In this document: piece by piece, positions 1 through 61,665 of the stretch
Layout of the letters: every line of letters starts with the position of its first letter
Position numbering within the stretch: position 1 is the first letter of the stretch
Assembly: GCA_036377055.1 (NCBI GenBank)
Contig: DASUZD010000007.1
Location: forward strand, 1-61,665
From: Gaiellaceae bacterium
GTDB taxonomy: Bacteria; Actinomycetota; Thermoleophilia; Gaiellales; Gaiellaceae
DNA: 61,665 nt
Direction of reading: 5' to 3'
Program-made: the position numbers and the translations under genes
The notes under the pieces: generated by a model
What the model saw: the letters and a program-made list of their open reading frames with translations, nothing else
Databases searched by the model: none
Told to the model about the DNA's origin: nothing

Positions 1-1
1 C

Positions 2-109
2 TACGCGAGCAGCTCCACGGTCTGGACGGTGGTTGGAGTCGTCACGGTCACGATGACGGGCTCGAACACCGCGCGCGCGACGGCGTACGCGGTCTGCGGC
101 AACCCCTAA
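2..109 (+). CDS. 3' end of an unidentified CDS cut by the window edge
   Basis: Frame 2 is open from the edge to TAA at 107-109. Almost every codon ends in G/C, the coding signature at this GC content. The 35 residues contain no recognisable domain. Confidence 0.3.
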   Translation, partial: YASSSTVWTVVGVVTVTMTGSNTARATAYAVCGNP

Positions 110-138
110 GCGCGACCAGGCATGGCTAGCATCGGGCC

Positions 139-978
139 GTGGCTTCGCGACGCCGAGCCCGCGGCCGCGTCTTGGCGACCCTCGCGCTCGTTCCTGCGCT
201 CGCGCTGCCGCTCGGCGCCGGCGGCGTAAACCAGCCGCTTGTCCAGCTCGTCGTCGTCGTTCGCGGCGGCGGCTCCGTCGACGCGAAGCCCGGCGCTCAC
301 ACGTGCCGGATTCGCTGCGTCTGGCGCTTCCAGCGTGGCGCTCGCGCGACGTTTTCGGCCCGGCCGGCCGCAGGGAGCGCCTTCGCCGGCTGGGGCGGCG
401 CCTGCTCGAGCGCCCGCTCAGCGTGCACGTTCAAGGTCACGAGGCGGCGGACCGTCGTCGCTCGCTTCGGCGCCGAGCAAACCCCCGTCTCGTGGTCCCC
501 GCATGTTCACTGCACGCCGGTGCTGACGAGCGTACCGGAGATCCTCGGCTCGGAGCAGAATGCCGCGGGAGGCGCCACGGAGGCGGGAGGGCGCTTCCAG
601 CCGCACCTCCGCGGCGGCACGCAGCAGCACTTGCTCAACCCGCCGTGCAACGTCGACGGAACGCCCGCGTTCGTCGAGATTCACGACGTCGTCATCTCGA
701 GAGCGCCGAACCGAAGCAGCGACGGCGACGACTCGACCAACCTCACGCAGGCCGACCGCCCTGACATCACGAATCCGAACCTGAAGACGATTCACGTGGA
801 GATCGACGGAACGTGGATCGCCGCCGGGGTCAACCCGCCCTTCTGGCCGGAGGCGCTCGGGACAAGGCTCGACGTCCAGGGCTTCGTGTTCTGGGATCCG
901 GCGCACCTCGACGACGCGTGGCACGGCTACTCGGGCTGGGAGCTCCACCCGGTCGCGGCCTGGCGCATAGCAAGCTAA
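139..978 (+). CDS. Secreted hypothetical protein with an InlB-B-repeat-like N-terminal domain
   Basis: GTG start. The N-terminus RRRARGRVLATLALVPALALPLGAGG looks like a signal peptide. The segment GGGSVDAKPGAHTC..C...GARATFSARPAAGSAFAGWGGAC..C resembles divergent InlB B-repeat domains. I do not recognise the C-terminal half. Confidence 0.6.
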   Translation: MASRRRARGRVLATLALVPALALPLGAGGVNQPLVQLVVVVRGGGSVDAKPGAHTCRIRCVWRFQRGARATFSARPAAGSAFAGWGGACSSARSACTFKVTRRRTVVARFGAEQTPVSWSPHVHCTPVLTSVPEILGSEQNAAGGATEAGGRFQPHLRGGTQQHLLNPPCNVDGTPAFVEIHDVVISRAPNRSSDGDDSTNLTQADRPDITNPNLKTIHVEIDGTWIAAGVNPPFWPEALGTRLDVQGFVFWDPAHLDDAWHGYSGWELHPVAAWRIAS

Positions 979-1757
979 GCGCGAAAGGCCTCCGCGTCGT
1001 CCTGCGGGTGATAGCCGATCTCGTCGGCTGCGTCCTCGATCTCCCAGAAGCGCCAGGTGTTGCGAGAGACGCCGTAGTAGACGCGGAAGCCGAGGTCGGC
1101 ACGCGCCTCGAGCGCGCACCCGACGAGCCGCAGCAGGTCCGCGTGCGTCAGGAGCGTCGCGAAGTCGCGAGGCTTGCCCGGCCGATTCGCCGCGTTCACG
1201 GTCCCGATCCGGAGGCAGATCGGAGACAGGTCGAACGCGTCGGCGTACCACCGCGCCGCGGCCTCGCCGAGCAACTTGCCGAGCGCGTAGGCGCCGTCTG
1301 GCCGGATCGGCGTGCGGGGGCCGATCAGCGGGATCGAACCGGCGTCGAGCCCGGCGTAGTCGCCGGCGACGATCGCGCTGTACGGCGGGTCGCGCTCGTA
1401 CATCCCGGTCACGTGGTTCGAGCTCGCGAACACGTAGCGGCGGACACCGGCCTCCCGGGCGGCCTCGAGGACGTTCATCGTCGCCGGGAGGTTGTTCTTC
1501 CAGATGGCTCTCCAGGCGGCTCGATCGTCTGCGATGCCGGCCAGGTCGACGACCGCGTCGGCCCCCTCGAGAAGCGACGAGAGCGATCCGGGGCGCGCCA
1601 GGTTCCGGCGGCGGATGTTCGGCGGGCGGCGGAGCGCTCGATCGACGGCGCTCAGCTCGTAGCGATCGCCGAGGCCGCGCATCAGCACCGTCCCGATCAG
1701 GCCGGCCGCGCCTGTGATCAGGACTTTGCGCGGCGTCTGCGAACCTCGCGCGACCAC
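975..1757 (-). CDS. NAD-dependent epimerase/dehydratase (SDR family)
   Basis: Rossmann motif KVLITGAAGLIG lies near the N-terminus and the catalytic YxxxK is present as YALGK. It forms the last 261 codons of the 975..3272 ORF. I take the in-frame GTG at 1757 as the start, which overlaps the upstream gene by 40 nt, but the start is uncertain. Confidence 0.85.
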   Translation of the reverse strand: MVARGSQTPRKVLITGAAGLIGTVLMRGLGDRYELSAVDRALRRPPNIRRRNLARPGSLSSLLEGADAVVDLAGIADDRAAWRAIWKNNLPATMNVLEAAREAGVRRYVFASSNHVTGMYERDPPYSAIVAGDYAGLDAGSIPLIGPRTPIRPDGAYALGKLLGEAAARWYADAFDLSPICLRIGTVNAANRPGKPRDFATLLTHADLLRLVGCALEARADLGFRVYYGVSRNTWRFWEIEDAADEIGYHPQDDAEAFRA

Positions 1758-2788
1758 ATCAGGTGCGTGGACATGGGCTCGCCGGGATGCCTGAGGCCGC
1801 GGCCGGTGCGGGCGAGCTTCTCGCGCCACGACTCGTCCGCGTCCGGGAGGAGCGTCAGGCGGGCGGCGGTCCGGAGGTCGGCGACGGCGGCGCGCGGAGG
1901 CAGCTCCCAGAAGACGTGCAGCCACCGCATCAGCTGGCTGTCGAGCACCGTCCGCTCGCGCACCGACCCGAGATGCCGCGCCCACACGCGGAGCGGCGTC
2001 GTCGTCGGACCGCTCTCGAAGAGCGCTCGGATCGCGGCGCGGGTGGTGAGCCAGATCTTCGGGATTCCCCAGTCGTCCGCGGTCTCCGCGAGCTCGGCCT
2101 CGGAACAGGCGAGGGACACGGCCGCGACGTCCACGAGGTCGCGAAGCGTCCGCAACGGGTCGTGGCTCCAGGCGTGCGCGGCGAGGATCAGCGCGTGATG
2201 CACCGGATCGGGCGCCGAGATGCCGTCGACGCCGACGCCGGACGGGCCGGATCGTTCGAGGATCTCGCCGAGCGGCGGCGGCGTGCCCGGCCAGAGGGGC
2301 GCCGTATGGAGCTCGACCTTCAGCCCGACGGCCGGCGACTTGAGCGGGCGAAGGTGATGGTGGTCGACGAAGTCCTCGGGATCGTCGACCTCGACGAAGC
2401 CCGCCGCGATCAGCGCGCGCTGGGCGGCAGGCGCGTCGCCGGCGAGCAGGTCGACGTCGCCGAAGGTGCGGGCCGAGCCCGGGTAGAGACGCGCGACCTC
2501 CGGGCCTTTGAACAGGACGAGCGGGCCGTCGCACAGGCTTCTGATCGTCTCCAGGAGCGGCCGCGCCATCACAACCGCCGCTGCCGCGCCCCGCTCGTCT
2601 CCGGCGAGGGCCGCGGGAACGGGTCGCCCACGCTGCCGCAGCAGCCGCGCGGCGACGGCGCCGAGCTTGTGCGCGCGGATGCCCTCGACCTCGGCCCCGT
2701 CGAGGACGCGCTCGAGCGCCTGCCAGAGCTTGCCGGAAGCGTCTTCGCGCCGGACAGTGGGCGGTGCCTCGGCGGGGGCCACGGTCAT
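1718..2788 (-). CDS. Nucleotidyltransferase family protein (NTP_transf_5-like), paralogue 1
   Basis: The motif FGDVDLL and the overall layout resemble the uncharacterised nucleotidyltransferase family found beside peptide-tailoring kinases. Its ATG overlaps the upstream stop as ATGA at 2785-2788. Confidence 0.75.
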   Translation of the reverse strand: MTVAPAEAPPTVRREDASGKLWQALERVLDGAEVEGIRAHKLGAVAARLLRQRGRPVPAALAGDERGAAAAVVMARPLLETIRSLCDGPLVLFKGPEVARLYPGSARTFGDVDLLAGDAPAAQRALIAAGFVEVDDPEDFVDHHHLRPLKSPAVGLKVELHTAPLWPGTPPPLGEILERSGPSGVGVDGISAPDPVHHALILAAHAWSHDPLRTLRDLVDVAAVSLACSEAELAETADDWGIPKIWLTTRAAIRALFESGPTTTPLRVWARHLGSVRERTVLDSQLMRWLHVFWELPPRAAVADLRTAARLTLLPDADESWREKLARTGRGLRHPGEPMSTHLMWSREVRRRRAKS

Positions 2789-3837
2789 TCGACCCGAGTC
2801 CGACCGGCCGGAGTGGCCGTCGGTCGCGCCGCAGCTCGCCGCACGACCTCGATCGGCACCTGGCTGCGCCGCTGCAAGCCGAGCTCGTCGCGGAGGAACG
2901 TCGGCAGCGCGACCAGCGCCGCCGGCAGCGAGCGGTCCGAGGTGACGTGCAGGAACCGCGTCGCGATCCTCGGCGTCGGGCCGAGGAGCGGCCGCGTCCG
3001 CCCGGCCTCCCTGTGCGCGAGGCGCTCTCGCCGGCCGACGGGAGCAGCTTCGAGCTCGCGGATGGTCTTGGCCGGAACGTCGGCGCTGAGCTCGCGGCCG
3101 AGGTACACGAGCGCGTCGCGGAGGCGGAGCGTCGCGCGCAGCCGGCGCGCCTGGCGAACGAGCCGGTCCCAGTCGATCCCCGTCTCCAAGACCGAAAGGG
3201 CGTCGGCGAGCCAGAGGATGTTCGGGAACACGGTCGCCCGTGCTCCGGCGAGGCAGACGCGAACGAGCTCATCGGTCGGGCCGAGCACCCGGGCGCTCGT
3301 CTCGCCGAGCTGGACTAGAAACGTGGCGGCCCAGACGTCCTCGAGGTCGGGATCGGCGAACTCCCGCGCGAACCGCTCGTGGAGCGTGACCGCGCCGCCG
3401 TCGACGGACCCCGCCGCGGCATGACCTCCGCGGACGAGAGCCTCCAAGCCATCGACCGGCCGAAGCCCGAAGTCACCGCCGAGGTAGTGCGCGGGGAACT
3501 GCCAGCCGCCGACGACGACCGGCTCCGCGCCGCGCCCCTCGAGCGCCCGCAGCGCCGCCGTCACTCCGTCGAGCTGAACGTGGTTCAGGTACCAGGTGCG
3601 GCGGCGGATCCCGGCCAGCCTGGGCATGTACGAGTCCTCGATGCCGAGCCCGTCGAGCCGCCGGTGCACGAGCGGGAGCAGCGGGAACGAGCCGGGCTCG
3701 AGCCTGTCGAGATCGAGCCGCGGCCGAAGGCGGCGCCACGCCTCGGCGCCGGCCTCGTCGCCGCCGAACGCCGTCAGCAGGAGCAGCTTCTGCCGCTCGG
3801 TGGGCCAGAACGACCCTTCGAGGCCGGGCTCCTTCAC
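2785..3837 (-). CDS. Nucleotidyltransferase family protein (NTP_transf_5-like), paralogue 2, possibly degenerate
   Basis: It aligns by eye to paralogue 1, but the acidic motif reads VDGLEALV instead of DVDLL. I take the GTG at 3837, which overlaps the GT2 stop as GTGA at 3834-3837. The upstream part of the 437-aa ORF is Arg-rich shadow sequence. Confidence 0.7.
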   Translation of the reverse strand: MKEPGLEGSFWPTERQKLLLLTAFGGDEAGAEAWRRLRPRLDLDRLEPGSFPLLPLVHRRLDGLGIEDSYMPRLAGIRRRTWYLNHVQLDGVTAALRALEGRGAEPVVVGGWQFPAHYLGGDFGLRPVDGLEALVRGGHAAAGSVDGGAVTLHERFAREFADPDLEDVWAATFLVQLGETSARVLGPTDELVRVCLAGARATVFPNILWLADALSVLETGIDWDRLVRQARRLRATLRLRDALVYLGRELSADVPAKTIRELEAAPVGRRERLAHREAGRTRPLLGPTPRIATRFLHVTSDRSLPAALVALPTFLRDELGLQRRSQVPIEVVRRAAARPTATPAGRTRVE

Positions 3838-4535
3838 CTGGTCGCAGCGCGGCGGCGATCGAGGGCCGCCTTCAGCACATGCAGGTACTGCGGTTTCGAC
3901 TCGCGCTGCCGGATGCCGTTGTTGTCCGCGTGGAGCCGCCGCTCGAGCACGACGACGGGCGGCACGGCGCTCCGCAGCCCGAGCTCGTTGGCGCGCGCGT
4001 GCCAGTCGACGCCGATCCCGACCTTGAGCTCGGTGGAGAAGAGGCCCACGCGCAGGAATGATTCGCGCTTGACGAGCATCAGGTTCGGCGTCGGCCACGG
4101 CACGTCGTGCTCGGGCGCGCGCAGGAGCGCACGCGCCGCGTCGTCGAGATCGGGGCTCGAGAACTCCGTGACGTGCCCGTAGACGACGTCGAGCTCCGGC
4201 TCGGCCGCGAAGACCGCGAGCTGGCTGCGCAGCTTGTCCGGCGGGAAGCGGTCGTCGGCGTCGAGGAAGGAGAGGTAGCTGCCGTGCGCCTCGGGAATCG
4301 CGCGATTGCGAGCCGCCGCCATCCCGCCGTTCTCCTGGCGGATGCAGCGAACTCGCTCGCCGTACGACTCGGCGACCTCGCCGCTCCGATCGGTCGACCC
4401 GTCGTCGACGACGATCAGCTCGACCGCCGGATGCGTCTGGGCGAGGACGCTCTCGATCGCCTCGCCGAGGTAGCGCTCGCAGTTGTAGACGCCGATCACC
4501 ACCGTGACGAGCGGAGGTCTGCTCGCGGCGTCCAT
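3834..4535 (-). CDS. Family 2 glycosyltransferase (GT-a)
   Basis: VTVVIGVYNCERYL...LIVVDDGSTDRS...LDADD is a classic GT2 signature. The ATG at 4535 lies 6 nt after the kinase stop. Confidence 0.85.
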   Translation of the reverse strand: MDAASRPPLVTVVIGVYNCERYLGEAIESVLAQTHPAVELIVVDDGSTDRSGEVAESYGERVRCIRQENGGMAAARNRAIPEAHGSYLSFLDADDRFPPDKLRSQLAVFAAEPELDVVYGHVTEFSSPDLDDAARALLRAPEHDVPWPTPNLMLVKRESFLRVGLFSTELKVGIGVDWHARANELGLRSAVPPVVVLERRLHADNNGIRQRESKPQYLHVLKAALDRRRAATR

Positions 4536-4540
4536 CTGCG

Positions 4541-5605
4541 TCAGTCGAGCCGCTCGAGGAGCCGGACGAGCTCGGCGGGGATCGTCTCGACGTCCGCGCC
4601 CAGCTCGAGCACGAAGCTCGGCAGGGTCCTGACGAGGTCTGCCATCCGCGCGAGCGCCTCGCGCGCGGGCGGGTGCAGCTGGAAGATCGTGCTCGGCGCG
4701 AGAGCGGCGAGCGCCGCAGCGTGGCTGGCCGGAACGATGCGGGCCGTGCGCCGGTCGGTCACGCGCGGCAGGACGATCGCACGCAGCGGGAACCCGGCGA
4801 TCGACCGGCCCGGAAACGCGGTCGCGACGTAGAGGACGGCCTTCTCGTCCGCGCGGTCGCCGTCCGCGAGCGCAGCTTCGAGGTGCGGCAGCCGGTGCAC
4901 GTCGTCGTGGTGCACCTTGGCCGCGCAGTAGAGGCTGTGCACGAACGGCTCGCGCTCGCCGCCGACGGCGACGTAGTCGTCGCCCGCGTACCGCAGCCGT
5001 TCGTCGAGGAGGCTCGCGAGCGCGGTCGTCGACTTCCCCGAGCCGCCCGGACCGACGATCAGCGCTCCTCCGTCCTTCGTCCCGACCGCTCCTCCGTGCA
5101 CCTGCCGGCAGCCCTGTGCGTCGAGGCACCAGCTGAGCAGGTGGCGGAACGGCGCGCTGTACTCCCAGTACGGAAGCCGCGTCGCGTCCGGCATCCAGAA
5201 CCATCCGGCGGCCCCGTCGGCCGACAGCACGCTCAGGACGTCCGAGGCCGGCTGGTGCAGCGCGCGGAACTCGAGCTCGTCGTAGAAGTACGAAGGGCCG
5301 GCGCCCGTCGTCGGCGTCTCGGCCTCGGACGGGCGGCCGGCTGCGAACGCGGGACGCTCGACCGAATCCCAGACGTGGAGCGTCAGCGCAGGCGCATCGT
5401 CGCGGGCCGTGACGAGGTGAGCGAACGCGCGACCGAGCGCGTCGGCCGCCGTCGTGCCGGCGAAGCGCACGCGGACGGCGCTGCCCGCGACGGCGAGCCG
5501 AAGATCGACCGGGCCGCCCGCCGCGCGCGCCGCGCGCTCGAACCCCGCGTCGAGGCCCGCAGGTGTCGGCGCCGGCTCCGGCGGAGCCGTGGCCGCGTGG
5601 GTCAC
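4541..5605 (-). CDS. HPr-kinase-like P-loop protein (HprK-related kinase, K1)
   Basis: HGGAV...LIVGPGGSGKSTTALA...YAGDDY is an HPr kinase C-terminal-like Walker A region. The GTG start at 5605 overlaps the PqqD stop as GTGA. Confidence 0.8.
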   Translation of the reverse strand: MTHAATAPPEPAPTPAGLDAGFERAARAAGGPVDLRLAVAGSAVRVRFAGTTAADALGRAFAHLVTARDDAPALTLHVWDSVERPAFAAGRPSEAETPTTGAGPSYFYDELEFRALHQPASDVLSVLSADGAAGWFWMPDATRLPYWEYSAPFRHLLSWCLDAQGCRQVHGGAVGTKDGGALIVGPGGSGKSTTALASLLDERLRYAGDDYVAVGGEREPFVHSLYCAAKVHHDDVHRLPHLEAALADGDRADEKAVLYVATAFPGRSIAGFPLRAIVLPRVTDRRTARIVPASHAAALAALAPSTIFQLHPPAREALARMADLVRTLPSFVLELGADVETIPAELVRLLERLD

Positions 5606-6054
5606 TCCCGGCCTTCGTCGGCTGGCGCGGGCTGAGGCCAGCCCTGCGCGCCGACCTCGTGGACGGGATCGAGCAGGATCAGGTCCTGCATGTCCGTGTG
5701 CTTCTCCAGGGCAGGCGGACGGAACGGCGCCCGCGGGCCGCCGTTGCTTGCCGGAAGCGGCGTTTCGGGCATCGGCGCCGGACCCGCGTGGCTTCGAATC
5801 AGCCCCTCGTCCACGAGCTGGTCGAGCAGTTGGCGCACGCCGTCGCGCATCTCCTGCTCGGATCCCTCGTATTGCACCCTGAGCGCCGCGAGGGCGTCGT
5901 CCTCGTCTGCACCCCATTCGATTGCCTGCCAGATCGCCGCGCCCGCCTCGCGGAGGCTGTAGTACGTCCCGCTCGTGAGGTCGATCAGGATGACCTCACC
6001 CTCGATCGTCTCGTGGATCACGTTCGGGCTGTTCACCCGAAAGCGTGCTGCCAT
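5602..6054 (-). CDS. PqqD-family (RRE) peptide-chaperone-like protein with a C-terminal extension of about 60 aa
   Basis: The core FRVNSPNVIHETIEGEVILIDLTSGTYYSLREAGAAIWQAI matches the PqqD pattern. The ATG at 6054 is preceded by GGAGAAGGAGGGGGG. A Pro-rich linker and the tail ...DMQDLILLDPVHEVGAQGWP follow the PqqD fold. Confidence 0.8.
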   Translation of the reverse strand: MAARFRVNSPNVIHETIEGEVILIDLTSGTYYSLREAGAAIWQAIEWGADEDDALAALRVQYEGSEQEMRDGVRQLLDQLVDEGLIRSHAGPAPMPETPLPASNGGPRAPFRPPALEKHTDMQDLILLDPVHEVGAQGWPQPAPADEGRE

Positions 6055-6172
6055 CCCCCCTCCTTCTCCCCTGTCCGGCACAGAGCCGCTCTCTATCCCT
6101 TACACGCAGTATGCCCGTCGCCCGCGGCCCGCTCAACGCCCCCGAGATGCCGGACGCTGTACAAACGAGCCT

Positions 6173-7222
6173 ATGGAAGCGGTTGGAAGCGATTGGCTGA
6201 AAGAGAACCTCGCGGAGATCGAGGCGAGCTTCGAGGCGGCGGCCAACGTTTCCGTCGACCGCTACGAGATCGGAGGCGCTGCTGTCGAGCTCCGGTTCGC
6301 GAGCCCCGCGCTCCGCGAGCGGCTGACACGGGCCTTCGCGCACGTCGCCGTCCCGGCCGGGGCGTCGGCCGCGAGCCTCACCGTCCACCTCTGGGACTCC
6401 GCCTCGACCGGCGCCGATCCACCGCCGCGTCCCGAAACACCGGCCGACCAGCCGCAGGGGGCGCTGTACCACCTCGCCGAGCCGCCGCTCCGCGCTGCCT
6501 ACCAACCGGGCCTCGAGACGCTCAGCGTGCTCGACTCCGAGGCCGGCGTCGCGTGGTTCTGGATCGCGAACGCCTTCGAGCAGCCGTCGTGGGACCAGGC
6601 CTGCCCGATCCGGCAGATCCTGTTCTGGTGGCTCGCCGGGCGCGGGTATCTCCAGGTTCACGGCGCCGCCGTCGGGACGGAGGCGGGCGGCGTCCTCGTC
6701 GTCGGCACGCCCGGCTCGGGAAAGTCGACGGTCGCGCTCGCCTGCCTCGACTCCGAGCTCCGCTACGCCGGAGACGACTACGTCGCCGTCGAGGTCGAGC
6801 CGAGCCCGAACGTCGCGAGCCTCTACAACTCCGCGAAGCTCGAGCCGGAGCACGTCCGCGAGCTCCTGCCGCACCTGCTGCCGCTGCTCGCGAACGCCGA
6901 CCGGCTCGAGACCGAGAAGGCCGTCCTGTACGTCCACGAGCACTTTCCGGAGCGGACGACGGCGGGCTTTCCACTCCGCGCCGTGCTCGTCCCGAAGCTT
7001 CGCCCGGCCCGACAAGAGACGCGGATCGCAGAGGCGTCACGCGCCACCGCCTTCGCCGCCCTCGGCCCGAGCACCATCTTCCAGCTGCACACCGCAGGCG
7101 CCGCGGAGCTGGCGACGATGTCGAGCCTGGTCGCGCGCGTCCCTTGCTACACGCTGGAGGTCGGCGCCGACCCGACGACGATCCCGCCGGCCGTTCTTTC
7201 TATCCTCCGACCGGATGAGTGA
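6173..7222 (+). CDS. HPr-kinase-like P-loop protein (HprK-related kinase, K2)
   Basis: It is a paralogue of K1 over its full length (HGAAVGTEAGGVLVVGTPGSGKSTVALA...YAGDDYV). The ATG at 6173 diverges from the PqqD gene across a 118-bp spacer. Confidence 0.8.
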   Translation: MEAVGSDWLKENLAEIEASFEAAANVSVDRYEIGGAAVELRFASPALRERLTRAFAHVAVPAGASAASLTVHLWDSASTGADPPPRPETPADQPQGALYHLAEPPLRAAYQPGLETLSVLDSEAGVAWFWIANAFEQPSWDQACPIRQILFWWLAGRGYLQVHGAAVGTEAGGVLVVGTPGSGKSTVALACLDSELRYAGDDYVAVEVEPSPNVASLYNSAKLEPEHVRELLPHLLPLLANADRLETEKAVLYVHEHFPERTTAGFPLRAVLVPKLRPARQETRIAEASRATAFAALGPSTIFQLHTAGAAELATMSSLVARVPCYTLEVGADPTTIPPAVLSILRPDE

Positions 7223-7883
7223 GCCGCTCGTGTCGGTGATCGTCGCCGCCTACAACGGCGAGCGGTTCCTGAACGAGACGCTCCAGAGCGTGTTCGCCCA
7301 GGACTACGAGCCGTTCGAGGTCGTCTTCGTCGACGACGGCTCCACCGACCGGACCGCAGAGATCGCGCAGTCGTTCCCGGTGCGCTTTGTGCGCCAGGAG
7401 AACCGAGGGCTGCCGGCAGCCAGGAACGCCGCGCTTGCCGTCGCGAAGGGCGAGCTCGTAGCCTTCCTCGACGACGACGACGTTCTCCCACCGACGAAGC
7501 TCAGCGTCCAGGCCGCCTATCTCCGCGAGCACGCCGAGGTCGGCTGCGTGCTCGGCCGCCAGGAATGGATCCTCGACGGCGTCGGGGAGCCGACGCTGCC
7601 GCGCGACCCGATCTTCGGCGAGGTCGGCGGCATCCAGCTCGTGACGGCGATGATCCGCCGCCGCGTGCTCGACAAGCTGGGCGGGTTCGACCCGAGCTAC
7701 CGCTACGCGGAGGACCGCGACCTCTTCATCCGGATGCGCGAGCGCGGCGTCGAGATCGCCGTCCTCCCCGAGGTCGTCCTGCACAAGCGGCTGCACGGCT
7801 CGAACATGACCATGAACCGGCCCGACACGCACCCGATGCTCCGCTCGCTGCGCGAGAAGCTGGAACGCGAGCGCCAAGGCTAG
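7215..7883 (+). CDS. Family 2 glycosyltransferase (GT-b)
   Basis: VSVIVAAYNGERFL...VVFVDDGSTDRT...LDDDD is a GT2 signature. It is a paralogue of GT-a and overlaps the K2 stop by 8 nt. Confidence 0.85.
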   Translation: MSEPLVSVIVAAYNGERFLNETLQSVFAQDYEPFEVVFVDDGSTDRTAEIAQSFPVRFVRQENRGLPAARNAALAVAKGELVAFLDDDDVLPPTKLSVQAAYLREHAEVGCVLGRQEWILDGVGEPTLPRDPIFGEVGGIQLVTAMIRRRVLDKLGGFDPSYRYAEDRDLFIRMRERGVEIAVLPEVVLHKRLHGSNMTMNRPDTHPMLRSLREKLERERQG

Positions 7884-7925
7884 GGCGGAAGGCATTTCCG
7901 CCCGGCGGGCGAAACTCCGGGCGGC

Positions 7926-8522
7926 GTGCGCGTGCGACGAATCGAGACCTTCGACTTGGAGACCGCGCGTCCGAACTGGCTCACCGGGGGCGCGCTGCGG
8001 CTCGGCCTGCTGAGCCTCTTCATCGTGCTGACGGCGATGGTGCGGCCGCGCCTCACGCATTCGAGCGCCGGCTGGCTGCTCCTCGCGGGCGTGCTGTTCG
8101 TCGTCGTGGGCCTTGCGCTCTTCTCGGTCGCGACGCGGCGAATCGCACTCGCGCTGCCGTTCCTCGACCGGTCGTGGCGCTTGACGGACGCCGTGTTGCT
8201 CCTCCTGCGGCGGATCGGGCTGCCGTTGCTCGGGCTCGCGTTCTTCCTCGTCTGGACGTTCGTCTACGTCGGGATCTGGTGGATTCACCCGCACGAGGCC
8301 TTCCGCGGCCTCGACCCGCACCCGCGCTTCGCGGACTTCTTCTACACAGCGGTCTCGACCGCGTTCATCTCGCCGCCCGGCGACATCCTCGCCCACTCCC
8401 GCGGCGCCCGCGCGGCGACGATGATCGAGATGCTGACCGCGTTCGCCCTTGTCACGGCCTACGCCGGCAGCTTCCTCGAGCTGCGCAGCGCGCGCGAGCC
8501 GTCACTCGACGACCGCTCCTAA
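7926..8522 (+). CDS. Membrane protein with a K+-channel-like pore module and a degenerate filter
   Basis: It has four or more hydrophobic helices. FADFFYTAVSTAFISPPGDI aligns to the pore-helix/filter region of two-TM K+ channels, with ISPPGD in place of TVGYGD. GTG start. Confidence 0.5.
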   Translation: MRVRRIETFDLETARPNWLTGGALRLGLLSLFIVLTAMVRPRLTHSSAGWLLLAGVLFVVVGLALFSVATRRIALALPFLDRSWRLTDAVLLLLRRIGLPLLGLAFFLVWTFVYVGIWWIHPHEAFRGLDPHPRFADFFYTAVSTAFISPPGDILAHSRGARAATMIEMLTAFALVTAYAGSFLELRSAREPSLDDRS

Positions 8523-9317
8523 CCTTCTTTCAGCGATTCTCCGCCCGACCTCGGCGGCGACCACCACTGCGAGCGAGAGGACCATGACGACGACCGCGAC
8601 CGCGATCACCTGCGGCAGCTGGTTCGGGAAGCGGAGCGCCGAGTAGAGGTAGATCGGGAACGTCACGCGCGTTCCGACCACGAACGACGCGACCGCGTAC
8701 TCGTCGAACGACGTCGTGAACGCGATCAGGAAGGCGGACACGACGGCCGGCAGGATCAGCGGCAGCGTGATCAGGCGAAAGGTCGGAAATCGGCCGGCGC
8801 CGAGGTCGTACGCCGCCTCTTCGAGCGTCACGTCGATCTGGTCGAGCCGTGGCACGAGGACGAGGATCGTGTAGGGCAGGCTGATCACCACGTGCCCGAT
8901 CACGACGGTCAGCATCGACCTCGGCACGCCGAGCGTGTGGAAGAGCAGGAGCAGCGCGATCCCGAAGACCACGTACGGGATCACGAGCGGGCTGAGCAGC
9001 AACGCCGAGATGGCGGGCTTGGCGTAGATGCGGCGGCGCGTGAGCGCGAGCGCGGCGAGCAGGCCCAGCACCACGGCGCCGGCGCTCGAGAGGGCGGCGA
9101 CGATCGCGCTCGTCCCAAGGGCGCCCTTGAGCTCGGAGTTCGTGAGGAACTGGTGGTACCAGTGGAGCGTGAAGCCGCCCAGTGGGAACGACGGCACGGG
9201 CGAGTCGTTGAACGAGAAGATCAGCAGGATGAGGATCGGCGCGTAGAGGAACACGACGACCGAGCCGAAGAACGCCCGCAGGAGCCGTGCGCCGTTCTTC
9301 GAGAGCGCGACGTCCAT
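8502..9317 (-). CDS. ABC transporter permease (PotC-like)
   Basis: It has the polyamine/opine-type inner-membrane component pattern with multiple TM helices. Its start overlaps the upstream permease stop by 1 nt. Confidence 0.85.
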   Translation of the reverse strand: MDVALSKNGARLLRAFFGSVVVFLYAPILILLIFSFNDSPVPSFPLGGFTLHWYHQFLTNSELKGALGTSAIVAALSSAGAVVLGLLAALALTRRRIYAKPAISALLLSPLVIPYVVFGIALLLLFHTLGVPRSMLTVVIGHVVISLPYTILVLVPRLDQIDVTLEEAAYDLGAGRFPTFRLITLPLILPAVVSAFLIAFTTSFDEYAVASFVVGTRVTFPIYLYSALRFPNQLPQVIAVAVVVMVLSLAVVVAAEVGRRIAERRLGAVVE

Positions 9318-10231
9318 CAGTCCGCCGCCACCTGCCTCGGCTGGAGGAACCGCGCGAACACGACGGTGAGGAGCGCGACCACGCCGAGCAGGAAGAGCGC
9401 GAGCACCGAGCCCGTCTCCCAGTCGGGGAAGCCGGTCCCGAAGAGGTCGACGATCTGGTTGCCGTACATGTAGCCGCTCGCCCCGCCGACGAGCGACGGC
9501 GTCACGAACTCGCCGAGCGTGGGGATGAACACGAAGAGGAAGGCCGCGACGACGCCGGGCATGGAAAGCGGCAGCGTCACGCGCCGGAACGCCTGGAGGC
9601 GGCTGGCGCCGAGGTCGCTCGCCGCTTCCAGGAGACGCCGGTCGAGGCTCTCGAGCGACACGAAGATCGGCAACGCGACGAACGGCAGCCAGATGTAGCC
9701 CAGCACGAGCATCACGGCAAACCTGCTGTAGAGCAGCTGGGAGAGCGGGTGGTCGGCCGACCGGAGCCCCGTCCAGTAGAGGAACGAGTTGATCACGCCC
9801 TGGTTGCCGAGGATCACCTTCCAGGCGAGCACCCGCAGCAGGTAGCTCGTCAGGAACGGCGCGATCAGGAGCAGGAGGAGGACGTACTTCCGCTTCGTGC
9901 CGGAGAGCGCCAGGTAGTACGCGAGCGGGTAGGCGAGCAGCACGATCACCGCCGACACGCTCAGCGACATCTTCACCGACTTCCAGAACAGCGCGAGGTA
10001 GACGGAGCTGTGGGCGAAGGCGCGCCAGGCGTCGAGCGTGAAGCCGTGCGGCCCCGGGTCGAGCGAGTAGACGTCGAAGCTGTACGCCGCGACGATCGCG
10101 ATCGGCACGACGAAGAACACCGCCAGCCAGAGCAGCGGTGGGCTGAGCAGCGCCGGGGTCGTCAGGTCGAGCCGCAGTCGCCTGCGGCGGCGGAGGTGCG
10201 CCGGCGGGTCGCGGGCCTCGGCGACGGCCAT
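9317..10231 (-). CDS. ABC transporter permease (PotB-like)
   Basis: It has TM-rich BPD_transp_1-like sequence, including ASDLGASRLQAFRRVTLPLSMPG, an EAA-loop-like motif. Confidence 0.85.
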   Translation of the reverse strand: MAVAEARDPPAHLRRRRRLRLDLTTPALLSPPLLWLAVFFVVPIAIVAAYSFDVYSLDPGPHGFTLDAWRAFAHSSVYLALFWKSVKMSLSVSAVIVLLAYPLAYYLALSGTKRKYVLLLLLIAPFLTSYLLRVLAWKVILGNQGVINSFLYWTGLRSADHPLSQLLYSRFAVMLVLGYIWLPFVALPIFVSLESLDRRLLEAASDLGASRLQAFRRVTLPLSMPGVVAAFLFVFIPTLGEFVTPSLVGGASGYMYGNQIVDLFGTGFPDWETGSVLALFLLGVVALLTVVFARFLQPRQVAAD

Positions 10232-10252
10232 GTCTCTCCTAGCCCGAGGTCG

Positions 10253-11365
10253 CTAGGACGCCTTCACCTCTTCCCAGAGCCTCGCGTAGACCGCGCGCCG
10301 CGGGATGTCGCGGTCGAGATGGGCGTTCGGCTCGGTCACCGCGCGCGGGTTGGTCAGCCGCAGCACCTTGAGCAGGTCGCTCGACGACGGCCGCGCCCGG
10401 ATGTTCGCGTGGCCGTAGCCGTAGTTGTCCTCCAGCCACTTCGCCGACTTCGTCGAGCTCCACGCGTCGACGTACGCGTGCGCGAGGTTGTAGCGCGGCG
10501 TCCCCTTGAGCAGCATGAGCATCCCGACCCAGGCGATCGGCTTCTCCTTCGGGCGCATGTAGACGACCTTCAGCCCCTTCTTCTTCATCTGCACCCAGTC
10601 GTTCGGCCAGGCGTACGCGATCCAGAGGTCGCCCGATCCGAACGCCTCCCAGAGGTTGGTCTCGGACGACCAGATCAGCCGGACCAGGCTCTTCTTCGAC
10701 TTGAGGAAGCTTTGGGACCGCTTCAGCTCCGAGTCGCTCTGGTTCCACGGGTTCTTCATCCCGAGGTAGAGGCCGGCGAGCGTGATCATGTTCAGGTCGT
10801 CGAACCAGGCGATCTTGCCCTTGTACCGGTCGTCGAAGATGAGCCCCCACGAGCGCGACCTCGGCTGCACCTTGTCGCTTCGGTAGAGGATCGCGTCGAA
10901 GCCCCAGTCGTCCGGGATGCCGTACTGCTGGCCGTTGTACTGACCCGCCTTGACCATGAACGGGTTCAGGTACTTGAAGTTCGAGATCAGCTTCGGGTTC
11001 CACGGCTGGACGAGGCCGCTCGTCGCGAAGTACTTGACCCAGCCCACGTACGGTCGGAAGAGGTCCGCCTTGAGCCCGGCGTGGAGCTTCGCGAGCGCGT
11101 CCGACTCGTTGGTCATGTACGTGAACCGCGGCTTGTTGCTCGGGTAGCGCTTCACGTACTGGGCGAACATCGCCTGGCCACCGTCGTTGCCGTAGCCGGC
11201 CCAGTCCATCACCTGCAAGCGGCCCGACTCGGCCGTCAGCCGCTCGAGCGCCGCTCGTGCCGTCCCGACGGGACCTGCCAGTAGCGTCGCTCCGCCCGCC
11301 GCAGCCGCGAGCTTCAGGAGATCCTCGCGGCTGAGCCGCCGCTCCGCTTCGTCCTCGATGCCCAT
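10253..11365 (-). CDS. Extracellular solute-binding protein (PotD/PotF-like) with a Tat-type signal
   Basis: The N-terminus RRLSREDLLKLAAAAGGATLLAGPVGTARA looks like a Tat signal, and the body resembles polyamine-type SBPs. The SD GAGGAGGA precedes the ATG. Confidence 0.8.
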   Translation of the reverse strand: MGIEDEAERRLSREDLLKLAAAAGGATLLAGPVGTARAALERLTAESGRLQVMDWAGYGNDGGQAMFAQYVKRYPSNKPRFTYMTNESDALAKLHAGLKADLFRPYVGWVKYFATSGLVQPWNPKLISNFKYLNPFMVKAGQYNGQQYGIPDDWGFDAILYRSDKVQPRSRSWGLIFDDRYKGKIAWFDDLNMITLAGLYLGMKNPWNQSDSELKRSQSFLKSKKSLVRLIWSSETNLWEAFGSGDLWIAYAWPNDWVQMKKKGLKVVYMRPKEKPIAWVGMLMLLKGTPRYNLAHAYVDAWSSTKSAKWLEDNYGYGHANIRARPSSSDLLKVLRLTNPRAVTEPNAHLDRDIPRRAVYARLWEEVKAS

Positions 11366-11391
11366 CTCCGATCCTCCTCATCCCCCCTGGC

Positions 11392-11970
11392 TTAGTAACT
11401 GGGCGGGCTGATGATCCACATCACCTCCGCGAGCTCCTCGCCGGTGTTCGCGATGCGGTGCGGCGTCGAGCTTCGGTAGTCGATGCTGTCGCCGTGCTCG
11501 AGCTCGAACAACTGGCCGCCGAGCTCGAGCTGGACGGTCCCCGAGAGGACGACGAAGAGCTCTTCCGAGTCGCCGTGCGCATACGGCTGGGCCCCGGTCG
11601 ATCCGCCGACCTCGAGCTCGCCCATGAAGACCTCGAGGTGGTGGAGCGGCTTCGGGGTCAGCAGCAGCTTCCGGCCGAGGATGCCGAACGAGAGCGCCGG
11701 TCGCTCGTCCCGCCGGAGGACTCGCGGCCCCGGCAGGCCGGCGGGCTCGAACAGGTCGGCGATCGACACGCCGAGCGCGTCCGCGATGCGCCGCAGCGAA
11801 GCGACGCTCGCACTCGACCGGCCGCGCTCGACCTGGCTCAGGAAGCTCTCGCTGAGGCCCGAGCGATCCGCAATCGTCCGCAGCGTGCAGCGCCGGAACC
11901 TGCGCAGCGCCCGGAGCCGCTCGCCGACATCGACCTCAGCGGCGGAAACGTCGGGCGCGCTCGACGGCAT
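11392..11970 (-). CDS. XRE-family HTH regulator with a C-terminal cupin domain
   Basis: The HTH_3 segment is LRTIADRSGLSESFLSQVERGRSSASVASLRRIADALGV. A cupin-like beta-barrel motif follows (HGDSEELFVVLSGTV...GDSIDY....PHR). Confidence 0.85.
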   Translation of the reverse strand: MPSSAPDVSAAEVDVGERLRALRRFRRCTLRTIADRSGLSESFLSQVERGRSSASVASLRRIADALGVSIADLFEPAGLPGPRVLRRDERPALSFGILGRKLLLTPKPLHHLEVFMGELEVGGSTGAQPYAHGDSEELFVVLSGTVQLELGGQLFELEHGDSIDYRSSTPHRIANTGEELAEVMWIISPPSY

Positions 11971-12149
11971 CCACGAGCTCCTAAGGCGCCGACTTGGCGG
12001 CGCCGCCCGTCAGGACGTGCGGGCTTTGCCCGTGCGTCCGTCTGAACCGACCGGTCGACACGCAGGAACGCATAGCAGCCGCCTCGTAGTGTCGTCGAAG
12101 GAAAACTGAAGCGACCCTACGGGGCCGGTGAAGTCAAGTCAATGCGGCT

Positions 12150-13523
12150 CTACGAAGCCGCGGCGAGGCGCGGGCGCGGCTCCGGCGCCGGCACAAGGAT
12201 CTGGCCGGTCTCCATCGCGCGCTCGAGGGCGCCGACGGCGTCGGGGCAGAACTGGATCCCGGTCGCGCCGCGGATCTCCGCGAGCGCGAGCGCAGGCTCG
12301 AAGCCGGCACGGTAGACGCGGTCGGTGACCATCGAGTCGAGCGCGTCCGCGAGGTGGACGACGCGCGCGAGGAGCGGGATGTCGTCGCCCCGAAGGCCAT
12401 CGGGATAGCCGCTGCCGTCCAGCCGCTCGTGGTGGTGGCGGATGATCGGAACGGCCGCGTCGAGGAAGCCGAGGCGCTCGATGATCTGGGCCCCTTCCTG
12501 GGAGTGGGTCTGCATGATCTTCCACTCCTCCGCGGTCAGCCGTCCGGCCTTGAGGAGGATCGCGTCGGGGATCGCGATCTTGCCGATGTCGTGCAGGAGC
12601 GCCGCCTGGGCGAGGACCTCGAGCTCCTCCGCGTCGAGGCCGAGCTCCGCGCCGATCGCGAGCGAGATGTGGCGGACTCGCCGCGAATGACCGGCCGTGT
12701 ACGCGTCGCGCGCGTCGACCGTCGCTGCGAGACCCTCCATCGCCGCGCGCGAGCGCTCTCTGAGCAGCTCGTTCGCGTCCTGGAGCGAGACGTTCTGGCG
12801 CTGGATCGTGTCCGACGCCCGCTCTAGCTCGCCGGCGCTGCGCTGGAGGTAGTAGATGAGCATGAGCGGCGCCAGCGCGAACGGCGCGATCCACCGCTCG
12901 ACGCCGCCGAGGACGGCGAGCGAGACGCCCATGGCGCTGAGCGAGAAGTCGATCCAGAGATCCTCGACCGTGAAGAGGCGTGTCTCCCTCGGGCCGACGC
13001 GCCGGGCCGCCTGGAGCATCGCCGTGAGCAGAAGCCTGTTCACCACGAGGAAGGTGACGGTCGCCGCGAGCCCGCTCAGGAGGAGCAGCGGCGCACCTGT
13101 CGCCCGCGCCGCCCAAGCCGCGGCGAGGCTCGACACGACGTAGTTGCAGATGTTGAAGGTCTGGACGTACCAGCGGTACCGCCGGCGGATCCAATCCGGG
13201 ATGTGCTGGATCACGCACATGAGCACCAGGAGCGGCGTCGGCAGAAGGAGCGCCCCCGCGATCACGAAGACGAGCGCGGCGTGGAAGACCTGGTGACGCG
13301 ACGGCTTCGGGAGCGCAAGGACCTGCGTCAGTGCCGCTGGGATCGCCAGCGAAGCGAAGAGAAGCCAGCTCGAGGCCGGAACAGGCGCCTCGAATCCGAC
13401 GCCGGCACTCCACGCCGAGATCGCGACGATGACGAACAGCACCGCGAGCCCAGGGGCCGGAAGGCCGTCGACGGCGAATGCGCGACGACGCCGATGGAGA
13501 GAAGTGTCCGCAGCTTCGACCAT
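12150..13523 (-). CDS. Membrane-anchored HD-GYP domain phosphodiesterase
   Basis: HDIGKIAIP...HHERLDGSGYPDGL is an HD-GYP signature, and the N-terminal half has about 6-7 TM helices. I take the ATG at 13523. The upstream part of the ORF is not protein-like. Confidence 0.85.
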   Translation of the reverse strand: MVEAADTSLHRRRRAFAVDGLPAPGLAVLFVIVAISAWSAGVGFEAPVPASSWLLFASLAIPAALTQVLALPKPSRHQVFHAALVFVIAGALLLPTPLLVLMCVIQHIPDWIRRRYRWYVQTFNICNYVVSSLAAAWAARATGAPLLLLSGLAATVTFLVVNRLLLTAMLQAARRVGPRETRLFTVEDLWIDFSLSAMGVSLAVLGGVERWIAPFALAPLMLIYYLQRSAGELERASDTIQRQNVSLQDANELLRERSRAAMEGLAATVDARDAYTAGHSRRVRHISLAIGAELGLDAEELEVLAQAALLHDIGKIAIPDAILLKAGRLTAEEWKIMQTHSQEGAQIIERLGFLDAAVPIIRHHHERLDGSGYPDGLRGDDIPLLARVVHLADALDSMVTDRVYRAGFEPALALAEIRGATGIQFCPDAVGALERAMETGQILVPAPEPRPRLAAAS

Positions 13524-13623
13524 GGCAGAGGCGCGGGGAGATCGAGGTTGCGCCCCTACGCGATATAGACGCGTCCAAAAGTGCGTGCCTCCCCCGTTCG
13601 CGGGAGGAAAACGACTGCCGTAA

Positions 13624-13716
13624 CCCCCCCGGTAGGGGGATGATCGCGAGCCGAGTCGCTGCTTAATCGATGGAGGACGTGTGCGTTTTTGCGGCGACTC
13701 GAAGGAGGTGACGCAC
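13624..13716 (+). promoter_or_regulatory. Structured leader, copy 1, upstream of sORF-1
   Basis: The hairpin is CCCCC-GGTA-GGGGG (13626-13639). A 7-bp stem TGTGCGT (13680-13686) / ACGCACA (13711-13717) encloses the SD GAAGGAGGTG and pairs with the A of the AUG. The same architecture recurs at 16282-16370. Confidence 0.45.
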
Positions 13717-13815
13717 ATGCTGCGGTGGAACGTTCGCTACGTCAGGGCGGTCATCGCTCTCGGCGCGTTCGCGGCTCTGCTCGTGGATGCCGGGGCGGGA
13801 CTTCGTTGGTCGTAG
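13717..13815 (+). CDS. 32-aa single-TM miniprotein (sORF-1): MLRWNVRYVRAVIALGAFAALLVDAGAGLRWS
   Basis: A strong SD precedes the ATG. A paralogue lies at 16371-16469. The two differ by about 10 synonymous third-position changes and only a few conservative replacements, which argues for translation under purifying selection. Confidence 0.55.
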   Translation: MLRWNVRYVRAVIALGAFAALLVDAGAGLRWS

Positions 13816-13874
13816 CAAATTCGAGCGGCGGGGCCGGACCTCTCCGGCGTCGGCCCTGATCCGCCCACCCTGCC

Positions 13875-15710
13875 GTGCCTTCGATGAGCCCGCGCATGCC
13901 GACCCAGATCGGTGGATTCCCGATCCGCCTCTTTGCGTACGTGGCCCTCGCGGTCAGCCTCGCCGTTCCGGCGGTGCTCGTGGCACTGGTGGAGCTGGCG
14001 CTGAAGCCACCGTCGGCGGCCGAAGGCGCCGGGATCGCGCTCTTCCTCATGCTCGCGCTCGCCGCGGATTTCCACCCCGTGCCCCTCGACGAGGAGGGCA
14101 ACGAGGTCTCGCTTGCGTTCGTCTTCATCGTCGCCGTTCTCCTGATCTTCGGCTGGCACGTCGCCGTCCCGATCGCGGCTGTCAGTGTCCTGGCTCCTGA
14201 GCTCGCGCGTGGGCGACCGCCTCTTCGCGCAGCCTTCAACAGCGCCGTCTACACGCTCGCCGCTCTGGCTGCGCTCGTCCCGAGGCTTGCCCTCGGCTTT
14301 CTGCCGGGGGACGCGGCCGAGCGCGTAACTGCGGCCGCCTTTCTCTGCGGAGCCGTGTACGTCGTCATCAACGTCGCGCTCGTCGCAGGCGCGGCATCGC
14401 TCGCACAGGGCGTCGCCTACCGCCGAGTCTTCAGCGAGAACCTCCGCTACGGCGGCGCAGCGTTCGGGATCATGGCGTTCTTCGCCGCTTTGGCGGCGAA
14501 TCTTTGGCACCTGAAGCCGCTACTGCTCGTCTTGCTCGCAGGGCCGTTGTTCACCGTGACGCTCTACCAGCGCAGCGTTCTGCGCTCGCGCATCGCGCTC
14601 CGCGACGCGAACACGGACAACCTGACGGGACTGGGAAACCATCGGGCGTACCAGGCGGCGCTGCGGACGAGCGTGGAGGAGGCCCGAAAGACGGGCGCAC
14701 CCCTGTCGCTCTGCCTGCTGGACATCGACGATTTCAAGCGCCTGAACGACGGCTACGGGCACGGGCTCGGCGACGAGGTGCTCGTGCGCATCGCCGGCCT
14801 GCTGAAACAGGCCGAGGGGACGCAGGCCTTCCGGTTCGGCGGCGACGAGTTTGCTGTCCTCGTCCCGGTTGGCGATGCCGTCGCCTGCAGCCGATTCGAG
14901 CGTGTCCAGCGCGAGCTTGCCGGAGCGGAGCTCTCACCCGACGGTCCGGTCACGATCAGCGTCGGCATCGCTTCCTTCCCGGCACATGGCCGCGACGCGG
15001 AGGCGCTACAGGAGGTGGCCGACGGGGCGCTCTACTGGTCGAAGCGCCACGGGAAGAACCGTGCCTGCATCTACAGCCCCGGGATCGTCCGCGTGCACTC
15101 GACCACAGACCTCGAACGCGAGGCCGAGCGCGCGGCGCGTCTTCGCGCCGCGACGAACCTCGTGCGGTTCCTCGACGCCAAAGATGCTTCGACGGCCAAC
15201 CATTCCGAGATCGTCGCGACGCTGGCGGCCGCGATCGGCGAGCAGCTCGATCTCGACGCGGACACGATCGCGCAGCTGCGACTCGCGGGGCTCCTGCACG
15301 ACCTCGGGAAGATCGGGATCCCCGAGCGGATCCTGCAAGCCCCACGGGGGCTCACCGGAGACGAGTTCGCGATCGTCCGCCGTCACCCTGAGATCGGCCA
15401 TTCGCTGCTCGAGGGGATCGACCTCGCGCCGGTCGACGACTGGATCCTCCAGCACCACGAACGCTGGGACGGCCTCGGCTACCCGAACGGCCGTGTCGGC
15501 GCGGAGATCCCGCTCGGGGCGCGGATCATTCACGCTGCGGACGCCTTCGAGGCGATGACGGCGGGACGCACTTACCGCGGCGCCCGCTCGACCGAAGACG
15601 CGCTCGCGGAGCTCCAGGACCAGGCTGGAGCGCAGTTCGATCCCGACGTCGTCGCCGCCTTCGAGCGCTACCTCGCCCGAGTCGACGAGCGCCTTCTCCT
15701 CTCCGCCTGA
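13875..15710 (+). CDS. Membrane sensor with GGDEF and HD-GYP domains
   Basis: The N-terminus has multiple TM helices. The diguanylate cyclase core is D.F.RLNDGYGHGLGDEVL...FRFGGDEFAV. The HD-GYP signature is HDLGKIGIP...HHERWDGLGYPNG. The start could be 13875 (GTG), 13884 or 13896 (ATG). Confidence 0.85.
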   Translation: MPSMSPRMPTQIGGFPIRLFAYVALAVSLAVPAVLVALVELALKPPSAAEGAGIALFLMLALAADFHPVPLDEEGNEVSLAFVFIVAVLLIFGWHVAVPIAAVSVLAPELARGRPPLRAAFNSAVYTLAALAALVPRLALGFLPGDAAERVTAAAFLCGAVYVVINVALVAGAASLAQGVAYRRVFSENLRYGGAAFGIMAFFAALAANLWHLKPLLLVLLAGPLFTVTLYQRSVLRSRIALRDANTDNLTGLGNHRAYQAALRTSVEEARKTGAPLSLCLLDIDDFKRLNDGYGHGLGDEVLVRIAGLLKQAEGTQAFRFGGDEFAVLVPVGDAVACSRFERVQRELAGAELSPDGPVTISVGIASFPAHGRDAEALQEVADGALYWSKRHGKNRACIYSPGIVRVHSTTDLEREAERAARLRAATNLVRFLDAKDASTANHSEIVATLAAAIGEQLDLDADTIAQLRLAGLLHDLGKIGIPERILQAPRGLTGDEFAIVRRHPEIGHSLLEGIDLAPVDDWILQHHERWDGLGYPNGRVGAEIPLGARIIHAADAFEAMTAGRTYRGARSTEDALAELQDQAGAQFDPDVVAAFERYLARVDERLLLSA

Positions 15711-15716
15711 CCCGGC

Positions 15717-16292
15717 ATGGCACTCGTCTACCCGCTCCTGCTCGGCCTCTTCCTCGCGCCCCTGCTTGGCGGCGACCTCCGACGCCTGGCCGACCTGCGC
15801 CTGCGGGCGACCCGCCTGATCTACCTGGCGCTGACGCTCCAGCTCGTCGCGTTCCCCGTCGGCGCCATGCCTTGGCAGCCATCCGATACCACAGCCGTCG
15901 TCCTCTGGCTCGCGTCCTATGCCTGCCTCGCCGCAGCGACCGGGATCAACATCCGCCTGGGTGGCATGCCGCTGATCGCCGCCGGCCTGGTCGCGAACCT
16001 CGCCGCGATCGTCGCCAACGGCGGTCATATGCCGGTCCTGCCGGCCGCGATGCGCGCCGCCGGCCGCTCGTACCACGTCCACTTCAACAGCGCCGCGGCT
16101 TCGGCGCCTCACCTTCCCTGGCTCGTCGACCGCTGGGCTGTGCCCGACTGGATCCCCCTCGCCAACGTCTTTTCGGTCGGCGATGTCCTCATCGCACTCG
16201 GCGGCGTCTTGTTTCCGCTCGTGGCGACAGGTGCATGCCGGCTCCCAGCGTCACGGGCTGCGGGAGCCGAGGCAAGGCTTTCCCCCCGGTAG
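15717..16292 (+). CDS. DUF5317-like integral membrane protein (copy A)
   Basis: The pattern LGGDLRRLA.L.L....LI.LAL.LQL......ANGGHMPV......SVGDVLIALG matches my memory of DUF5317. It starts 7 nt after the upstream stop. Its TAG stop sits in the loop of the CCCCC/GGGGG hairpin of leader copy 2. Confidence 0.7.
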   Translation: MALVYPLLLGLFLAPLLGGDLRRLADLRLRATRLIYLALTLQLVAFPVGAMPWQPSDTTAVVLWLASYACLAAATGINIRLGGMPLIAAGLVANLAAIVANGGHMPVLPAAMRAAGRSYHVHFNSAAASAPHLPWLVDRWAVPDWIPLANVFSVGDVLIALGGVLFPLVATGACRLPASRAAGAEARLSPR

Positions 16293-16370
16293 GGGGATGA
16301 CGCCGCCGGCGATCGCACCTACATCGAGGATGTCGTGTGCGTTTGCGGCGATGAAAAGGAGGTGACGCAC
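16282..16370 (+). promoter_or_regulatory. Structured leader, copy 2, upstream of sORF-2
   Basis: It has the same CCCCC-GGTA-GGGGG hairpin (16283-16296). It also has the same TGTGCGT (16336-16342) / ACGCACA (16365-16371) stem around the SD AAAGGAGGTG. Confidence 0.45.
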
Positions 16371-16469
16371 ATGGTTCGCTGGCAAATCCGATACATCAGG
16401 GCAATGATCGCCCTCGGCGGCTTCGCAGCGCTGCTCGTCGACGCGGGCGCGGGGCTGCGCTGGAAGTAG
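16371..16469 (+). CDS. 32-aa single-TM miniprotein (sORF-2): MVRWQIRYIRAMIALGGFAALLVDAGAGLRWK
   Basis: It is a paralogue of sORF-1 with the same length and the same SD context. A GC-rich hairpin (GGGCCGG / CCGGCCC, 16485-16511) follows it. Confidence 0.55.
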   Translation: MVRWQIRYIRAMIALGGFAALLVDAGAGLRWK

Positions 16470-16529
16470 CACCCTGACGCTGAAGGGCCGGCCCTCGAGC
16501 TCCACCGGCCCTCTGCCGAAGTAGTAGAA

Positions 16530-17129
16530 ATGGTCCTCGTCTATCCGCTCGTCGTCGGCCTCCTCGTCGCGCCCCTGCTCGGCGGCGACCTGAGGAAGCT
16601 CGCCCAACTCAGGCTGCGCGGCGTCTCGCTCCTCTACCTCGCGCTCGGCCTCCAGCTCGTCGCGTTCCCCGTCGGCGCCCTTCCGGTGCGGGTGGGCGAC
16701 TCGACGGCCGTCGTCCTCTGGCTGCTGTCGTATGGATTGCTGGCCGTCGCGACGGTCTTGAACATCCGTCGCGCGGGCCTTCCGCTGATCGCAGCCGGCG
16801 TGGCCGCCAACGTGGCCGCGGTCGTCGCGAACGGAGGCCACATGCCCGTGCTCCCGGAGGCCATGCACGCGGCGGGCTACGCCTACGGGGTCCACTTCAA
16901 CAGCGCGGCGCTCGCGAGCCCGCATTTCGCGTGGCTTGTCGACCGCTGGGCCGCGCCTCGCTGGCTCCCGGGAGCGAACGTCTTCTCGCTCGGCGACGTG
17001 CTGATCGCGCTCGGCGGCCTACTCTTCCCGCTCGGCGCGACAGGCGTCTTACGGCGACTGCGGTTGCGCCTGCCTGGCTCCACGCGGCAGCCGGTGTTGC
17101 AGATCCTGGAGGCAAAGCGCGAGGCTTGA
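16530..17129 (+). CDS. DUF5317-like integral membrane protein (copy B)
   Basis: It is a full-length paralogue of 15717-16292 (LGGDLRKLAQLRLRG...ANGGHMPV...SLGDVLIALG). Confidence 0.7.
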   Translation: MVLVYPLVVGLLVAPLLGGDLRKLAQLRLRGVSLLYLALGLQLVAFPVGALPVRVGDSTAVVLWLLSYGLLAVATVLNIRRAGLPLIAAGVAANVAAVVANGGHMPVLPEAMHAAGYAYGVHFNSAALASPHFAWLVDRWAAPRWLPGANVFSLGDVLIALGGLLFPLGATGVLRRLRLRLPGSTRQPVLQILEAKREA

Positions 17130-17160
17130 CGCGCCGTCGCGTTCGGCTCACGCTCAACCC

Positions 17161-20100
17161 GTGGGCGGAGCGACGGCGTTGCGGTTCAACATCCTGGGGC
17201 CACTCGAGGCGCGGCGACTCGGCGACCCGGTCGACCTAGGCGGCGCGAAGCAGCGGGCGCTGCTCGCAGTGCTGCTCCTGAACGCGAACAAGGTCGTGCC
17301 CGTCGAGCGCTTGATCGACGATCTTTGGGGCGAGGAGCCGCCCGAGACGGCCGCGAACACGCTCCAGGTGTACGTGTCGCAGCTGCGCAAGCTGCTCGAG
17401 CCCGGCGTCTCCGCGGACGAACGCATGCTCCGAACGCAGCCGCCGGGCTACACGGCGGCGATCTCCGACGGGCAGCTCGATCTGACGACGTTCGAGAGGC
17501 TCCTCGTGGAGGGTCGCGAGGCGATGCTCGCCGACGAGCTCGAGCTCGCCGCGACGCAGCTGCGAGAGGCGCTGTCGCTCTGGCGCGGGCCTTGTCTGGT
17601 CGGGCTCCCGATTCACGGTGCGGCGGAGGCGGCGATCGCCCGCCTCGAGGAGCTTCGCCTCGCGGTGAGCGAGGACCTCGTCGTCGTCGAGCTCGGGCTC
17701 GGGCGCCACGCCGAGCTGGTGCCGGAGCTGGAGACGCTGATCGTCGAGCATCCGTATCGCGAGTCGCTGCGCGGTCACCTCATGTTGGCGCTCTATCGCT
17801 CGGGCCGGCAGGCCGACGCGCTCAACGCCTTTCGTGACGCGCGGGAGATCCTCGTCGAGGAGCTCGGGATCGATCCCAGCCGCGAGCTCCAGCGCCTCGA
17901 GCAGGCGATCCTCCAGCACGATCCGGCGCTCGACCTCGTCCCGCGGCCCTCGCGGAGCGCCGAGGAGACTCGGCGTCGGCGCGCTGTCGCCGCCGCCGCG
18001 CGCGGCGAAGCGGAGCGCCGGCGGACGGTTGCGGTCGCCGTCGTCGAGGTGCTGATCGGGTCGGACGACGGCGATGAGCTCGACCCCGAGCTGGTCTCCG
18101 GCGTCGCGTCGCGCGCCTTCGAGGTCCTCGCCGCCGGCGTCGAGCGGCACCACGGCATCGTCTACCGCGCGCTCGGGACGCGAGTCGTGGCGGTCTTCGG
18201 CGCTGCGGCCGTCCACGAGGACGACACGCTTCGCGCCGCGCGCGCGATCCTCGACGCCTCATCCGGGTTGACCGCGCTCGCCCTCGAGCTGGAGCGCGAG
18301 CTCGGCGTCCATCTGACGTTCCAGGCAGGCATCGAGAGCGGGACCGCGCTCGTGGGTCGCGACGACGCGGACGAGCTCGTCGTCACGGGAAACGTCCTCG
18401 CGAGCGCCGAGCACGTGTGTGCATCCGCGGCGGCCGGGGAGGTTCTGATCGGCAGCGCCGCGCAGTCGCTCCTGGCCGGCGCCAGCGAGGCGGAGGAGCG
18501 TGCGCCTTCCGGAGGACGCCCTCTGTGGCGGCTCCTCGAGGTCGACCGGGAAGCGTCGAGCGTGCGCCGTCACGATGCGTCGCTCGTCGGGCGCGAGGAC
18601 GAGGTCGCGGCGCTCAGGCGAGCGGTGGCGCGCGCGGCGAAGGAGCGGCGAGCGGTACTCGTCACCGTCCTCGGCGAGGCGGGGATCGGCAAGTCGCGGC
18701 TCGCGCTCGAAATGCGAAGGCAGAAGGACCCGGAGGTGAGAATGCTCTGGGGCGCCTGCCGGTCGTACGGCGAGGGAGTGACCTTCTCGCCGGTCGCGGA
18801 CGTCGTCGCCGAGCTCGTCGCCGACGAGGATCCGGAGGCGGCGATCGCGGCCCTCCTCGGCGACGACCCTGAGGCGGAGACGATCGCGAGCGTCGTCGCG
18901 GGCGCGATCGGCGCAGGCGAGGCCGTCGGCGCGACGGAGGACGTGTTCCGGGCGGTGCGGCGGCTGCTCCAGGTCGAGGCGCGCGAGCGGCCTCTGCTCG
19001 TGGTCTTCGACGATCTCCACTGGGCCGAGCCGACCTTCCTCGATCTGATCGAGCACGTCGCCGAGTGGTCGCAGGAGGCGCCGATCGTCCTGCTCTGCCT
19101 CGCGCGCCCGGAGCTCCTCGAGGAGCGGCCCTCCTGGGGCAGCGGCGCCGACGGGGCCGTGACGCTCACGCTCGAGCCGCTCTCGGAGGTCGACTCGAAG
19201 GCCCTGATCGACGAGTTCCTCGGCGACCAGGAGCTCGCGAGCGAGACGCGCGACCGCATCGCGTCGTTCGGCGGCGGCAATCCGTTCTTCGTCGAGCAGC
19301 TGCTCGCGTTGGCGGCCCAGGAGCCGCAGTTCGCGGCCCAGCTGTCCTCGCCGCCCACCGTCGAGGCGCTTCTCTCGGCGCGGCTCGACCGCCTGGCGTC
19401 CGAGGAGCGGACGGTGCTCGAGCACGCGTCCGTCGTCGGCGCGGAATTCGCCTTAGACGCCGTGTCGGCGCTGCTGTCGGAAGAGGTTCGAGAATCGGCG
19501 GCAAGAGCGCTCGATCGCCTCGCGGGAAAGCGGCTCGTCCGGCCGGTGGAAGAAATGATGCGGCACTCCGAGAGGTACGCGTTCACGCACGTCCTCATCC
19601 GGGAGACGGCGTACCAGTCGCTGCCGAAGCGCCGCCGCGCCGCCCTGCACGCGCAACTCGCGGAGTGGTTCGTCGACACGAGCCCGAACGGCGCTCCGGA
19701 GCTCGACGAGGTCGCCGGCTACCACCTGGAGCAGGCGTACCTCTACCGGCGCCAGCTTGGCCAGACCGGCGAGGCGGAGCGGGCACTGGCCGAGCAGGGA
19801 GCCGAGCGGCTGGCCGCCGCCGGCCGGCGCGCGTACGCGTTCGGCGACATCCCGGCTGCGGTCACGTTGCTGACCCGCGCCACGCGGCTGCTCGCGCCCG
19901 ATCATCCCGCCCGGCCCGAGACCCTGGCCGAGCTCGGCGAAGCGCTTCGAGATGCCGGCGAGCTCGACCTCGCGGAGTCGACCCTGAGCGAGGCGATCGA
20001 GGCGGCGACGCGGAGCGGCGATGCCGCCGCGGAGGCGCGCGCCGTCGCCGTTCGCTGGCAGGTGCGGCTTCAGATCGACCCGGACGTGTCGTTCGACGAG

Positions 20101-21045
20101 GCCGCGGACGCGATCGGCGCGACGATCGACCGGCTGATGGAGCTCGGGCACGAGCGTGGACTCGCGAAGGCATGGGTCTCGCTCGCCGAGGTTCCGTGGC
20201 TGCGAGGCCAGGCGGAGGCGAGCGAGCACGCGCTCGAACGCGGCCTCGCGTACGCACGCAGCTCCGGCGACACCCGCACGGAGGCACTGGCCCTGAACTC
20301 GCTCGTCGGAGTCGCGATGACGGGCCCGATGCCCGTCAAGGCAGCCATCGAGCGCTGCAACGAGGTCCTCGAGGAGACGCGGGCCGAGGGCCGCGTCGCC
20401 GCGTCGGCGCTTCGCGCGCTCGCCGGGCTCCACGCGATGGAGGGCCGCTTCGACGAGGCGTGGGCGTTCATGGAGCGCGATCGAGCGCTGCTGCGAGAGC
20501 TCGGCCTGAAGGTCGTAGCGTCGTCGTCGGCGGGCGTTGCCGGCTGGATCGGGCTCCTGGCCGGCGACCCCGTTCGCGCCGAGGCGGAGCTCCGCTGGGG
20601 CTATCAGATCCTCGACGAGATCGGCGATCGGAACGGCCTCGCCACAGTCGCCGCCATCCTCGCCGAGGCGACGGTGGCCCAGGGACAGGACGACGAGACA
20701 CTCGCGCTGACCGAGCTCAGCAGCGAGGCGGGGGCGCCCGAGGACATGGCGATCCAGGTCCAGTGGCGCGGCCCCCGCGCGAAGGCGCTCGCACGTCGCG
20801 GCGAGGTCGAGGCCGCCGAGCAGCTCGCGCAGGAGGCGGTCGCGCTCGCCGAACGAAGCGACTTCCTCGACCTGCGCGGCAATGCGCTGATGGACCTCTC
20901 CGAGGTGCTCTGGCTTCGGTCCCGGCCGGCGGACGCGGCGGCCGCGGCGGAGTCCGCCCTCGCTCTCTACCGACGGAAAGGAAACCGCGTTTCGGCTGCG
21001 CGCGCGCGTGCGGCCGTGAAGCGCGCGTCGCTCGCGCCGACGTAG
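17161..21045 (+). CDS. Large SARP/AfsR-family regulator: winged-helix plus BTAD, degenerate class III cyclase-like domain, AAA P-loop, TPR
   Basis: The N-terminus LRFNILGPLE...QRALLAVLLL...LIDDLWGEEPP...LQVYVSQLRK is an OmpR-type winged helix, followed by BTAD. ERRRTVAVAVVEVLIG...HHGIVYRALGTRVVAVFGAAAVHEDD is cyclase-homology sequence with the metal Asp residues replaced. VLGEAGIGKSRLA is a Walker A motif. The C-terminus is TPR-like. GTG start. Confidence 0.8.
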   Translation: MGGATALRFNILGPLEARRLGDPVDLGGAKQRALLAVLLLNANKVVPVERLIDDLWGEEPPETAANTLQVYVSQLRKLLEPGVSADERMLRTQPPGYTAAISDGQLDLTTFERLLVEGREAMLADELELAATQLREALSLWRGPCLVGLPIHGAAEAAIARLEELRLAVSEDLVVVELGLGRHAELVPELETLIVEHPYRESLRGHLMLALYRSGRQADALNAFRDAREILVEELGIDPSRELQRLEQAILQHDPALDLVPRPSRSAEETRRRRAVAAAARGEAERRRTVAVAVVEVLIGSDDGDELDPELVSGVASRAFEVLAAGVERHHGIVYRALGTRVVAVFGAAAVHEDDTLRAARAILDASSGLTALALELERELGVHLTFQAGIESGTALVGRDDADELVVTGNVLASAEHVCASAAAGEVLIGSAAQSLLAGASEAEERAPSGGRPLWRLLEVDREASSVRRHDASLVGREDEVAALRRAVARAAKERRAVLVTVLGEAGIGKSRLALEMRRQKDPEVRMLWGACRSYGEGVTFSPVADVVAELVADEDPEAAIAALLGDDPEAETIASVVAGAIGAGEAVGATEDVFRAVRRLLQVEARERPLLVVFDDLHWAEPTFLDLIEHVAEWSQEAPIVLLCLARPELLEERPSWGSGADGAVTLTLEPLSEVDSKALIDEFLGDQELASETRDRIASFGGGNPFFVEQLLALAAQEPQFAAQLSSPPTVEALLSARLDRLASEERTVLEHASVVGAEFALDAVSALLSEEVRESAARALDRLAGKRLVRPVEEMMRHSERYAFTHVLIRETAYQSLPKRRRAALHAQLAEWFVDTSPNGAPELDEVAGYHLEQAYLYRRQLGQTGEAERALAEQGAERLAAAGRRAYAFGDIPAAVTLLTRATRLLAPDHPARPETLAELGEALRDAGELDLAESTLSEAIEAATRSGDAAAEARAVAVRWQVRLQIDPDVSFDEAADAIGATIDRLMELGHERGLAKAWVSLAEVPWLRGQAEASEHALERGLAYARSSGDTRTEALALNSLVGVAMTGPMPVKAAIERCNEVLEETRAEGRVAASALRALAGLHAMEGRFDEAWAFMERDRALLRELGLKVVASSSAGVAGWIGLLAGDPVRAEAELRWGYQILDEIGDRNGLATVAAILAEATVAQGQDDETLALTELSSEAGAPEDMAIQVQWRGPRAKALARRGEVEAAEQLAQEAVALAERSDFLDLRGNALMDLSEVLWLRSRPADAAAAAESALALYRRKGNRVSAARARAAVKRASLAPT

Positions 21046-21069
21046 GCTGTCCGGCGCCCCCGCCTCACG

Positions 21070-22353
21070 ATGTCAGTGTCCTCTCGGCCTCGGCGGCGGC
21101 GTGTGCCACAGCTCGGCATGTTGCGCGCGTTCGCGCACCGCGACTTCTCTCTCTACTGGATCGGGCTGATCGTCTCGCTGCTCGGCGACGGCATCTACAC
21201 GGTCGCGATCGCCTGGCAGGTCTACCACCTCTCGAACACGCCGTCCGCGCTCGCGTACGTCGGCGCCGCGTGGACGCTCCCGCAGCTCGCGAGCCTCCTC
21301 TTTGCGGGAGCGATCAGCGACCGCTTCGACCGCAGGCGCGTGATGATCATCGCGAACGCGACGAGCGGCGTCGCCGTCGGCGCAATTGCCGTCCTGGTCT
21401 TGAGCGGAGCGATCAAGCTCTGGCAGCTCTGGCTGCTCGTCGCCGTCCACGGCGTCGGCGTAGCGCTCTTCATCCCGGCGGCCGGGGCGCTCGTCCCCGA
21501 GATCGTCCCCGCCGACCTGCTGGTCGAGGCGAATGCGCTCCGCCAGTTCGTCCGCCCGCTGACGCTGCGCCTGGTCGGGCCCGCGCTCGGGGGTGTGCTC
21601 GTCGCGGTGCTCGGATCCGGCGAGGCGTTCCTCGTCGACGCGCTGTCGTTCTTCTTCGCGCTCGCCGCCACGGCCATGATCCGGGCACGAGTGCGTCCGC
21701 GCGATCTGTCGGCGGCTGCTTCGGTCGCCCGCGAGGTCGCCGACGGCATCCGATTCGTCGGCTCCCAGAGCTGGCTCTGGATCTCGCTCGCCGCGACCGC
21801 CGTCTGGCTGCTCGTCTACGTCGGCCCGCTCGAGGTGCTGCTCCCCTTCCTGGTCCGGAACAAGATCGACCCTGACGCTCGCGATCTCGGCCTCGTCTTC
21901 GCGGCCGGCGGCATCGGCGCGATGCTCTTCGCCTACGTCGTCGGGCAGAAGGGGCTCCCGCGACGCGCCCTCGTCTTCATGTACGCGGTGTGGGCGCTCT
22001 CGATGTTCGCGCTGGCGACGCTCGCCTTCGCCACCACGCTATGGGCGGCGATGCTGTCGAGCTTCTTCATCTTCGGCCTGATCAGCACCGGCGAGATCGT
22101 CTGGCAGACGATGTTGCAGCGGCGCGTCCCAAACGAGCTCCTCGGCCGAGTCGCGAGCGTCGACTGGTTCGTCTCGGCCGCGCTCGTGCCGGTCTCATTC
22201 GTGCTGACGGGACCAGTCGCCGCAGCTGTTGGCGCCTCCAAAACCGTCTTCGCCGCCGGGATCATCGCCGGAACGCTCATGGCGGCGCTGATTGCCGTGC
22301 CGGCGATCCGCGTCCCCGAACGCACGCCCGAGGCGGAGCCCGTCAGGCTCTAA
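21070..22353 (+). CDS. MFS transporter (EntS/MFS_3-like)
   Basis: It has 12 predicted TM helices. The N-terminal FRLYWIG-type motif reads FSLYWIGLIVSLLGDGIY. Confidence 0.85.
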   Translation: MSVSSRPRRRRVPQLGMLRAFAHRDFSLYWIGLIVSLLGDGIYTVAIAWQVYHLSNTPSALAYVGAAWTLPQLASLLFAGAISDRFDRRRVMIIANATSGVAVGAIAVLVLSGAIKLWQLWLLVAVHGVGVALFIPAAGALVPEIVPADLLVEANALRQFVRPLTLRLVGPALGGVLVAVLGSGEAFLVDALSFFFALAATAMIRARVRPRDLSAAASVAREVADGIRFVGSQSWLWISLAATAVWLLVYVGPLEVLLPFLVRNKIDPDARDLGLVFAAGGIGAMLFAYVVGQKGLPRRALVFMYAVWALSMFALATLAFATTLWAAMLSSFFIFGLISTGEIVWQTMLQRRVPNELLGRVASVDWFVSAALVPVSFVLTGPVAAAVGASKTVFAAGIIAGTLMAALIAVPAIRVPERTPEAEPVRL

Positions 22354-22372
22354 AACGGCCCGGACCAGCAAA

Positions 22373-22399
22373 AGACCCGCGGCGCGAACACGCGGGTCT
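22373..22399 (-). terminator. Intrinsic terminator after peptide gene 1, also positioned for the convergent MFS gene
   Basis: A 9-bp perfect stem AGACCCGCG / CGCGGGTCT has a 9-nt loop. An A-run on the plus strand gives a UCUUUU tail on the minus strand. Confidence 0.6.
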
Positions 22400-22418
22400 C
22401 ATTGTCTGGCGTAATTTC

Positions 22419-22511
22419 TTAGCCGCCCCAGCTGGAGAACACGATCACCTTGCTCACCTCCCGAGGCTCCGGCGCAATCTGCTGAATGGTGTTCGCGGGC
22501 GTCTTCTTCAT
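22419..22511 (-). CDS. 30-aa peptide gene 1: MKKTPANTIQQIAPEPREVSKVIVFSSWGG
   Basis: An ATG-initiated 30-codon ORF ends in TAA and has its own terminator. The last 13 codons are nucleotide-identical to those of gene 2, and the ATG context GCGCCATCGAGATG is conserved. There is no strong SD before the ATG. An internal SD plus GTG gives an alternative 9-codon ORF (see findings). Confidence 0.5.
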   Translation of the reverse strand: MKKTPANTIQQIAPEPREVSKVIVFSSWGG

Positions 22512-22653
22512 CTCGATGGCGCCATGCTGGCAGGGTGCGCTGAAGAAACGCTGAAGAGAGGGAAAGGCACCCCGGAACGGTCGAGGTGCACCTCGACTCG
22601 GGCGTTCTTGAAGGCGGCGGCGACGCAGCCGGTCCGAAGGGTCGGACAGCCAA

Positions 22654-22678
22654 AGACCCGCGCGCACAGCGCGGGTCT
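22654..22678 (-). terminator. Intrinsic terminator after peptide gene 2
   Basis: A 10-bp perfect stem AGACCCGCGC / GCGCGGGTCT has a 5-nt loop and a UCUUUGG tail on the minus strand. Confidence 0.6.
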
Positions 22679-22699
22679 CAGCTTTCCGTCATGTGGTTG

Positions 22700-22792
22700 C
22701 TAGCCGCCCCAGCTGGAGAACACGATCACCTTGCTCACCTCCTTGGGGCGGTCTGCCGCGACTCGTGCTGTTCTGTCGGCGGTCGTCGTCAT
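22700..22792 (-). CDS. 30-aa peptide gene 2: MTTTADRTARVAADRPKEVSKVIVFSSWGG
   Basis: It has the same length, the same ATG context and an identical 42-nt 3' block (22701-22742 = 22420-22461). Its N-terminal 17 codons are almost completely diverged. It has its own terminator. Confidence 0.5.
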   Translation of the reverse strand: MTTTADRTARVAADRPKEVSKVIVFSSWGG

Positions 22793-22860
22793 CTCGATGG
22801 CGCGATGCTGGCAGTGCCCGCTGAAAGACCGCTGAAGACGGCTCAGTACGATGGGCGGCG

Positions 22861-23727
22861 GTGACCGATCCCGACGTCGACGGCGCCGCTCGGTTTCTCG
22901 CCGGGAACGCGCGGGTGCTCGACCGCCGCCGCTTCGAGCGGCTCTTCTGGGGTGGAGACGCGCGGCCGGTCCGCGACGCCGTCGCCGCGTTTCGCAACCC
23001 CGACGGCGGCTTCGGGCACGCGCTCGAGCCCGACGGCCGAACCCCGGCGAGCCAGCCGGCCGCGATCGCGATGGCTCTGGCCACGCTCGACGAGGCCGAC
23101 GCGTGGGACGAGGAGCTCGTCGCCGGCGCCTGCGAATGGCTCGCCGCCAACGCACCGGAGGAGGGCGGCGCGACGTTCGTCGAGCCATCGGTCGAGGGCT
23201 GGCCGCACGCGCCGTGGTGGGAGCCGGAGGAGGGTCGGCCGGCGTCGCTCCTCACGACCGGGCTGATTGCCGGAACGCTGCACGCCCGCCACGTCGACCA
23301 TCCGTGGCTCGACCGCGCGACGGACCTGCTCTGGCGGCGGATCGAGGGGCTCGACGAGGCGGGGCCGTACGCCGTTCGCGGCCTGCTGCACTTCCTCCAG
23401 CACGTTCCCGATCGCGACCACGCCGAGCACGCGTTCGGGCGCGTCGAGGCGCTCCTCCTCGACGGTGACCTCGTCGCGCTCGATCCCGAAGCAGAAGGCG
23501 AGGTCCGCACGCCGCTCGACTTCGCGCCGAACCGGGACTCGATCGCGCGCCGGCTCTTCGACCAGCCGACGATCGAGGCGCACCTCGACCACCTCGCCGG
23601 CGGTCAAGGGGAGGACGGCGGCTGGAGCTTCAACTGGTCCGCCTGGTCGCCTGTCGCGACGAGCGAGTGGCGCGGCTCGATCACCGTGGACGCTCTCCGC
23701 GTGCTCCGCGCCAACGGGCGTCTCTGA
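22861..23727 (+). CDS. Prenyltransferase/squalene-oxidase-repeat (alpha/alpha toroid) protein
   Basis: Repeated DGGF/DGGW motifs (NPDGGFGHALE, GEDGGWSFNW) are typical of terpene-cyclase and protein-prenyltransferase beta-subunit-like toroids. GTG start, diverging from peptide gene 2. Confidence 0.6.
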   Translation: MTDPDVDGAARFLAGNARVLDRRRFERLFWGGDARPVRDAVAAFRNPDGGFGHALEPDGRTPASQPAAIAMALATLDEADAWDEELVAGACEWLAANAPEEGGATFVEPSVEGWPHAPWWEPEEGRPASLLTTGLIAGTLHARHVDHPWLDRATDLLWRRIEGLDEAGPYAVRGLLHFLQHVPDRDHAEHAFGRVEALLLDGDLVALDPEAEGEVRTPLDFAPNRDSIARRLFDQPTIEAHLDHLAGGQGEDGGWSFNWSAWSPVATSEWRGSITVDALRVLRANGRL

Positions 23728-23729
23728 GG

Positions 23730-24446
23730 GTGCTCCGGCTCCCGTCCGCGACCGCGGAGGTCTGGTGGGCCCGACGGAGCGATGCCGCAGCGCGTTTCGA
23801 GACGCTTCTCGACGAGGCCGAGCGCGAGCGCCTGAGCGCGTATCGCCGCGACGAGGATCGCGAGCGCTTCCTCGTCGGCTGCGCGCTCGCCAAGGCCGCC
23901 GCGGCCGCGTACACCGGCGAGCCCGTAGACGCCGTTCGCCTGGACCGAACGTGCGACGCTTGCGGGAAGCCGCACGGCAAGCCGAGGCTCGCCGGCAGCG
24001 AGCTGGAGCTGTCGGTGACGCACTCCGGCGAGCTCGTGGGCGTGGCGTTCGCCGCGGGGAGGCCGGTCGGGCTCGACGTCGAGCAGCTGACGGAGCGGGC
24101 CCGGGCGACCGAGCTCGAGGGACTGGTCCTGTCGGATGGAGAGTCGGCGGCGCTCGCGAGGCTCGGCCCGCTCGACCGCGAGCGGGCGTTCCTCGTCGCG
24201 TGGACGCGCAAGGAGGCGCTCACCAAGGCCACAGGCGCGGGCCTTCGCCTGCCGATGCGGGACGTGGTCGTCTCGCCGGCGGCCGAGCCGCCGCGGCTGG
24301 TCGGGTGGCCCTGGCCGGCGCCGCCGCAGACCGTCGCGCTCTTCGACCTCGAGGTCGAGGCGGGGTACGTGGCGGCGCTGGCCGCGCTCGGCGAGTGCCG
24401 CAGCGTCGAGACCCGCGACGGCTCGACGCTCCTCGCGGGCACGTGA
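23730..24446 (+). CDS. 4'-phosphopantetheinyl transferase (Sfp type)
   Basis: Motifs: GKP.....ELSVTHSGELVGVAF, VGLDVE and W(T)RKEALTKA. I take the GTG at 23730, 3 nt after the upstream stop. Confidence 0.8.
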   Translation: MLRLPSATAEVWWARRSDAAARFETLLDEAERERLSAYRRDEDRERFLVGCALAKAAAAAYTGEPVDAVRLDRTCDACGKPHGKPRLAGSELELSVTHSGELVGVAFAAGRPVGLDVEQLTERARATELEGLVLSDGESAALARLGPLDRERAFLVAWTRKEALTKATGAGLRLPMRDVVVSPAAEPPRLVGWPWPAPPQTVALFDLEVEAGYVAALAALGECRSVETRDGSTLLAGT

Positions 24447-24505
24447 ACTAGCCGTTCCGGGCGTTTCCAGAGCCGGGCACAAGCGCTCGGTCAGAATCCA
24501 GCCGT

Positions 24506-26647
24506 GTGAGGCTTCGCCCGCCCGTCGCTCACCGCCTGGCTCTGGTCGCGATCGTCCTGGGCGCGGGCTACCTGGCCGTCTCCTACTCGGTCCCCGCGAC
24601 CGAGTGGGCCGTCATGACGGACGAGCTCCAGACCTCGAAGCTCGCGACCAGCGTCGCGCAGACGCTCTCGCCGGTGCCGCGGATCCACGGCGAGTACTAC
24701 GGCGCGCTCAGCCAGCTCTACCCGGTGCTGATCGCGCCCTTCTTCGGGCTCTTCTCGGCTCCGGCCGCGGTGACGACGGCGCACGCGCTGAACGCGCTGC
24801 TGCTCGCCGGCGCGGCCTGGCCCGCGTACCTGCTCGCCCGCGCCGTGACCGGTTCGCGCGCCGCGGGCTATGCAGCCGCCGCTCTCACCGCGTTCGTCCC
24901 CTGGCTCGTCCTCTCGACGACGCTGCTGACCGAGAACGCGGCCTACCCGGCCTTCGTCTGGGGAGTCTGGCTCTGCTATCGCACGCTGGTCGAGCCGAGC
25001 CTGGCTCGCGACACGGCCGCCCTCGGCGGCCTCGTGCTCGTCTTCTTCGCCCGGACACAGCTGTTCGTGCTGGCGGTGGCGCTTCCATTCGCGCTCCTCG
25101 CGCACGACACCGGCTTCGCGCTCGCAACGGCGAGCCGAGGCCGCAGGCTGGCGGCGCTCGCCCGAGGAGCGCGCCGAGCCGTCACGGCCCACCCGCTGCT
25201 GGTCGTCGCGTACGTGGCCGCGGGGGCAGCCGCGCTTGCGACCCGCAACTCGCTCGACCGCGTCCTCGGCAACTACGGGCAGGCGGCACACGGTGACCTC
25301 TTCCCGAGCGGGATCTGGCGCGCGGCAGCAGTCCACTTCGACTACGTCGTCGTCGGCGTGGGCGTCGCGCCCTTCCTGCTCGCGACCGCGTGGAGCCTCG
25401 TCGCGGTGCTCAGGCCTGAACGGCGAGAGGCGCACGCCTTCGCTGTCCTCCTGCTGGCGCTCGTCCCGCTGCTGACGCTCGAGGCGGCCTCGTTCGACCT
25501 CCGTTTCACGCCCGGCGCGTTCGCCCAGGACCGCTACCTCTGCTACCTCGCGCCGCTGTTCGCGGTCGGCGCCGCCGGCGCGTTGCTCGAGGGCCGGCAG
25601 CGCGTCCTGAGCGCCGCGCTCGTGGTCGTGCTCGGCGCCGCGTTCTTCTGGATCGCAGGCCTCGCCTCGTACGGCACCGGCGTCGTCGTCTTCTGGGCGT
25701 CGCCGGCCGCGGCCTTCCACCCCACGCTGGCGAGCGCCGCGAGCGCCTTCGGGCTGTCGCTCGAGGAGCTCGTGCGCTGGGGAGGCGTGGTCGTCGCGGC
25801 CGCACTCGCCGCTGCGGTCTGGCGGGCGCCGGGTCGTGCCACGCTCGTCGTCGTCGCAGGCGCGGTCGCCGCCTTCGGCGCCGTCGAGGCGGCGTACGTC
25901 TTCGACCGGGTCGCCGCTCCGGCGACGCGGCGAGCGCGGCTCATCGAGGGAATCCGGCGTGACTGGATCGACGCCCGCCTCCCGGCCGGCAGCTCCGTGG
26001 CGCTCGTCGCGAACCCGCGCCTCCGTCCCGAGTACTGGTGGGACGCCGAGTTCTGGAACAAGACCGTCGACCGCGCCGTCAGCGTCGACGGCGGCCCGAC
26101 CTCGACGCCCTTCCCGGTGACCCGCCTCACCGTCGATCCCGGAACCGGCGCCGTCCGTGGGCGCGAGCCGACGTCCTTCCTGGTCGTGGACGGCAGCGAG
26201 TCGCGCTTCCGCTTCGAAGGCACCACACGCCTCGCCACCGCCGGACCGCTCGCGCTCGTCCAGGTCGCCCGTCCCTACCGCGCGCTGTGGCTGACGCAGG
26301 GCGTGACGGCCGACGGCTGGGCCCGCCCCGGCCGCACCGTCCACATCCGTTTCTTCGCCGGCACCCGGCCGGGCGCGCGCCGGATCGTGGTCACGCTGAG
26401 CCCGTTCAGCGAGTCCCGCAGCCCGCAGAGCTTCACGCTGCGCAGCGGCACAACGATCCGTCGCGGTCAGGCGAGCGCGGGCCGGCCAGCCCGTGTCCGC
26501 TTCACGGCGTGCGCCCCGCCTCAGGGGTACGCGCTCGCCAACCTGGTCACGCACGGCGTCGCCCGCCTCCCCGACGGCCGCGTCGTCGGACTTCACGTCG
26601 ATCGCGTGGAGACCGCGGCCGCATCGAGAACGACCTGCCGTGGCTGA
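24506..26647 (+). CDS. GT-C-fold-like polytopic membrane protein (ArnT/PMT-like) with a C-terminal extracytoplasmic domain of about 240 aa
   Basis: It has about 12 TM helices and an acidic DE motif in the first loop (MTDELQ), and its size and topology fit GT39/GT83-type enzymes. The family call rests on pattern only. Confidence 0.5.
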   Translation: MRLRPPVAHRLALVAIVLGAGYLAVSYSVPATEWAVMTDELQTSKLATSVAQTLSPVPRIHGEYYGALSQLYPVLIAPFFGLFSAPAAVTTAHALNALLLAGAAWPAYLLARAVTGSRAAGYAAAALTAFVPWLVLSTTLLTENAAYPAFVWGVWLCYRTLVEPSLARDTAALGGLVLVFFARTQLFVLAVALPFALLAHDTGFALATASRGRRLAALARGARRAVTAHPLLVVAYVAAGAAALATRNSLDRVLGNYGQAAHGDLFPSGIWRAAAVHFDYVVVGVGVAPFLLATAWSLVAVLRPERREAHAFAVLLLALVPLLTLEAASFDLRFTPGAFAQDRYLCYLAPLFAVGAAGALLEGRQRVLSAALVVVLGAAFFWIAGLASYGTGVVVFWASPAAAFHPTLASAASAFGLSLEELVRWGGVVVAAALAAAVWRAPGRATLVVVAGAVAAFGAVEAAYVFDRVAAPATRRARLIEGIRRDWIDARLPAGSSVALVANPRLRPEYWWDAEFWNKTVDRAVSVDGGPTSTPFPVTRLTVDPGTGAVRGREPTSFLVVDGSESRFRFEGTTRLATAGPLALVQVARPYRALWLTQGVTADGWARPGRTVHIRFFAGTRPGARRIVVTLSPFSESRSPQSFTLRSGTTIRRGQASAGRPARVRFTACAPPQGYALANLVTHGVARLPDGRVVGLHVDRVETAAASRTTCRG

Positions 26648-26781
26648 CCGAACCAGCCCCGTGTCGGTCGGATTGTTAAGCGTTGTTGACGGACTAAGCG
26701 ACAAGTCGTAGGTTCGCTCCTGCCGTCAGAACTGGAGTGGGAGGCCCCGCAAGTGCCTTCCCCGGGAGCGAAGGAGTCGCC

Positions 26782-29700
26782 ATGCCGCAGCATGCCCTCA
26801 CACCGGCCTCGAAGGGAATCCTGCGGCTCGGTCGCCGCACGCGCGCAGCGAGCCTCGCGCTCGCAGGGCTGGCGCTCGCCGTGGTCCTCGTGGGCGTCGT
26901 CGGCTCGGCGCAGGCGGCTCCGCCCTCGACCGCGATCACCTACGCCTACGACGAGCTCGGCCGGCTGGTCGCGGTCTCCGATCCGACCCAGGGCGCCGCG
27001 AAGTACACGTACGACGCCGTCGGCAACCTGACGGCGATTGCGCGGCAGACGGTCAGCGCCGTCTCCGTCCTCAGCTTCGCGCCGAAGGCCGGTCCCGCCG
27101 GGACGACCGTGACGATCTACGGCACTGGCTACAGCGCGACGCCGTCGCAGAACACGGTCAAGTTCAACGGCACCGTCGGCACGGTCGTCTCGTCGCAGGC
27201 GACGAAGATCGTCGCCACGGTCCCGGCCGGCGCGACGACGGGGACGATCAGCGTGACCGCCCCGGGCGGCACGGGGACGTCGTCGGGCTCCTACACCGTC
27301 GGCCCCGCAGGCCCGTCGATCACGGGCTTCTCGCCAGGCGTCGCCTCGGTTGGCGGATCGGTGACGGTCACCGGAACGGGCTTCGACACGTCCGCGATCA
27401 ACGACGTCCTCGCGACCGGCAAGGCGCGCGCCCAGGTGACGGCCGCGAGCGCAACGAGCCTCACCGGCTCGATCGGCGGGCCCGGCAGCGGCCACGTCGT
27501 CGTCGCGACACCGACCGGAACCGCGACCTCGACCGGGATCATCTACGTCCCGCCGTCGCCGTACACCGCAGCGGACGTCGACAACACGGCGTCGATGTCG
27601 ATCGGCGACACGCGCACGGTGTCGGTCGGCGCCGCGAACAAGATCGCGCTCGTCGCCTTCGACGGCAGCTCGGGCCAGCGCGTCTCGCTCACTTTCACAA
27701 GCGTCACGTTCAGCGGCTCGAGCTGCTGTAGCGCGACCGCCTCGATCCTCAACCCCGACGGCTCGACGCTCGTCAGCCCGAGCTACTTCGGCACGAGCGG
27801 CGGCTTCGTCGACGCAGCGACGCTGCCGCAGGACGGCACGTACACGATCGTCATCGACCCCCAGGGGACGGCGACCGGCAGTGCCTCGATGACGCTCGGG
27901 AACGTCCCGGCCGATGCCACCGCCTCGATCACGCCGGGCGGTTCGCCCGTCACCCTGACGACCACCGTCGCGGGCCAGAACGGCTCGCTGACCTTCAGCG
28001 GCACGAGCGGCCAGCGGATCAGCCTCGACGTGGGCAGCGTCACGTTCTCGGGCTCGAGCTGCTGTAGCGCGACCGTCGCGCTCGTGGCCCCGGACGGCTC
28101 GACGCTCGTGCCGGCGAACTACATCGGCACCCTGACGAGCGGCGAGGTGATCGACGCCACCACGCTTCCTCAGACCGGCACGTACACGCTGGTCGTCGAT
28201 CCCCAAGGACAGGCGACCGGCAGCGCCCGGTTCACGCTCTACAACGTCCCCGGAGACACGGGCGGGACGATCACGCCCGGCGGCTCGCCCGTGACGGTCA
28301 CGATCTCGACCCCGGGGCAGAACGCGAGCTACACGTTCAGCGGGTCACAGAACCAGCGCATCAGCCTGAACATCGACCAGGTCACGCTTGGCACCTCGAG
28401 CTGCTGCAGCGGCAAGGTGTCGATCCGCAACCCGGACGGCTCGACACTCGTCAGCCCGACCTACTTCGGCACGCTCGGGAACACCTTCGTCGACACGCTC
28501 ACCCTCGCCCAGACGGGCACGTACACGATCTTCGTCGACCCGCAGGGAAACGCGACCGGATCGGCTCGGCTCACGCTCTACGACGTCCCCGCCGACGCGA
28601 CGGGAACGATCACACCAGGCGGCGCCGCACAGACCGTCACCACGACGGTCCCGGGCCAGAACGCGAGCTACACGTTCAGCGGCACGCAGAACCAGCGCAT
28701 CAGCCTGAATATCGACAACGTCACCATGGGCAGCTCGAGCTGCTGCAGCGCGAAGGTCTCGATCAAGAACCCCGACGGCTCGACGCTCGTCAATCCAACC
28801 TTCTTCGGCACGCTCGGAAACACCTTCATCGACACGCTCACCCTGGCGCAGACGGGGACCTACACGATCGTCGTCGACCCGCAGTCCGACGCCACCGGTT
28901 CCGCCCGCTTCTCCCTCTACGACGTGCCCGCCGACACGACCGGCTCCATGTCGATCGGCGGGCCGTCGCAGAACGTCACCGTCACCACGCCGGGTCAGAA
29001 CGCGACCCTCACGTTTGCCGGCACGACCAACAAGAACATCCACCTCACGCTCTCGAACGTCACCATCGGCACGTCGAGCTGCTGCAGCGGCAAGGTCTCG
29101 ATCAAGAACCCCGACGGCTCGACGCTCGTCAATCCAACCTTCTTCGGGACGCTCGGGAACACCACCGTCAGCGCGACACTCCCGGTCGACGGCACGTACA
29201 CGATCCTCGTCGACCCGCAGTCGAACGCCACCGGCTCGGCCACGCTCACCCTCACCGACCCGCCGGTCGCGGAGACGCTCCGTGCGGCCCCGCTCTTCGA
29301 CCCCGTGACGAACCTGCTCCAGCCGCCGCGGATCGAGTCTCCGGCGAAGGTCGCACGCGAGCGCGCGCCGCAGGGCGCAGCTCGCTCAGCCGCGCCCACC
29401 TCCACGGCGGCAAACCCGCACCCGAACATCGACTTCGACACCCCGGACGCCGAGGACTGGACGCCGGGCGCGGGCAACCGGACCGGCGACTGGCGGCGCC
29501 ACCTGCCGCACAGCCCGTGGCAGTCGCTCGCGCCCCTGCGCGCCCGCGGCGGGATCACTGCCCTCTCCGGACAGACGCTGACGCTGAACGGCAAGCCGCT
29601 CGAAGGCGTCAAGGTCGAGCTGGAGGACACGAGCCTCACGACGAAGGCCGACGACACCGGCCGCTTCCTGCTCTCGGAGGCGCCCGACGGCCATCACGTG

Positions 29701-32700
29701 CTGATCGTCGACGGCCGAGCCGCCGGCACGCCCGGGAAGCAGTACGGCCGCTTCGAGATCGGCGTCGACATCGTCGCGCACCGCACGAACGCGCTCGACT
29801 ACACCATCTGGATGCCGAAGCTCGACAACGCCGGCGAGGCGACGATCGCATCGCCCACGACGCAGGAGACCGTCGTCAAGACGCCCAAGATCCCGGGCCT
29901 CGAGCTCCACCTCCAGCCGGGCACGACGATCACCGACGAGAACGGGAAACCGATCACGAAGATCTCGATCTCCCCCGTGCCGGTCGACCGGCCGCCCTTC
30001 CCGCTTCCGCTCGGCGTCACCGTGCCGCTCTACTTCACGATCCAGCCGGGCGGCGCGTACCTCTCGAAGCCGGCACAGCTGATCTATCCGAACTACACGC
30101 ACCTCCCGGCCGGCCAGCGCGTCCCGTTCTGGAACTACGACCCGGACAAGAAGGGCTGGTACATCTACGGCCAGGGCACGGTGAGTGCTGACGCCAAGCA
30201 AGTGGTCCCGGACGCGAGCACGCGCATCTACTCGTTCACGGGCGCGATGATCTCAGGCGGCCCGAACCCGCCGAACAAGGGGCCGAAGGGACGCCAGAAG
30301 GGTGGTGACCCGGTCGATCTCGGCACGGGGCTCTTCGTCGAGCAGAAGACGGATCTCGTCGAGCCTGGTCCGCTCCCTCTGGTCTTGACGCGGACGTACC
30401 GGCAAGGAGACGCCAACTCGTACTCGTTCGGGATCGGCACGACGATGCCGTACGACCTCCGGCTGTGGTCCGTGAACAACTACCAGGACGCCGACCTCGT
30501 CCTGCCGACCGGCGGACGGATTCACTACGTCCGGATCTCGCCGGGAACCGGATTCAGCGACGCCGTCTACGAGGCACAGACCACGCCGAGCACTTTCTAC
30601 CGCTCGAAGATCGCGTGGAACGGCAACGGCTGGAATCTCACGCTCACCGACGGAACGGTCTACGTGTTCGGCGACCTCGCGCCGCTCCAATCCATTCGCG
30701 ACCGGTTCGGGAACACGATCACCGTGGCGCACGCGAGCGGGTCGAGCGGCAACGTGACCCAGGTCACGGCGTCGGACGGCCGCTGGATCAAGTTCACCTA
30801 CGACGGTTCGAACCGGATCACGCAGGCGGCCGACAACGCGGGTCGGACCGTCGGATACACGTACGACGGGTCAGGACGGCTCCAGACGGTGACCGACGCT
30901 GCGGGCGGCGTCACGACGTACGGCTACGACGCCCAGAACGAGATGACGACGATCAAGGACCCGACGCTCGTCACCTACCTGACCAACACCTACGACGCGA
31001 ACGGGCGAGTCCAGAAGCAGACCTTCGCCGACAACACCTTCTACCAGTACGCGTACACCATCGACGGCAACGGAAACGTGACGCAGACCGACGTCACGGA
31101 TCCGCGTGGGATCGTCCATCGAGAGACGTTCGGCGCCGACGGTTACGTGCTCACCGACGTCGCCGCCCTCGGGACAGCGGACCAGCAGACGACGACCTAC
31201 CAGCGGCAAGCCGGAACGGACCTCGTCACCTCGATCACCGACCCGCTCAACCGACGGACCGACTTCACCTACGACGACTACGGCGACGTCACGAGCCAGA
31301 CACGCCTCGCCGGGACCAGCGGCGCCGTCACCACGAGCTTCACGTACACGCCTCAGTTCCACCAGCTCGCGACCGTTACCGACCCGCTGAACCACACGAC
31401 GACCAACGCGTACAACGCGAGCGGCGCGCTCACCTCGATCACGGACCCGCTCAACCACTCGACGACCTTCGTGCCGAACGGCGCCGGGCAGCCGACTCAG
31501 ATCACGGACGCCCTCAACCACACGAGCACGCTCACCTACGTCCTCGGAGATCTCGTCCGCGTCACCGATTCGCTGGGCGGTGTCGTGGCGCGGTTCGTCG
31601 ACAACGCCGGTCGCGTCGGCTCCGTGACCGATCCGCTCGGGAACGTGTCGAAGACGCAGTACGACGCCCTGAACGACGTCCTCAAGACGACGGACCCGAA
31701 GGGCGCACAGAACACCTTCGTCTACGACGCGAACGGGCGCCTGAAGTCGCTCACCGACGCCGCCACGCACCAGACGACGTTCGCCTACAACAACATGGGC
31801 CGGCTCAGCACGCGCACCGACCCGCTCACGCACCAGCAGGCCTACGCGTACGACGCGGACGGGAACGTCACGAGCTTCACCGATGCGAAGGGGCAGGTCA
31901 CGACGTACAGGTACGACAACCTGAACCGTCGCACGTTCGTTGGCTTCGGCACCACCGGAACGCCGCCGAACCAGAGCTACACGAGCACGATCGCCTACAC
32001 GTTCGACGCGGGCGACCGGCTGCGGCAGACCGTCGACTCGGCGAACGGGACGATCACGGACGTCTACGACGACCTGAACCGGCTGACGAGCGAGACGACT
32101 CCGCAGGGAACGGTCTCGTCGACGTACGACGTCGCCAGCCGCCGCGCGACGATGACGGTCACCGGCCAACCACAGGTGACCTACTCGTACGACGCGCAGA
32201 ACAGACTCACACAAATCTCGAACGGCACGTCGACGGTCGGGGTCGGCTACGACGACACCAACCGCCAGACCAGCACGACGCTCCCGGACGGCATCGTCGA
32301 GACGTACGCCTACGACAACGCGTCACGAGTGACCGGGATCACGGACACGCTCGGCGCGAACACGCTCGGAACGCTGAGCTACGACTACGACGCCACCGGC
32401 CGTCGCGACGCCGTCTGGGGGAGCTATGCCCGGACCGGACTCCCGGCCGCCGTCAGCTCGCGGACGTACGACGCTGGAAACGAGCTGACGAAGATCGGCA
32501 ACACGAGGACGACGAACGACCTGAACGGGAGCCTCACCAGCGACGGCACGACGACCTACACATGGAACAACCGCGCTCAGCTCGCGTCGACGAGCAAGAC
32601 GGGGACCACCGCGAGCTACACGTACGACGCGTTCGGCCGCCGCAAGAGCAAGACGCTGAACGGGACGACGACGAGCTACCTGTACGACGGGCCGAACGTC

Positions 32701-33684
32701 GTGCAGGAGCTCAACGGATCGACGCCGACGGCGAACCTGCTCGCGGGGCCGGCCTTTGACGAGACCTACCTCCGCTCGACGTCGACCGAGTCGCGGAGCT
32801 TCCTGACTGACGCGCTCGGAAGCCCGATCGCGCTCGCCGACGGAAGCGGGACGATCCAGACGTCGTACACCTATGACCCGTTCGGAAACGTAACGACCAG
32901 CGGGGCGTCGAGCTCGAACACGTTCCAGTACGCCGGGCGCGAGAGTGACGGCAACGGTCTCGTCGCGATGCGAGACCGCTACTACAGCCCGGCGCTCGAG
33001 CGGTTCATCAGCCAGGACCAGATCGGCTTCGCCGGCGGTGACGTGAACGCATACACGTATGCGGGCAACGACCCGATCAACGCGACGGATCCCACCGGCA
33101 AGGACATCGGCGGTGGCATCCTCGTCTTCGTCACGTGCGTCTTGTCCGGCCACAAGGACGCGGCCGGGATCGCCGTGTGCGCATTGTTCGGAGCAGCGGC
33201 CGCCGCGGTCCCGATCCCGACGGAGGAGTTCGCGCCCGCGGCCGCGGAAGAGGGTGAAGGCGCTGCCGCGGCGGAAGCCGCCGCCGAGGAGTCTGCCGCG
33301 GAGGCCGCCGAGGAGGAGTCGAGCGCACGGCTACCGCAGGACGAGGCCCGAGAGGCGCAGCAGCCACCGCCCGAGGCGAAGAACACGAACAGGCCGAACG
33401 CCGGTGGTGGCGGTGCCGCGCACAACGCCGAGATCGACGCACGGACTGCGGAGGTCGAAGCAGAGGGAGCGCAGGACGTGCGCGTCAACCAGGAGCAGGT
33501 CGACGCGAGCGGGAAACGCGTCGGTCGCAACCGCCCGGACCTCCAGTACACGATCAACGGCCAGAGGTACTACGAGGAGTGGGATACCGATCCGGCTCGC
33601 AGCGCCGCGCACGAGGCTCGGATCAAGGCCAACGATCCGAACGCGATCGTGATCCCGCACATCATCGAGCCATCAGCGCCGTAG
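26782..33684 (+). CDS. Secreted RHS/YD-repeat polymorphic toxin (about 2300 aa)
   Basis: The ATG at 26782 follows GAAGGAG, and the signal peptide is ...LALAGLALAVVLVGVVGSAQA. The domain order is 2 IPT/TIG-like domains, 5 PPC-like tandem repeats, a CarboxypepD_reg-like domain, dozens of YD repeats (YTYDxxGRL), the RHS core end DRYYSPALERFISQD...NDPINATDPTG, and a unique 194-aa C-terminal tip. Confidence 0.9.
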   Translation: MPQHALTPASKGILRLGRRTRAASLALAGLALAVVLVGVVGSAQAAPPSTAITYAYDELGRLVAVSDPTQGAAKYTYDAVGNLTAIARQTVSAVSVLSFAPKAGPAGTTVTIYGTGYSATPSQNTVKFNGTVGTVVSSQATKIVATVPAGATTGTISVTAPGGTGTSSGSYTVGPAGPSITGFSPGVASVGGSVTVTGTGFDTSAINDVLATGKARAQVTAASATSLTGSIGGPGSGHVVVATPTGTATSTGIIYVPPSPYTAADVDNTASMSIGDTRTVSVGAANKIALVAFDGSSGQRVSLTFTSVTFSGSSCCSATASILNPDGSTLVSPSYFGTSGGFVDAATLPQDGTYTIVIDPQGTATGSASMTLGNVPADATASITPGGSPVTLTTTVAGQNGSLTFSGTSGQRISLDVGSVTFSGSSCCSATVALVAPDGSTLVPANYIGTLTSGEVIDATTLPQTGTYTLVVDPQGQATGSARFTLYNVPGDTGGTITPGGSPVTVTISTPGQNASYTFSGSQNQRISLNIDQVTLGTSSCCSGKVSIRNPDGSTLVSPTYFGTLGNTFVDTLTLAQTGTYTIFVDPQGNATGSARLTLYDVPADATGTITPGGAAQTVTTTVPGQNASYTFSGTQNQRISLNIDNVTMGSSSCCSAKVSIKNPDGSTLVNPTFFGTLGNTFIDTLTLAQTGTYTIVVDPQSDATGSARFSLYDVPADTTGSMSIGGPSQNVTVTTPGQNATLTFAGTTNKNIHLTLSNVTIGTSSCCSGKVSIKNPDGSTLVNPTFFGTLGNTTVSATLPVDGTYTILVDPQSNATGSATLTLTDPPVAETLRAAPLFDPVTNLLQPPRIESPAKVARERAPQGAARSAAPTSTAANPHPNIDFDTPDAEDWTPGAGNRTGDWRRHLPHSPWQSLAPLRARGGITALSGQTLTLNGKPLEGVKVELEDTSLTTKADDTGRFLLSEAPDGHHVLIVDGRAAGTPGKQYGRFEIGVDIVAHRTNALDYTIWMPKLDNAGEATIASPTTQETVVKTPKIPGLELHLQPGTTITDENGKPITKISISPVPVDRPPFPLPLGVTVPLYFTIQPGGAYLSKPAQLIYPNYTHLPAGQRVPFWNYDPDKKGWYIYGQGTVSADAKQVVPDASTRIYSFTGAMISGGPNPPNKGPKGRQKGGDPVDLGTGLFVEQKTDLVEPGPLPLVLTRTYRQGDANSYSFGIGTTMPYDLRLWSVNNYQDADLVLPTGGRIHYVRISPGTGFSDAVYEAQTTPSTFYRSKIAWNGNGWNLTLTDGTVYVFGDLAPLQSIRDRFGNTITVAHASGSSGNVTQVTASDGRWIKFTYDGSNRITQAADNAGRTVGYTYDGSGRLQTVTDAAGGVTTYGYDAQNEMTTIKDPTLVTYLTNTYDANGRVQKQTFADNTFYQYAYTIDGNGNVTQTDVTDPRGIVHRETFGADGYVLTDVAALGTADQQTTTYQRQAGTDLVTSITDPLNRRTDFTYDDYGDVTSQTRLAGTSGAVTTSFTYTPQFHQLATVTDPLNHTTTNAYNASGALTSITDPLNHSTTFVPNGAGQPTQITDALNHTSTLTYVLGDLVRVTDSLGGVVARFVDNAGRVGSVTDPLGNVSKTQYDALNDVLKTTDPKGAQNTFVYDANGRLKSLTDAATHQTTFAYNNMGRLSTRTDPLTHQQAYAYDADGNVTSFTDAKGQVTTYRYDNLNRRTFVGFGTTGTPPNQSYTSTIAYTFDAGDRLRQTVDSANGTITDVYDDLNRLTSETTPQGTVSSTYDVASRRATMTVTGQPQVTYSYDAQNRLTQISNGTSTVGVGYDDTNRQTSTTLPDGIVETYAYDNASRVTGITDTLGANTLGTLSYDYDATGRRDAVWGSYARTGLPAAVSSRTYDAGNELTKIGNTRTTNDLNGSLTSDGTTTYTWNNRAQLASTSKTGTTASYTYDAFGRRKSKTLNGTTTSYLYDGPNVVQELNGSTPTANLLAGPAFDETYLRSTSTESRSFLTDALGSPIALADGSGTIQTSYTYDPFGNVTTSGASSSNTFQYAGRESDGNGLVAMRDRYYSPALERFISQDQIGFAGGDVNAYTYAGNDPINATDPTGKDIGGGILVFVTCVLSGHKDAAGIAVCALFGAAAAAVPIPTEEFAPAAAEEGEGAAAAEAAAEESAAEAAEEESSARLPQDEAREAQQPPPEAKNTNRPNAGGGGAAHNAEIDARTAEVEAEGAQDVRVNQEQVDASGKRVGRNRPDLQYTINGQRYYEEWDTDPARSAAHEARIKANDPNAIVIPHIIEPSAP
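27606..29263 (+). repeat. Five in-frame tandem repeats of 112-114 codons inside the RHS gene
   Basis: The motif AGCTGCTG(T/C)AGC (SSCCS) recurs at 27721, 28057, 28399, 28738 and 29077, a spacing of 336-342 nt. Each unit reads ...QRISL...VT.G.SSCCS..V.I.NPDGSTLV...GTYTI.VDPQ..ATGSA. Confidence 0.85.
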
Positions 33685-33690
33685 CGAGGG

Positions 33691-33715
33691 CGGCGGCGTG
33701 CACGCCTCGCCGCCG
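33691..33715. terminator. GC-rich hairpin between the convergent RHS and HEAT genes
   Basis: An 8-bp stem CGGCGGCG / CGCCGCCG has a 9-nt loop and lies between the RHS stop (33684) and the HEAT-gene stop (33726). There is no clear U-tract. Confidence 0.4.
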
Positions 33716-33725
33716 TCGGCGGCCG

Positions 33726-34232
33726 CTACCTCGGCCGCGGGTCGGCCATGCGCGGAGCGCCCGGCGGCAGGTCCTCGGGCCACACGACCCAGAAGACGCG
33801 GCCGCTGTGGTCGCGATCCCGGACGAGATTGTGATTCCGGTTCACGATCGCGTCGATCGCCGCCTGCGCGTCGTCGCGAGTGGTCGGGTCCGGATGGTCG
33901 AGCAGCCCTCTGAGCGTCGGCAGCGCGTCCTTTCGAAGCGAGTACGCCAGCAGCTCGCATGCCCGGTGACGAACGAGACGTGCGCGATCACGGCAGGCAC
34001 GCAGCCCGAGCTGGAACGCGTCCTCGCTCGTTCGGGCGTACGGCGTCGCCCAGACGACGAGCGTGGCGCGGGCCTGCCACTTCTTCGCGTGCGGGTAGTA
34101 CTCCGCGAGGTAGGGAACGGCACGATTGCCGAGGTGCTTGAGATCGGCCCACACTTGTTTCCGCTCCCGCCACCGCGGCGTGTCGAGCTCACGAAGACGC
34201 TCCTCGATTCTCTCGTCGCTCGGGCTTGTCAT
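33726..34232 (-). CDS. HEAT-repeat protein (copy A), immunity candidate
   Basis: It is alpha-helical repeat sequence (...AVPYLAEYYPHAKKWQARATLV...ACELLAYSLRKDALPTLRGLLDHPDPTTRDDAQAAIDAI) of the HEAT_2 type. An intact paralogue lies at 36246-36752. Confidence 0.65.
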   Translation of the reverse strand: MTSPSDERIEERLRELDTPRWRERKQVWADLKHLGNRAVPYLAEYYPHAKKWQARATLVVWATPYARTSEDAFQLGLRACRDRARLVRHRACELLAYSLRKDALPTLRGLLDHPDPTTRDDAQAAIDAIVNRNHNLVRDRDHSGRVFWVVWPEDLPPGAPRMADPRPR

Positions 34233-34306
34233 TCGAGCACCGAGACTAGTGGAAGCACCTGCTGCACCTGGAGAGGACTTCTCGATCGGGAGCCAAACTG
34301 ACGATC

Positions 34307-34750
34307 GTGGAGTTCTCGTCCAGACCGGAGCGCGAGGTCGAGGAGCGAGTCGAGCCGCTCAACGAGGCCGAGCTCCGATGGGTCGCCGACAACGTGGCGG
34401 AAGCTCGGCGGAACGTGAAGGAGCGCGGTCTTGCGGCCGCCGCAGTGACCGCCGAGGCGCTCGACGAGCTCTGGGACTTGGTCCTCGCCGAAGGATCCGA
34501 CGACCCCAATGTGGTGATCAACCTCGTCGGCCTTGCGCTGGGGCAGCTCCTCGTAGATCGCTTTGGGCTCGCATGGGTCGCGTTGACCGACGAGTACGGA
34601 ACGGAAATCGCCGTCCGTGGCCCGTCCAATTTCACCGTCTTTCCAACCAACTTCGTCGCTAAGCGGTATGAGAGCGGCGAGCGCGGCTTCATCGCGCCCT
34701 TTGTCGATGCGGTCGCGCGACGGCTACAAGGGCTGGACACGGCCGGGTAG
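34307..34750 (+). CDS. DUF3806-like small protein, immunity candidate
   Basis: GTG start. The segment LVGLALGQLLVDRFGLAWVALTDEYGTEIAVRG....VFPTNFVAKRYESGE resembles DUF3806 as I remember it. A degraded copy lies at 36827-37056. Confidence 0.55.
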   Translation: MEFSSRPEREVEERVEPLNEAELRWVADNVAEARRNVKERGLAAAAVTAEALDELWDLVLAEGSDDPNVVINLVGLALGQLLVDRFGLAWVALTDEYGTEIAVRGPSNFTVFPTNFVAKRYESGERGFIAPFVDAVARRLQGLDTAG

Positions 34751-34803
34751 GCCATCGTTCTCGCGCGAATCAGGGTCGGAGAGCGCTTGGCCTGGTCGGG
34801 AAC

Positions 34804-35667
34804 ATGTCTACGACGAGAGACGCGAACGGCAGCCTGACGGACGACGGAACGACAACCTACACGTGGAACAACCGCGGTCAGCTCGCCTCCTCCTCGAAGA
34901 CCGGCCTCAGCGCCAGCTACGCCTACGACGCCTTCGGCCGGCGCCGCTCCAAGACGGTCGGCGGGACGACGACGAACTTCCTCTACGACCGCCAGAACGT
35001 CGTCCAGGAACTCTCCGGGTCGACGCCGACAGCCAACCTGCTGACCGGGCTCGGGATCGACGAGACGTACAGCCGAGCCGACGCGAGCGGAACGAAGAGC
35101 TTCCTCACCGACACCCTCGGCTCGACGGTCGCTCTTGCCGATAGCTCAGGCAGCGTGACCACCTCCTACACCTACGAGCCCTTCGGCAACGCGACATCGA
35201 GCGGCGCGAGCTCGACGAGCAGCTTCCAGTACACGGGCCGCGAGAACGACGGCACAGGCCTCGCTTTCCTCCGCGCTCGTTACTACAGCCCGACCCTCCA
35301 GCGCTTCCTATCCGAAGACCCGCTAGGCGTGCGCGCTGGCGATGCAAATCTCTATGCCTACGTATCGAACAGCCCGCTCAACCTCGTTGACCGGCTCGGT
35401 CTTTGCGGCTCCGGCATCGGCGGTTTCCTGAACGCCATGTTCGGGCGCTGCGGCTCCTGGGATCCGTTTGGCCTCTTCTCGGGTCTCGGCCCGATCCTCG
35501 AGTCGATCCACGGGTGCGAGATAATCGCTGAAGCAACAGGAGGCATCATGACTGGAGATTTGCTAGCCCGCGCCGCACTCGGGATGGCGATCAGTCCTGA
35601 ATTCACTTTTGGGGTTGCAGTCGTCGGTGCGGCGGCGTGCATCGTGTATCAGCAACAGCACAGTTGA
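34804..35667 (+). CDS. Orphan RHS C-terminal module with an alternative Gly/Cys-rich hydrophobic toxin tip
   Basis: Residues 1-200 are homologous to main-RHS nt 32510-33099 (...YTWNNRGQLA...YDAFGRR...ARYYSPTLQRFLSEDP...NSPLNLVDRLGL). An unrelated 87-aa tip follows. The ATG at 34804 has no SD. GC content drops within the tip. Confidence 0.75.
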   Translation: MSTTRDANGSLTDDGTTTYTWNNRGQLASSSKTGLSASYAYDAFGRRRSKTVGGTTTNFLYDRQNVVQELSGSTPTANLLTGLGIDETYSRADASGTKSFLTDTLGSTVALADSSGSVTTSYTYEPFGNATSSGASSTSSFQYTGRENDGTGLAFLRARYYSPTLQRFLSEDPLGVRAGDANLYAYVSNSPLNLVDRLGLCGSGIGGFLNAMFGRCGSWDPFGLFSGLGPILESIHGCEIIAEATGGIMTGDLLARAALGMAISPEFTFGVAVVGAAACIVYQQQHS

Positions 35668-35672
35668 ACGAG

Positions 35673-36071
35673 ATGCATCGCGAGGGAAGGCCGGTGGAGC
35701 GGCTCTCATTTCGAGAGCGGTTTGAGGTCTATCGTGCCGTCTACAACGGATCCGCCGTCAAGAACCCTGCGCTCGCGGCAGCGGCGGTCGCCCGGGCAAG
35801 TCAGCGGAACGCGAGGCCTCGTCGCTGGTCGCGGCGCTGGATTCGCTCCTTTCTGCTCGATCCCATCGACCTACCGACCTACGTTGTCTTCTCTGTAATG
35901 CTGCTCGTGGTTTGGCCGAGCGTATTGACGGTGGCGATATTGGCCGGAGGCTTCATTCTGATAGGGCTGATGACTAGGAGACGAATCAGGCGAAAGGCGC
36001 ACCAAGCCTTCGAGGCGAATCAGCGACTACTCGAGAGAGCGAGACCTAGCGACACCACATCCCTTGGCTAA
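35673..36071 (+). CDS. Small membrane protein, cognate immunity candidate for the orphan tip
   Basis: It starts 5 nt after the orphan stop and has two adjacent TM helices (TYVVFSVMLLVVWPSVLTVAILAGGFILIGLM). GC content is visibly lower than in flanking DNA. Confidence 0.5.
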   Translation: MHREGRPVERLSFRERFEVYRAVYNGSAVKNPALAAAAVARASQRNARPRRWSRRWIRSFLLDPIDLPTYVVFSVMLLVVWPSVLTVAILAGGFILIGLMTRRRIRRKAHQAFEANQRLLERARPSDTTSLG

Positions 36072-36117
36072 GTAAGCCTGCTGATTCTTCGCTCGCAGGG
36101 ACGGGAGCGGCGCGAGG

Positions 36118-36228
36118 AGCTACTTCACCGACGCCTTGGGTCGACGCTGGCGCTTGCCGGTCACTTAGGGAGCGTCACCAGCTCCTAGAGCCGCGAGCCC
36201 CCTCGGCAATGCAACCACGAGAGCCGCG
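36118..36228 (+). pseudogene. Decayed RHS-core fragment
   Basis: It aligns to 35098-35215 and 32795-32910 (S.FTDALGS...GSVT.SYTYEPFGN...SGA region) at roughly 70% identity. It has a 1-nt deletion and in-frame TAGs, and it abuts the 3' end of HEAT copy B. Confidence 0.5.
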
Positions 36229-36245
36229 TACCTCGCCGGCGGTCA

Positions 36246-36752
36246 CTACCTCGGACGCGGGTGCGCCATGAGCGGAGCGCCCGAGGGCAGATCCTCGGGC
36301 CACACGACCCAGAAGACGTGGCCGCTGTGGTCTCGATCCCGGACTAGATGGTGATTCCGATTCACGATCGCATCGATTGCCGCCTGTGCGTCCTCGCGAG
36401 TCGTCGGGTCCGGATGGTCGAGCAGACCTTTGAGCCTCGGCAGCGCCTCCTTTCGAAGCGAGTACGCCAGCAGCTCGCACGCCCGGTGACGAACCAGACG
36501 CGCGCGATCGCGACACGCATGCAGCCCGAGCTGGAACGCGTCCTCGCTCGTCCGGGCGTACGGCGTCGCCCATACGACGAGCGTGGCGCGCGCCTGCCAC
36601 TTCTTCGCGCGTGGGTAGTACTCCGCGAGGTAGGGGACGACACGATTGCCGAGGTGCTTGAGATCGGCCCACACTTGTTTCCGCTCCCGCCACCGCGTGG
36701 TGTCGAGCTCGCGAAGACGCTCCTCGATCCTCTCGTCACTAGGGCCTGTCAT
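36246..36752 (-). CDS. HEAT-repeat protein (copy B)
   Basis: It has 169 codons, the same length as copy A, and is near-identical in protein sequence with scattered substitutions. It is intact while its neighbours in the duplicated block are degraded. Confidence 0.65.
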   Translation of the reverse strand: MTGPSDERIEERLRELDTTRWRERKQVWADLKHLGNRVVPYLAEYYPRAKKWQARATLVVWATPYARTSEDAFQLGLHACRDRARLVRHRACELLAYSLRKEALPRLKGLLDHPDPTTREDAQAAIDAIVNRNHHLVRDRDHSGHVFWVVWPEDLPSGAPLMAHPRPR

Positions 36753-36826
36753 TCGAGCACCGAGACTAGTGGAAGCACGTGCGGCCCTTCGACACGACCT
36801 CTCGGTCCAGAGCCAAACTGACGACC

Positions 36827-37056
36827 GTGGAGTTCTCGTCCAGACCGGAGCGCGAGACCCCAATGTGGTGATCAACCATGGGTCGCGTTGACCGACGAGT
36901 ACGGAACGGAAATCGCCGTCCGTGGCCCGTCCAATTTCACCGTCTTTTCCAACCAACTTCGTCGCTAAGCGGTGTGAGAGCGGCGAGCGGGGCTTCATCG
37001 CGCCCTTGTCGATGCGGTCGCGCGGCGGCTACAAGGACTGGACACGGCCCGGGTAG
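36827..37056 (+). pseudogene. Remnant of the DUF3806-like gene with two internal deletions
   Basis: It has the same GTGGAGTTCTCGTCCAGACCGGAGCGCGAG start as 34307. It then jumps to ...CCCAATGTGGTGATCAAC and to ...GGGTCGCGTTGACCGACGAGTACGG. The reading frame is broken. Confidence 0.6.
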
Positions 37057-37065
37057 GCCATCTGT

Positions 37066-37190
37066 CACCGACACCCTCGGCTCGACGGTCGCTCTTGCCG
37101 ATAGCTCGGGCAGCGTGACCACCTTCTACACCTACGAGCCCTTCGGCAACGCGACGTCGAGCGGCGCGAGCTCGACGAACAACTTCCAGT
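37066..37190 (+). pseudogene. Truncated RHS-core fragment
   Basis: It is near-identical to 35103-35230 (TDTLGSTVALADSSGSVTT.YTYEPFGNATSSGASST..FQ). Homology stops abruptly after FQ and runs into unrelated lower-GC DNA. Confidence 0.6.
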
Positions 37191-37222
37191 CCACCGCCAC
37201 TCGCGATGCTAGGTGTGCCGAC

Positions 37223-37703
37223 GTGAGTGGACGAGGTCGATTCCGCGCCCAGGCACGGACGATAGCCGTGATCCTGACTGGTGCGGGGGCTTACTTCCTA
37301 GTGCTCGCCCTGCTCGGTTTTCTGTCGGATCTCTTGCCGCATCGTCCGCTCTTGCCGATCGTCTTCGCCGTAATCGGCGTTCTGCTCTGTTACGAGTCAT
37401 GGGTGTTCTGGCCACGTCCAGCACGCTCGGGAACGGGCACCCTTGCGACATTTGCCAGACGGCCGCCAAGATCGTGGGCCGAGGCTCGGCGGCGCTTCCT
37501 GCGCATATCAGCGGTCGCACTGCTGTTATTCACAGCGCTCGGAGCCGGGCGTCGGATTCAGCTTGGGAAGCGCTACCGCGGCGGTTTGGCTTGCGGTGTC
37601 GTTCAGCCTGGTCTATGTCGCCTGGTTCGTCGTCATCTATCGAGTCGGGAGACGCCAGTGGCATGAACGCCAGCGCCGGGCCGAGGCTGGCTCTGACGGC
37701 TGA
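37223..37703 (+). pseudogene. Possible 4-TM membrane protein (orphan immunity-like), apparently frameshifted
   Basis: The in-frame GTG at 37223 opens two TM helices (IAVILTGAGAYFLVLALLGFL, LLPIVFAVIGVLLCYESWVFW) and a third. The fourth TM helix and a basic tail (VWLAVSFSLVYVAWFVVIYRVGRRQWHERQRR) are in the 37443..37703 frame. The region is low in GC. Confidence 0.3.
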
Positions 37704-37999
37704 GCGCCACCTCGGGCCGCCGTGTGGGACCGAGACTGCTCCCCAATCGATCATGACGGACGTTCGGCAGCAGATCGTGTATCAGCGGTCAGAAACCGCT
37801 ACTCTCGGACTGCGGGCCGGAGCTCGGGTGCCGTCCCGGCCGTAGCCGCAGCGGCCTGGTTCTCCGGCGCCGGGCATCCGGCCCGCACGAACTTGTCCCG
37901 CGGGCGCCTCGAGCCGGAATAATGCCCGCTAAGCAGCCGTTTTACCTCTAGGTCGGCGCGCCAGACCGGCGCGCGGCACGACCTACCTGAGGAGGATTT

Positions 38000-38206
38000 G
38001 TGAAGCACGTTCATCCCGAGCTCATGCTCACGACGGTCCGCTGCACCTCGTGCGGGCGGAGCTTCGTCACCCGCTCCACACGTGACGAGATCGTCGTGGA
38101 CGTGTGCTCCAACTGCCACCCCGCCTACACCGGCGCCGAACGGCGCGTGCAGAGCGGCAGCCGCATCGAGCGGTTCGAGCGGCGCCGGGCGGCGGCACGA
38201 CACTAG
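38000..38206 (+). CDS. rpmE: 50S ribosomal protein L31 (Zn-ribbon type)
   Basis: MKHVHPE...VRCTSCG......VDVCSNCHPAYTG is the canonical L31 sequence with CxxC..CxxC. The GTG start follows GAGGAGGA. Confidence 0.9.
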   Translation: MKHVHPELMLTTVRCTSCGRSFVTRSTRDEIVVDVCSNCHPAYTGAERRVQSGSRIERFERRRAAARH

Positions 38207-38228
38207 AACAAGGAAGGAAGGAGAAGCT

Positions 38229-39272
38229 CTGAACACTGTTTTCGATTCCCCGATCCACGCGTTCCTCGAGGACGTCGAGGAGCGTGGGACGATCGACGAG
38301 GACGCGCTCGAGGCGTTCGCCGTCGAGCACGAGCTCGACGAGGACGAGGTCGCCGAGCTGCGGGCCGAGCTCGCGGCGCGCGAGGTCGAGATCCACGTCC
38401 CGCTCCCCGAGCAGGTCGCCGACGTCGATATCGTCGCGACCGACGCCCTGACCCTGTTCATGAACCGGGCCGGGCGCTACAAGCTGCTCACGGCCGCGGA
38501 CGAGGTCGCGCTCGCGAAGCGCGTCGAGCGCGGCGACGCCGCCGCCAAGGAGCGGATGATCAACGCGAACCTGCGTCTCGTGATCTCGATCGCGAAGCGC
38601 TACCAGAGCCCGAACATGCCCCTCCTCGACCTGATCCAGGAGGGCACGATCGGCCTCAACCGCGCCGTCGAGAAGTTCGACTGGCGGAAGGGCTACAAGT
38701 TCTCCACGTACGCGACGTGGTGGATCCGGCAGGCCTGCCAGCGAGCCGTCTCCGGACAGTCGGCGACGATTCGCGTGCCGACGCACGTCCACGAGCGGCG
38801 GGTGAAGATGTTCCGCGTCGCGCGGCAGCTCGAGGCGAAGCTGGGTCGCGAGCCGACGCACGAGGAGCTCGCGGAAGGAGCGGGACTCTCGCTGAAGCAC
38901 GTCGAGGAGGCGCTCGGCGCGCCTGAGGCGAACGTGTCGCTGAACCGGGCGGTCGGCTCGGAGGGCGACGGGGAGCTGGGCGAGCTGTTCGCCGACCCTG
39001 CCGCGAGCGATCCGGCCGAGGAGGCCGCTGACGCGTATCGGCGCGGCGTCGTCCGGCGTGCGCTGGGACGCCTGCCCGAGCGCGAGCGGCAGATCCTGGA
39101 GCTTCGCTTCGGCTTCGACGAGCGGGAGCCGGCGTCGCTCGAGGCGATCGGCGAGGAGCTCGGCATCACGCGCGAGCGGGTGCGGCAGCTCGAGCGCGAG
39201 TCGCTCGCGCGGCTCGAGCGCGAGCTCGCAGGCCTCCGCGCGGATCCCGACGAGCTGGCCCGCGCAGCATGA
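38229..39272 (+). CDS. RNA polymerase sigma-70 factor (group 1/2, RpoD/SigA-like)
   Basis: The region 1.2-4.2 motifs are present: LFMNRAGRYKLLTAADEVALAKR, NLRLVISIAKRY, DLIQEGTIGLNRAVEKFDWRKGYKFSTYATWWIRQA, ...LGITRERVRQLE. There is no in-frame ATG, GTG or TTG between the rpmE stop and region 1.2. The CTG at 38229, 5 nt after AAGGAAGGAAGGAG, is the best start. Confidence 0.85.
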   Translation: MNTVFDSPIHAFLEDVEERGTIDEDALEAFAVEHELDEDEVAELRAELAAREVEIHVPLPEQVADVDIVATDALTLFMNRAGRYKLLTAADEVALAKRVERGDAAAKERMINANLRLVISIAKRYQSPNMPLLDLIQEGTIGLNRAVEKFDWRKGYKFSTYATWWIRQACQRAVSGQSATIRVPTHVHERRVKMFRVARQLEAKLGREPTHEELAEGAGLSLKHVEEALGAPEANVSLNRAVGSEGDGELGELFADPAASDPAEEAADAYRRGVVRRALGRLPERERQILELRFGFDEREPASLEAIGEELGITRERVRQLERESLARLERELAGLRADPDELARAA

Positions 39273-39273
39273 C

Positions 39274-39867
39274 GTGGACGCGCTGATCCTCGCCCGCCAC
39301 GGCGAGAGCGAGCTCAGCGCGCTCGGCGTGACGAACGGCGACCCCGATCGCGCCTGCGCAATCACCGAGACCGGCCGGGCCCAGGCCCGCCGGCTCGGTG
39401 AGCTCGTCGCCGAGGAGCCGCTCGAGCTATGCGCGACGAGCGCCTTCGGCCGCGCGCAGGAGACCGCGGACATCGCCCTCGCCGGCCGCGACGTCCCCCG
39501 TCTCGTCGTCCCCGAGCTGAACGACATCCGCTTCGGCGACTTCGAGGCGCTCAGCTTCGACGACTACCGCGCGTGGGCTCGATCGGCGACACCCACCGAC
39601 GTGCCGTCCGGAGGGGGCGAGAGCCGCGCGGCGTGCGTGACGCGCTACGTCCGCGGGTTCCGCGTGCTGCTCCAGCGCCCCGAGCGTCTCGCGCTCGTCG
39701 TCGCGCATGGCCTGCCGATCCGCTACGTCCTGAACGCGCTCGAAGACCGCCCGCCGCAGCCTGTGCTCGACCAGGTGCCTTATGCCGAGCCCTTCCGAAT
39801 CACCGCGGAGGAGCTGGCGACTGCCGTCCGGAAGCTCGATTCCTGGGCCGCCGAACCCGCTTGGTAG
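39274..39867 (+). CDS. Histidine phosphatase family protein (phosphoglycerate-mutase-like)
   Basis: The RHGES motif (LILARHGESE) is present, and the later VAHG matches the family. The GTG start lies 2 nt after the sigma stop. Confidence 0.75.
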   Translation: MDALILARHGESELSALGVTNGDPDRACAITETGRAQARRLGELVAEEPLELCATSAFGRAQETADIALAGRDVPRLVVPELNDIRFGDFEALSFDDYRAWARSATPTDVPSGGGESRAACVTRYVRGFRVLLQRPERLALVVAHGLPIRYVLNALEDRPPQPVLDQVPYAEPFRITAEELATAVRKLDSWAAEPAW

Positions 39868-39926
39868 GCGGTTTGAAGTCACTCCGACCGGGTAGCCCGA
39901 GAGGACAAAAACCAGGAGGTGAAGAC

Positions 39927-39995
39927 GTGTACATCGGCGTCGGCACCGTCGTCGTAATTCTGCTCGTAATCCTGCTCATCTACCTGCTCACGTAG
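39927..39995 (+). CDS. 22-aa hydrophobic miniprotein: (M)YIGVGTVVVILLVILLIYLLT
   Basis: The GTG is preceded by ACCAGGAGGTGAAGAC at ideal spacing. It is a single TM helix and a terminator hairpin follows. It has no homologue that I recognise. Confidence 0.35.
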   Translation: MYIGVGTVVVILLVILLIYLLT

Positions 39996-40012
39996 CCAGA
40001 AAGAGCAGCGAG

Positions 40013-40033
40013 GCGCCCCGGCTTCCGGGGCGC
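40013..40033. terminator. Hairpin between convergent genes
   Basis: A 9-bp stem GCGCCCCGG / CCGGGGCGC has a 3-nt loop. It sits between the miniprotein stop (39995) and the stop of the minus-strand gene (40035). Confidence 0.55.
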
Positions 40034-40034
40034 T

Positions 40035-41045
40035 TCAGTGGACCGAGCAGATTGGGTCCGATGCCGCGACCTGGTCGACGAGGCGGTTCATCTCGCGCTC
40101 GTGCGCCACGAGCGCCGAGTTCCGGGGATCGAAGTCGGGCAGACCAGGACCTTCCCACGTCACGTCAGGGGTCACGCCAGGCCCGACCGCGGTGACGCGG
40201 TACCGCGTGCCGTTTCCGGGCGGGCGCGCGGGTGCGCCGGGAAGCGTCGCGTCGCGCGTCGGGTAGAAGCTGTAACAGAAGTTCCCGCGCGGCTTGCGTG
40301 ACGCGACCGCCGTCTCGCGCCTCCAGCCTGGCCCGTAGCGCGAGTCGAAGGTGTCGATGTACACGTACCGCACGTAGGCGTCCTGCGGCGGGCGCGTCCG
40401 GAAGCCGTAGACGGGGGCGCCGGCGTAGGAGAGGCGGCCGAAGAGGTCGTGGGCCTCGCCGCCGTGGATCCAGTCCGTCCAGACTTCGAGCCGCGCGAGC
40501 GGCCCCGTCCAGTGCGAGACGTGCAGCTCCCACGCGTTCTGCGCCGGCAACCAGGGCGCGAAGCGGCGATGCGGAAGCATGCGCTGCCAGCTCTGAAGCG
40601 CCCAGCTCGAGCCGTCGGGTGCAGTGCACGCGGCCACGAGCCACGCAAGCGCGGGGCCGCGGTACGGGCGGCAGCGGTTCCGGAAGCTCCGCCACGCGCC
40701 GCCGCTGTAGTCGATCTCGAAGCGCACCTGGGGCGTCGAGGCGCTCGGCGGCAGCGCGTTGATCGCGCCGAACACCAGGACGTGCCGCCTCCGGCCGGCG
40801 ACGCGGTAGGTGATGAGCGCCTCGCCGCGCCCGTTCACGGCGAGCCGGACGCGAGACGCGTTTCGGTCGAGAAGAGCCGACGCGGCGGCCTGCGAAGCGA
40901 CGACGAGGACAGCCACGAGGACTGCTGCTGAGGCGGCGACACGGCGACGGTACCGGGCAGCGCTTCTGCCAACATTCGCCGCGTGACGGGCGCACTGCTC
41001 GCCGCGCGTGCCGCCGCGGCCCTCATCTGTCTGGACCCCGGTCAC
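40035..41045 (-). CDS. Secreted hypothetical protein
   Basis: The sequence is protein-like with a signal-like segment RYRRRVAASAAVLVAVLVVASQAAASA, and I recognise no family. The only in-frame start upstream of the signal is the GTG at 41045, which overlaps the divergent amidase start. The start is therefore uncertain. Confidence 0.5.
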   Translation of the reverse strand: MTGVQTDEGRGGTRGEQCARHAANVGRSAARYRRRVAASAAVLVAVLVVASQAAASALLDRNASRVRLAVNGRGEALITYRVAGRRRHVLVFGAINALPPSASTPQVRFEIDYSGGAWRSFRNRCRPYRGPALAWLVAACTAPDGSSWALQSWQRMLPHRRFAPWLPAQNAWELHVSHWTGPLARLEVWTDWIHGGEAHDLFGRLSYAGAPVYGFRTRPPQDAYVRYVYIDTFDSRYGPGWRRETAVASRKPRGNFCYSFYPTRDATLPGAPARPPGNGTRYRVTAVGPGVTPDVTWEGPGLPDFDPRNSALVAHEREMNRLVDQVAASDPICSVH

Positions 41046-41642
41046 GGCACACCGCCCGCCATCGGCGCTCAGCGCGAGCCGATCGGCCCGGGCTCGAGGG
41101 TGCTGAAGATCAAGGACGGCGGCGGGACGGCCGGCGAGGCGCCGGTCGCGCTCGCGATCGCGCGTCGAACCCGCGCCTTCCTGCTCGGCAAGGGCTATCG
41201 CGTCGCGATGACGCGGACCGGCCCGGAGTTCCGGCGCGGGAACGGCGGCAACATCGCGCGCGCCCAGTTCTGCAACTCGCGCCATGCCGCGCTCATGATC
41301 CGCATCCACGCGGACGGCTCCCACGACCGCAGCCTCCATGGTGTCCTCACGCTCGTCCCGGCCTACCACATCGGCTGGACCGACGACATCTACCGCCGGA
41401 GCCTGCGCGCAGGGACGCTGATCGAGAAGGCCATGACGCTCGCGACCGGCGCGGCCGACCTCGGCGTGCTGCAACGGACGGACATCACCGGCTTCAACTG
41501 GGCGAACGTCCCGGCTGTGCTGGTGGAGACCGGGTTCATGACGAACCCGCGGGAACGACGGCTGCTGCAATCGAGCGCGTATGAATGGAAGGTCGCGCGC
41601 GGGATCGCGGCCGGCGCGATCGCGTCCGTCGGGAAGCCCTGA
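40983..41642 (+). CDS. N-acetylmuramoyl-L-alanine amidase (Amidase_3 family)
   Basis: Motifs: ICLDPGHG, IRIHADG and VLVETGFMTNPRE. GTG start. Confidence 0.8.
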   Translation: MTGALLAARAAAALICLDPGHGTPPAIGAQREPIGPGSRVLKIKDGGGTAGEAPVALAIARRTRAFLLGKGYRVAMTRTGPEFRRGNGGNIARAQFCNSRHAALMIRIHADGSHDRSLHGVLTLVPAYHIGWTDDIYRRSLRAGTLIEKAMTLATGAADLGVLQRTDITGFNWANVPAVLVETGFMTNPRERRLLQSSAYEWKVARGIAAGAIASVGKP

Positions 41643-41658
41643 CGCCGCCTGCTCGCCG

Positions 41659-41979
41659 CTACGACGGCATCGCCGGCGGCTGGTTCGAGACGGGCGGCTC
41701 CTCAGTGGTAGCGACCGCGCTGGCCGGAGGCGTGTCGGTCGCGGGAACCGCTTCCGCGCCGGCGTCTTCGAGCTTCGCCTTGAGCGAGCGGATGCGCTCG
41801 ACGATCGGATCGAGGGCAGGGTTCGAGATCGCGCCGGTCGAGGCGAGCTCGAACGCCTTCTCCCCCAGCTCGTTGTACGCCTGGCTCAGCTCGCGCTTCG
41901 TCTGGACGTCGGCGACGCCCTCCTTCGCGCGCTCGGCCGCCTGCTCGGCCTGCTGCTTCACCTTGTCCAGAAACCCCAT
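41659..41979 (-). CDS. Small coiled-coil hypothetical protein
   Basis: The ATG follows GAAAGGAGAG. The N-terminal half is helical and charged and the tail is Pro/Ala-rich. Confidence 0.55.
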   Translation of the reverse strand: MGFLDKVKQQAEQAAERAKEGVADVQTKRELSQAYNELGEKAFELASTGAISNPALDPIVERIRSLKAKLEDAGAEAVPATDTPPASAVATTEEPPVSNQPPAMPS

Positions 41980-41995
41980 GTCGCTCTCCTTTCGC

Positions 41996-42715
41996 TCAGC
42001 CGCCGAGGATGTTCCCGAGGAGGCCGCTCCCGCCCTTCTCGCCGCCGCCGTGCGCCGCCTCGAGCACCCGCTCGGCAGTGCGCTGGAACGGCAGCGTCTG
42101 GAGGGTGACGTGCCCCGGCCCGGTCATGTGGACGAGGAAGAGGCCCTCGCCCCCGAAAAGGCTCTTCTTGATCCCGCTCTGCATCTTGACCTCGTACTTC
42201 ACGGTCGGCTCGATCATCACCATGCAGCCGGTGTCGACGATCAGGGCCTGGCCGTCGGCGAGGTCGAAGTCGACGAAGTCGCCGCCGCCGTGGAGCCACA
42301 CCGTCCCGTTGCCGCGGAGGCGCTGGAGGAAGAAGCCCTCGCCGCCGCCTGCGATCCCCATGCCGAGCTTCTTCGCGAAGGCGCTCTCGATCGCGACGTC
42401 GCCATGGTGCGCGAGGTACGCGTGCTTCTCACAGATGATCTCTCCGTCGAGCTCGTGCTCCCGGATCGAGCCGGGAAAGGGGCCGCAGATGCCGACGGCT
42501 CCCGCGCCGCGGGCCGTGTAACGAGCGAGGAACATGCTTTCCCCAGCGAGGACTGCGCGCTTCAGGCCGCCCATCAGCCCGCCCGGCATCTCGACATCCA
42601 TCGAGACGTCGCCGGAGATGAACATCATCGCGCCGGCCTCTGAGACCAGTTGCTCGCCCTGCTCGAGCGCGATGACGACCGCGGGCGCGTGCCCCTCGCG
42701 AACCTTTGCCTCCAT
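41996..42715 (-). CDS. AIM24/TIGR00266-family (DUF124) protein
   Basis: The characteristic pattern is present: ...LVSEAGAMMFISGDV.M......GGL.....R...GES.F...Y.......V...P..PG.I........G...L........D.G....E...... Confidence 0.75.
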   Translation of the reverse strand: MEAKVREGHAPAVVIALEQGEQLVSEAGAMMFISGDVSMDVEMPGGLMGGLKRAVLAGESMFLARYTARGAGAVGICGPFPGSIREHELDGEIICEKHAYLAHHGDVAIESAFAKKLGMGIAGGGEGFFLQRLRGNGTVWLHGGGDFVDFDLADGQALIVDTGCMVMIEPTVKYEVKMQSGIKKSLFGGEGLFLVHMTGPGHVTLQTLPFQRTAERVLEAAHGGGEKGGSGLLGNILGG

Positions 42716-42726
42716 CGCGGACGATC

Positions 42727-43038
42727 CTACTCGGCGCCCGTGTCCCGCATCTTCCGCGCGACGCCCCGCCCGCGCGCGTGGACCTGCCGGCGCCGCTCGT
42801 CGACCTCCGGCACCGGCTCGGCGTGATCGACCGGCGTCTCGGCCGACTCGAACTCCTCGCGCTCCTCGACGATCGAGCGCGACTCGGCCAGCTTCCGCCG
42901 CAGCTCTTCCGCCCGCGGATCCGGCCCGGGCGGGGGAGAAGGCGGAGCGGGCAGCGGACGCCGGCGCCTCGAGGTGACGGCGCGATAGAGGCCTAGTGCG
43001 GCGAGCGCGGCCGAGGCGAGGGCGAGAGGACGGCGCAC
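42727..43038 (-). CDS. Hypothetical protein with an N-terminal TM anchor
   Basis: GTG start. RRPLALASAALAALGLY is a TM or signal segment, followed by a Pro-rich and then acidic region. Support is weak. Confidence 0.4.
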   Translation of the reverse strand: MRRPLALASAALAALGLYRAVTSRRRRPLPAPPSPPPGPDPRAEELRRKLAESRSIVEEREEFESAETPVDHAEPVPEVDERRRQVHARGRGVARKMRDTGAE

Positions 43039-43147
43039 GGGCCGATGCTACACTGGCCGCCTTCCTGCCTCGTCTCGCGCCGTCCGTTCCCGAGCGGCGC
43101 CTGCCGGCGAGGCCGCTTCAGACCGAAGGAAGGAGGCACTCGGGAGC

Positions 43148-43513
43148 GTGATCGCGTACGAAATCCTGCTCATGCTGGACCCCGACCTCGACGAGGACCG
43201 GGCGAGCGAGATCGTCGCGCGGACCCGTGAGCTCGTCGAGAAGGGCGGCGGGACCTGGGCGAACCAGGAGGTCTGGGGACGCAAGAAGCTCGCCTACGAG
43301 ATCGACCACAAGGGCGAAGGCGCATACCACCTACTCACGTTCAGCGCGGAGCCCGAGACGCTGGACGAGATCTCGCGCGTGCTGAAGATCACCGACGGCG
43401 TGATGCGGCATATGGCGGTCCGGCAGGTGCCGGGCTCGCGCCCTCACGGCCCGTCCGTAGGTGCGCCGTCTCCCGCCGCTGAGCGGGAGCCCGTCGTCCA
43501 GGAAGCCGAGTAA
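43148..43513 (+). CDS. rpsF: 30S ribosomal protein S6
   Basis: YEILLMLDPDLDE......WG.KKLAYEI.....G.Y.L..F is the S6 pattern. The GTG start follows GAAGGAAGGAGG. The C-terminus carries an extension. Confidence 0.9.
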   Translation: MIAYEILLMLDPDLDEDRASEIVARTRELVEKGGGTWANQEVWGRKKLAYEIDHKGEGAYHLLTFSAEPETLDEISRVLKITDGVMRHMAVRQVPGSRPHGPSVGAPSPAAEREPVVQEAE

Positions 43514-43552
43514 CCTTCGAACGAGCGTTCGTGTAGGGAGGAGAGAGTTCCG

Positions 43553-43987
43553 ATGGCAAACATCAACCGAGTCGTCCTCGTCGGCAACTTGACACGCGAC
43601 CCCGAGCTGCGGCACACGCCGAGCGGTACGCCCGTCTGCAAGCTTCGGCTCGCCGTGAACACGCGCCAGAAGGACCAGGCGACGGGTCAGTGGGGCGACA
43701 AGCCGAACTACTTCGACGTCACCGTCTGGGGCAACCAGGGCGAGAGCTGCGCGCAGTTCCTCGCGAAGGGTCGCCCGGTGGCGATCGACGGCCGCCTCGA
43801 CTGGCGCGAGTGGGACGCGCAAGACGGGACGAAGCGCCAGGCGATCGAGATCATCGCCGACAGCGTCCAGTTCCTCGGCAGCCGCGAGGGCGGCGCCGCG
43901 GAGCCGCAGTTCGTCCCGGCCGGCGCGACCGCCGCGAGCGAGCCGGACTTCGCGGGGTCGGCGACCGACGACGACATCCCGTTCTAG
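43553..43987 (+). CDS. ssb: Single-stranded DNA-binding protein
   Basis: [25 protein letters not shown]....LAVN is the OB fold, and the acidic tail is DDDIPF. Confidence 0.92.
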
Positions 43988-43997
43988 GAGGACGCGA

Positions 43998-44261
43998 GTG
44001 GCACAGCCTCGAGAGCAGACGCGCCGGAAGCGACCCGGCGCAGCGACCGGGCCGATCCGGCGGAAGAGCTGTTACTTCTGCAAGGAGAAGGTCGAGGAGG
44101 TCGACTACAAGAACTACAACCAGCTCCGGCGCTACATCTCGGAGAAGGGCAAGATCCGGTCCCGCCGCATCACCGGGGCGTGCCGCCGCCACCAGCGGCA
44201 GGTCGCGGTCGCCGTCAAGCGCGCCCGCGAGATGGCGCTCCTGCCCTACGTGACGGGCTGA
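43998..44261 (+). CDS. rpsR: 30S ribosomal protein S18
   Basis: C.FC.......VDYKN...[17 protein letters not shown]...[16 protein letters not shown] is the S18 pattern. Confidence 0.9.
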
Positions 44262-44881
44262 TGGAAGTCATCCTCACGCAGGACGTCGACAAGATCGGGC
44301 TGCGCGGCGAGGTCGTCAACGTCGCGCGCGGCTACGCGCGGAACTTCCTGCTCCCGCGACGGCTCGCCGAGGTCGCGACGCCGGCCAAGGTGGCCGAGCT
44401 GGAACGGCGCGACGCCAACCGTGCGCGGCACGAGGCTCGAAGCGTGGAGCACGCGCAGGAGATCGCGGAGCTGCTCGCGAAGACCGTGCTTCGGCTCGAG
44501 GTGAAAGCGGGTCCGACCGGCGCGCTCTTCGGATCCGTCACGCCGACGAACATCGCGGACGAGATCTGGCGCGCACGGAAGGTCCGCGTCGACCGCCGTA
44601 AGATCGACCTTCCCGAGCCGATCAAGCGCGTAGGCCGCTACGAGGTCCCGATCGAAGTCTTCACCGACGTCCACGTCGACGTGAAGACGCTCGTCGTCCC
44701 CGAAGGCGGCGAGCTCCCGCCCGAGGAGGAGCTCGAGCGTCCGGCCGAGCCCGAGAGCGCCGAGCCCGCGACGGCCTCGGCCGAGTCGGAGGTGTCGGCC
44801 GATGATCAGGTCCCCGACGACGCGTTCGACCGCGCGGTCGACACTGCCGTCGCACCCGAGCTCGAGGACGAGCGCGCCTGA
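44261..44881 (+). CDS. rplI: 50S ribosomal protein L9 with an acidic C-terminal extension of about 55 aa
   Basis: [33 protein letters not shown] is the L9 N-terminus. The ATG overlaps the rpsR stop by 1 nt (TGATG). Confidence 0.9.
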   Translation: MEVILTQDVDKIGLRGEVVNVARGYARNFLLPRRLAEVATPAKVAELERRDANRARHEARSVEHAQEIAELLAKTVLRLEVKAGPTGALFGSVTPTNIADEIWRARKVRVDRRKIDLPEPIKRVGRYEVPIEVFTDVHVDVKTLVVPEGGELPPEEELERPAEPESAEPATASAESEVSADDQVPDDAFDRAVDTAVAPELEDERA

Positions 44882-44882
44882 C

Positions 44883-44912
44883 TCTCCACAGGCCCGCCGC
44901 GGCCTGTGGAGA
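44883..44912 (+). terminator. Perfect 12-bp hairpin after rplI
   Basis: TCTCCACAGGCC-CGCCGC-GGCCTGTGGAGA lies immediately after the rplI stop. There is no U-tract. Both arms carry a TCCACA motif. Confidence 0.55.
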
Positions 44913-45355
44913 TCGCAACGCAAAATCCGCTTCGAGCGGCTTTTTCGTCCACGGATTCACGGGCGGGATCGGCGAACAGGAGTTCCATCGCCGCTGCAAA
45001 TCGGCCAGAGCCGAAGCTGTGGATTCCGCCGTCTCCACAGGTGGTCGGCGAGCCTCTTAGGTGGTCTCATTTGTCGCGATGGCCCACTCGCCCAGCCTTC
45101 GTCAGCCGCTCCGACCACGTCGCAGAACCTCGAGACGGCCGTTTCCGCACTCGAGCGATCCCTGCTCTCCCCCGGCGTGGTCGGAGCGGTGGGCGAGCTG
45201 ATCGCGGCGGTCGGCCGGGGTTGGTGACGACCTGTGGAAATGCATCGAGAATCTTCGCTCGGAGCGGACGATTGATCCACCGGGCGCTCAGCGTCGGCGG
45301 GCGATAAAGCGCTGCTCAGGGCCCAGATCCACGAGTCGGAGCTCGATCTTCCACA
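44883..45355. promoter_or_regulatory. Cluster of DnaA-box-like (T/C)TCCACA motifs in the rplI-dnaB spacer
   Basis: TCCACA occurs on the plus strand at 44885, 45034 and 45350. TGTGGA occurs at 44905, 45018 and 45233. That is six hexamers in 473 bp of lower-GC non-coding DNA. Confidence 0.35.
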
Positions 45356-45445
45356 CGTTGTCCTCAGCGGCTTGCTCCTGCGCGCGGCATCCGGAGCGTT
45401 CTCGGTGAAGGCAGCGTCCGACTGCGGCTGTAGCGTGGCGAACGT

Positions 45446-48127
45446 GTGTTCGCAACAACCACCCCTCCCGCCTCGGTTCTCGTCGTGAGCTCAGCCACAG
45501 CCGCACGGCTCGCACCCGAGTCCGACGCCGACGCGCCTCCCCAGAACCAGGTGGCCGAGGAGTCGGTGCTCGGCGCGATGCTGATGTCGCCGAGCGCGAT
45601 CGCCGCGGTCGGCGAGGTGGTCACGGCCGGCGACTTCTACTTCAAGGGTCACGGGGTCATCTACAAGACGGCGATCTCGCTCTACTCGCGGGGCGAACCG
45701 GTCGACTGGCTCACGGTGGTCGACGAGCTCGAGAAGCGCGGCGAGCTCGAGGCGGTGGGCGGAGAGGCGCGGCTCAGAGAGCTGGCGTCGACCGTGCCCG
45801 CGACCGCCAACGCCGCGCACTACGCGCGGATCGTCCGGGAGATGGCGCTGCTGCGCGGCCTGATCAACGTGGGTCACGAGGTTGCCCAGCTGGGTTGGAA
45901 CCGGCCGGGAGAGACCGAGGATCTGCTCGATCGCGCCGAGCAGGCGATCTTCCAGCTCTCGCAGACGCGCGTCACGACGGAGTTCAGCCACATCGAGCTG
46001 CTGCTGAAGGAGAGCTTCGAGCGGATCACGGCTCTCTACGAGGCGGGCGCGGACGTGACCGGCGTGCCGTCCGGATTCCGCGACCTCGATCGCCTCACGT
46101 CGGGCTTCCAGCCCGGCAACCTGATCGTCGTCGCCGCCAGGCCGAGCATGGGGAAGTCGGCGCTCGGGCTCTGCGTCGCGGCGAACCTCGCGGTCCGGCA
46201 CGAGACGCCTGTCGCGCTGTTTACGCTCGAGATGTCGAAGTCCGAGGTCACCCAGCGCCTGATGTGCAGCGAGGCGAAGGTCGAGTCGCAGCGCCTGCGC
46301 ACCGGCAAGCTGGAGGTCAGCGACTGGCCGCGCCTGACGGCTGCGTGCGACAAGCTCGCGAAGGCGCCGATCTACGTCGACGACACGGGGTCGATCACGA
46401 TGATGGAGATCCGGTCGAAGGCGCGCCGGCTCAAGTCGCGGGAGCCGAACCTCGGGCTGATCGTAGTCGACTACATGCAGCTCATGACCTCCGGGGCGAC
46501 GGCCGAGAACCGCGTACAGGAGGTCTCGCAGATCTCGCGGTCGCTGAAGCAACTCGCCCGCGACCTCGACGTGCCGATCCTCGCGCTCTCGCAGCTCTCC
46601 CGCGCCGTCGAGCAGCGCCACGACAAGCGGCCGATCCTCTCCGACCTACGCGAATCCGGCTGCCTCGCCGGCGATTCGCGCGTCTTCCTCCCCGACGAGG
46701 GCTGCTACCGGCCGATTCGCGACCTCGTCGGCCGCCGTGACTTCCGCGTTCTCGCCCTCGACACAGAGACGTGGCAGCTCCAGCCCCGTCGCGTCGTTCG
46801 CGCGTTTCCCACCGGACGGAAACGGCTCTATCGGCTTCGAACTCGCCTCGGTCGCACGATTCGGGCAACCGGGAACCACAGGTTCCTCACCCTCGAAGGC
46901 TGGCGCCGTCTCGACTCGCTCGCTGAAGGGGTGCGTGTTGCACTGCCGCGGCGACTCACGGCCTCTGTTCGGCAGACGATGCCTTCCGAAGAGCTCGCCC
47001 TCCTTGGCCACTTGATCGGCGATGGCTGCACGCTCCCGCGGCATGCGATCCAGTACACGACGCGCGAGCCCGAGCTCGCGGAGCTCGTCCGCGACCTTTC
47101 GCGTGCAGTCTTCGGAGCAGAGGTCGCAGTTCGAATCAAGGCGGAGCGAACGTGGCGCCAGGTGTACCTCAGCTCGGCGCGGCACCTGACGCATGGCGTC
47201 CGGAACCCGGTTGCCGCTTGGCTCGACCGGCTGGGAGCATTCGGCCTGCGCGCGCCCGAGAAGCGGGTTCCCGAGGTGGTCTTTCGCCAGCCACCGAGCG
47301 CGATCGCTACCTTCCTCCGGCACCTCTGGGCGACCGACGGCTGTCTCCGCGCCGGCGCCGATCGGCAGTACCCCGTCGTTCGCTTCGACTCGACGAGCGA
47401 GGCGCTCACCACGGATGTCGCTTCGCTCCTCTTGCGCCTCGACATCACGGCGAAAGTGCGTCGCGTCTCGATGGGGACGAGAGGAAGGCCGTCGTACCGG
47501 CTCGACGTCACCGGCCGCGACGACCAGTTGCGGTTCGTGTCGGTCGTGGGCGCCGTCGGCAGCCGGCGCCGCTCCGAGGCCGCTCGGATCGCGGCGCGCG
47601 TCGAGGGCATTCGCTCGAACACGAACCGCGACGTGGTGCCGCGAGAGGCTTGGCACTCCATCGTCAAACCGGCGATGGCCGAAGCGGGCGTGTCGACGCG
47701 CGCGCTGCAAACGAGGCTCGGAACGGCCTACTGCGGCTCGACCTTGTATCGCACGGGCATCGGCCGCGCCCGCGCGGCGGCGGTTGCCGAGATCGTGTCA
47801 TCAGACCTGCTCGCACGGCTTTCCGAGAGCGACGTGTATTGGGACGAGGTCGTCGCCGTCGATCCCGCCGGAGAGGAGGACGTCTTCGACCTGACCGTCG
47901 AAGGCCTGCACAACTTCGTCGCAGACGACATCGTCGTACACAACTCGATCGAGCAGGACGCGGACCTCGTCGTGTTCATCTACCGCGACGAGTACTACAA
48001 CGACGATTCCGAGCAGCAAGGCATCGCCGAGGTCATCCTCGCGAAGCACCGGAACGGGCCGACCGACGCGATCAAGCTCGCGTTCCTCAAGCGCTATGCA
48101 AAGTTCTCTGACAGCACGGCGGCCTGA
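45446..48127 (+). CDS. dnaB: Replicative DNA helicase DnaB, interrupted by an intein
   Basis: The N-terminus is PPQNQVAEESVLGAMLMS, the Walker A is AARPSMGKSALGL, and ...ALSQLSRAVEQR...LSDLRESG|C...HN|SIEQDAD follows. The exteins total about 465 aa. The start (GTG at 45446) is uncertain. Confidence 0.9.
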   Translation: MFATTTPPASVLVVSSATAARLAPESDADAPPQNQVAEESVLGAMLMSPSAIAAVGEVVTAGDFYFKGHGVIYKTAISLYSRGEPVDWLTVVDELEKRGELEAVGGEARLRELASTVPATANAAHYARIVREMALLRGLINVGHEVAQLGWNRPGETEDLLDRAEQAIFQLSQTRVTTEFSHIELLLKESFERITALYEAGADVTGVPSGFRDLDRLTSGFQPGNLIVVAARPSMGKSALGLCVAANLAVRHETPVALFTLEMSKSEVTQRLMCSEAKVESQRLRTGKLEVSDWPRLTAACDKLAKAPIYVDDTGSITMMEIRSKARRLKSREPNLGLIVVDYMQLMTSGATAENRVQEVSQISRSLKQLARDLDVPILALSQLSRAVEQRHDKRPILSDLRESGCLAGDSRVFLPDEGCYRPIRDLVGRRDFRVLALDTETWQLQPRRVVRAFPTGRKRLYRLRTRLGRTIRATGNHRFLTLEGWRRLDSLAEGVRVALPRRLTASVRQTMPSEELALLGHLIGDGCTLPRHAIQYTTREPELAELVRDLSRAVFGAEVAVRIKAERTWRQVYLSSARHLTHGVRNPVAAWLDRLGAFGLRAPEKRVPEVVFRQPPSAIATFLRHLWATDGCLRAGADRQYPVVRFDSTSEALTTDVASLLLRLDITAKVRRVSMGTRGRPSYRLDVTGRDDQLRFVSVVGAVGSRRRSEAARIAARVEGIRSNTNRDVVPREAWHSIVKPAMAEAGVSTRALQTRLGTAYCGSTLYRTGIGRARAAAVAEIVSSDLLARLSESDVYWDEVVAVDPAGEEDVFDLTVEGLHNFVADDIVVHNSIEQDADLVVFIYRDEYYNDDSEQQGIAEVILAKHRNGPTDAIKLAFLKRYAKFSDSTAA
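46661..47944 (+). mobile_element. DnaB intein (428 aa) with a LAGLIDADG homing-endonuclease domain
   Basis: It begins CLAGDSRV (Cys1 at 46661-46663) and ends VVHN, followed by Ser+1 at 47945. The internal LLGHLIGDGC and FLRHLWATDGC are LAGLIDADG blocks. It is in frame with both exteins. Confidence 0.85.
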
Positions 48128-48217
48128 ACGCGTCCCCACGCCGCCCTGCCGGCGTCGCGCGCGTTTTCTCGTGCGCGTGCAACCCCGTCGCGAAGCGGCC
48201 TCGAAGGAGGGCCCCAC

Positions 48218-48430
48218 ATGTACGACCAGCGGATTATCCTCCCACCCCGGACCACGTCCTTTCGCGCTGTATGTGAGGCGTGTCAGGCCGAGCAGCTCCC
48301 GAGCCGCGGCTACGTCGGCGCGACGGTCGACGGAACGCTGCGTCTCGAGCAGGCCCGCGGCACGATCCTGTGCCCGCGCGGCCATGTGATCTCGCTCGTA
48401 CGAGCAACGCCGGACGCGGCGCTCCGCTAG
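48218..48430 (+). CDS. Small hypothetical protein (70 aa)
   Basis: The ATG follows GAAGGAGGG. It has two Cys/His pairs (CEAC ... CPRGH), a possible zinc ribbon. I know no homologue. Confidence 0.45.
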   Translation: MYDQRIILPPRTTSFRAVCEACQAEQLPSRGYVGATVDGTLRLEQARGTILCPRGHVISLVRATPDAALR

Positions 48431-48490
48431 GAGGGAACGAGGCCAGAGGCGGGCGGACGGGCTCCGGCCGTTCTGGCAGACTGCCCCAAC

Positions 48491-49774
<1,284 letters not shown>

Positions 49775-50288
49775 AGCGCCTCGAGGTCGGCGGGCGTGTT
49801 CACGTTCACCAGCAGCGCCGGATCGAGCGGCACCTCGCGGACGTCCAGTTCGAGCAGGGCGTCGCGCAGCGCGAGCTCGCCGGCGGCAAGCCTCCGCTCC
49901 AGCAACGCGAGCGCAGTCTTGCGGTAGGCGCCTGGAAGCGGCGCGTCCCGCGCCGGCACGGCGGCGTCTGCGCACGCGAGCGCGAGCAGCCGGAGCGCGG
50001 CGGCCGGGACGAGCGGACAGTCGACCGGCAAGACGACGGTGACGTCGTTCGCCGCCGCCCGGAGGCCTGCAACCACGCCGGCGAGAGGAGCGCGGGTGCC
50101 GCTTCCGTCGTCTGTGACGCGAAACGGCAGCTCCAGGGCGTTGCCTAGCTTCCCGACCGCGAGCCGCTCGTCGCAGAGCTCGCCGAGCGTCGCCCAGCCG
50201 ATCTCGGCAAGCGTGCGCCCGTGAAGTCGCGCGAGCGCCTTCGGCGCGCCGAAGCGGGTGCTCGCGCCTCCGACGAGCAGGACGCCGG

Positions 50289-51095
50289 TCAGGGGCCCGT
50301 GAGTCGCCACTGCTCGGTGTAGACGTTCACGGCACCGCCGCGGACGAAGCCGCAGAGCGTTATCCCGCGGTCGCGCGCGATTTCGACGGCGAGGCTCGAC
50401 GGAGCGCCGACTGCGACGAGCACGGGACACCCGGCGACGGCGGCCTTCTGCACGAGCTCGAACGAGAGGCGCCCGCTGACACAGAGAATCAAGCGGTCGA
50501 GCGGGAGGAGGCGGCGCCCGAAGGCCCAACCGACGACCTTGTCCATCGCGTTGTGGCGGCCGACGTCCTCTCGGACGCAGAGCAGTCGGCCGGCGGCGTC
50601 GAACAGGCCCGTCGCGTGCAGCCCGCCGGTCGAGGCAAAGGTCGGCTGCGCGGCGCGCAGCCGCTCGGGAAGAGCGGCGACGACCGCGCGATCGACGCGG
50701 AGCGCGCTTTCGACGCGCCGAGCCTCCACCGCCACGGCCTCGAGCGCGCCCTTGCCGCAGACGCCGCAGGACGAGCTGGTGTAGAAGCTCCGCTGGATTC
50801 GCGCCGGGTCGAAGCCCGGCGCGTCGACCTCGACCGTGTTCGCGGCGAGGTCCGGCGGAAGCGCAGCCGCCCGCGGCTGCAGGCCTTCGGAAAGGCAGAA
50901 GCCGAGCGCGAGCTCCTCGTCGTGCCCCGGCGTGCGCATCGTAACCGCGACGGGGCGGCCGCCGATGCGGATCTCGAGCGGCTCCTCGACGGCGACCTGG
51001 TCGGTCGTCGAGTCGCCGTCAGGCAGGCGAAGAACCTCGACCCGGGCCGCAGCGTAGGGCGGCGCAGACTCGAGCGCCGGCTCGTCGAGGCCCAT
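50289..51095 (-). CDS. fdhD: Formate dehydrogenase accessory sulfurtransferase FdhD
   Basis: The motifs SSSCGVCGK, GGLHA and EDVGRHNA.DKV.G are present. The start could be the ATG at 51095 or the TTG at 51128. Confidence 0.85.
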   Translation of the reverse strand: MGLDEPALESAPPYAAARVEVLRLPDGDSTTDQVAVEEPLEIRIGGRPVAVTMRTPGHDEELALGFCLSEGLQPRAAALPPDLAANTVEVDAPGFDPARIQRSFYTSSSCGVCGKGALEAVAVEARRVESALRVDRAVVAALPERLRAAQPTFASTGGLHATGLFDAAGRLLCVREDVGRHNAMDKVVGWAFGRRLLPLDRLILCVSGRLSFELVQKAAVAGCPVLVAVGAPSSLAVEIARDRGITLCGFVRGGAVNVYTEQWRLTGP

Positions 51096-51252
51096 GCGCC
51101 CAAGCGTACCGCGGTGCTGCGCCTCCAACCGCCCCCGTGGGGTCCCCGGAACCCCTGTAGTCAGGCTATCGGTTTCGGCGTGGCGTGTCTGTGTCGTAAC
51201 CGTGCCTAACTCGGAACGATCTACGCGCGGCTGCGGTCGAGAGCGCGGACTG

Positions 51253-51579
51253 CTACGGCGCCGCAGCGGCGTCGTCGAGCAGGAAGTCGTAGAGCTCGCG
51301 GTAGGCGTTGACGGCGTCGGCCACGTCGCCGGGATCCCGGTTCTCGTCTCGCAGCACGGTCTCGGTCACCTCGCGTGCGGCCAAGAACTGCGCAATGACC
51401 TCGCGTTCGTCCCCCACCCGCGCGACCGGGTCGTCGAGGTCGTAGCCGCGTGCCTTGAGCATCCGGGCCACGAGGCGGTCGATCTCGGGGAGCGTGTCGG
51501 CCGGATCGTCCTCCAGCGCCGGCTCGAGCGACTCCCACTCCGACTCCCACTCGTGACGATCGATCCCCGGTTCGAGCAT
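51253..51579 (-). CDS. Small acidic hypothetical protein
   Basis: It is a protein-like 108-aa ORF (MLEPGIDRHEWESEWESLEP...). I recognise no family. Confidence 0.5.
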   Translation of the reverse strand: MLEPGIDRHEWESEWESLEPALEDDPADTLPEIDRLVARMLKARGYDLDDPVARVGDEREVIAQFLAAREVTETVLRDENRDPGDVADAVNAYRELYDFLLDDAAAAP

Positions 51580-51641
51580 GGGCGCAGCATCGCCGCTGCG
51601 CGGGCTTTCAAACCTCCGGACGGCTGCCTACACTCGCGCCG

Positions 51642-52862
51642 ATGAACGTTCTCCTCGTCGGCTCCGGCGGTCGCGAGCATGCGCTCGCGTGGCGGCTCAG
51701 CACGTCGCCGATGCTCGGCCAGCTGCACGCGGCGCCCGGGAACCCGGGCGTCGCGGAGCTGGGCGACTGCCATCCGGTGAGGGCCGAGGACGTCGAAGGA
51801 CTGGTCGAGCTCGCGCGCGCGCTGGATGCGGATCTCGTCGTCGTCGGCCCCGAGGCGCCGCTGGTCACGGGACTCGCCGACGAGCTTCGGCACGCGGGCA
51901 TCCCGGTCTTCGGGCCTAGCGCGGCGGCGGCGCGGATCGAGGGCTCGAAGAGCTTCGCCAAGGAGGTCATGGCCGCAGCCGGCGTCCCGACCGCGCAGAC
52001 GCTCCCGGTCGCGCGGCCGCCGTGCGTCCTCAAGGCCGACGGGCTCGCGGCCGGGAAGGGGGTCTTCGTCTGTCGCTCGCACGACGAGCTCGACGCTGGG
52101 CTGCGCGCGCTCCGACAGTTCGGTGGGACGATCGTGATCGAGGAGATGCTCGAGGGCGAGGAGATCTCGATCTTCGCCGTCTGCGACGGAAGCACCGCGC
52201 TCCCGCTTCCCTCGGTTCAGGACTACAAGCGCGCGCTCGACGGCGACCGCGGGCCGAACACCGGCGGCATGGGCGCCTTCAGCCCCGTCCCCGGCTTCGG
52301 GGCTGCGGAGGTCGAGGAGCTCGTCGACGCGATCCACGTTCCGGTGCTCGAGGAGCTGGCGCGGCGGCGGACGCCGTTCGTGGGCGCGCTCTTCGCCGGG
52401 CTGATGCTCACGGCCGAGGGGCCGCGCGTGCTCGAGTTCAACGCCCGGTTTGGCGACCCCGAGATGGAGGCGCTCGCTCCGCGGCTCGCCGACGATCTGC
52501 TCGAAGTCCTTGCCGCGGCGGCCGCCGGCGACTTGTCGGGCGCCACGCTCGACGCCGCGCCGGAGGCGGCCGTGACCGTGGTCGTCGCATCGGGCGACTA
52601 TCCGGAGCGCGGCGACGCCGGCACGCCGATCTACGGTCTGGCCGAGGCCGCCGAGGCCGGAGCGCTCGTCTTCCACGCCGGAACCGCGCTGCGCGAGGGC
52701 GGGCTGGTGACGAACGGCGGTCGCATCCTCGACGTGACCGGTGTCGGTCCGACCGTTCCGGCCGCTCGGGCCGCGGCCTACGACGCACTTGGAAAGATCT
52801 CGTCCGCAGGCATGCGCTACCGGAGCGACATCGCTGCGGTGGCGGCAGGTGTCGGTGCCTGA
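51642..52862 (+). CDS. purD: Phosphoribosylamine-glycine ligase
   Basis: MNVLLVGSGGREHALAWRL is the canonical N-terminus, followed by ATP-grasp motifs. Confidence 0.92.
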   Translation: MNVLLVGSGGREHALAWRLSTSPMLGQLHAAPGNPGVAELGDCHPVRAEDVEGLVELARALDADLVVVGPEAPLVTGLADELRHAGIPVFGPSAAAARIEGSKSFAKEVMAAAGVPTAQTLPVARPPCVLKADGLAAGKGVFVCRSHDELDAGLRALRQFGGTIVIEEMLEGEEISIFAVCDGSTALPLPSVQDYKRALDGDRGPNTGGMGAFSPVPGFGAAEVEELVDAIHVPVLEELARRRTPFVGALFAGLMLTAEGPRVLEFNARFGDPEMEALAPRLADDLLEVLAAAAAGDLSGATLDAAPEAAVTVVVASGDYPERGDAGTPIYGLAEAAEAGALVFHAGTALREGGLVTNGGRILDVTGVGPTVPAARAAAYDALGKISSAGMRYRSDIAAVAAGVGA

Positions 52863-53292
52863 GCGCCCGCTCGTCGGGATCATCGTCGGCTCCGAATCGG
52901 ATCGGGAGCGGATGCAGGGCGCGCTGGAGGAGCTCGAGCGGCTCGGAATCCCGCACGAGTTCGAGGTCCGCTCGGCGCACCGCAGCCCCGCCGAGGTCGC
53001 GGCGTACTGCCGGAGCGCGCGGGAGCGCGGGCTACGCGTGCTGATCGCGGGCGCCGGGCTGGCGGCGGCGCTGCCGGGGGTCGCAGCCGCGCACACCGAC
53101 CTTCCAGTGATCGGCGTGCCGCTCCGGTCGTCGAAGAGCGTGCTCGACGGACTCGATGCGCTGCTCTCGATCGTGCAGATGCCGCCCGGGGTCCCGGTCG
53201 CGTGCGTCGGGGTCGACAACGCGCGCAACGCCGCGCTGCTCGCCGCACGAATCCTCGGGCGACCTGATCCGCCTCTAGAATCGCGGCGGTGA
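52849..53292 (+). CDS. purE: 5-(carboxyamino)imidazole ribonucleotide mutase
   Basis: VGIIVGSESD......E.L...GI..E..V.SAHR.P ... AG.AA.LPGV.AA.T..PVIGVP is the PurE pattern. The start is the GTG at 52849 or 52855. Confidence 0.88.
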   Translation: MSVPERPLVGIIVGSESDRERMQGALEELERLGIPHEFEVRSAHRSPAEVAAYCRSARERGLRVLIAGAGLAAALPGVAAAHTDLPVIGVPLRSSKSVLDGLDALLSIVQMPPGVPVACVGVDNARNAALLAARILGRPDPPLESRR

Positions 53293-54605
53293 TCGCCCGC
53301 TACTCCCGTCCGGCCATGGCCAGGATCTGGTCGGAGGAGAGCAAGCTGGCCGCGTGGCTCGAGGTCGAGCTCGCGGCGACCGAGGCGCTCGCCGAGACCG
53401 GCGCGATCCCCACCGCCGCAGCCGCCGAGATCCGGGAGCGCGCGACGGCGCCGACGCCTGAGCGAGTCGCGGAGCTCGAGGCGGTGACCGACCACGACGT
53501 CGCCGCCTTCGTCGACGCGGTGGCGGAGCAGCTCGGCGAGGCGGGGCGTTACTTCCACTACGGCCTGACGTCTTCCGACGTGGTCGATACGGGCGTGTCG
53601 CTCCAGATCCGCGCCGCGGGAGCCCTCGTGCTCGAGGGGTTGGACTCCGTATTCGACGCGGTCGTGCGTCGGGCGGAGGAGTATCGGACGACGTTGCAGA
53701 TCGGGCGGACACACGGGATCCACGCGGAGCCGATCACGTTCGGGTGGAAGCTCGCAGGCTGGGCGTTCGAGCTCGATCGGGCGCGCAGGCGGGTCGCGGC
53801 CGCGCTGGAGCTGAACCGCGTCGGGCAGCTCTCGGGAACGGTCGGCACATACGGCGTGCTCGACCCCGACGCCGAACGGATCGCGTGCGAGCGGCTCGGG
53901 CTCGAGCCGGAGCCGGCTTCGACGCAGGTCGTCCCGCGCGATCGGCATGCGGACCTGCTCGCCGCGCTCGCGCTCGCGGCGACCTCGCTGGAACGGTTCG
54001 CGACCGAGATCCGCCATCTCGCCCGGACGGAGGTCGGCGAAGTGGAGGAGCCGTTCGGGCGCGGGATGAAGGGCTCGTCCGCCATGCCGCACAAGCGAAA
54101 CCCGAAGGTCTCCGAGCGCATCTGCGGCCTGGCTCGAGTCGTGCGCGCTGCTTCGATCGTCGGCATGGAGAACATCCCGCTCTGGCACGAGCGCGACATC
54201 TCGCAGTCGGCGGCCGAGCGGGTCGTCATCCCCGACGCCTTTCTGGCGCTCGACTACATGCTCGATCGGTTCCGCTGGGTCGTCGAGGGGCTCGTCGTGC
54301 ATCCGGAGCGGATGCGCGCGAACCTCGAGGCGAGCCACGGGCTGTACTTCAGCCACCGGCTGCTGCTCGCGCTCGTCGACGCAGGGCTCGGCCGCGACGA
54401 CGCCTACCGGATCGTCCAGGCGCACGCCATGCGGGCATGGGACGAGAAACGCGATCTTCGCGAGCTGGTCGCGGCCGACGAGCGGGTGGCCGAGCGCGTC
54501 GACCTCGACGCCGTCTTCGACCTCGACGCGACGATCCGCCACATCGACGCGGTCTTCGAGCGCCTGCACGCCCTCGTCCGGAAGGAGGAACCTGTTCATG
54601 CCTGA
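53289..54605 (+). CDS. purB: Adenylosuccinate lyase
   Basis: MIARYSRP.M..IWSEE.K...WL.VE is the N-terminus, and ...GSSAMPHKRNP is the signature loop. The GTG overlaps the purE stop (GTGA). Confidence 0.92.
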   Translation: MIARYSRPAMARIWSEESKLAAWLEVELAATEALAETGAIPTAAAAEIRERATAPTPERVAELEAVTDHDVAAFVDAVAEQLGEAGRYFHYGLTSSDVVDTGVSLQIRAAGALVLEGLDSVFDAVVRRAEEYRTTLQIGRTHGIHAEPITFGWKLAGWAFELDRARRRVAAALELNRVGQLSGTVGTYGVLDPDAERIACERLGLEPEPASTQVVPRDRHADLLAALALAATSLERFATEIRHLARTEVGEVEEPFGRGMKGSSAMPHKRNPKVSERICGLARVVRAASIVGMENIPLWHERDISQSAAERVVIPDAFLALDYMLDRFRWVVEGLVVHPERMRANLEASHGLYFSHRLLLALVDAGLGRDDAYRIVQAHAMRAWDEKRDLRELVAADERVAERVDLDAVFDLDATIRHIDAVFERLHALVRKEEPVHA

Positions 54606-55461
54606 GGCCCTGGCTCACGTCGGCACCGGCAAGGTGCGGGAGCTGTACGCGATCGACGACGACCGGCTCCTGCTCGTCGCGAGCGACCGCATCTCGACAT
54701 TCGACGTCGTCCTGCCGACCGAGATCCCCGACAAAGGGAAGGTGCTGACCGGTCTCTCTGCCTTCTGGTTCGCGCGCACGCGCGACGTCTGCCCGAACCA
54801 CCTGCTCGGTCTCCGCGACGACGGGCGGTCGACCGTGTGCAGGCGGCTCGAGATGCTTCCGCTGGAGTGCGTCGTTCGCGGGTATCTCGCCGGCTCCGGC
54901 TGGAGCGACTACCGCCGGACCGGCGCCGTCTGTGGCCACCTCCTACCGACAGGGCTCGCGGAGTCGGAGCGGCTCCCCGAGCCGATCTTCACTCCGGCGA
55001 CGAAGGCGCAGACCGGACACGACGAGAACATCGATCGCGATCGCGCGGCCGAGGTCGTCGGCGCCGAGCGGCTCCAGGAGCTCGAGCACGTCTCGCTCGC
55101 GCTCTACCGGCTCGCCTCGGTGTACGCGGCCGAGCGCGGGATCCTGATCGCGGACACCAAGTTCGAGTTCGGGATCGACGACGACGGCGCGCTGGTGCTC
55201 GGCGACGAGGCCTTCACACCCGACTCGTCGCGGTTCTGGCCGGCCGACGAGTACGCGCCGGGCACCCCGCAGCCCTCGTTCGACAAGCAGTTCGTGCGCG
55301 ACTACTGCGAGGCGCTCGGATGGGACAAGACGCCGCCCGGACCGGAGCTCCCCGACGAGGTGGTCGCAGGCACCCGCGCCCGCTACGTCGAGGCGTTCGA
55401 GCGCCTCACCGGCCGCTCGTTCGACGAGTACCTCGCGAATCCGGAGCTGGCGGTCTCGTGA
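54598..55461 (+). CDS. purC: SAICAR synthetase
   Basis: GKVRELY......LLLVASDRISTFD is the PurC motif. The SD GGAAGGAGG precedes the ATG. Confidence 0.92.
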   Translation: MPEALAHVGTGKVRELYAIDDDRLLLVASDRISTFDVVLPTEIPDKGKVLTGLSAFWFARTRDVCPNHLLGLRDDGRSTVCRRLEMLPLECVVRGYLAGSGWSDYRRTGAVCGHLLPTGLAESERLPEPIFTPATKAQTGHDENIDRDRAAEVVGAERLQELEHVSLALYRLASVYAAERGILIADTKFEFGIDDDGALVLGDEAFTPDSSRFWPADEYAPGTPQPSFDKQFVRDYCEALGWDKTPPGPELPDEVVAGTRARYVEAFERLTGRSFDEYLANPELAVS

Positions 55462-55705
55462 GGGCCACCGTCCTCGTCCGGCCGAAGCGGGGCATCCTCG
55501 ATCCACAAGGTCAGGCCGTCGCGAGCTCGCTCCGGCAGCTCGGCTTCGCGGTCGACGAAGCGAGGGTCGGACGGGTAGTCGACCTCGAGGTCGAGGCGAG
55601 CGATCCGGCCGACGCCCGCGCGCAACTCGAGCGGATGTGCGAGCAGCTGCTCGCGAACCCGCTGATCGAGACCTTCGAGATCGACGTGCCGGGCGTGCCG
55701 ACGCC

Positions 55706-55709
<4 letters not shown>
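55458..55709 (+). CDS. purS: FGAM synthase subunit PurS
   Basis: V.V.PK.GILDPQG.AV...L..LGF is the PurS pattern. The gene is 83 aa and its GTG overlaps the purC stop (GTGA). Confidence 0.85.
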
Positions 55710-56404
<695 letters not shown>

Positions 56405-56492
56405 CGACCGCAACCCGGAGAGCGCTCACACCGTTGTCTCTGCACGAGCGCTGGCACAGTGGCCGGCGCATGGACCGGAAGGACGGACGGCT

Positions 56493-56666
56493 GTGAGGGT
56501 GTTGCTCTACCTCGTGGGCCTCGCGATCAGCATGGGGATCGGCGCGTGGATCGCCACGCTCAAGAACCGCGCGTGGTGGGTTGGCGCGCTGCTCGGGATC
56601 CTCGGGATCATCGGCTGGATCATCACGGCGCTGCTTCCCAAGCGGACCGCGACGAGCACGACCTAG
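56493..56666 (+). CDS. 57-aa two-TM miniprotein
   Basis: The GTG follows GGAAGGACGGACGG. LLYLVGLAISMGIGAWIA and WVGALLGILGIIGWIITALL are TM helices. Confidence 0.4.
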   Translation: MRVLLYLVGLAISMGIGAWIATLKNRAWWVGALLGILGIIGWIITALLPKRTATSTT

Positions 56667-56720
56667 CGCTTAGCGACGGGCCACCGCCGGACGGGCCGGA
56701 CGCCTCGATTGTCCGGAACC

Positions 56721-57008
56721 TCAGCTCATCGCGATCGCCTCCGCCAGGTCGGGGTGGTCGACGAGGGCTGCCCGGAGCCGCTCGAGATCGCGCGTCCGGA
56801 GCGTCACGGGCCCGCGCCGCCCGACGCCGCCGGTCGAGTACGAGAAGCGGACGAGCCGCTCGCCCTTCTCGGTCTCGAGCAGCTGGACGATCGTCGCGAA
56901 GTGCTTCTCGCCCGCACGCTGCTGCACCCGGACCTCGTCGAGAAGCGAGGCGGAGCCCCACGGCGTGGCCTTCCGGTCGGCCAGCTTGGCAGCGTTCGGT
57001 GTCGTCAT
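56721..57008 (-). CDS. Hypothetical protein
   Basis: The sequence from MTTPNAAKLADRK... is protein-like. The start could instead be upstream at 57071. No family assigned. Confidence 0.45.
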   Translation of the reverse strand: MTTPNAAKLADRKATPWGSASLLDEVRVQQRAGEKHFATIVQLLETEKGERLVRFSYSTGGVGRRGPVTLRTRDLERLRAALVDHPDLAEAIAMS

Positions 57009-57132
57009 GCGAGACAACGTAGCCGAACCGCACGAGCCGTCTGTAACCGATCCGTGCCGAATGTGTGACAACCGCCGCCGCGCTTCACCCCGCTCTCAGC
57101 TGCTCCACAGGAAAGCGCGATACCGTCGCGGC

Positions 57133-57816
57133 ATGGACGAGCTTCTGACCCGCCGCGGCTCCATCGCACGGCTCGCGGGACTCGTGGCGGGCGCCGTCGG
57201 CGGAGCCGGATGGAAGTTCGGCGCCGCCCAAGGCGCCGGGCCTGCGGGCGTCGCATCCGGCGCGGTCACATGCGTCCTGACGCCGGAGCAGACCGAGGGC
57301 CCGTATTACATCGCGAACGAGAAGGTACGCCGCAACATCACCGAGGGCAGGCCGGGCACGCCGCTGACGCTCAGGCTCACGGTCGTGGACGCATCGACAT
57401 GCAGGCCGATCGAAGGCGCCGCGGTCGACATCTGGCACGCGGACGCAGCGGGTGTCTACTCGGGCTTCGGCCAGGGCGCACGAAACAGGGCCTTCATGCG
57501 CGGAATCCAGCGCACAGACGCCAAGGGAATCGCCACCTTCCGCACGGTCTACCCCGGCTGGTACCAGGGCCGCACGGTGCACATCCACGTCAAGGTCCAC
57601 GTCGGCGGCAACGTCGTCCACACCGGCCAGCTGTACTTCTCGGACGCGCTGACGGACATCGTGTACCGGAAGCCCCCGTACTCGAGCCGGCCGGGACGGG
57701 ACGTCCGCAACGCAAAGGACTTCGTCTTCGCGAACGGCGGCAAGCGATCGATGCTCACGGTCCGCCGGAGCGGCGCCGGTTACCTCGGCACGATCGCGAT
57801 GGGCGTGGCTCGATAG
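57133..57816 (+). CDS. Tat-exported intradiol-dioxygenase-like protein
   Basis: The Tat-like signal is TRRGSIARLAGLVAGAVGGAG. TPEQTEGPYY...G.PL.L...V.D...C.P...A.VDIWH.D..G.YSG ... YPGWY.GR..HIH.KV is the Dioxygenase_C pattern. Confidence 0.7.
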   Translation: MDELLTRRGSIARLAGLVAGAVGGAGWKFGAAQGAGPAGVASGAVTCVLTPEQTEGPYYIANEKVRRNITEGRPGTPLTLRLTVVDASTCRPIEGAAVDIWHADAAGVYSGFGQGARNRAFMRGIQRTDAKGIATFRTVYPGWYQGRTVHIHVKVHVGGNVVHTGQLYFSDALTDIVYRKPPYSSRPGRDVRNAKDFVFANGGKRSMLTVRRSGAGYLGTIAMGVAR

Positions 57817-57828
57817 CGTCCGCAGGCG

Positions 57829-58767
57829 ATGCCTGCGGCGACCGTGCTGGACGCGATCGGGAACACGCCCCTCGTCCGCCTGCGCGCGCTCGCGCCGCGG
57901 AACGGGGCCGAGCTCTGGATCAAGCTCGAGTACCTGAACCCGACCGGATCGATGAAGGACCGCATGGCGCTCTCGATGATCGACGGCGCCGAGCGGGACG
58001 AGCTGATAGCACCCGGCGCGACGGTCGTCGAGTACACTGGCGGGAGCACCGGACCGGCGCTCGCGCTCGTCTGCCGCGCGAAGGGCTACCGCGCGCGGAT
58101 CGTCATCTCGGACTGCTTCAGCGAGGAGCGGCTCCAGCTGATGCGGGCGCTCGGGGCGGAGCTGGAGGTCATCCCGGCCGTCGAAGAGCGCGGGCGCGTG
58201 ACCGCGCAGGACATCCACAACATGGTCGAGCGCGCCGCGGAGCTCGCGCGCGAGGAGGGCGCCTACGCGACCGACCAGTTCAACAACCCGTACGTCATCC
58301 CCGGTCACCGGGAGCGGCTCGGTCGTGAGATCTGGGAGCAGAGCGAGGGACGCGTAACGGCCTTCTGCCACGGCATCGGCACGGCCAGCTCACTGATGGG
58401 CGTCTCGCAGGCGCTCGAGGCGCGGAACGCCGACGTTCGTGTCGTCGCGCTCGAGCCGTCGGGGTCGGCCGCGATCAGCGGCGGGCCGAGCGGGTCGTTC
58501 GCGATGCAGGGCTGGACCGGGATCGTCCCGCCGCACTTCGAGCGCGAGCGCGTCGACGACGTCTGGACGATCGAGGACGGCGAAGCGATCGAGACGACGA
58601 GGCGCCTCGCCCAGGAGGAGGGCATCTTCGCCGGCGTCTCGACGGGCGCGAACGTCGCAGGCGCTCTTCGGCTCGCGGACGAGCTCGGGCCGGACGCGGT
58701 TGTCGTCACGCTCGCCGTCGACACCGGCTTCAAGTACATGACCGGCGAGCCCTACACGAGCATGTGA
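57829..58767 (+). CDS. PLP-dependent cysteine synthase family protein
   Basis: GNTPLVRL.......LW.KLE.LNPTGS(M)KDR and the later GIGT.... match the CysK/CysM/CBS fold. Confidence 0.88.
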
Positions 58768-58778
58768 GAGGAGGCGCG

Positions 58779-59069
58779 GTGTACGCGCACGTAGTCAGGT
58801 TCCAGGACTCGGCGCAGGATCTCGAGGACGGCATCGCGCACGTGCTCGACGAGGTCGTCCCGGCCGCGGATTCGCTCGAAGGCGTTCGCGGGCTCTGGCT
58901 CGTCGACCGTGAGAGCGGCGAGCGCTTGTCGGTGATGGTGTTCGCGGACGAGGACTCAGCCGATGCGCTCTTCGCCGCCGTCGCCGAGCGTCGCGCTGCG
59001 GATCCGGACCGCAACCGGCCGGCGCCCGTCGGCTCCAAGCGCTACGACATGTACGCCAGCGCCGGCTAG
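58779..59069 (+). CDS. Small hypothetical protein (ABM/ferredoxin-like?)
   Basis: I prefer the GTG at 58779 after GAGGAGG over the 58764 start. The fold guess is weak. Confidence 0.4.
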
Positions 59070-59284
59070 CGGTCGCGTTCGGCGAGCCAGGCGGCGAAGC
59101 GTCCGGCAGGCGACTCGAGCCACGCGGCGAGCTCGCCGTCGAAGAGCTCGACCTCGTCGCGGAGCTGGAAGACGCGGAAGTCGAGCCGCCGCTCGTCGTC
59201 GCACTCGTGCCGCTCGTCTCCGCGCGCCACCGTCGCGCCGCAGTCCGGGCACGGGAGGTGTTGGGGTTGGGGGAACTCGAGCAT
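59066..59284 (-). CDS. 72-aa hypothetical protein with a CPDC...H.C motif
   Basis: Only the last 72 codons of the 420-aa ORF look protein-like ([30 protein letters not shown]...). It may be a zinc ribbon. Confidence 0.4.
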
Positions 59285-59391
59285 CGCTGCCGAACGGACC
59301 GCGGGATTCCGCGGGCACCCCCTGAACCCTTCATCGGCAGCGGGCTCGCAAAGGAGGAGGACCGCCGCCGGAGCGGCGGCCCTCGACAGGA

Positions 59392-59820
59392 TCAGGCCGG
59401 CGCAGCCGCCCGGACGACGCCGAGCTGCTGCATCAGTCCGAGGGCGTCCCAGTTCGTCCACGACTCGATGATCCGACCGTCGGCGATTCGGTCGATCGTG
59501 ATGCCGGTGACCGTCGCCTGCTTGCCGGTCGCGGCCATGCCCCAGAACTCGCCCTTGTTCGTTCCGACCGCGCTCCAGCGCGTGCAGACCGAGTCGTCCT
59601 CGGCGATCTGCGATTCGATCCGGATCTTCAGGTCGGGGAAGCCGGCGCGGTAGCCGCCCGCGGCCGCCTTCAACCCCTCGGGCCCATGCGTGGGCTCGGG
59701 CAGCGCGGGGTCGTAGCCGACGGCTTCCGGCGCGACCAGCTCGTCCGCGGTCTCCATCCGGCCCTCGCTGAAGACCTCCTCGATCAACCGCCGCGAGATC
59801 TGCTTGTTCTGCTCGCTCAT
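59392..59820 (-). CDS. SnoaL-like ester cyclase family protein
   Basis: NKQISRRLIEEVFSEG......LVAPE...........G.EG........R..FPDL........AE.D.V..RW...GT..GEF.G...TGK......I.I.R...G.I.E.W is the ester-cyclase pattern. The ATG at 59820 follows GAGGAGGGAGGAG. A longer form from 59949 would add a TM anchor. Confidence 0.7.
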   Translation of the reverse strand: MSEQNKQISRRLIEEVFSEGRMETADELVAPEAVGYDPALPEPTHGPEGLKAAAGGYRAGFPDLKIRIESQIAEDDSVCTRWSAVGTNKGEFWGMAATGKQATVTGITIDRIADGRIIESWTNWDALGLMQQLGVVRAAAPA

Positions 59821-59984
59821 CTCCTCCCTCCTCTCGGCCTGCGCCCGTCGCCGTGTCCCCAGCCACGCCGCGACGCCGACGCCGGTCGCCGCAGCGAGGG
59901 ACCACATGGCGACGAGCCGACCCTTGCGCCTCTTGGCTCGTCCCGCCATAGCACCTCCATCGCAGACGGGGCGAGCCTAGTCCC

Positions 59985-60647
59985 GTGCACGGGCGGCGAC
60001 AAGGGCGCACAATCTGCGCTTTGCGCTCCGAGCTAAGAGATGTTGCGCCGGGCCTCTGGGTCTGGCAGGTCGAGCACCCCGACTGGCGCCCCGGCCTCGC
60101 CTGGGGGCCGGTCGTGTCCTCGACGTGCGTCGCCTCCGGCGGCGAGGTCGCCGTGCTCGATCCGCTCGCGCCGCCCGAGGACGCGACGGAGGTCTGGGAG
60201 CGGCTGGACGCGCAGCCGCCGACGCTCGCGGTCGTCCTCAAGCCCGACCACGTCCGCGACGTGGACCTCTTCGTCAGGCGGTATGGGGCACGTGCCTTCG
60301 GGCCGAGCCTGTTCTGGCGCGACGACATCCCCGAGACGGAGCTCGAGCCGATCGAGACGGCGAGCGAGCTTCCGGGCGGCCTCGTCGCGCTCTACGACGG
60401 CCGCGGGAAGAACGAGACGCCGCTCTGGCTGCCCGAGCAGCGCGCGCTCGTGTTCGCCGACGCACTGACGGCGCCGGACGGCGAGCTGCGCGTCTGGGCG
60501 ACGCCGTGGCACGAGGAGCGCGCGCTCCCGGCGCTCCGCGCGCTGCTCGAGCTGCCGTTCGAGCACGTGATCGTCGCTCACGGCGACCCTGTGCACGACC
60601 GCGCGGCGTACGAGCGCGCGCTCGAGCTCCCGCCCTGGTCGGGCTGA
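59985..60647 (+). CDS. Hypothetical protein, possibly a degenerate MBL fold
   Basis: GLWVWQ....... and ...VLKPDHVRD occupy the position of the HxHxDH motif. The start is uncertain. Confidence 0.4.
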   Translation: MHGRRQGRTICALRSELRDVAPGLWVWQVEHPDWRPGLAWGPVVSSTCVASGGEVAVLDPLAPPEDATEVWERLDAQPPTLAVVLKPDHVRDVDLFVRRYGARAFGPSLFWRDDIPETELEPIETASELPGGLVALYDGRGKNETPLWLPEQRALVFADALTAPDGELRVWATPWHEERALPALRALLELPFEHVIVAHGDPVHDRAAYERALELPPWSG

Positions 60648-60653
60648 CGACCG

Positions 60654-61043
60654 ATGCGCGACCCGTTCGATCCGACGGACGCCGAGCTGCGGGCCTGGGC
60701 ACAAAGCGGCGATTTCGCCCCGATGGAGGACTGGGACCTCATCATCGCCGAGCCCCTACGCGCGCCGACGCTGATCGACCTCGCGGCGGATGGGCCGCCC
60801 GAGTCGCGCGAGTTCTTCCTCCGTTGCCTCTACTTGCTCGTCGGAGACGCCGTCCGGAGCGGGTTCAACTCCGCGCCGAAGGAGGATGTCGAAGCCGTGC
60901 TCGTAGGCGCCGAGCCGGCAGCTCGCGAGAGCGTGTCGATCGCGCTCTGGCTCGCGCGCAGCCGGCGACTCCTCGAGCACCCTGAGGAGTTCCAGTACGA
61001 CGCGTGGTGCGGCGGCGGGCTCGCTCGCCCTCAGGCGCGCTAG
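60654..61043 (+). CDS. Hypothetical protein
   Basis: It is a protein-like 129-aa ORF starting 7 nt after the upstream stop. No family recognised. Confidence 0.45.
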   Translation: MRDPFDPTDAELRAWAQSGDFAPMEDWDLIIAEPLRAPTLIDLAADGPPESREFFLRCLYLLVGDAVRSGFNSAPKEDVEAVLVGAEPAARESVSIALWLARSRRLLEHPEEFQYDAWCGGGLARPQAR

Positions 61044-61063
61044 CGAACGGACACGGTATGCGG

Positions 61064-61441
61064 CTACTTCCCGCTGCGCTCGATCAGCTCTACGCGGTAG
61101 CCGTCGGGATCGCGGACGAAGCACAAGCGGTTCCCGCCCTCGCGGATCCGATACGGGGGCCGTTCCGGCTCGATCCCCTGCTCTCGAAGCTGCGCCAGGG
61201 TCGCATCCAGAGCGTCGACCGTGAGCGCGATATGCCCGTACCCGGTGCCTAGCTCGTAGGAGTCGACGCCGAAGTTGTAGGTCAGCTCCAGCCGGTCCCC
61301 GTCGCCCGGCAGCCCCATGAAGACGTTGATCGCTTCGTCGCGGATCGGCAGCCTTCGCCGCTCCTCGAAGCCGAGCGCCTTGTAGAAGGCAACCGACCGG
61401 TCCGGATCGGTGATCCGGTAGCACGTGTGGATCAGCTCCAC
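61064..61441 (-). CDS. gloA: Lactoylglutathione lyase / VOC family protein
   Basis: LIHTCYRI.D.DRSV.FY..LGF...........E.....F.G........LELTYN.G...Y..G.GYGHIAL.V.D........G.......Y......... .F..DPDGY..ELIE is the glyoxalase I pattern. GTG start at 61441. Confidence 0.85.
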   Translation of the reverse strand: MELIHTCYRITDPDRSVAFYKALGFEERRRLPIRDEAINVFMGLPGDGDRLELTYNFGVDSYELGTGYGHIALTVDALDATLAQLREQGIEPERPPYRIREGGNRLCFVRDPDGYRVELIERSGK

Positions 61442-61469
61442 GACGCGGACACTACTGGGGCGGCGTGCT

Positions 61470-61665
61470 TCAGAAGCGCTCGAACGAGCCCGACGTCCGC
61501 GCCTGCCGCTCGAAGACACGCAGCAGGAGCACTCCGACGGTGAAGTAGGCGGCTGCGATCCCCAGCTCGGCGCCGAGGAGATTGCCGACGCTGCCGACGC
61601 TTGCGCCGTTCACCACCTTCCGCGCAGCCTCTATCCCGTGCGTCAACGGGACGCCGGACGCGATC
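61470..61665 (-). CDS. 3' end of a membrane protein (ABC-2-type permease-like), truncated by the window edge
   Basis: The minus-strand frame is open from the edge to the TGA at 61470-61472. It reads IASGVPLTHGIEAARKVVNGASVGSVGNLLGAELGIAAAYFTVGVLLLRVFERQARTSGSFERF with high GC3. This is a typical ABC-2 permease C-terminus. Confidence 0.45.
   Translation of the reverse strand, partial: IASGVPLTHGIEAARKVVNGASVGSVGNLLGAELGIAAAYFTVGVLLLRVFERQARTSGSFERF

Follow-up and report, generated by a model that had tools for sequence, protein, structure and literature searches.

Related peptide kinase systems

BsfK and LppK are RRE-assisted peptide serine kinases (PMC10368454; PMC13381572). The catalytic motif of BsfK has been validated by mutagenesis, and the RRE protein BsfB1 is thought to recruit the kinase (PMC10368454). 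The Linear Polyphosphorylated Peptide (LPP) family, described in Bacillota in 2026, is a non-lasso RiPP family that combines an RRE, an HprK-like kinase and an NTP-transferase (PMC13381572). Addition of a hexose to phosphoserine requires PsmN, whose sole annotation is that of an uncharacterised NTP transferase (PMC6993621), and LppN was inactive in the sole test of an LPP nucleotidyltransferase (PMC13381572). An earlier note on the DNA analysed here had matched the product of its PqqD-kinase-glycosyltransferase locus to no characterised class. This claim no longer holds, the LPP family being the closest characterised precedent. From that family the cassette is set apart by several defining features.

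A split form of a widespread cassette

The locus (Table 1) lies in a window of 61,665 nucleotides, the whole stretch of Gaiellaceae DNA that was analysed. Its gene content, homologies and motifs, how far these are conserved, and whether catalytic residues are intact are reported as observed. ORF coordinates and Pfam matches bear out the minus-strand order PqqD, K1, GT2-a, NT2, NT1, SDR, the start/stop overlaps (GTGA at 5602-5605, GTGA at 3834-3837, ATGA at 2785-2788), the intergenic spacer and the 8-nt overlap of K2 and GT2-b on the plus strand (ATGAGTGA). PqqD and K1 are translationally coupled by the first of these overlaps. A simple promoter scan of the spacer returned nothing. The last plus-strand gene, called a channel-like membrane protein in the earlier note, encodes a multi-pass membrane protein of no confident family. 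It has no NCBIfam match, none of the related cassettes has a homologue of it alongside, and its membership of the cassette is doubtful.

Table 1. Features of the locus (positions in the window)
Feature	Position	Strand	Evidence
SDR/NAD-dependent epimerase-like protein, 260 aa	975..1757	-	PF01370 (Epimerase) 85 bits
NT1, NTP_transf_5 nucleotidyltransferase	1718..2788	-	PF14907 71.7 bits, cutoff 31.2; FGDVDLL intact
NT2, NTP_transf_5 paralogue	2785..3837	-	PF14907 44.3 bits, C-terminal half only
GT2-a, soluble GT-A family-2 glycosyltransferase	3834..4535	-	PF00535 (Glycos_transf_2) 120.5 bits
K1, HprK/BsfK-like P-loop kinase, 354 aa	4541..5605	-	H-G-G-G-K-S-D-D motif; 48% identity to K2
PqqD/RRE protein, 150 aa	5602..6054	-	PF05402 52.8 bits
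Conserved C-terminal tail of PqqD protein, residues 111-140 (FRPPALEKHTDMQDLILLDPVHEVGAQGWP)	5635..5724	-	Conservation, 56 sequences
Divergent intergenic spacer PqqD/K2, 118 bp	6055..6172	.	ORF coordinates
K2, HprK/BsfK-like P-loop kinase, 349 aa	6173..7222	+	AF2 fold, intact catalytic motif
GT2-b, soluble family-2 glycosyltransferase	7215..7883	+	PF00535 (Glycos_transf_2) 120.7 bits
Multi-pass membrane protein, 198 aa	7926..8522	+	DUF1345 E 0.008 only

A co-directional cassette, PqqD → HprK-like kinase → 2-4 GT2 → NTP_transf_5, is found in 62 genome loci from at least 11 phyla. The proposed PqqD-kinase-NTase-GT linkage is strongly conserved across them, with PqqD in 53/53 evaluable loci, one or more downstream GT2 genes in 42/47 and an NT2-like nucleotidyltransferase in 41/47. 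The locus had been read as an inverted duplication centred on PqqD, with paralogues about 40-50% identical. The identity holds for K1/K2 (48% over 340 aa, E 4e-82) but not for GT2-a/GT2-b (36%), and in the 62 related loci a lone kinase is followed on the same strand by GT2-b-type and GT2-a-type genes in tandem. The GT2-b-type gene directly follows the kinase in most loci, and the GT2-a-type gene is the last GT2, just before NT2, in nearly all. GT2-b is orthologous to the first GT2 behind the kinase of the standard cassette and GT2-a to the last one; they represent its two old GT2 positions. A simple inverted duplication is rejected: the locus is a rearranged copy of the co-directional cassette in which the kinase alone is extra. 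In an NJ tree K2 groups with the sole kinases of four loci (L006, L007, L009, L010), and it is orthologous to the one kinase that single-strand cassettes of Gaiellaceae carry. The region is best explained as a lineage-specific, split, two-kinase form of the widespread cassette.

The kinases

The H-G-G-G-K-S-D-D catalytic motif is intact in both K1 and K2, and its exact spacing is common to their family and BsfK. A profile of the family matches BsfK with 94.7% probability, with the whole C-terminal domain aligned. K1 scores 18 bits against TIGR04352, far under the cutoff. In the AF2 model of K2 (pLDDT 89.8) the best fold match is ATP-PEPCK over both domains (TMq 0.54-0.58); PEPCK is a small-molecule kinase.

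Weak matches to Hpr_kinase_C and TIGR00679, confined to the P-loop region, would fit a role of K1 and K2 in regulating carbon metabolism, as ordinary HPr kinase/phosphorylases. The chance of this is negligible. Against TIGR00679 (cutoff 240) K1 and K2 reach 16 and 24 bits, HprK/P structures match the C-terminal domain of the K2 model only, its N-terminal half aligning with PEPCK, the window yielded no HPr or PTS gene, and the invariant partners are instead PqqD, GT2 and the nucleotidyltransferase. K1 and K2 are not bona fide HprK/P, and scores and gene context together refute this reading.

The RRE protein and its tail

In the PqqD protein a variable linker joins a B1-like winged-helix domain (residues 1-89) to a conserved tail. 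Against lasso_PqqD_Bac the protein reaches 43 bits (cutoff 80) and against TIGR04353 29 bits (cutoff 35), and the profile of cassette PqqD proteins matches BsfB1 with 55.6 bits. The domain is modelled like lasso B1 proteins, with TM 0.90 to the TbiB1-leader complex 5V1V and 0.85-0.90 to lasso B1-leader complexes overall. The same chain carries in its tail an [F/Y]xxPxL motif, which matches the leader motif to which lasso and LPP RREs bind (PMC13381572; PMC10368454), followed by a D-P-x-H…G-W-P segment. Among 56 sequences from many phyla, F/Y111 is kept in 46, P114 in 50 and L116 in 53, while D129, P130, H132, G138 and W139 are each invariant and P140 is found in 55. The finding that cassette PqqD proteins carry a lasso/LPP-like leader motif and an invariant segment in cis is new, and rests on these alignments. 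Residues 111-120 are modelled docked (pLDDT 90, strand at 116-119), and this docking comes from one AF2 model built on a shallow alignment (60-87% identity).

The leader-like motif occurs once per locus and, in the window and all related loci, only in this tail; the RRE protein itself is therefore a likelier substrate, in cis, than a free peptide. The FSSWGG peptides put forward there as candidates lack a [Y/W/F]xxPx[L/V/I] leader motif and lie 14 kb away, with nothing to tie them to the cassette. A hydroxyl acceptor in cis is not obvious, because the tail holds no universally conserved Ser or Thr (T120 is E, D, Q, A or G in 14/56 sequences) while the kinase motif is intact. If F111 is set as Y(0), by our own count on the published motifs, the LPP phosphoserine (+18) falls on D129 and Bsf Ser3 (+19) on P130. 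Phosphorylation of Asp or His would be without precedent for the kinase family of K1 and K2.

The same chemistry might instead act in trans on a precursor peptide or protein from an unlinked gene, the cis tail being a pseudo-leader for plugging or regulating the RRE, or a handle to recruit the kinase, nucleotidyltransferase or GT2s. RiPP precursor genes are sometimes unlinked from their enzymes. A tail without a universal acceptor beside intact kinases would suit this, as would the modelled disorder of residues 121-150, expected of a docking motif, and the recruitment of BsfK attributed to BsfB1 (PMC10368454). However, no candidate precursor was found within ±10 kb in about 58 loci, nor a conserved separate small ORF. 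The related loci yielded the leader motif only once each, the segment past the motif is conserved like an active site across phyla, and any real leader would face competition from a pseudo-leader that is permanently tethered. We consider a substrate in trans unlikely, if still a serious candidate.

The absence of lasso and other RiPP enzymes from the window was confirmed with Pfam: no larger ORF matched Asn_synthase, transglutaminase, radical SAM, YcaO or LanC. Neither a B2 protease (BsfB2 as query) nor a signal-peptidase-like protease was found there. The locus could be the tailoring half of a lasso pathway whose cyclase, B2 protease and precursor are displaced elsewhere in the genome, given an RRE most like lasso B1 proteins and kinase and nucleotidyltransferase types characteristic of paeninodin-like lasso clusters (PMC8498205). 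A B1/B2-like pair lies about 9 kb off in a single locus (L039), but about 57 of 58 loci are without a B2-like gene within 10 kb, so that lasso genes are not regular neighbours. The flanking ORFs form no recurrent large Asn-synthase-like cluster, neither Asn_synthase nor a transglutaminase family figures in the listed top 25 flank families, and the RRE carries the leader motif on its own chain, with no lasso-type core behind it, which makes a displaced lasso pathway highly improbable.

Nucleotidyltransferases, glycosyltransferases and SDR

NT2 occupies the ancestral NTP_transf_5 position, directly behind GT2-a. The loss of its acidic motif, pointed out earlier, is seen in the alignment (RPVDGLEALV against RP[ML]NDxD[LI]L in non-actinobacterial orthologues), and TLHERF stands where these have DLHWH. 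Because its catalytic residues are degenerate, NT2 is probably a pseudoenzyme or scaffold. In NT1 the acidic motif is retained, and from its sequence NT1 is probably the active partner. BLASTP found no similarity between the two. NT1-type genes (one gene cluster) occur in 13 loci, by our reading of the alignment largely those with a degenerate NT2. GT2-a carries a DxD motif (FLDADD, read from its alignment with GT2-b). The best NCBIfam match of the SDR is Azf-like (134 bits, cutoff 400); its homologues adjoin the cassette in 21 loci, and it is an accessory cassette gene, mainly of Actinomycetota.

These genes would also fit a peptide-free pathway to a glycan or small molecule. Its PEPCK-like kinase would phosphorylate a sugar or acid, the nucleotidyltransferase would activate this and the GT2s would build an oligosaccharide; a Wzx-like flippase of the relatives and the SDR would complete the route, and PqqD would only scaffold the enzymes. 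A kinase, nucleotidyltransferase, GT and epimerase would make up a chemically coherent activation route. Also in favour are the ATP-PEPCK-like fold of the whole kinase and the polysaccharide synthases that are the nearest PDB entries to GT2-b. The closest relatives (L001-L005) have a 495-aa PF01943 gene (Polysacc_synt, Wzx-like) between PqqD and K2, and genes for GT4, Wzy, Wzx and GDP-mannose dehydratase are overrepresented in the cassette flanks. On the other side, no part of the cassette is more constant than the RRE and its leader-like motif, the catalytic domain of the kinase shares homology with that of a proven peptide kinase, BsfK, and no priming phosphoglycosyltransferase is conserved. 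NTP_transf_5 proteins, the Pfam family of NT1 and NT2, are Pol-β-like nucleotidyltransferases, not sugar-1-phosphate nucleotidylyltransferases. LPP and paeninodin clusters also lie within capsule loci (PMC13381572), so capsule context cannot separate the peptide and glycan readings. A route without a peptide is, in our judgement, decidedly unlikely.

Proposed working of the cassette

The best explanation, held tentatively and at somewhat less than an even chance, is a split tail-bearing RRE/kinase/GT2/NTP_transf_5 cassette whose RRE protein is phosphorylated and glycosylated in cis. Counted for it are the conserved linkage, the B1-like RRE, the BsfK-like kinases, the near-invariant leader-like motif and its register count against the LPP and Bsf sites, the lack of a separate small ORF or second motif copy, the coupling of PqqD and K1 and apparent fusions of GT2 and kinase (P0136, P0150, P0265, P0268) and of epimerase and kinase (P0222). 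Counted against it are the lack of a conserved Ser/Thr in the tail, the PEPCK-like whole-kinase fold, the polysaccharide-like flanks, the single shallow-alignment docking and the inactive LppN (PMC13381572); nor does the cassette encode a protease or release step.

We infer the substrate, chemistry, acceptor residue, sugars and order of steps as follows. The RRE domain would bind its own [F/Y]xxPxL motif, tethering the disordered D-P-x-H…G-W-P segment and presenting it to the kinase or kinases, which would install a phosphate. NT1, scaffolded by the dead NT2, may then decorate or extend the phosphate with sugars together with the GT2s, the SDR supplying or modifying a nucleotide sugar. In this lineage one kinase might serve each GT2, K1 with GT2-a and K2 with GT2-b. 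A protein that binds its own motif and presents its own tail would therefore be its own substrate or a reusable carrier. On this explanation the cassette would be a non-lasso relative of the paeninodin, Bsf and LPP phosphorylation/glycosylation machinery. Its probable product, made with no lasso-forming enzymes, is a peptide or protein with sugar attached through a phosphate.

Gene Content and Arrangement of the Locus

The locus is one example of a conserved and as yet uncharacterised cassette, in which a gene for a PqqD-family (RRE) protein is followed by genes for an HprK/BsfK-like P-loop kinase, family-2 glycosyltransferases (GT2s) and an NTP_transf_5 nucleotidyltransferase (NTase). The minus-strand gene order, the GTGA, GTGA and ATGA start/stop overlaps that chain these genes, the divergent spacer and the K2/GT2-b overlap are all present as described in an earlier note on this DNA, which had also put the identity between paralogues at 40–50%. 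This holds for the kinases K1 and K2 (48% across 340 residues) but not for GT2-a and GT2-b (36%). The nucleotidyltransferases NT1 and NT2 show no similarity by BLASTP and share only their Pfam family. Exact-sequence look-ups of K2 and GT2-b matched no record, and a promoter/terminator scan of the cluster was uninformative. The earlier description is largely correct, apart from its reading of the locus as an inverted duplication.

Genes of the cassette locus, with Pfam scores where available
Feature	Position	Strand	Remarks
SDR/epimerase-like protein	975-1757	-	
NT1, PF14907 nucleotidyltransferase	1718-2788	-	PF14907 71.7 bits (cutoff 31.2)
NT2, PF14907 nucleotidyltransferase	2785-3837	-	PF14907 44.3 bits (cutoff 31.2)
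GT2-a, family-2 glycosyltransferase	3834-4535	-	PF00535 120.5 bits (cutoff 23.3)
K1, P-loop kinase	4541-5605	-	
PqqD-family protein, 150 aa	5602-6054	-	PF05402 52.8 bits (cutoff 23.4)
Spacer, 118 bp	between PqqD gene and K2		
K2, P-loop kinase	6173-7222	+	
GT2-b, family-2 glycosyltransferase	7215-7883	+	PF00535 120.7 bits (cutoff 23.3); 8-nt overlap with K2
Membrane protein, 198 aa	7926-8522	+	

A Cassette Shared by Many Phyla

Clustering of the K2 relatives at 50% identity gave 4,342 clusters for E ≤ 1e-3 and 1,387 for E ≤ 1e-30; the closest relatives come from Gaiellaceae metagenome-assembled genomes, which makes a Gaiellales-like actinobacterium the probable source of the window. In species-representative genomes, a scan combining a sequence pattern with tblastn identified 62 related loci. 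These span Actinomycetota, Chloroflexota, Bacteroidota, Ignavibacteriota, Cyanobacteria, Acidobacteriota and Planctomycetota, and also include Binatia, alpha-, beta- and delta-proteobacteria and one candidate-phylum (Uhrbacteria) genome, at least 11 phyla overall. Mapping of the window proteins onto six-frame ORFs of these loci revealed a recurring co-directional order, PqqD, one kinase, GT2 and an NT2-type NTase, in which the GT2s are present in two to four copies with the b-type first and the a-type last. The PqqD-kinase-NTase-GT linkage that the earlier note had proposed is conserved in other genomes: PqqD is found in 53/53 evaluable loci (directly upstream of the kinase in 44), the kinase is followed by at least one GT2 in 42/47 and by at least two in 32/47, and an NT2-type gene is present in 41/47.

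Because of this conserved co-directional arrangement, GT2-a and GT2-b are to be regarded as two ancient GT2 positions of the cassette and not as local duplicates. The recurrence of a one-kinase cassette carrying both GT2 types rules out an inverted duplication; the locus is instead a rearranged copy of a widespread cassette, and only a kinase is extra in the window lineage. In the kinase tree, K2 groups with kinases from those single-strand Gaiellaceae cassettes that have just one, and K1 with the only kinase of a different actinobacterial cassette (L028). Of the related loci, those closest to the window (L001-L005) show the same split layout. In these, PqqD and K2 are separated by a gene for a 495-aa Polysacc_synt (Wzx-like) protein (L001:8493-9980 (-) and L004:8490-9980 (-)); the window has only 118 bp there, which implies that the gene was lost recently or that export takes another route. 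The 198-aa membrane protein has no counterpart beside any of the other cassettes mapped. Among the 150 best kinase representatives, five apparent fusions (GT2-kinase, kinase-GT2 and epimerase-kinase) occur in metagenomic gene calls, and these suggest that the enzymes may be physically coupled.

The Kinases Resemble BsfK

Neither kinase is a bona fide HPr kinase/phosphorylase, in line with the earlier note: K1 and K2 score 16 and 24 bits against TIGR00679 (cutoff 240) and 16.6 and 21.8 bits against PF07475 (cutoff 33.3), and no PTS or HPr (ptsH) family was found among the window ORFs scanned. Together with the gene context, the family scores and the missing HPr partner in the window effectively exclude a genuine HPr kinase. 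Scores against TIGR04352, the kinase model of the HPr-rel-A system, are 18 bits for K1 and 38 bits for K2 (cutoff 200). Some K2 homologues (e.g., P0035, P0050 and P0066) carry a precomputed match to PF27840.1 that our own Pfam scan of the same proteins did not return; this newer Pfam family may already cover part of the kinase family. An anti-phage defence role was also considered and rejected, PADLOC having yielded weak P-loop matches and no defence system.

K1 and K2 retain H163, G178, G181, G183, K184, S185, D201 and D202, with spacing identical to that of H148-G163-G166-G168-K169-S170-D186-D187 in BsfK, residues of a catalytic motif shown to matter by mutagenesis (PMC10368454). The motif is intact in 61/63 kinases. 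Across the whole C-terminal domain, the profile built from cassette kinases can be aligned with BsfK (94.7% probability), which at 340 aa is also of the same length. HprK-like kinases phosphorylate a Ser of lasso precursors before cyclisation, and BsfK is strongly stimulated by its RRE (PMC10368454). For the AlphaFold model of K2 (pLDDT 89.8), the best superposition over its full extent is with ATP-dependent PEP carboxykinase (PEPCK; TMq 0.54-0.58), HprK/P matching over the C-terminal domain only.

An Intact and a Degenerate Nucleotidyltransferase

The catalytic acidic DxD motif of NT1 is intact (GDVDLL). In NT2 its loss, noticed earlier from the sequence, was verified: the motif reads DGLEAL, with Gly in place of the first Asp and Glu in place of the second. 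NT2-type proteins outside Actinomycetota keep RP[ML]NDxD[LI]L and DLHWH, whereas those of the window and its Gaiellales/Solirubrobacterales relatives are degenerate (RPVDGLEALV and TLHERF). The corresponding DxD motif was mutated as D134/D136 in PsmN (PMC6993621). Most loci with a degenerate NT2 have an extra NT1-type gene with GDVDLL, L010 being an exception within its contig, and in L012 and L025 NT2 is intact and NT1 is absent. We read NT1 and NT2, from these motifs, as a probable active paralogue and dead scaffold, that is, a natural pseudoenzyme/enzyme NTase pair.

The NTase of the cassette is a member of PF14907, and its likeness to PsmN and LppN is one of annotation only. By sequence, no protein of solved structure is homologous to NT1, and the literature searched contained no functional study of NTP_transf_5/PF14907 or of HPr-rel-A/TIGR04352. 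PsmN, itself annotated as an uncharacterised NTP transferase, is needed for the addition of one or two hexoses onto the phosphate (PMC6993621).

The RRE Protein Carries a Leader-Like Tail

Among NCBIfam models, the PqqD protein scores best against the lasso B1 chaperones, yet below cutoff (43 vs 80 and 39 vs 70 bits), and it narrowly misses TIGR04353 (29.2 bits; cutoff 35). Some homologues at 65–69% identity carry the HPr-rel-A name in JGI. In the AlphaFold model of this protein, most of residues 11-89 have pLDDT > 87, and Foldseek matches the model to crystal structures of lasso B1-leader complexes (TbiB1, 5V1V/5V1U, TM 0.85-0.90; 6JX3, 0.86). A profile of the cassette PqqD proteins scores 55.6 bits against BsfB1. 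By the structural matches and the BsfB1 score, the protein is a discrete B1-type RRE as found in lasso clusters.

All of the 56 aligned PqqD proteins share one architecture: an RRE domain of ~90 aa, a linker variable in both length and sequence, and a strongly conserved C-terminal segment, the tail (residues 111-140). The tail consensus is [F/Y]-x-x-P-x-L-E-K-[Y/F/H]-T-D-M-Q-[D/E]-L-L-L-L-D-P-[I/V]-H-[E/D]-V-[D/E]-x-x-G-W-P, followed by a short variable end. Its start matches [Y/W]xxPx[L/V/I], the motif by which leaders of lasso peptides and of Linear Polyphosphorylated Peptides (LPP) bind RREs (PMC13381572, PMC10368454), with F/Y in 46, P in 50 and L in 53 of the 56 proteins. Further on, D129, P130, H132, G138 and W139 are each present in all 56 and P140 in 55. 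In the AlphaFold model, residues 111-120 have a pLDDT of 90 and 116-119 form a β-strand; the linker (91-110) has block means of 54 and 70, and residues 121-150 are of lower confidence. As modelled, residues 111-120 look as a leader docked in cis would be expected to look.

The leader-like motif occurs once per locus. A regular-expression search of the window and all loci for further leader-like or tail-like motifs brought up nothing besides the PqqD tail, and no separate ORF with such a motif is conserved near the cassettes; matches to an RHS motif, YYSPxLxRF, are unrelated to the tail. Around the cassettes, a search for conserved small ORFs (15-90 aa) yielded only clusters of low-complexity, antisense or tRNA-derived sequence and none that recurs across phyla. 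Searching by homology with the tail by itself gave five short proteins; those that could be inspected are contig-end fragments of PqqD genes, which gives no evidence of a free-standing tail peptide. Set beside these searches, a serious rival reading, in which the substrate is unlinked and acts in trans while the tail is a pseudo-leader or a handle for docking, appears somewhat unlikely. The literature searched contains no report of a leader and conserved ‘core’ fused to an RRE; this putative fusion is, judged by sequence, the distinctive feature of the cassette.

Counting from the published motifs, phospho-Ser3 of LPP, 18 residues after the aromatic residue, corresponds to D129, and Ser3 of Bsf, 19 residues after it, to P130. 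By analogy, we infer that the acceptor register would fall at D129/P130. Other positions were considered. Position 120 is Thr/Ser in 42/56 and Glu/Asp in 10/56 tails, and T120 cannot be an obligatory phospho-acceptor, because the kinase motif is intact also in lineages with E, D, Q, A or G at this position. The variable end is ruled out as the acceptor, since 17/56 tails, including that of the window, have no Ser, Thr or Tyr after G-W-P.

Absence of Lasso Machinery and Composition of the Neighbourhood

A Pfam scan of the larger window ORFs found no Asn-synthase-like cyclase (PF00733), transglutaminase-like protease, signal peptidase, radical SAM, YcaO or LanC enzyme. A phmmer search with BsfB2 against six-frame ORFs of the window and 67 loci gave a single match, in L039, and no large Asn-synthase-like cluster recurs in the flanks of related loci. 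The absence of lasso machinery from the window, as claimed in the earlier note, is thus borne out by the Pfam and BsfB2 searches, and the cassette works without it. A displaced lasso pathway is effectively excluded, a B2-like gene occurring at L039 only and no cyclase being found in the window or recurrently in the flanks. In L039, from Anaerolineaceae, a lasso B2-like gene (354-1039 (-)) and a second PqqD-like gene lie ~9 kb upstream of the cassette. This is the only co-localisation of lasso genes with the cassette seen, and it resembles the LPP-lasso co-localisation reported in Bacillota.

The 130 ORFs within 3.2 kb of the cassettes (first 26 of 37 loci of at least 15 kb) include GT1/GT4 glycosyltransferases (11 ORFs), further NTP_transf_5 proteins (7), epimerases (5), SDRs (5), ABC exporter parts (4-5) and GDP-mannose dehydratases (4), with two to three each of ATP-grasp, PMT_2, Wzy_C and Polysacc_synt; lasso and peptidase families, signal peptidases included, are absent from the 25 commonest flank families. 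These polysaccharide-type neighbours, like the PEPCK-like fold of the kinase, favour a pure glycan or small-molecule pathway with PqqD as a scaffold, a serious rival reading that we nevertheless consider improbable. No MsbA-like ABC exporter adjoins the cassette in the window, where the ABC genes at 8.5-11.4 kb look, by eye, like importer permeases and a binding protein. ABC_membrane/ABC_tran proteins flank a minority of loci (4-5 of the 130 ORFs), and one ORF cluster from 14 loci includes ABC-exporter-like sequences.

Convergent with the SDR gene and overlapping its stop codon is a gene at 172-978 (+), the product of which contains an InlB B-repeat domain (Flg_new_2) of divergent sequence and, by eye, a signal-peptide-like hydrophobic N-terminus. 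The cassette is flanked by homologues of this gene in L026 and L035 and by related ORFs from the same ORF cluster in L001 and L015, all of them Gaiellales/Solirubrobacterales loci.

The FSSWGG peptides at 22.4-22.8 kb, put forward earlier as candidate substrates, gained no support, having neither a leader motif nor a family or Rfam match. In that interval, the two 30-aa ORFs ending EVSKVIVFSSWGG, at 22419-22511 (-) and 22700-22792 (-), sit within a tandem duplication of 281 bp, in which a block of 42 nt is identical and one of 62 nt is 82% identical; they show no leader-type motif and no match in NCBIfam or Rfam. They adjoin genes for a 288-aa protein, a phosphopantetheinyl transferase and a 713-aa protein (the 288- and 713-aa proteins being without family), and may constitute a separate small-peptide locus.

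Elsewhere in the window, an RHS-repeat protein of 2,300 aa that includes TIG and DUF6531 domains is encoded at 26782-33684 (+). After it, at 33.7-36.7 kb, come an orphan C-terminal fragment of an RHS protein (34804-35667), a gene with DUF3806 and a pair of HEAT-like genes of 142 aa each that are near-duplicates (33726-34154 and 36246-36674). GC falls to ~0.64-0.66 at this region, which looks like a polymorphic-toxin locus. The replicative helicase DnaB (45551-48127 (+)) contains an intein with a LAGLIDADG homing-endonuclease domain. What looks like a c-di-GMP signalling cluster (12150-17129) comprises an HD-GYP protein, a GGDEF + HD-GYP protein and two paralogous DUF5317 membrane proteins, then a 1,294-aa AfsR/BTAD-type regulator.

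Comparison with Known Systems

RRE-guided phosphorylation and phosphoglycosylation are known as tailoring of some lasso peptides (PMC8498205, PMC6993621, PMC10368454). LPP, a non-lasso family of Bacillota embedded in capsule loci and described in 2026 (Popov et al., Nat Commun; PMC13381572), is a second setting of such phosphorylation. The earlier view that no characterised class matches the cassette must be revised, since LPP is a published precedent. Compared by description rather than by sequence, LPP and the cassette both have, in the absence of lasso machinery, the protein types of a lasso-like RRE that is discrete, a kinase resembling HprK and an uncharacterised NTP transferase, together with a [Y/W]xxP-type leader motif, glycosyltransferase-rich or capsule-like surroundings and a predicted phospho- and glyco-modified linear product. 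However, the cassette core lacks a SpI-like (SipW-type) leader peptidase and an MsbA-like exporter, integrates two to four GT2 genes and occurs in at least 11 phyla rather than in Bacillota only. The LPP precursor is separate, with a variable core and an N-terminal YxxPxVLxHQxIxFETxxS leader, whereas in the cassette the RRE itself bears the leader-like motif, with a strongly conserved segment after it.

With the paeninodin, pseudomycoidin and Bsf lasso systems (PMC8498205, PMC6993621, PMC10368454), the cassette shares a B1-type RRE, a kinase with identical H-G-G-G-K-S-D-D spacing, an NTP-transferase partner (PsmN, BsfN; likened to NT1/NT2 by annotation only) and, as a register, RRE-assisted phosphorylation ~13-14 residues past the Leu/Val of the leader motif. 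It differs in having dedicated GT2s but no macrolactam synthetase, B2 protease or free precursor, and the acceptor-equivalent position is an invariant Asp-Pro, not Ser. The HPr-rel-A system (TIGR04352 + TIGR04353) likewise pairs an uncharacterised HprK-related kinase with a PqqD-family protein; K1, K2 and the PqqD protein fall below its cutoffs and are relatives rather than members, and the TIGR04353 model spans a 74-aa PqqD domain only, without the tail. HprK/P and ATP-dependent PEPCK have the P-loop nucleotide-binding domain in common with the cassette kinases at the level of fold, but differ in sequence family and gene context and in the missing HPr partner. Because the cassette fails several defining features of LPP, lasso clusters and HPr-rel-A, it is regarded as a variant of RRE-guided phospho-/glyco-modification.

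A Possible Mechanism and its Implications

The RRE and kinase are, by sequence, established homologues of those of RRE-dependent peptide-phosphorylating systems. The earlier proposal of a stand-alone peptide phospho-glycosylation system is broadly supported. As the preferred mechanism, we tentatively suggest that the RRE protein could be its own substrate or carrier. The cis leader would tether the invariant D-P-x-H…G-W-P segment to the kinase, and the phosphate would be elaborated by the NTase and the GT2s, with the SDR enzyme acting on the nucleotide sugar; in the window lineage, each GT2 would have a kinase of its own. By the counted register, Asp129 and His132 would sit about where the LPP and Bsf kinases phosphorylate Ser. 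A more specific form of this mechanism, which we hold to be rather doubtful, is that the RRE is a self-priming carrier: bound to its own leader motif, it would present the invariant tail, the kinase would phosphorylate Asp129 or His132, neither of which has a hydroxyl group, and the NTase and GT2s would build a phosphate-linked glycan there. If true, the cassette would encode a phosphoglycan or cofactor-like pathway primed by a protein, widespread among bacteria of many phyla and unlike any RiPP or glycosylation system described.

These findings indicate that the same enzyme logic is far more widespread than in lasso peptides and LPP, with 1,387 kinase clusters (50% identity, E < 1e-30), related loci in at least 11 phyla and dedicated glycosyltransferases. 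An RRE with its own leader-like motif and conserved ‘core’ provides a defined, testable candidate substrate, and the cassette has cultured hosts that can be used for testing, Intrasporangium chromatireducens Q5-1 and Coleofasciculus sp. H7-2. Should the tail prove to be the acceptor, the cassette would hold the first fusion of an RRE with a precursor, and perhaps a new type of protein-primed pathway to a glycoconjugate or cofactor.

Follow-up and report, generated by a model that had tools for sequence, protein, structure and literature searches.

Organization of the locus

The region lies in a 61,665-nt contig stretch (the window) and contains two copies of a previously undescribed gene for a 32-residue membrane peptide, in an uncultured soil actinobacterium. 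The copies are embedded among genes of cyclic-di-GMP metabolism and two genes of the DUF5317 family, and the main elements are listed below.

12150..13523, minus strand: divergent HD-GYP gene, membrane-anchored (Pfam HD_5, 9e-37)
13550..13571, no strand assigned: conserved 22-nt block GCGCCCCTACGCGATATAGACG, between the divergent HD-GYP start (13523, minus) and the leader
13588..13607, plus: hairpin P0 (CCTCCC ... GGGAGG)
13626..13643, plus: unit 1 hairpin P1 and GATGA (CCCCC 13626-13630, within a C-run at 13624-13630; GGTA 13631-13634; GGGGG 13635-13639; GATGA 13639-13643)
13644..13670, plus: variable stretch of unit 1, then the AT-rich box CTTAATCGA (13662-13670)
13678..13719, plus: unit 1 stem-loop P3; CGTGTGCGT (13678-13686) pairs with ACGCACATG (13711-13719, including the AUG); the loop holds the conserved TGCGGCGA (13690-13697) and the Shine-Dalgarno (SD) sequence AAGGAGGTGA (13702-13711)
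13717..13815, plus: sORF1, 32 aa, MLRWNVRYVRAVIALGAFAALLVDAGAGLRWS, type 1; orthologues precede GGDEF-HD-GYP genes
13826..13865, plus: hairpin after sORF1 (GGCGG-GGGCCG ... CGGCCC-TGAT-CCGCC), lacking a U tract
13875..15710, plus: membrane-anchored GGDEF + HD-GYP protein, c-di-GMP synthesis/breakdown (Pfam GGDEF 3e-33, HD_5 3e-39), downstream of unit 1
15717..16292, plus: DUF5317-A (Pfam PF17248, 1e-24)
16283..16300, plus: unit 2 P1 and GATGA (CCCCC 16283-16287; GGTA 16288-16291; GGGGG 16292-16296; GATGA 16296-16300)
16301..16327, plus: variable stretch of unit 2, then the AT-rich box CTACATCGA (16319-16327)
16334..16373, plus: unit 2 P3; CGTGTGCGT (16334-16342) pairs with ACGCACATG (16365-16373); the loop holds TGCGGCGA (16344-16351) and the SD (16356-16365)
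16371..16469, plus: sORF2, 32 aa, MVRWQIRYIRAMIALGGFAALLVDAGAGLRWK, type 2; orthologues directly precede DUF5317 genes
16485..16511, plus: hairpin after sORF2 (GGGCCGG ... CCGGCCC)
16530..17129, plus: DUF5317-B (Pfam PF17248, 7e-24), downstream of unit 2

Unit 1 (approximately 13626-13865) and unit 2 (approximately 16283-16511), both on the plus strand, have a common architecture: a C5/G5 hairpin, GATGA, about 20 variable nucleotides, an AT-rich box, the P3 stem-loop with the SD, the 32-codon ORF and a GC hairpin. Every element of the original prediction was found at the position given there. A covariance model of the leader has only two matches in the window, units 1 and 2, at 111 and 105 bits. 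The sequencing runs that hold the region yield low-depth contigs only; in an independent Logan assembly, built from a soil run, both units and the junction of DUF5317-A, unit 2 and DUF5317-B recur with 0 differences. In a strain variant, positions 13673-13816 carry no differences, with differences on either side.

A conserved family of 32-residue peptides

The two sORFs (W1 in unit 1 and W2 in unit 2) differ by dS ~1.5 and dN 0.156. Nei-Gojobori counting gives 16.5 synonymous and 9.5 non-synonymous differences, the latter affecting 7 amino acids, in place of the ten or so synonymous changes first estimated. Across the sORFs dN/dS is 0.09-0.2, and reading frame and length are kept in all homologous loci. 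The sORF is thus a real gene whose peptide is under purifying selection, as had been proposed, and a wider family exists: a profile search of 1.84 billion representative proteins returned 19 clusters at 50% identity, having in common N- and C-terminal RW anchors and an SGAGxRW motif. The source names of the homologues point towards Gaiellaceae and other Thermoleophilia. An in-frame extension upstream of the start is not conserved as protein; in leader L008 the frame is shifted while the nucleotides GCGGCGA are kept.

The family pattern begins with M-x-R-W, continues with a hydrophobic helix in which small residues form a stripe (G16-A20-D/S/G24-G28), and ends in [SA]-G-A-G-x-R-W-x. The sequence suggests a single membrane-spanning helix, anchored at both ends by Arg-Trp and carrying the small-residue stripe. 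Comparison with Pfam and NCBIfam gave no match. The peptide is probably translated and inserted into the membrane.

Linkage to c-di-GMP and DUF5317 genes

Loci with sufficient flanking sequence were recovered for about 10 independent sequence types, and in every one the sORF is found directly upstream of a GGDEF-HD-GYP gene plus DUF5317, or of DUF5317 alone. The proposed tie between the sORF and this kind of locus is found from both directions: loci fetched via the peptide have GGDEF-HD-GYP and/or DUF5317 downstream, and those fetched via DUF5317 homologues have 1-3 sORFs upstream in 6/6 distinct loci. Some homologous loci carry 2-3 sORF copies in tandem. DUF5317-A and DUF5317-B are 72% identical. 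A DUF5317 model did not yield structural relatives suggesting a function, and the literature yielded no described small-protein partner for DUF5317 or for the GGDEF-HD-GYP enzyme.

Conservation of the leader

The leaders of W1 and W2 are identical over P1 and GATGA (~20 nt), over CGTGTGCGTTT..GCGGCGA and over AAGGAGGTGACGCACATG, despite the dS of ~1.5 in the sORFs. An alignment of 15 leaders from different samples has 47 invariant columns, and the conservation of these blocks is far above neutral expectation.

Further upstream, the 22-nt block GCGCCCCTACGCGATATAGACG shows almost no variation among 7 homologous intergenic regions, and relatives share the start of the divergent HD-GYP gene at 13523. 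The block probably contains promoter or operator elements; a sigma-70 consensus scan found no site within 13550..13571. P0 is restricted to units located after the divergent HD-GYP gene. L008-L015 conserve it as CTTCCCC-N5-GGGGAGG, with a U.G pair that forms in plus-strand RNA only, and unit 2 keeps the 3' arm of P0 alone (GCGGGAG). P1 with GATGA has the same sequence in both units, and in unit 2 the TAG stop of DUF5317-A (16290-16292) falls in the P1 hairpin loop. In the 15 leaders the P1 stem is kept and the loop differs (GGTA, GTCG, ATCG, TGCC, TGTC); 90.7% of cells are paired, with 0 double changes. In L016, two C-to-U changes in P1 retain wobble pairs, and there is one A.G mismatch. The variable stretch is free in sequence and constant in length, at 20-22 nt after GGGGGATG in the alignment of 15 leaders; hairpins within it are no better than those in shuffled sequences.

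The start-codon stem-loop

The P3 stem, taken at first to have 7 bp, has 9 bp; it gains a G.U and a C-G pair and therefore takes in the whole AUG. The proposal that the ribosome-binding site is sequestered holds for the spacer and the AUG, which are paired, but not for the SD, which is unpaired in the loop. The perfect 10-nt SD AAGGAGGTGA occurs just 3 times in the window. The predicted hairpin energies are -16.3 kcal/mol in unit 1 (duplex against shuffled controls, p=0.0017) and -15.4 kcal/mol in unit 2 (z -2.1; duplex against shuffles, p=0.025); overall, the stability of the P3 duplex exceeds that of shuffled controls with p=0.0003-0.025. The predicted pairing of the AUG is not extreme compared with random ATG or GTG positions in this GC-rich DNA, and for the W2 start codon, folding within a 90-nt context gives a value of only 0.21. 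Among distant members of the family, an equivalent helix at the start codon does not exceed chance (p 0.11-0.58).

In the 15 leaders, 96.3% of P3 cells are paired and all changes are one-sided. Those that preserve pairing are G.U to A-U, and the GTG start codon of L009, which gives U.G. The G.U pairs of P0, P1 and P3 are compatible with plus-strand RNA only, which favours a leader acting at the RNA level. For the 3' arm of P3, constraint is expected in any case, because it consists of the spacer and the start codon.

The structured leader of the original prediction stands insofar as two helices are conserved and able to pair (91% and 96% of cells), but not as regards covariation. Neither P1 nor P3 contains a pair with compensatory changes on both sides, and RNAalifold assigns the 15 leaders a covariation term of 0. 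Covariation in the start-codon stem, whose absence the prediction had named as speaking against it, was thus not found; the reason is that there is little variation, not that pairs are broken. An Rfam search gave no match at the gathering thresholds, nor a relevant one up to E=10, in agreement with the earlier failure to assign the leader to a riboswitch class. A regulatory structured RNA is not demonstrated.

Hairpins after the stop codon

Each sORF is followed by a strong hairpin that begins 10-17 nt past the stop codon in every unit and whose sequence differs between subfamilies. After sORF1 a GC hairpin is present as predicted, but the inner CCGGA/TCCGG pairing proposed for it is disfavoured; comparison within the family favours the outer helix GGGCCG/CGGCCC (13831-13856), extended by GGCGG/CCGCC. 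A terminator scan found none at 13826..13865. Some relatives (L017, L022) have U-rich tails after the hairpin; the window has no U tract there. The genes that follow, GGDEF-HD-GYP in unit 1 and DUF5317-B (ATG at 16530) in unit 2, both lack an SD.

Proposed role and comparison with known systems

The explanation we favour, at a probability of about one half, is a new family of small membrane proteins that are partners of a membrane c-di-GMP module and whose expression is limited at translation by a 5' hairpin. The most likely role of the peptide is that of a membrane-embedded subunit or regulator of the proteins encoded with it. The candidate partners, taken from gene order alone, are DUF5317, the GGDEF-HD-GYP enzyme through its transmembrane domain, or both; in this way the peptide would feed into c-di-GMP turnover. 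The maximal SD AAGGAGGUGA would be displayed in the loop of the 9-bp hairpin of about -16 kcal/mol; since the stem holds the spacer and the AUG, its opening would limit, or be a condition for, translation of the sORF. The hairpin that follows the stop codon would uncouple the level of peptide message from the level of message for the downstream genes, which lack an SD; it could act either as a partial terminator or as a barrier stabilizing the upstream RNA.

Small membrane proteins that bind or modulate larger ones are known in MgrB-PhoQ, AcrZ-AcrB, KdpF-KdpABC, MgtS-MgtA and CydX-CydAB. Like the present peptide, these are about 30-50 residues long with a single membrane helix, are conserved as protein, lie beside or within the partner operon and are overlooked by gene callers; the present family shows no sequence relationship to them by Pfam or NCBIfam matches, and its putative partners are DUF5317 and GGDEF-HD-GYP proteins. 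Hairpins that close an initiation region are found in RNA thermometers (ROSE, fourU) and in translational riboswitch expression platforms, and in the MS2 coat gene studied by de Smit and van Duin the start codon reportedly lies inside a stem. As in these, a local stem of about -16 kcal/mol here holds the start codon and adjoins the SD; unlike in ROSE and fourU, where the SD is paired, the SD is exposed in the loop, and no Rfam family matches. Intercistronic hairpins set differential expression within the puf operon and, as REP elements, in malEFG, and terminators poor in U tracts are known from high-GC Actinobacteria. The stable GC-rich hairpin described here likewise stands between a short first cistron with a strong SD and weakly initiated genes, with no U tract in the window.

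Alternative explanations

The upstream half of the leader could instead work as DNA, with a promoter made of GGGGGATGA, a fixed-length spacer and the AT-rich box (TTAATC/TACATC), and with the CCCCC-N4-GGGGG inverted repeat as an operator whose regulator might be, for instance, the neighbouring XRE-cupin or SARP/AfsR-type protein. Transcripts would in that case start just before P3. Such a reading is compatible with the peptide part of the favoured explanation. The free sequence and fixed length (20-22 nt in 15 leaders) between GATGA and the box, lacking structure above chance, fit such an arrangement, as do the status of the box as the only AT-rich patch of the region, the regulator genes flanking the locus, and L016, which has lost most of the P1 5' arm and retains GGGGGATGC. 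However, no variant of the box combines an A at position 2 with a T at position 6, as a sigma-70 -10 element requires, a consensus scan found no promoter in 13300-16800, unit 2 lies within an operon, 78 nt past a stop codon, and the changes seen in P0 and P1 (U.G pairs, C-to-U opposite G) are of a kind tolerated by RNA pairing and not by a DNA palindrome. We consider this reading unlikely, though worth keeping in mind. It is decidedly improbable that the sORF is mainly a cis-acting leader peptide, whose translation, or stalling at the invariant C-terminal GAG(L/W)RW-X-stop, controls formation of the downstream hairpin and in turn whether the GGDEF-HD-GYP and DUF5317 genes, which lack an SD, are reached by read-through or re-initiation. 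The 8-14 residues before the stop are the most invariant part of the peptide, a strong hairpin follows 10-17 nt later, and the lack of an SD on the downstream genes stands against the maximal one on the sORF; a short upstream ORF, an invariant C-terminal motif and a downstream hairpin also recall the regulatory leader and arrest peptides TnaC, SpeFL, MifM and SecM. In contrast to these, the whole peptide is conserved, including both RW anchors and the hydrophobic core with its small-residue stripe, the conserved features resemble a membrane helix with aromatic/basic anchors at both interfaces, and no known arrest motif is present. A chain of 32 residues is too short to leave the ribosome before termination; since it is then still in the exit tunnel, membrane-insertion sensing of the MifM/SecM type is impossible. 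Tandem arrays of 2-3 copies would also be odd for an attenuator.

A ligand-sensing riboswitch of a new class, opening or closing the start-codon stem in response to c-di-GMP or a related signal, is marginally less probable still. Conserved non-coding blocks do precede an occluded start codon within a c-di-GMP locus, every family member has a UGCGG motif 9-12 nt ahead of the SD, and in unit 1 GAGUCGCUGC can pair with GCGGCGACUC in competition with P3; this alternative pairing is, however, not kept in unit 2 or in relatives. The gene context and the position before an ORF are shared with the c-di-GMP-I (GEMM, RF01051) and c-di-GMP-II (RF01786) riboswitches, whose covariance models give no match even at E<=10; the architecture is different, with no covariation-supported aptamer and no conserved multi-helix junction, 20 nt in the middle of the leader are unconstrained, and distant members carry different, simple local anti-SD hairpins. 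With neither compensatory changes nor an Rfam match, a riboswitch is therefore not supported. It is very improbable that the units are modules resembling type I toxin-antitoxin systems, in which a small hydrophobic toxin with an occluded start is possibly controlled by antisense RNA. The peptide is small and hydrophobic with one predicted membrane helix, a strong SD is combined with a locked start codon, and the units occur in several copies, also in tandem, with a separate hairpin for each. Against this, synteny with one kind of operon is strict across lineages whose peptides are <50% identical, and the units are therefore unlike selfish modules; a scan found no antisense promoter or terminator, and Pfam and NCBIfam, the protein-family libraries scanned, gave no match for the peptide. 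Finally, the similarity of the units could be a mere remnant of recent duplication or gene conversion, with functionless non-coding blocks. The P1 loop GGTA is the same in both units, with other loops in most orthologues, and the half P0 (GCGGGAG) in unit 2 would mark a rearrangement breakpoint. This last reading is hardly tenable and is contradicted by the near saturation of synonymous sites between the sORFs, by the invariance of the blocks in the 15 leaders and by the grouping of each sORF with its own orthologues in other genomes.

Organization of the duplicated units

Re-reading of positions 13400–16700 shows that the two units match the original prediction almost letter for letter; while that observation is confirmed, the interpretation placed on it is supported only in part, as set out below. 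The elements of the units, all on the + strand, and the neighbouring genes are as follows.

Features of the two units and the surrounding locus
13626–13643 and 16283–16300, +: P1 hairpin (C5/G5, loop GGTA), followed by GATGA
both units, after GATGA and before the AT-rich box, +: stretch divergent between the units
13662–13670, +: AT-rich box of unit 1, CTTAATCGA
16319–16327, +: AT-rich box of unit 2, CTACATCGA
both units, downstream of the AT-rich box, +: block CGTGTGCGT-T(3-5)-GCGGCGA
both units, +: perfect SD, AAGGAGGTGA
both units, after the SD and before the ORF, +: ACGCACATG
13717–13815 and 16371–16469, +: 32-codon sORFs
both units, 3' of the sORF stop codon, +: GC-rich hairpin
starts 13523, −: divergent HD-GYP gene (Pfam)
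13875–15710: membrane-anchored GGDEF-HD-GYP gene (Pfam)
15717–16292: DUF5317-A (Pfam)
16530–17129: DUF5317-B (Pfam)

DUF5317-A and DUF5317-B are 72% identical, and the hairpin loop of unit 2 contains the DUF5317-A stop codon. The locus is flanked upstream by an XRE-cupin regulator and directly downstream by a SARP/AfsR-type regulator (Trans_reg_C, BTAD, AAA_16, TPR). A covariance model of the leader finds only two matches in the window, the two units themselves (111 and 105 bits), and both units, junctions included, recur in a soil-run contig that was assembled independently.

Units 1 and 2 are identical over P1 and GATGA (approximately 20 nt), over CGTGTGCGTTT..GCGGCGA and over AAGGAGGTGACGCACATG, despite near-saturated synonymous sites, and 47 columns are invariant in an alignment of 15 leaders from different samples. 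Three elements are universal, distant members included: (C)TGCGG 9–12 nt before the SD; GGAGGTGA, with the start codon 4–7 nt further on; and a strong hairpin starting 10–17 nt past the sORF stop codon. Written as RNA, the core motif is UGCGG-N9-12-GGAGGUGA-N4-7-start. The post-sORF hairpin varies in sequence by subfamily (GGGGCCGG, GGGGGAGGGC, CCCCC-GUAC-GGGGG, GGUGGAGCCG); in unit 1 the conserved helix is GGGCCG/CGGCCC, instead of the one originally drawn. No intrinsic terminator was detected after either sORF of the window, the stems being strong and the tails not U-rich; U-rich tails follow the hairpin in L017 and L022, two of the homologous loci described below.

The perfect 10-mer SD, complementary to ten bases of the usual 16S rRNA 3' end, has only three occurrences in the window. 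No recognisable SD precedes the GGDEF-HD-GYP and DUF5317 genes behind the sORFs (at 13884 and 16530 in the window, with equivalents in L013, L017, L019 and L023); given the perfect SD of the sORFs, these genes may be translated by coupling or re-initiation across the hairpin. Separately, all loci in which the sORF unit is divergent from HD-GYP share a nearly invariant 22-nt block, at 13550–13571 in the window, GCGCCCC(A/T)(T/A)CGCGATATAGACG; it is probably a shared promoter or operator.

The sORF is a conserved peptide gene

Homologues were sought with the 44-aa gene-caller form of the sORF as query, which returned seven metagenome proteins. Their contigs, three contigs found by DNA pattern, the contigs of DUF5317 homologues and one distant peptide gave 24 loci (L001–L024), several of them near-duplicates. 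The ORF is intact in all 24, at the same position and in the same frame, with 29–42 codons, and dN/dS is 0.09–0.22 over 21 pairs, indicating purifying selection. Between the two sORFs of the window, where about ten synonymous differences had been reported, 16.5 synonymous and 9.5 non-synonymous changes were counted (dS 1.49, dN 0.156); as dS is about 1.5, they form an old paralogous pair, and each copy clusters with orthologues of its own: type 1, ending in RWS or RWG, precedes GGDEF-HD-GYP, and type 2, ending in RWK, directly precedes DUF5317.

Among 1.84 billion representative proteins, a profile search recovered 19 clusters of the family at 50% identity, with the consensus M-x-R-W-x-x-R-[YF]-[VIL]-[KR]-A-...-L-G-A-[FL]-x-[AS]-L-[LA]-V-x-[SA]-G-A-G-x-R-W-x; all members are unnamed, ‘hypothetical’ metagenome proteins. 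The proposal of a selected peptide gene is borne out by this wider family, together with the frame, length and dN/dS data. Neither sORF, nor any of three relatives, matches a family among the Pfam-A and NCBIfam profiles. The sORF family and the leader are absent from Pfam, NCBIfam, Rfam and the searched literature; both are of known kinds, the peptide being a small membrane protein and the leader a hairpin-closed translation start.

The 44–45-aa gene-caller version of the sORF was rejected, as its upstream extension switches frame between loci; in L008 the nucleotides GCGGCGA are kept and read in a different frame. The extension is unconserved as protein and therefore the ATG after the SD is taken as the start codon. 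An upstream ORF from the ATG of GGGGGATGA was likewise discarded, its length being 2, 8, 22 or many codons among the loci.

A tblastn-confirmed peptide scan of 185,579 representative genomes was empty, as was a search of the same genomes with the back-translated pattern LLVDAGAGLRW, which in metagenomes is found in three contigs only. The lineage therefore lies outside these representative genomes, at least with this exact motif. A search for RNA, Ribo-seq and proteome data from this lineage found none, and the region is present only in runs of soil DNA or of unrecorded kind, at a depth of 2–5. A further soil run contains a strain variant, a contig over 13482–14152 that is 96.6% identical to the window. 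It shows no differences across 13673–13816 (P3, the start-codon stem described below, the SD and the entire sORF), whereas the 125 nt on the 5' side differ by eight substitutions and one deletion and 15 changes are listed for the 336 nt on the 3' side, a pattern that hints at constraint on synonymous sites too.

The peptide reads as a predicted single membrane helix. Its layout, R3-W4, approximately 20 hydrophobic residues and R30-W31, is repeated in the 19 clusters and places an Arg-Trp pair at each predicted interface, with 27 residues from W4 to W31 and additional positive charge on the N-terminal side. Small residues (G16, A20, D/S/G24, G28) line one helix face as a stripe at i/i+4/i+8/i+12; faces of this kind serve helix–helix packing. 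A weak likeness is seen between the sORF helix ..IALGGFAALLVDAGA.. (16404–16454) and the final transmembrane segment of DUF5317, ..LIALGGLLFPLGATG.. (16998–17048). The idea that the sORF is a detached last DUF5317 helix (shared IALGG) was dropped, since the hhalign match is not significant (probability 2%, E 0.025).

Linkage to c-di-GMP and DUF5317 genes

In the loci found through the peptide, GGDEF-HD-GYP and DUF5317, or DUF5317 alone, lie downstream wherever the contig is long enough. In the loci found through DUF5317 (homologues 50–77% identical), the sORF is upstream in six of six distinct loci, and in L017 and L022 it occupies a position without any called gene. Tandem copies, each with its own SD region and downstream hairpin, occur in a Gaiellaceae MAG (L018–L020, 2472–3093; three sORFs of 29, 38 and 38 aa) and in L023 (6001–6332; two of 32 and 42 aa). 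Several of these copies were overlooked by gene calling, and in both cases the order is GH38, sORFs, GGDEF-HD-GYP, DUF5317, truA, rplQ, rpoA. The source names of the DUF5317 homologues, Gaiellaceae and Solirubrobacteraceae, place the lineage in Thermoleophilia.

The searchable literature contains no mention of DUF5317 (PF17248), and describes no small membrane protein attached to proteins of the GGDEF-HD-GYP/DUF5317 type. DUF5317-B (16530–17129) and its homologues carry invariant polar motifs (ANGGHMP, NS, LVDRW, NVFSxGD) within predicted membrane helices. An AlphaFold model of DUF5317 (pLDDT 77) has no fold match in the PDB (E≥1.6), and a likeness to signal peptidase II motifs was unsupported in a profile search of PDB sequences.

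A predicted start-codon hairpin in the leader

In the original prediction a 7-bp stem, with the SD in its loop, sequestered the ribosome-binding site. The stem, P3, in fact has 9 bp and covers the whole AUG, and the SD in the loop is unpaired. P3 has a stability of −16.3 and −15.4 kcal/mol in units 1 and 2, respectively, exceeding that of shuffled controls (p 0.0003–0.025); it is 96% paired over the 15 leaders, and RNAalifold recovers P3 and P1 together. As expected of a start-codon-occluding hairpin, the local helix is stable and conserved among these leaders. Most of the changes seen keep the pairing: a G·U to A-U change opposite the U of the AUG, a GTG start codon in L009 that gives a U·G pair, and two wobble pairs retained in P1 of L016 after C-to-U changes. 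P0, a CCTCCC...GGGAGG hairpin on the unit 1 side, contains a U·G pair that is formed in + strand RNA only. The innermost P3 pair is broken in the L002–L006 subgroup.

The covariation proposed as a check on the SD/AUG stem did not appear: none of 14 pairs changed on both sides and covariation measures equalled shuffled values in the 15 leaders, with an RNAalifold covariation term of zero; in so small and closely related a sample this does not disprove the structure. The 3' arm of P3, which consists of the spacer and start codon, is restricted in variation. A supposed spacer hairpin (‘P2’) with apparent covariation was rejected, as such a structure is expected in a 20-nt GC-rich sequence (shuffling p 0.07–0.74).

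Among distant members, copy 1 of L019 has CACGAGA/UCUCGUG at the P3 position, where the model alignment shows three apparent double changes, and local anti-SD hairpins are visible by eye. In six distant leaders the duplex energies of a start-codon helix are no better than those of shuffled sequences (p 0.11–0.58; Fisher combination approximately 0.1), and a possible equivalent of P3 in these members is suggestive only. Compared with 600 random ATG/GTG positions, the start codon shows high though not extreme pairing, and the SD is paired less than the average site and is thus more open. A start-codon hairpin of a conserved leader is credible.

The leader falls outside known riboswitch classes, as had been suspected: the whole window gives no Rfam match at gathering thresholds, and at E≤10 the region 13400–16700 gives only a chance CRISPR-DR29 match inside a coding region. 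The models searched included c-di-GMP-I and c-di-GMP-II, neither of which matched. On inspection of the sequence, GAUGA lacks the consensus geometry of a K-turn or C/D-box, and TGGCAC in L008 that of a sigma-54 site.

Alternative explanations

It could be proposed that the upstream half of the leader acts as DNA, as a promoter with CCCCC-N4-GGGGG as operator, which would be compatible with the peptide model. GGGGGATGA is followed by a 20–22-nt stretch, free in sequence and fixed in length, and then by an AT-rich box, which is the geometry of a promoter. However, none of the box variants (TTAATC, TACATC, TAAATC, TACACC) has the T that a −10 element carries at position 6, and a consensus scan of 13300–16800 restricted to sigma-70 type promoters (−35/−10 hexamers, 16–18 nt spacing, −10 with A2 and T6) found no promoter-like site; the wobble-type variation, moreover, suits RNA more than a DNA palindrome. 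We consider this reading unlikely, while giving it some weight.

The remaining alternatives concern the RNA or the unit as a whole. That the sORF is a cis-acting leader or arrest peptide appears improbable. A new riboswitch, which is not demonstrated for this leader with its null covariation and Rfam searches, is slightly less probable again. For a type I toxin-like module, neither an antisense promoter nor a terminator motif was found and the conserved synteny counts against it, making it very improbable. A neutral duplication remnant, for units with near-saturated synonymous sites and leader blocks invariant in 15 leaders, is scarcely credible.

Proposed mechanism and significance

Most likely, the product of the unit is a small membrane peptide acting with DUF5317 and/or the transmembrane part of GGDEF-HD-GYP. 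Once transcribed, the mRNA would present a maximal SD in a loop and an AUG locked in a stem; initiation, and with it translation of the peptide, would therefore depend on opening of the stem, a brake that may be constitutive or conditional. The post-stop hairpin would set the peptide message and the SD-less genes that follow at separate levels, through partial termination, RNA stabilisation or permitted re-initiation.

A more far-reaching proposal is that the peptide, inserted in the membrane, is a dedicated regulator or subunit of a DUF5317/GGDEF-HD-GYP complex and that, in addition, a novel cis-acting RNA switch (P1 ... UGCGG ... SD loop/AUG stem) controls its synthesis in response to a cellular signal such as c-di-GMP, temperature or a protein. 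We regard this combination as doubtful, a speculative extension. If true, c-di-GMP turnover in Thermoleophilia would be under the joint feedback control of a small protein and a novel RNA element.

Small membrane proteins are systematically overlooked in annotation. The sORF defines a family strictly linked to c-di-GMP enzymes and to DUF5317, itself a family without known function. Should the peptide bind DUF5317 or the transmembrane sensor domain of GGDEF-HD-GYP, it would offer a first handle on the role of DUF5317 and add to the small proteins that control second-messenger turnover. The leader is a compact test case, with a maximal SD in a loop and the AUG in a stem, in which a very short gene may be expressed at a level unlike that of the SD-less genes behind it. 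As the lineage (soil Gaiellales and other Thermoleophilia) is almost entirely uncultured, the practical value is limited.

Other small peptides in the window

Two tandem 30-codon ORFs, MTTTADRTARVAADRPKEVSKVIVFSSWGG and MKKTPANTIQQIAPEPREVSKVIVFSSWGG, lie at 22700–22792 (−) and 22419–22511 (−), respectively, and neither matches NCBIfam. The third AAGGAGGTGA of the window is inside a 30-codon ORF of this region (22419–22792, −). The two ORFs have an identical 14-residue C-terminus and a duplicated upstream sequence, ..cttcagcg..ctgccagcat.gcgccatcgagATG, and could encode precursor-like (RiPP-type) or leader peptides.

Follow-up and report, generated by a model that had tools for sequence, protein, structure and literature searches.

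The closest described counterpart of the locus analyzed here is the AfsR-AfsS pair of Streptomyces. AfsR recruits RNA polymerase to the afsS promoter, to which it binds as a side-by-side dimer. In the AfsR-bound afsS promoter of Streptomyces coelicolor, the "-35" element is TTCAGC, the -10 element is suboptimal, and the spacer is 20 bp; more generally, SARP-type regulators recognize direct repeats with an 11-bp spacing, the 3' copy being placed 8 bp from the -10 element (PMC10936776, PMC11301090). The AfsR motif is YGTTYAKSD, and AfsS is a small, fast-evolving protein (17 to 38% identity) whose gene adjoins afsR and is activated by AfsR and which binds AfsR via short amino acid repeats (PMC10832544). 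According to a 2026 phylogenomic survey, most AfsR-like regulators have no known target, and AfsS orthologues are recognizable only by synteny and repeats (bioRxiv 10.64898/2026.09.02.748808). Direct repeats of a similar 11-bp kind are also bound by OmpR-type regulators such as PhoP (PMC6988585).

The window considered here is a stretch of 61,665 nucleotides (contig DASUZD010000007.1, assembly GCA_036377055.1) from an uncultured Gaiellaceae bacterium. Its minus strand carries two units, spaced 281 bp apart, each consisting of a promoter block, a 30-codon open reading frame (ORF), and a strong intrinsic terminator (Table 1). With a probability of about 0.65, these units and a nearby regulator gene represent an AfsR/AfsS-like pair of a regulator and a small peptide in uncultured soil Actinomycetota, in which the peptide would be the dedicated output or partner of the regulator. 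This reading builds on the observed anatomy, conservation, synteny, and coding signature of the units, from which we infer both the protein that binds the promoter boxes and the role of the peptide.

Table 1. Features of the regulator-peptide locus in the window (positions are those of the whole stretch)
Feature	Position	Strand	Properties
AfsR-like large SARP regulator, 1294 aa	17161..21045	+	Pfam: Trans_reg_C + BTAD + AAA_16 (NB-ARC-type ATPase) + TPR (TPR_12)
MFS_3 transporter	21070..22353	+	Pfam; separated from the SARP gene by 24 nt; convergent with both peptide genes
Unit A terminator	22366..22400	-	-28.8 kcal/mol, z = -5.1
Peptide gene A	22419..22511	-	30 codons + TAA: MKKTPANTIQQIAPEPREVSKVIVFSSWGG
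Unit A internal Shine-Dalgarno (SD)-like element and GTG	22446..22462	-	GGGAGGTG, 6 nt, in-frame GTG (codon 22); invariant in six DNA-level members
Unit A -10-like hexamer	22524..22529	-	CAGCAT; 8 nt past the proximal heptamer, ATG 12 nt on
Unit A activator box	22538..22555	-	TTCAGCG-TTTC-TTCAGCG; exact match
Unit B terminator	22649..22679	-	GAGACCCGCGC...GCGCGGGTCTTTGG; -32.1 kcal/mol, z = -5.3
Peptide gene B	22700..22792	-	30 codons + TAG: MTTTADRTARVAADRPKEVSKVIVFSSWGG; aligns with the family
Unit B internal SD-like element and GTG	22727-22743	-	Same element as in unit A
Unit B -10-like hexamer	22805..22810	-	CAGCAT; proximal heptamer 8 nt upstream, distal TTCAGC 20 nt upstream, ATG 12 nt downstream
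Unit B activator box	22819..22836	-	TTCAGCG-GTCT-TTCAGCG; two heptamers, 11-bp period; exact match

The initial annotation of this DNA had described two minus-strand 30-codon ORFs as free-standing mini-genes. Both are present, and each has a promoter and a terminator of its own. Alignment of the 281-bp units also bore out the 42-nt identical block reported there, which spans codons 17 to 30 plus the TA of the stop codon; the 27-nt core of this run occurs at just two sites in the window, both of them in the units (0 expected). The promoter blocks of units A and B are identical at 39 of 47 positions. For codons 2 to 17 (48 nt), the identity is 37.5% without gaps, against 30% expected by composition, and rises to 52% with a one-codon shift. 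Given this shifted identity and the fact that the N termini of both peptides can be aligned to the family consensus (see below), the N-terminal half should be seen as weakly constrained, neither hypervariable nor random. Thus, of the pattern originally proposed, the conserved C terminus stands, but the hypervariable, near-random N-terminal half does not; as judged from the alignments, that half is loosely conserved. The relatives have one copy of the gene, which is duplicated in tandem in the window.

The two strong intrinsic terminators noted earlier were confirmed by folding: each is a strong hairpin followed by a T-run, with a z score of about -5, and none of 200 shuffled sequences folds as well. 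Since peptide gene A and the MFS gene converge on it, the unit A terminator probably acts in both directions. An attenuator or leader peptide, suggested by the Trp codon just before the terminator, was rejected, as no unit has a co-oriented downstream gene: what lies 3' of each terminator is either another unit or the 3' end of a convergent gene.

The TTCAGCG repeats in the promoter blocks had been noticed before, but their 11-bp phasing and their spacing to the -10 hexamer, which mark them as an activator box of the SARP/AfsR type, had been missed. Exact TTCAGCG-N4-TTCAGCG is found only at these two sites in the window, with 3e-4 expected from base composition. When the units are compared with the box architecture of the afsS promoter (PMC10936776), the distal TTCAGC would stand in for the -35 element, 20 bp from a weak -10 (CAGCAT), and TCTTCAGCG agrees with the AfsR motif at 8 of 9 positions, including an identical TTCAGC core. 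The same arrangement of two or three heptamers, TTCAGCG or TTAAGCG, repeating every 11 bp and followed after 8 nt by a hexamer of the NANNNT type, was seen in all eight units read at the DNA level (A and B of the window and those of loci L014, L020, L022, L023, L024, and L025). A relaxed box pattern run over 196 kb (the window and the related loci) gave 12 overlapping matches, all at the eight peptide-gene promoters, where 0.03 would be expected; four control loci lacked the boxes. A generic sigma-70 scan found no canonical promoter at the units, as is expected of an activator-dependent promoter.

In each of the 7 lineages, a start codon follows the -10 hexamer by 6 to 12 nt, which puts it 0 to 6 nt from the predicted transcription start, and it is always in frame with the C terminus. 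As the ATG comes only 12 nt past the -10 in the window's units, their mRNA should be leaderless or nearly so, the predicted leader not exceeding about 6 nt. A predicted leader of 2 to 6 nt means that the ATG is not strictly leaderless.

The best solved-structure matches of the regulator are to S. coelicolor AfsR (8hvr, 8k60, and 8jke; E = 2e-50, residues 5 to 257), with the alignment running to residue 504. The base-reading residues T88 and R92 of AfsR are replaced by V and Q in the window's regulator, so that assignment of the boxes relies on their architecture and co-occurrence with the regulator gene; on these grounds, they are likely of the SARP/AfsR type, with the neighboring AfsR-like regulator as the candidate binder. 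The variant box TTAAGCG is found in the two more divergent SARP loci, and both regulators also share a T-to-A change next to the recognition helix. The 24-nt gap suggests that the SARP and MFS_3 genes probably form one operon; this gap is 1 nt in L023, and the two genes overlap in the P0163 locus.

The peptide ORFs are convergent with the regulator gene and lie 1.4 to 1.7 kb past its stop codon, with the MFS_3 gene in between. The SARP-MFS-peptide order, with the peptide gene convergent downstream, is kept in the independent lineages L014, L022, and L023, whose loci were retrieved via the MFS protein alone. L020 retains the MFS-peptide arrangement, its upstream ORF being cut at the contig end and unannotated. 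In two SARP-only loci, the small ORF directly adjoins the regulator gene. In L024 (SARP 65% identical), it is a convergent 19-aa ORF downstream, and in L025 (SARP 56% identical), a divergent 34-aa ORF upstream with three AAWGS (AAWGSSPV-type) repeats. Boxes and a small Trp-containing ORF are both present in each of the seven related SARP loci whose DNA could be read. The conserved neighbor set of the peptide gene comprises the regulator, the MFS transporter, DUF5317, and c-di-GMP enzymes (HD-GYP/GGDEF), whereas the far-side neighbor varies by locus: a transposase or a cupredoxin protein in L014, L020, L022, and L023 and an alpha/alpha-toroid-like protein in the window. The latter has 4047 homologues; at the three of their loci that were read (78 to 82% identity), which lack a SARP gene, there was no peptide gene and no box, and the neighbors were different, so the toroid protein and the Sfp-type phosphopantetheinyl transferase (PPTase) are not considered part of the system. 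In terms of synteny, the conserved partner of the peptide gene is the AfsR-like SARP, usually together with MFS_3, both on the other side of the units and overlooked in the initial annotation; the toroid protein, the PPTase, and the distant kinase genes do not have this role.

As the initial annotation had stated, the peptides belong to no recognized precursor family. Searches of Pfam and NCBIfam gave no match with E values up to 10 and no curated RiPP precursor model, and the sole Rfam match, to Leu_leader (E = 5.6), is restricted to the terminator hairpin. Exact-sequence look-ups in the protein collection found neither the window's peptides nor the four peptides recovered by synteny. A degenerate pattern for exact VIVFSSWGG plus stop, run against genome and metagenome collections, returned only chance matches, off-frame in Verrucomicrobia TPR genes; this motif proved too narrow, as most members end in FASWGS, and the family-level DNA pattern is GTNTTYGCNWSNTGGGGNWSNTRR, i.e., VFASWG(S) followed by a stop.

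These comparisons, based throughout on metagenomic contigs from uncultured organisms, place the two genes in an unannotated family of peptides of about 30 residues. The close family has 12 distinct members of 28 to 31 aa, with the consensus MKTPxDTKQRVxAExxREVSKVIVFASWGS, plus one more distant relative with the three AAWGS repeats; six of the close members, all gene-called, were added by a profile search (E = 2e-7 to 8e-4). Invariant across the 12 close members are E18, V19, V22, I23, F25, S27, W28, and G29, and DTKQRV is conserved in the N-terminal part; several members start with MKKTP, as peptide A does. The peptides combine a hydrophilic, basic N-terminal half (GRAVY about -1, with no hydrophobic h-region) with an invariant hydrophobic end, EV..VI.F.SWG (GRAVY +1.4 to +1.6 for the last 9 residues). 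A type I toxin was rejected because the hydrophobic stretch is only 7 to 9 residues long.

Pairwise pN/pS is too noisy on 30 codons, so the case for coding leans on stop codon turnover, in-frame indels, and GC3. The stop position is fixed while its codon varies among TAA, TAG, and TGA, and the GAGGTG/GAGGAG motif follows the start codon at a distance of 51, 51, 51, 51, 48, 45, and 21 nt, with all three length changes (3, 6, and 30 nt) in frame. Members differ synonymously (TTC/TTT, TCG/TCC, and ATC/ATT) or by conservative replacements that take multinucleotide changes (AGC, GCT, and ACT), and between L014 and L020, 5 of the 7 single-nucleotide codon differences in codons 2 to 11 are synonymous. 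GC3 is 0.94 in the C-terminal part, compared to 0.90 in the window's real genes, but only 0.69, a value like that of noncoding DNA, in the N-terminal half, whose codon-usage score is about 0.

Within the C-terminal part, the internal SD-like element with its GTG is invariant in all six DNA-level members and appears to be under constraint at the nucleotide level. Both GGAGGTG and GGTGATC are complementary to the 3' tail of 16S rRNA and are equally invariant in these six. The Val codons there are always GTG, while the window's genes use GTC for 69% and GTG for 25% of Val. An internal start at this position could yield MIVFSSWGG, in place of the 30-residue product or in addition to it.

The locus resembles AfsR-AfsS in several respects. 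The regulator combines SARP, NB-ARC-type ATPase, and TPR parts and has AfsR as its best structural match; a small, fast-evolving ORF lies near its gene; two 11-bp-phased repeats with the TTCAGC core lie 8 bp (proximal) and 20 bp (distal) from a weak -10; and the distant member from L025 has three short amino acid repeats, just as AfsS has repeats. There are also differences. AfsS has 63 to 87 aa with 2 to 5 repeats, which define it, while the peptides here have 28 to 31 aa, half that size, and those of the window carry a single (A/S)SWG(G/S) motif. We know of no sequence resemblance between these peptides and AfsS. The afsS gene is immediately downstream of afsR in the same direction, whereas the peptide genes are convergent with the regulator gene across MFS_3; the mRNA is nearly leaderless and contains the internal SD and GTG; and the regulator is about 300 aa longer than AfsR and has other base-contact residues. 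Finally, the host is an uncultured actinobacterium outside Streptomyces, and the gene is tandemly duplicated in the window.

On the AfsR/AfsS-like reading, each unit would consist of an activator-dependent promoter, an ATG 12 nt past the -10, a 30-codon ORF, and an intrinsic terminator. The AfsR-like SARP/NB-ARC/TPR regulator, switched on by a signal, would bind the heptamers, leading to transcription of both peptide genes. The peptides of 28 to 31 aa would be its dedicated small output or partner, a functional counterpart of AfsS, and most likely the peptide feeds back on the regulator through its TPR sensor, much as AfsS binds to AfsR. Another possibility is that it is exported by the co-operonic MFS_3 transporter.

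Export is central to an unlikely alternative that accepts the same SARP-driven promoter and differs only in the peptide's site of action, and that takes up the peptide pheromone named in the initial annotation: a secreted autoinducing peptide that, whole or as its hydrophobic C-terminal part, would be exported by MFS_3, sensed by the TPR part of the regulator, and feed back positively on the peptide promoters in a quorum-sensing-like loop. The adjacency of the regulator and MFS_3 genes, probably one operon, and the conservation of this pair with the VIVFASWGS-type peptide fit such a circuit. The basic N terminus and the short hydrophobic C terminus ending in Gly-Gly or Gly-Ser recall the streptococcal SHP pheromones (MKK...IIVGG), the three AAWGS copies in the L025 relative are reminiscent of a multicopy propeptide, and a subtilisin-type peptidase gene is found near the SARP gene in L025 and L026. 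Like the RRNPP systems (Rgg/SHP, ComR/XIP, PlcR/PapR, and AimR/AimP), the locus places a TPR-containing transcription factor beside a tiny peptide gene, with a hydrophobic conserved C-terminal end as the candidate active part; the predicted boxes of the regulator on the peptide promoter would permit autoinduction, and a transporter gene is nearby. However, the putative receptor is a STAND/NLR-type SARP rather than an HTH-TPR protein, and the phylum is Actinomycetota. The peptides lack a signal peptide, and PptAB, Eep, Opp, or any other processing protease or Opp-type importer is not conserved in the module: no Opp-type binding protein was identified there, and two BPD_transp_1 permeases lie at 8.5-10.2 kb. 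In addition, peptides occur without an MFS gene at the SARP loci L024 and L025, and to our knowledge, MFS_3 proteins include no peptide exporters. For Actinomycetota, quorum sensing by peptides has yet to be established (PMC10075063). The fuller version, in which the peptide is the encoded ligand of an NLR/STAND-type transcription factor, with AfsR-box promoters, MFS export, TPR sensing, and a short active form from the internal SD and GTG, is decidedly unlikely; if true, it would constitute a peptide autoinduction (quorum-sensing-like) circuit in Actinomycetota with a receptor class unrelated to RRNPP. It is doubtful, too, that the internal start is the only one, so that the product would be a 9-residue micropeptide, MIVF(A/S)SWG(S/G), and the upstream 45 to 57 nt a 5' untranslated region open by chance or, in the extreme version, that the transcript is a ribosome-binding small RNA. 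The invariant complementarity to 16S rRNA points in this direction, as do the two Val codons that are always the minor GTG (taking the lineages as independent, P is about 1e-3 at each site), the drop in GC3 upstream of the internal start, and the retention of GGGGAGGAGG plus 5 nt plus GTG in L024. All seven lineages nevertheless have a start codon near the predicted transcription start in the frame of the C terminus, the length changes of the N-terminal part are all multiples of three, the changes in codons 2 to 11 between L014 and L020 are mostly synonymous or conservative, and DTKQRV is conserved at the amino acid level over 12 members. Both versions are further disfavored by the lack of conserved RNA structure across the units besides the terminator and of an Rfam match to anything but its hairpin.

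The identity of the activator might also be questioned, as PHO boxes, too, are built from direct repeats of 11 nt (core, GTTCACC) and in Streptomyces overlap AfsR sites (PMC6988585), and the window's SARP has not kept the base-contact residues of AfsR. It is nonetheless very unlikely that another OmpR-family response regulator, such as a PhoP-like protein, binds the boxes and that the proximity of the SARP is coincidental or indirect: all 7 of the lineages with a SARP of this clade have the boxes, regardless of what else lies nearby, and the control loci have none, the TTAAGCG variant tracks the two divergent SARPs with the shared T-to-A change, and the 8-bp spacing to the -10 is a SARP signature. 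Highly improbable, and largely refuted by synteny, is the view of the initial annotation that these are RiPP precursors, whose conserved C-terminal core would be modified by the toroid/prenyltransferase-like protein, the PPTase, and the distant kinase/NTase and then exported. It rested on the neighboring toroid protein and PPTase. In its favor, the duplicated small genes lie beside the toroid-like protein (QxxDGGW motif), the PPTase, and the MFS transporter, and the conserved Ser-Trp-Gly end is a possible modification site; MftA and PqqA, RiPP precursors with a conserved C-terminal core, are likewise about 30 aa long, with a loose N-terminal half and a conserved C-terminal motif, and are missed by gene callers. 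Yet the toroid and PPTase genes are not syntenic in the relatives; the toroid homologues occur in unrelated contexts devoid of the peptide gene, and the toroid side is occupied by a transposase or cupredoxin protein in four loci. Unlike mftA and pqqA, the peptide gene has no co-conserved radical-SAM or other tailoring enzyme, RRE-domain protein, or peptidase, and no precursor model matches its product. As for the kinase/NTase cluster about 15 kb away, of which the peptides had been suggested as substrates, it yielded only a weak Hpr_kinase_C Pfam match (5975-7222), outside the conserved part of the related loci read.

The AfsR/AfsS-like pairing would extend the Streptomyces paradigm to a deep uncultured soil lineage, in which an AfsR-like regulator is consistently accompanied by an unannotated mini-gene of about 30 codons bearing afsS-type boxes, and suggests that pairing a large SARP with a small peptide dedicated to it is a general design of long standing. 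Annotation has a gap here: metagenome pipelines had called none of the four peptide genes found through synteny. The locus also offers a search recipe, namely, phased TT(C/A)AG(C/T) heptamers 8 bp from a -10 element beside a regulator gene (in pattern form, TTMAGYN5TTMAGYN9-10 followed by NANNNT), by which partners may be found regardless of their sequence. The pairing makes binding of the SARP domain to the heptamers and of the peptide to the TPR sensor experimentally addressable, and it would provide a candidate target for the orphan AfsR-like NLR-type regulators, which number in the thousands across Actinomycetota.

The minus strand of the window carries, at 22366-22836, two units spaced 281 bp apart (unit A and, upstream of it, unit B), each consisting of a ~47-nt promoter block with TTCAGCG-N4-TTCAGCG, an ATG codon, a 30-codon ORF, and a GC-rich hairpin followed by a T-run. 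The promoter blocks are identical at 39 of 47 positions, codons 17 to 30 are identical over all 42 nt, and the core of this stretch has no further copy within the window. The exact double heptamer occurs at only two sites in the window, against 3e-4 expected from base composition, and both terminators fold far more stably than shuffled controls (z ~ -5). The two tandem, separately terminated 30-codon genes described in the initial annotation are thereby borne out. Their C-terminal identity is confirmed as well, but the supposed hypervariability of the N-termini is not: codons 2 to 17 are 37.5% identical without gaps and 52% identical with a one-codon shift, and both N-termini can be aligned to the family consensus. 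The hairpin of unit A fills the 65-nt gap (22354-22418) between the stop codons of the convergent MFS gene and peptide A and probably terminates transcription arriving from either side. Rfam gave a single match, Leu_leader (E = 5.6), which corresponds to this hairpin in plus-strand orientation.

Features of the window and of related loci on other contigs (L014 to L025)
Feature	Locus	Coordinates	Strand	Remarks
HD_5 (HD-GYP-type) protein	window	12150-13718	-	
GGDEF + HD_5 protein	window	13875-15710	+	
Two DUF5317 proteins	window	15717-16292 and 16530-17129	+	
32-aa hydrophobic ORF	window	16371-16469	+	MVRWQIRYIRAMIALGGFAALLVDAGAGLRWK; between the two DUF5317 genes; strong SD AAGGAGGTGA
SARP, 1294 aa	window	17161-21045	+	Trans_reg_C + BTAD + AAA_16 + TPR
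MFS_3 transporter	window	21070-22353	+	starts 24 nt after SARP gene
Two peptide genes	window	22419-22792	-	convergent with MFS gene
Unit A ORF	window	22511..22419	-	30 codons, MKKTPANTIQQIAPEPREVSKVIVFSSWGG
Unit B ORF	window	22792..22700	-	30 codons, MTTTADRTARVAADRPKEVSKVIVFSSWGG
16S-complementary stretches	window	22446-22462 (A), 22727-22743 (B)	-	
Toroid-like protein, 288 aa	window	22861-23727	+	no Pfam or NCBIfam family
Sfp-type PPTase	window	23667-24446	+	
713-aa ORF	window	24506-26647	+	function not assigned; no family; just upstream of RHS-repeat gene
RHS-repeat protein, 2315 aa	window	26737-33684	+	TIG, DUF6531, 11 RHS repeats
Shorter ORF	window	34804-35667	+	weak RHS-repeat match
Gene near-identical to 32-aa ORF	L014	1300-1398		just upstream of DUF5317
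Peptide, 30 aa	L014			MKTPVDTKQRVEAERFREVSEVIVFASWGS
Peptide, 30 aa	L020			MKTPIDRKQRLTTEDVREVATVIAFASWGS
Peptide, 29 aa	L022			MKRQSIKRQRISVEAREVTEVIVFASWGS
Peptide, 28 aa	L023			METPLGSHRYRDAVGEVTTVILFASWGS
rve_3/HTH transposase genes	L014; L020; L021	7855-8256; 3255-4331; 2320-2901		directly past peptide unit
19-aa ORF	L024	~11900-12050	-	MFKRFDGEEAKVKASGTWN; GTG start
Second large SARP	L024	1313-5752		guanylate-cyclase domain
34-aa gene	L025	7779-7883	-	MNANNTQNDAAWGSSPVRSAAWGSSPVSSAAWGS; normal SD
tRNA-Val	L025	7628-7701		convergent, past terminator of 34-aa gene

A profile built from the two window peptides and searched against 1.84 billion representative proteins retrieved six further gene-called members (E = 2e-7 to 8e-4), all metagenomic and labeled hypothetical. 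Two of the six have an N-terminal extension that is the translated promoter (LQRFFSGRC.HGAIEM, corresponding to CTTCAGCG..TTCAGCGG...), so the boxes (heptamers presumed to bind an activator) are retained there too. The family consensus is MKTPxDTKQRVxAExxREVSKVIVFASWGS, with E18, V19, V22, I23, F25, S27, W28, and G29 invariant in the alignment; no family in Pfam, NCBIfam, or Rfam matched the peptides or the region. The exact peptides of the syntenic loci were absent from the protein collection, which indicates that gene callers overlook such genes.

Several features of the six members read as DNA are evidence for translation of the C-terminal part. The stop codon is fixed in position and reads TAA, TAG, TAG, TAA, TGA, and TAG; synonymous differences are seen (TTC/TTT, TCG/TCC, ATC/ATT); small residues are replaced through multi-nucleotide changes (AGC, GCT, ACT; GGC, TCG); and the GC3 of the last 13 codons is 0.94, versus 0.90 in the real genes of the window. 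Evidence for translation from the 5' ATG comes from the start codon, found 6 to 12 nt past the -10 hexamer and in frame in all seven lineages. The start codon and the GAGGTG/GAGGAG motif are separated by 51, 51, 51, 51, 48, 45, and 21 nt, so that each of the three length changes is a multiple of three (P ~ 0.04). In addition, five of the seven single-nucleotide codon differences between L014 and L020 in codons 2 to 11 are synonymous, the other two being V/I or V/L (P ~ 0.02). Counting against this start, the N-terminal part has a GC3 of only 0.69 and a codon-usage score of about zero; pairwise pN/pS carries no information at a length of ~30 codons. A pure small-RNA reading is unlikely, since the search for conserved RNA structure among the units found none beyond the terminator, where one A-U pair is replaced by G-C through a compensatory change.

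A further complication for the 5' ATG start is the invariant block of all DNA-level members, which contains GGAGGTG and GGTGATC, both complementary to the 3' tail of 16S rRNA, the former with proper spacing ahead of an in-frame GTG. Both of its Val codons are always GTG, versus 69% GTC and 25% GTG in the window genes, and this fixed minor codon is a sign of nucleotide-level selection. Possible roles of the block are ribosome pausing, ribosome recruitment, or an internal start yielding the 9-residue MIVF(A/S)SWG(S/G).

Upstream, each of the eight units available as DNA carries two or three heptamers with an 11-bp period; exactly 8 nt further on comes a hexamer whose second base is A (8/8) and whose sixth is T (7/8: CAGCAT, GAGCAT, GACTAT, CAGGAT, or CACGAT; L025 has TAGAAC instead). 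The heptamer is TTCAGCG, with a TTAAGCG variant in two divergent loci: L024 has three boxes (TTCAGCA, TTAAGCG, TTAAGCG), then CACGAT and, 6 nt on, GTG, and L025 has TTCAGTG/TTAAGCG. In 196 kb comprising the window, SARP loci, and control loci, a relaxed box pattern matched these promoters only (0.03 matches expected). According to the published SARP rule, the direct repeats are spaced by 11 or 22 bp, the 3' repeat being 8 bp from the -10 element; the Streptomyces coelicolor afsS promoter combines a poor -35 element, TTCAGC, within the upstream repeat with a suboptimal -10 element and an unusual 20-bp spacer (PMC10936776; PMC11301090). The distance from the distal TTCAGC to CAGCAT is exactly 20 nt in units A and B, and TCTTCAGCG agrees at 8 of 9 positions with the AfsR motif YGTTYAKSD, derived from 20 Streptomyces afsS promoters (PMC10832544).

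The best solved-structure match of the window SARP is AfsR (E = 2e-50), and the DNA-contact residues W74, P79, S91, R94, and K95 are conserved. Since the base-reading T88 and R92 are replaced by V and Q, the predicted binding of SARP to the boxes is based on architecture and on strict co-occurrence. The two loci with the TTAAGCG variant are the very ones in which the SARPs have a common T-to-A change beside the recognition helix, a weak hint of covariation. A PhoP-like regulator (PMC6988585) is a minor alternative as the box binder.

Among the loci L014 and L020 to L023, which were fetched solely via homologues of the MFS protein, the anatomy of the small unit is alike throughout. The order SARP (~1290 aa), MFS_3, convergent small unit is common to L014 (with five near-identical contigs), L022, and L023; L020 and L021 retain MFS and the peptide unit; there, the contig end truncates the unannotated ORF that precedes MFS. 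The 65% identical SARP of L024, a locus with no MFS gene, is directly followed by the convergent 19-aa ORF, and in L025 the 34-aa gene and a SARP paralogue (56% identical) are divergently oriented. In the most distant locus, L026 (47% identical paralogue), both the boxes and a matching small ORF are absent. The window comes from an uncultured soil actinomycete, and the nearest named relatives of its proteins are from MAGs labeled Actinomycetota or Gaiellaceae.

HD_5 and GGDEF-HD_5 proteins and DUF5317 adjoin this SARP clade in the window, L014, L023, and L025, an arrangement suggesting that the regulator is connected with c-di-GMP turnover. BldD is a c-di-GMP effector. Both afsR and afsS are under BldD control (PMC10832544), which the HD-GYP/GGDEF genes recall only as a parallel. 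As judged from the set retained in syntenic loci, the conserved module comprises c-di-GMP enzymes with DUF5317, the AfsR-like SARP, MFS_3, and the peptide; the 32-aa ORF is probably a small membrane protein within it. The far-side neighbor of the unit varies (an rve_3 transposase, a cupredoxin protein, or, in the window, the toroid protein), and this side looks like a rearrangement breakpoint, which would explain why the toroid and PPTase genes adjoin the peptides in the window alone. Synteny contradicts the initial annotation, in which the peptides were linked with the toroid protein, the PPTase, and a distant kinase: three loci with toroid homologues (78 to 82% identity) had unrelated contexts with neither a peptide gene nor boxes. 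The toroid-like protein has a terpene-cyclase/prenyltransferase-like QxxDGGW motif and >4000 homologues in soil metagenomes, where the genomic context varies; only 25 nt separate its GTG start from the unit B box. The RHS genes farther downstream are possibly a polymorphic toxin locus.

In the proposed mechanism, the activated AfsR-like NLR/STAND regulator would bind the heptamers as a side-by-side dimer and replace the missing -35 contact at the peptide promoters. Each peptide gene would give a short, separately terminated, near-leaderless mRNA, although the predicted leader of 2 to 6 nt is not zero, a complication for translation from the 5' ATG. The peptide would be a dedicated small output of the regulator, and the WG(S/G)-ended peptides may bind the TPR sensor of their own regulator. 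Alternatively, the peptide might be exported as a signal by the tightly linked MFS_3 transporter, an outcome of greater novelty, because signaling in Actinomycetota is attributed to small molecules and not to peptides (PMC10075063).

The reading as a small partner of the regulator finds its model in AfsS, which is activated by AfsR, is poorly conserved (17 to 38% identity), and binds AfsR via short repeats, raising the promoter affinity of AfsR (PMC10832544). The window system shares regulator architecture and promoter criteria with AfsR-AfsS, and the three AAWGS repeats of the L025 peptide, which has the WGS end of the main family, echo the AfsS repeats. However, the window peptides lack the 2-5 repeats used to define AfsS, and size, orientation, the intervening MFS gene, and host lineage differ. 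By this comparison, the system would function like AfsR-AfsS, with peptides that are not AfsS itself. According to a 2026 preprint (bioRxiv 10.64898/2026.09.02.748808), AfsS orthologues can be recognized only by synteny plus repeats, and thousands of AfsR-like regulators have no known targets. The peptide family provides a concrete candidate target for one clade of these regulators, and the box architecture a search handle for such partners.
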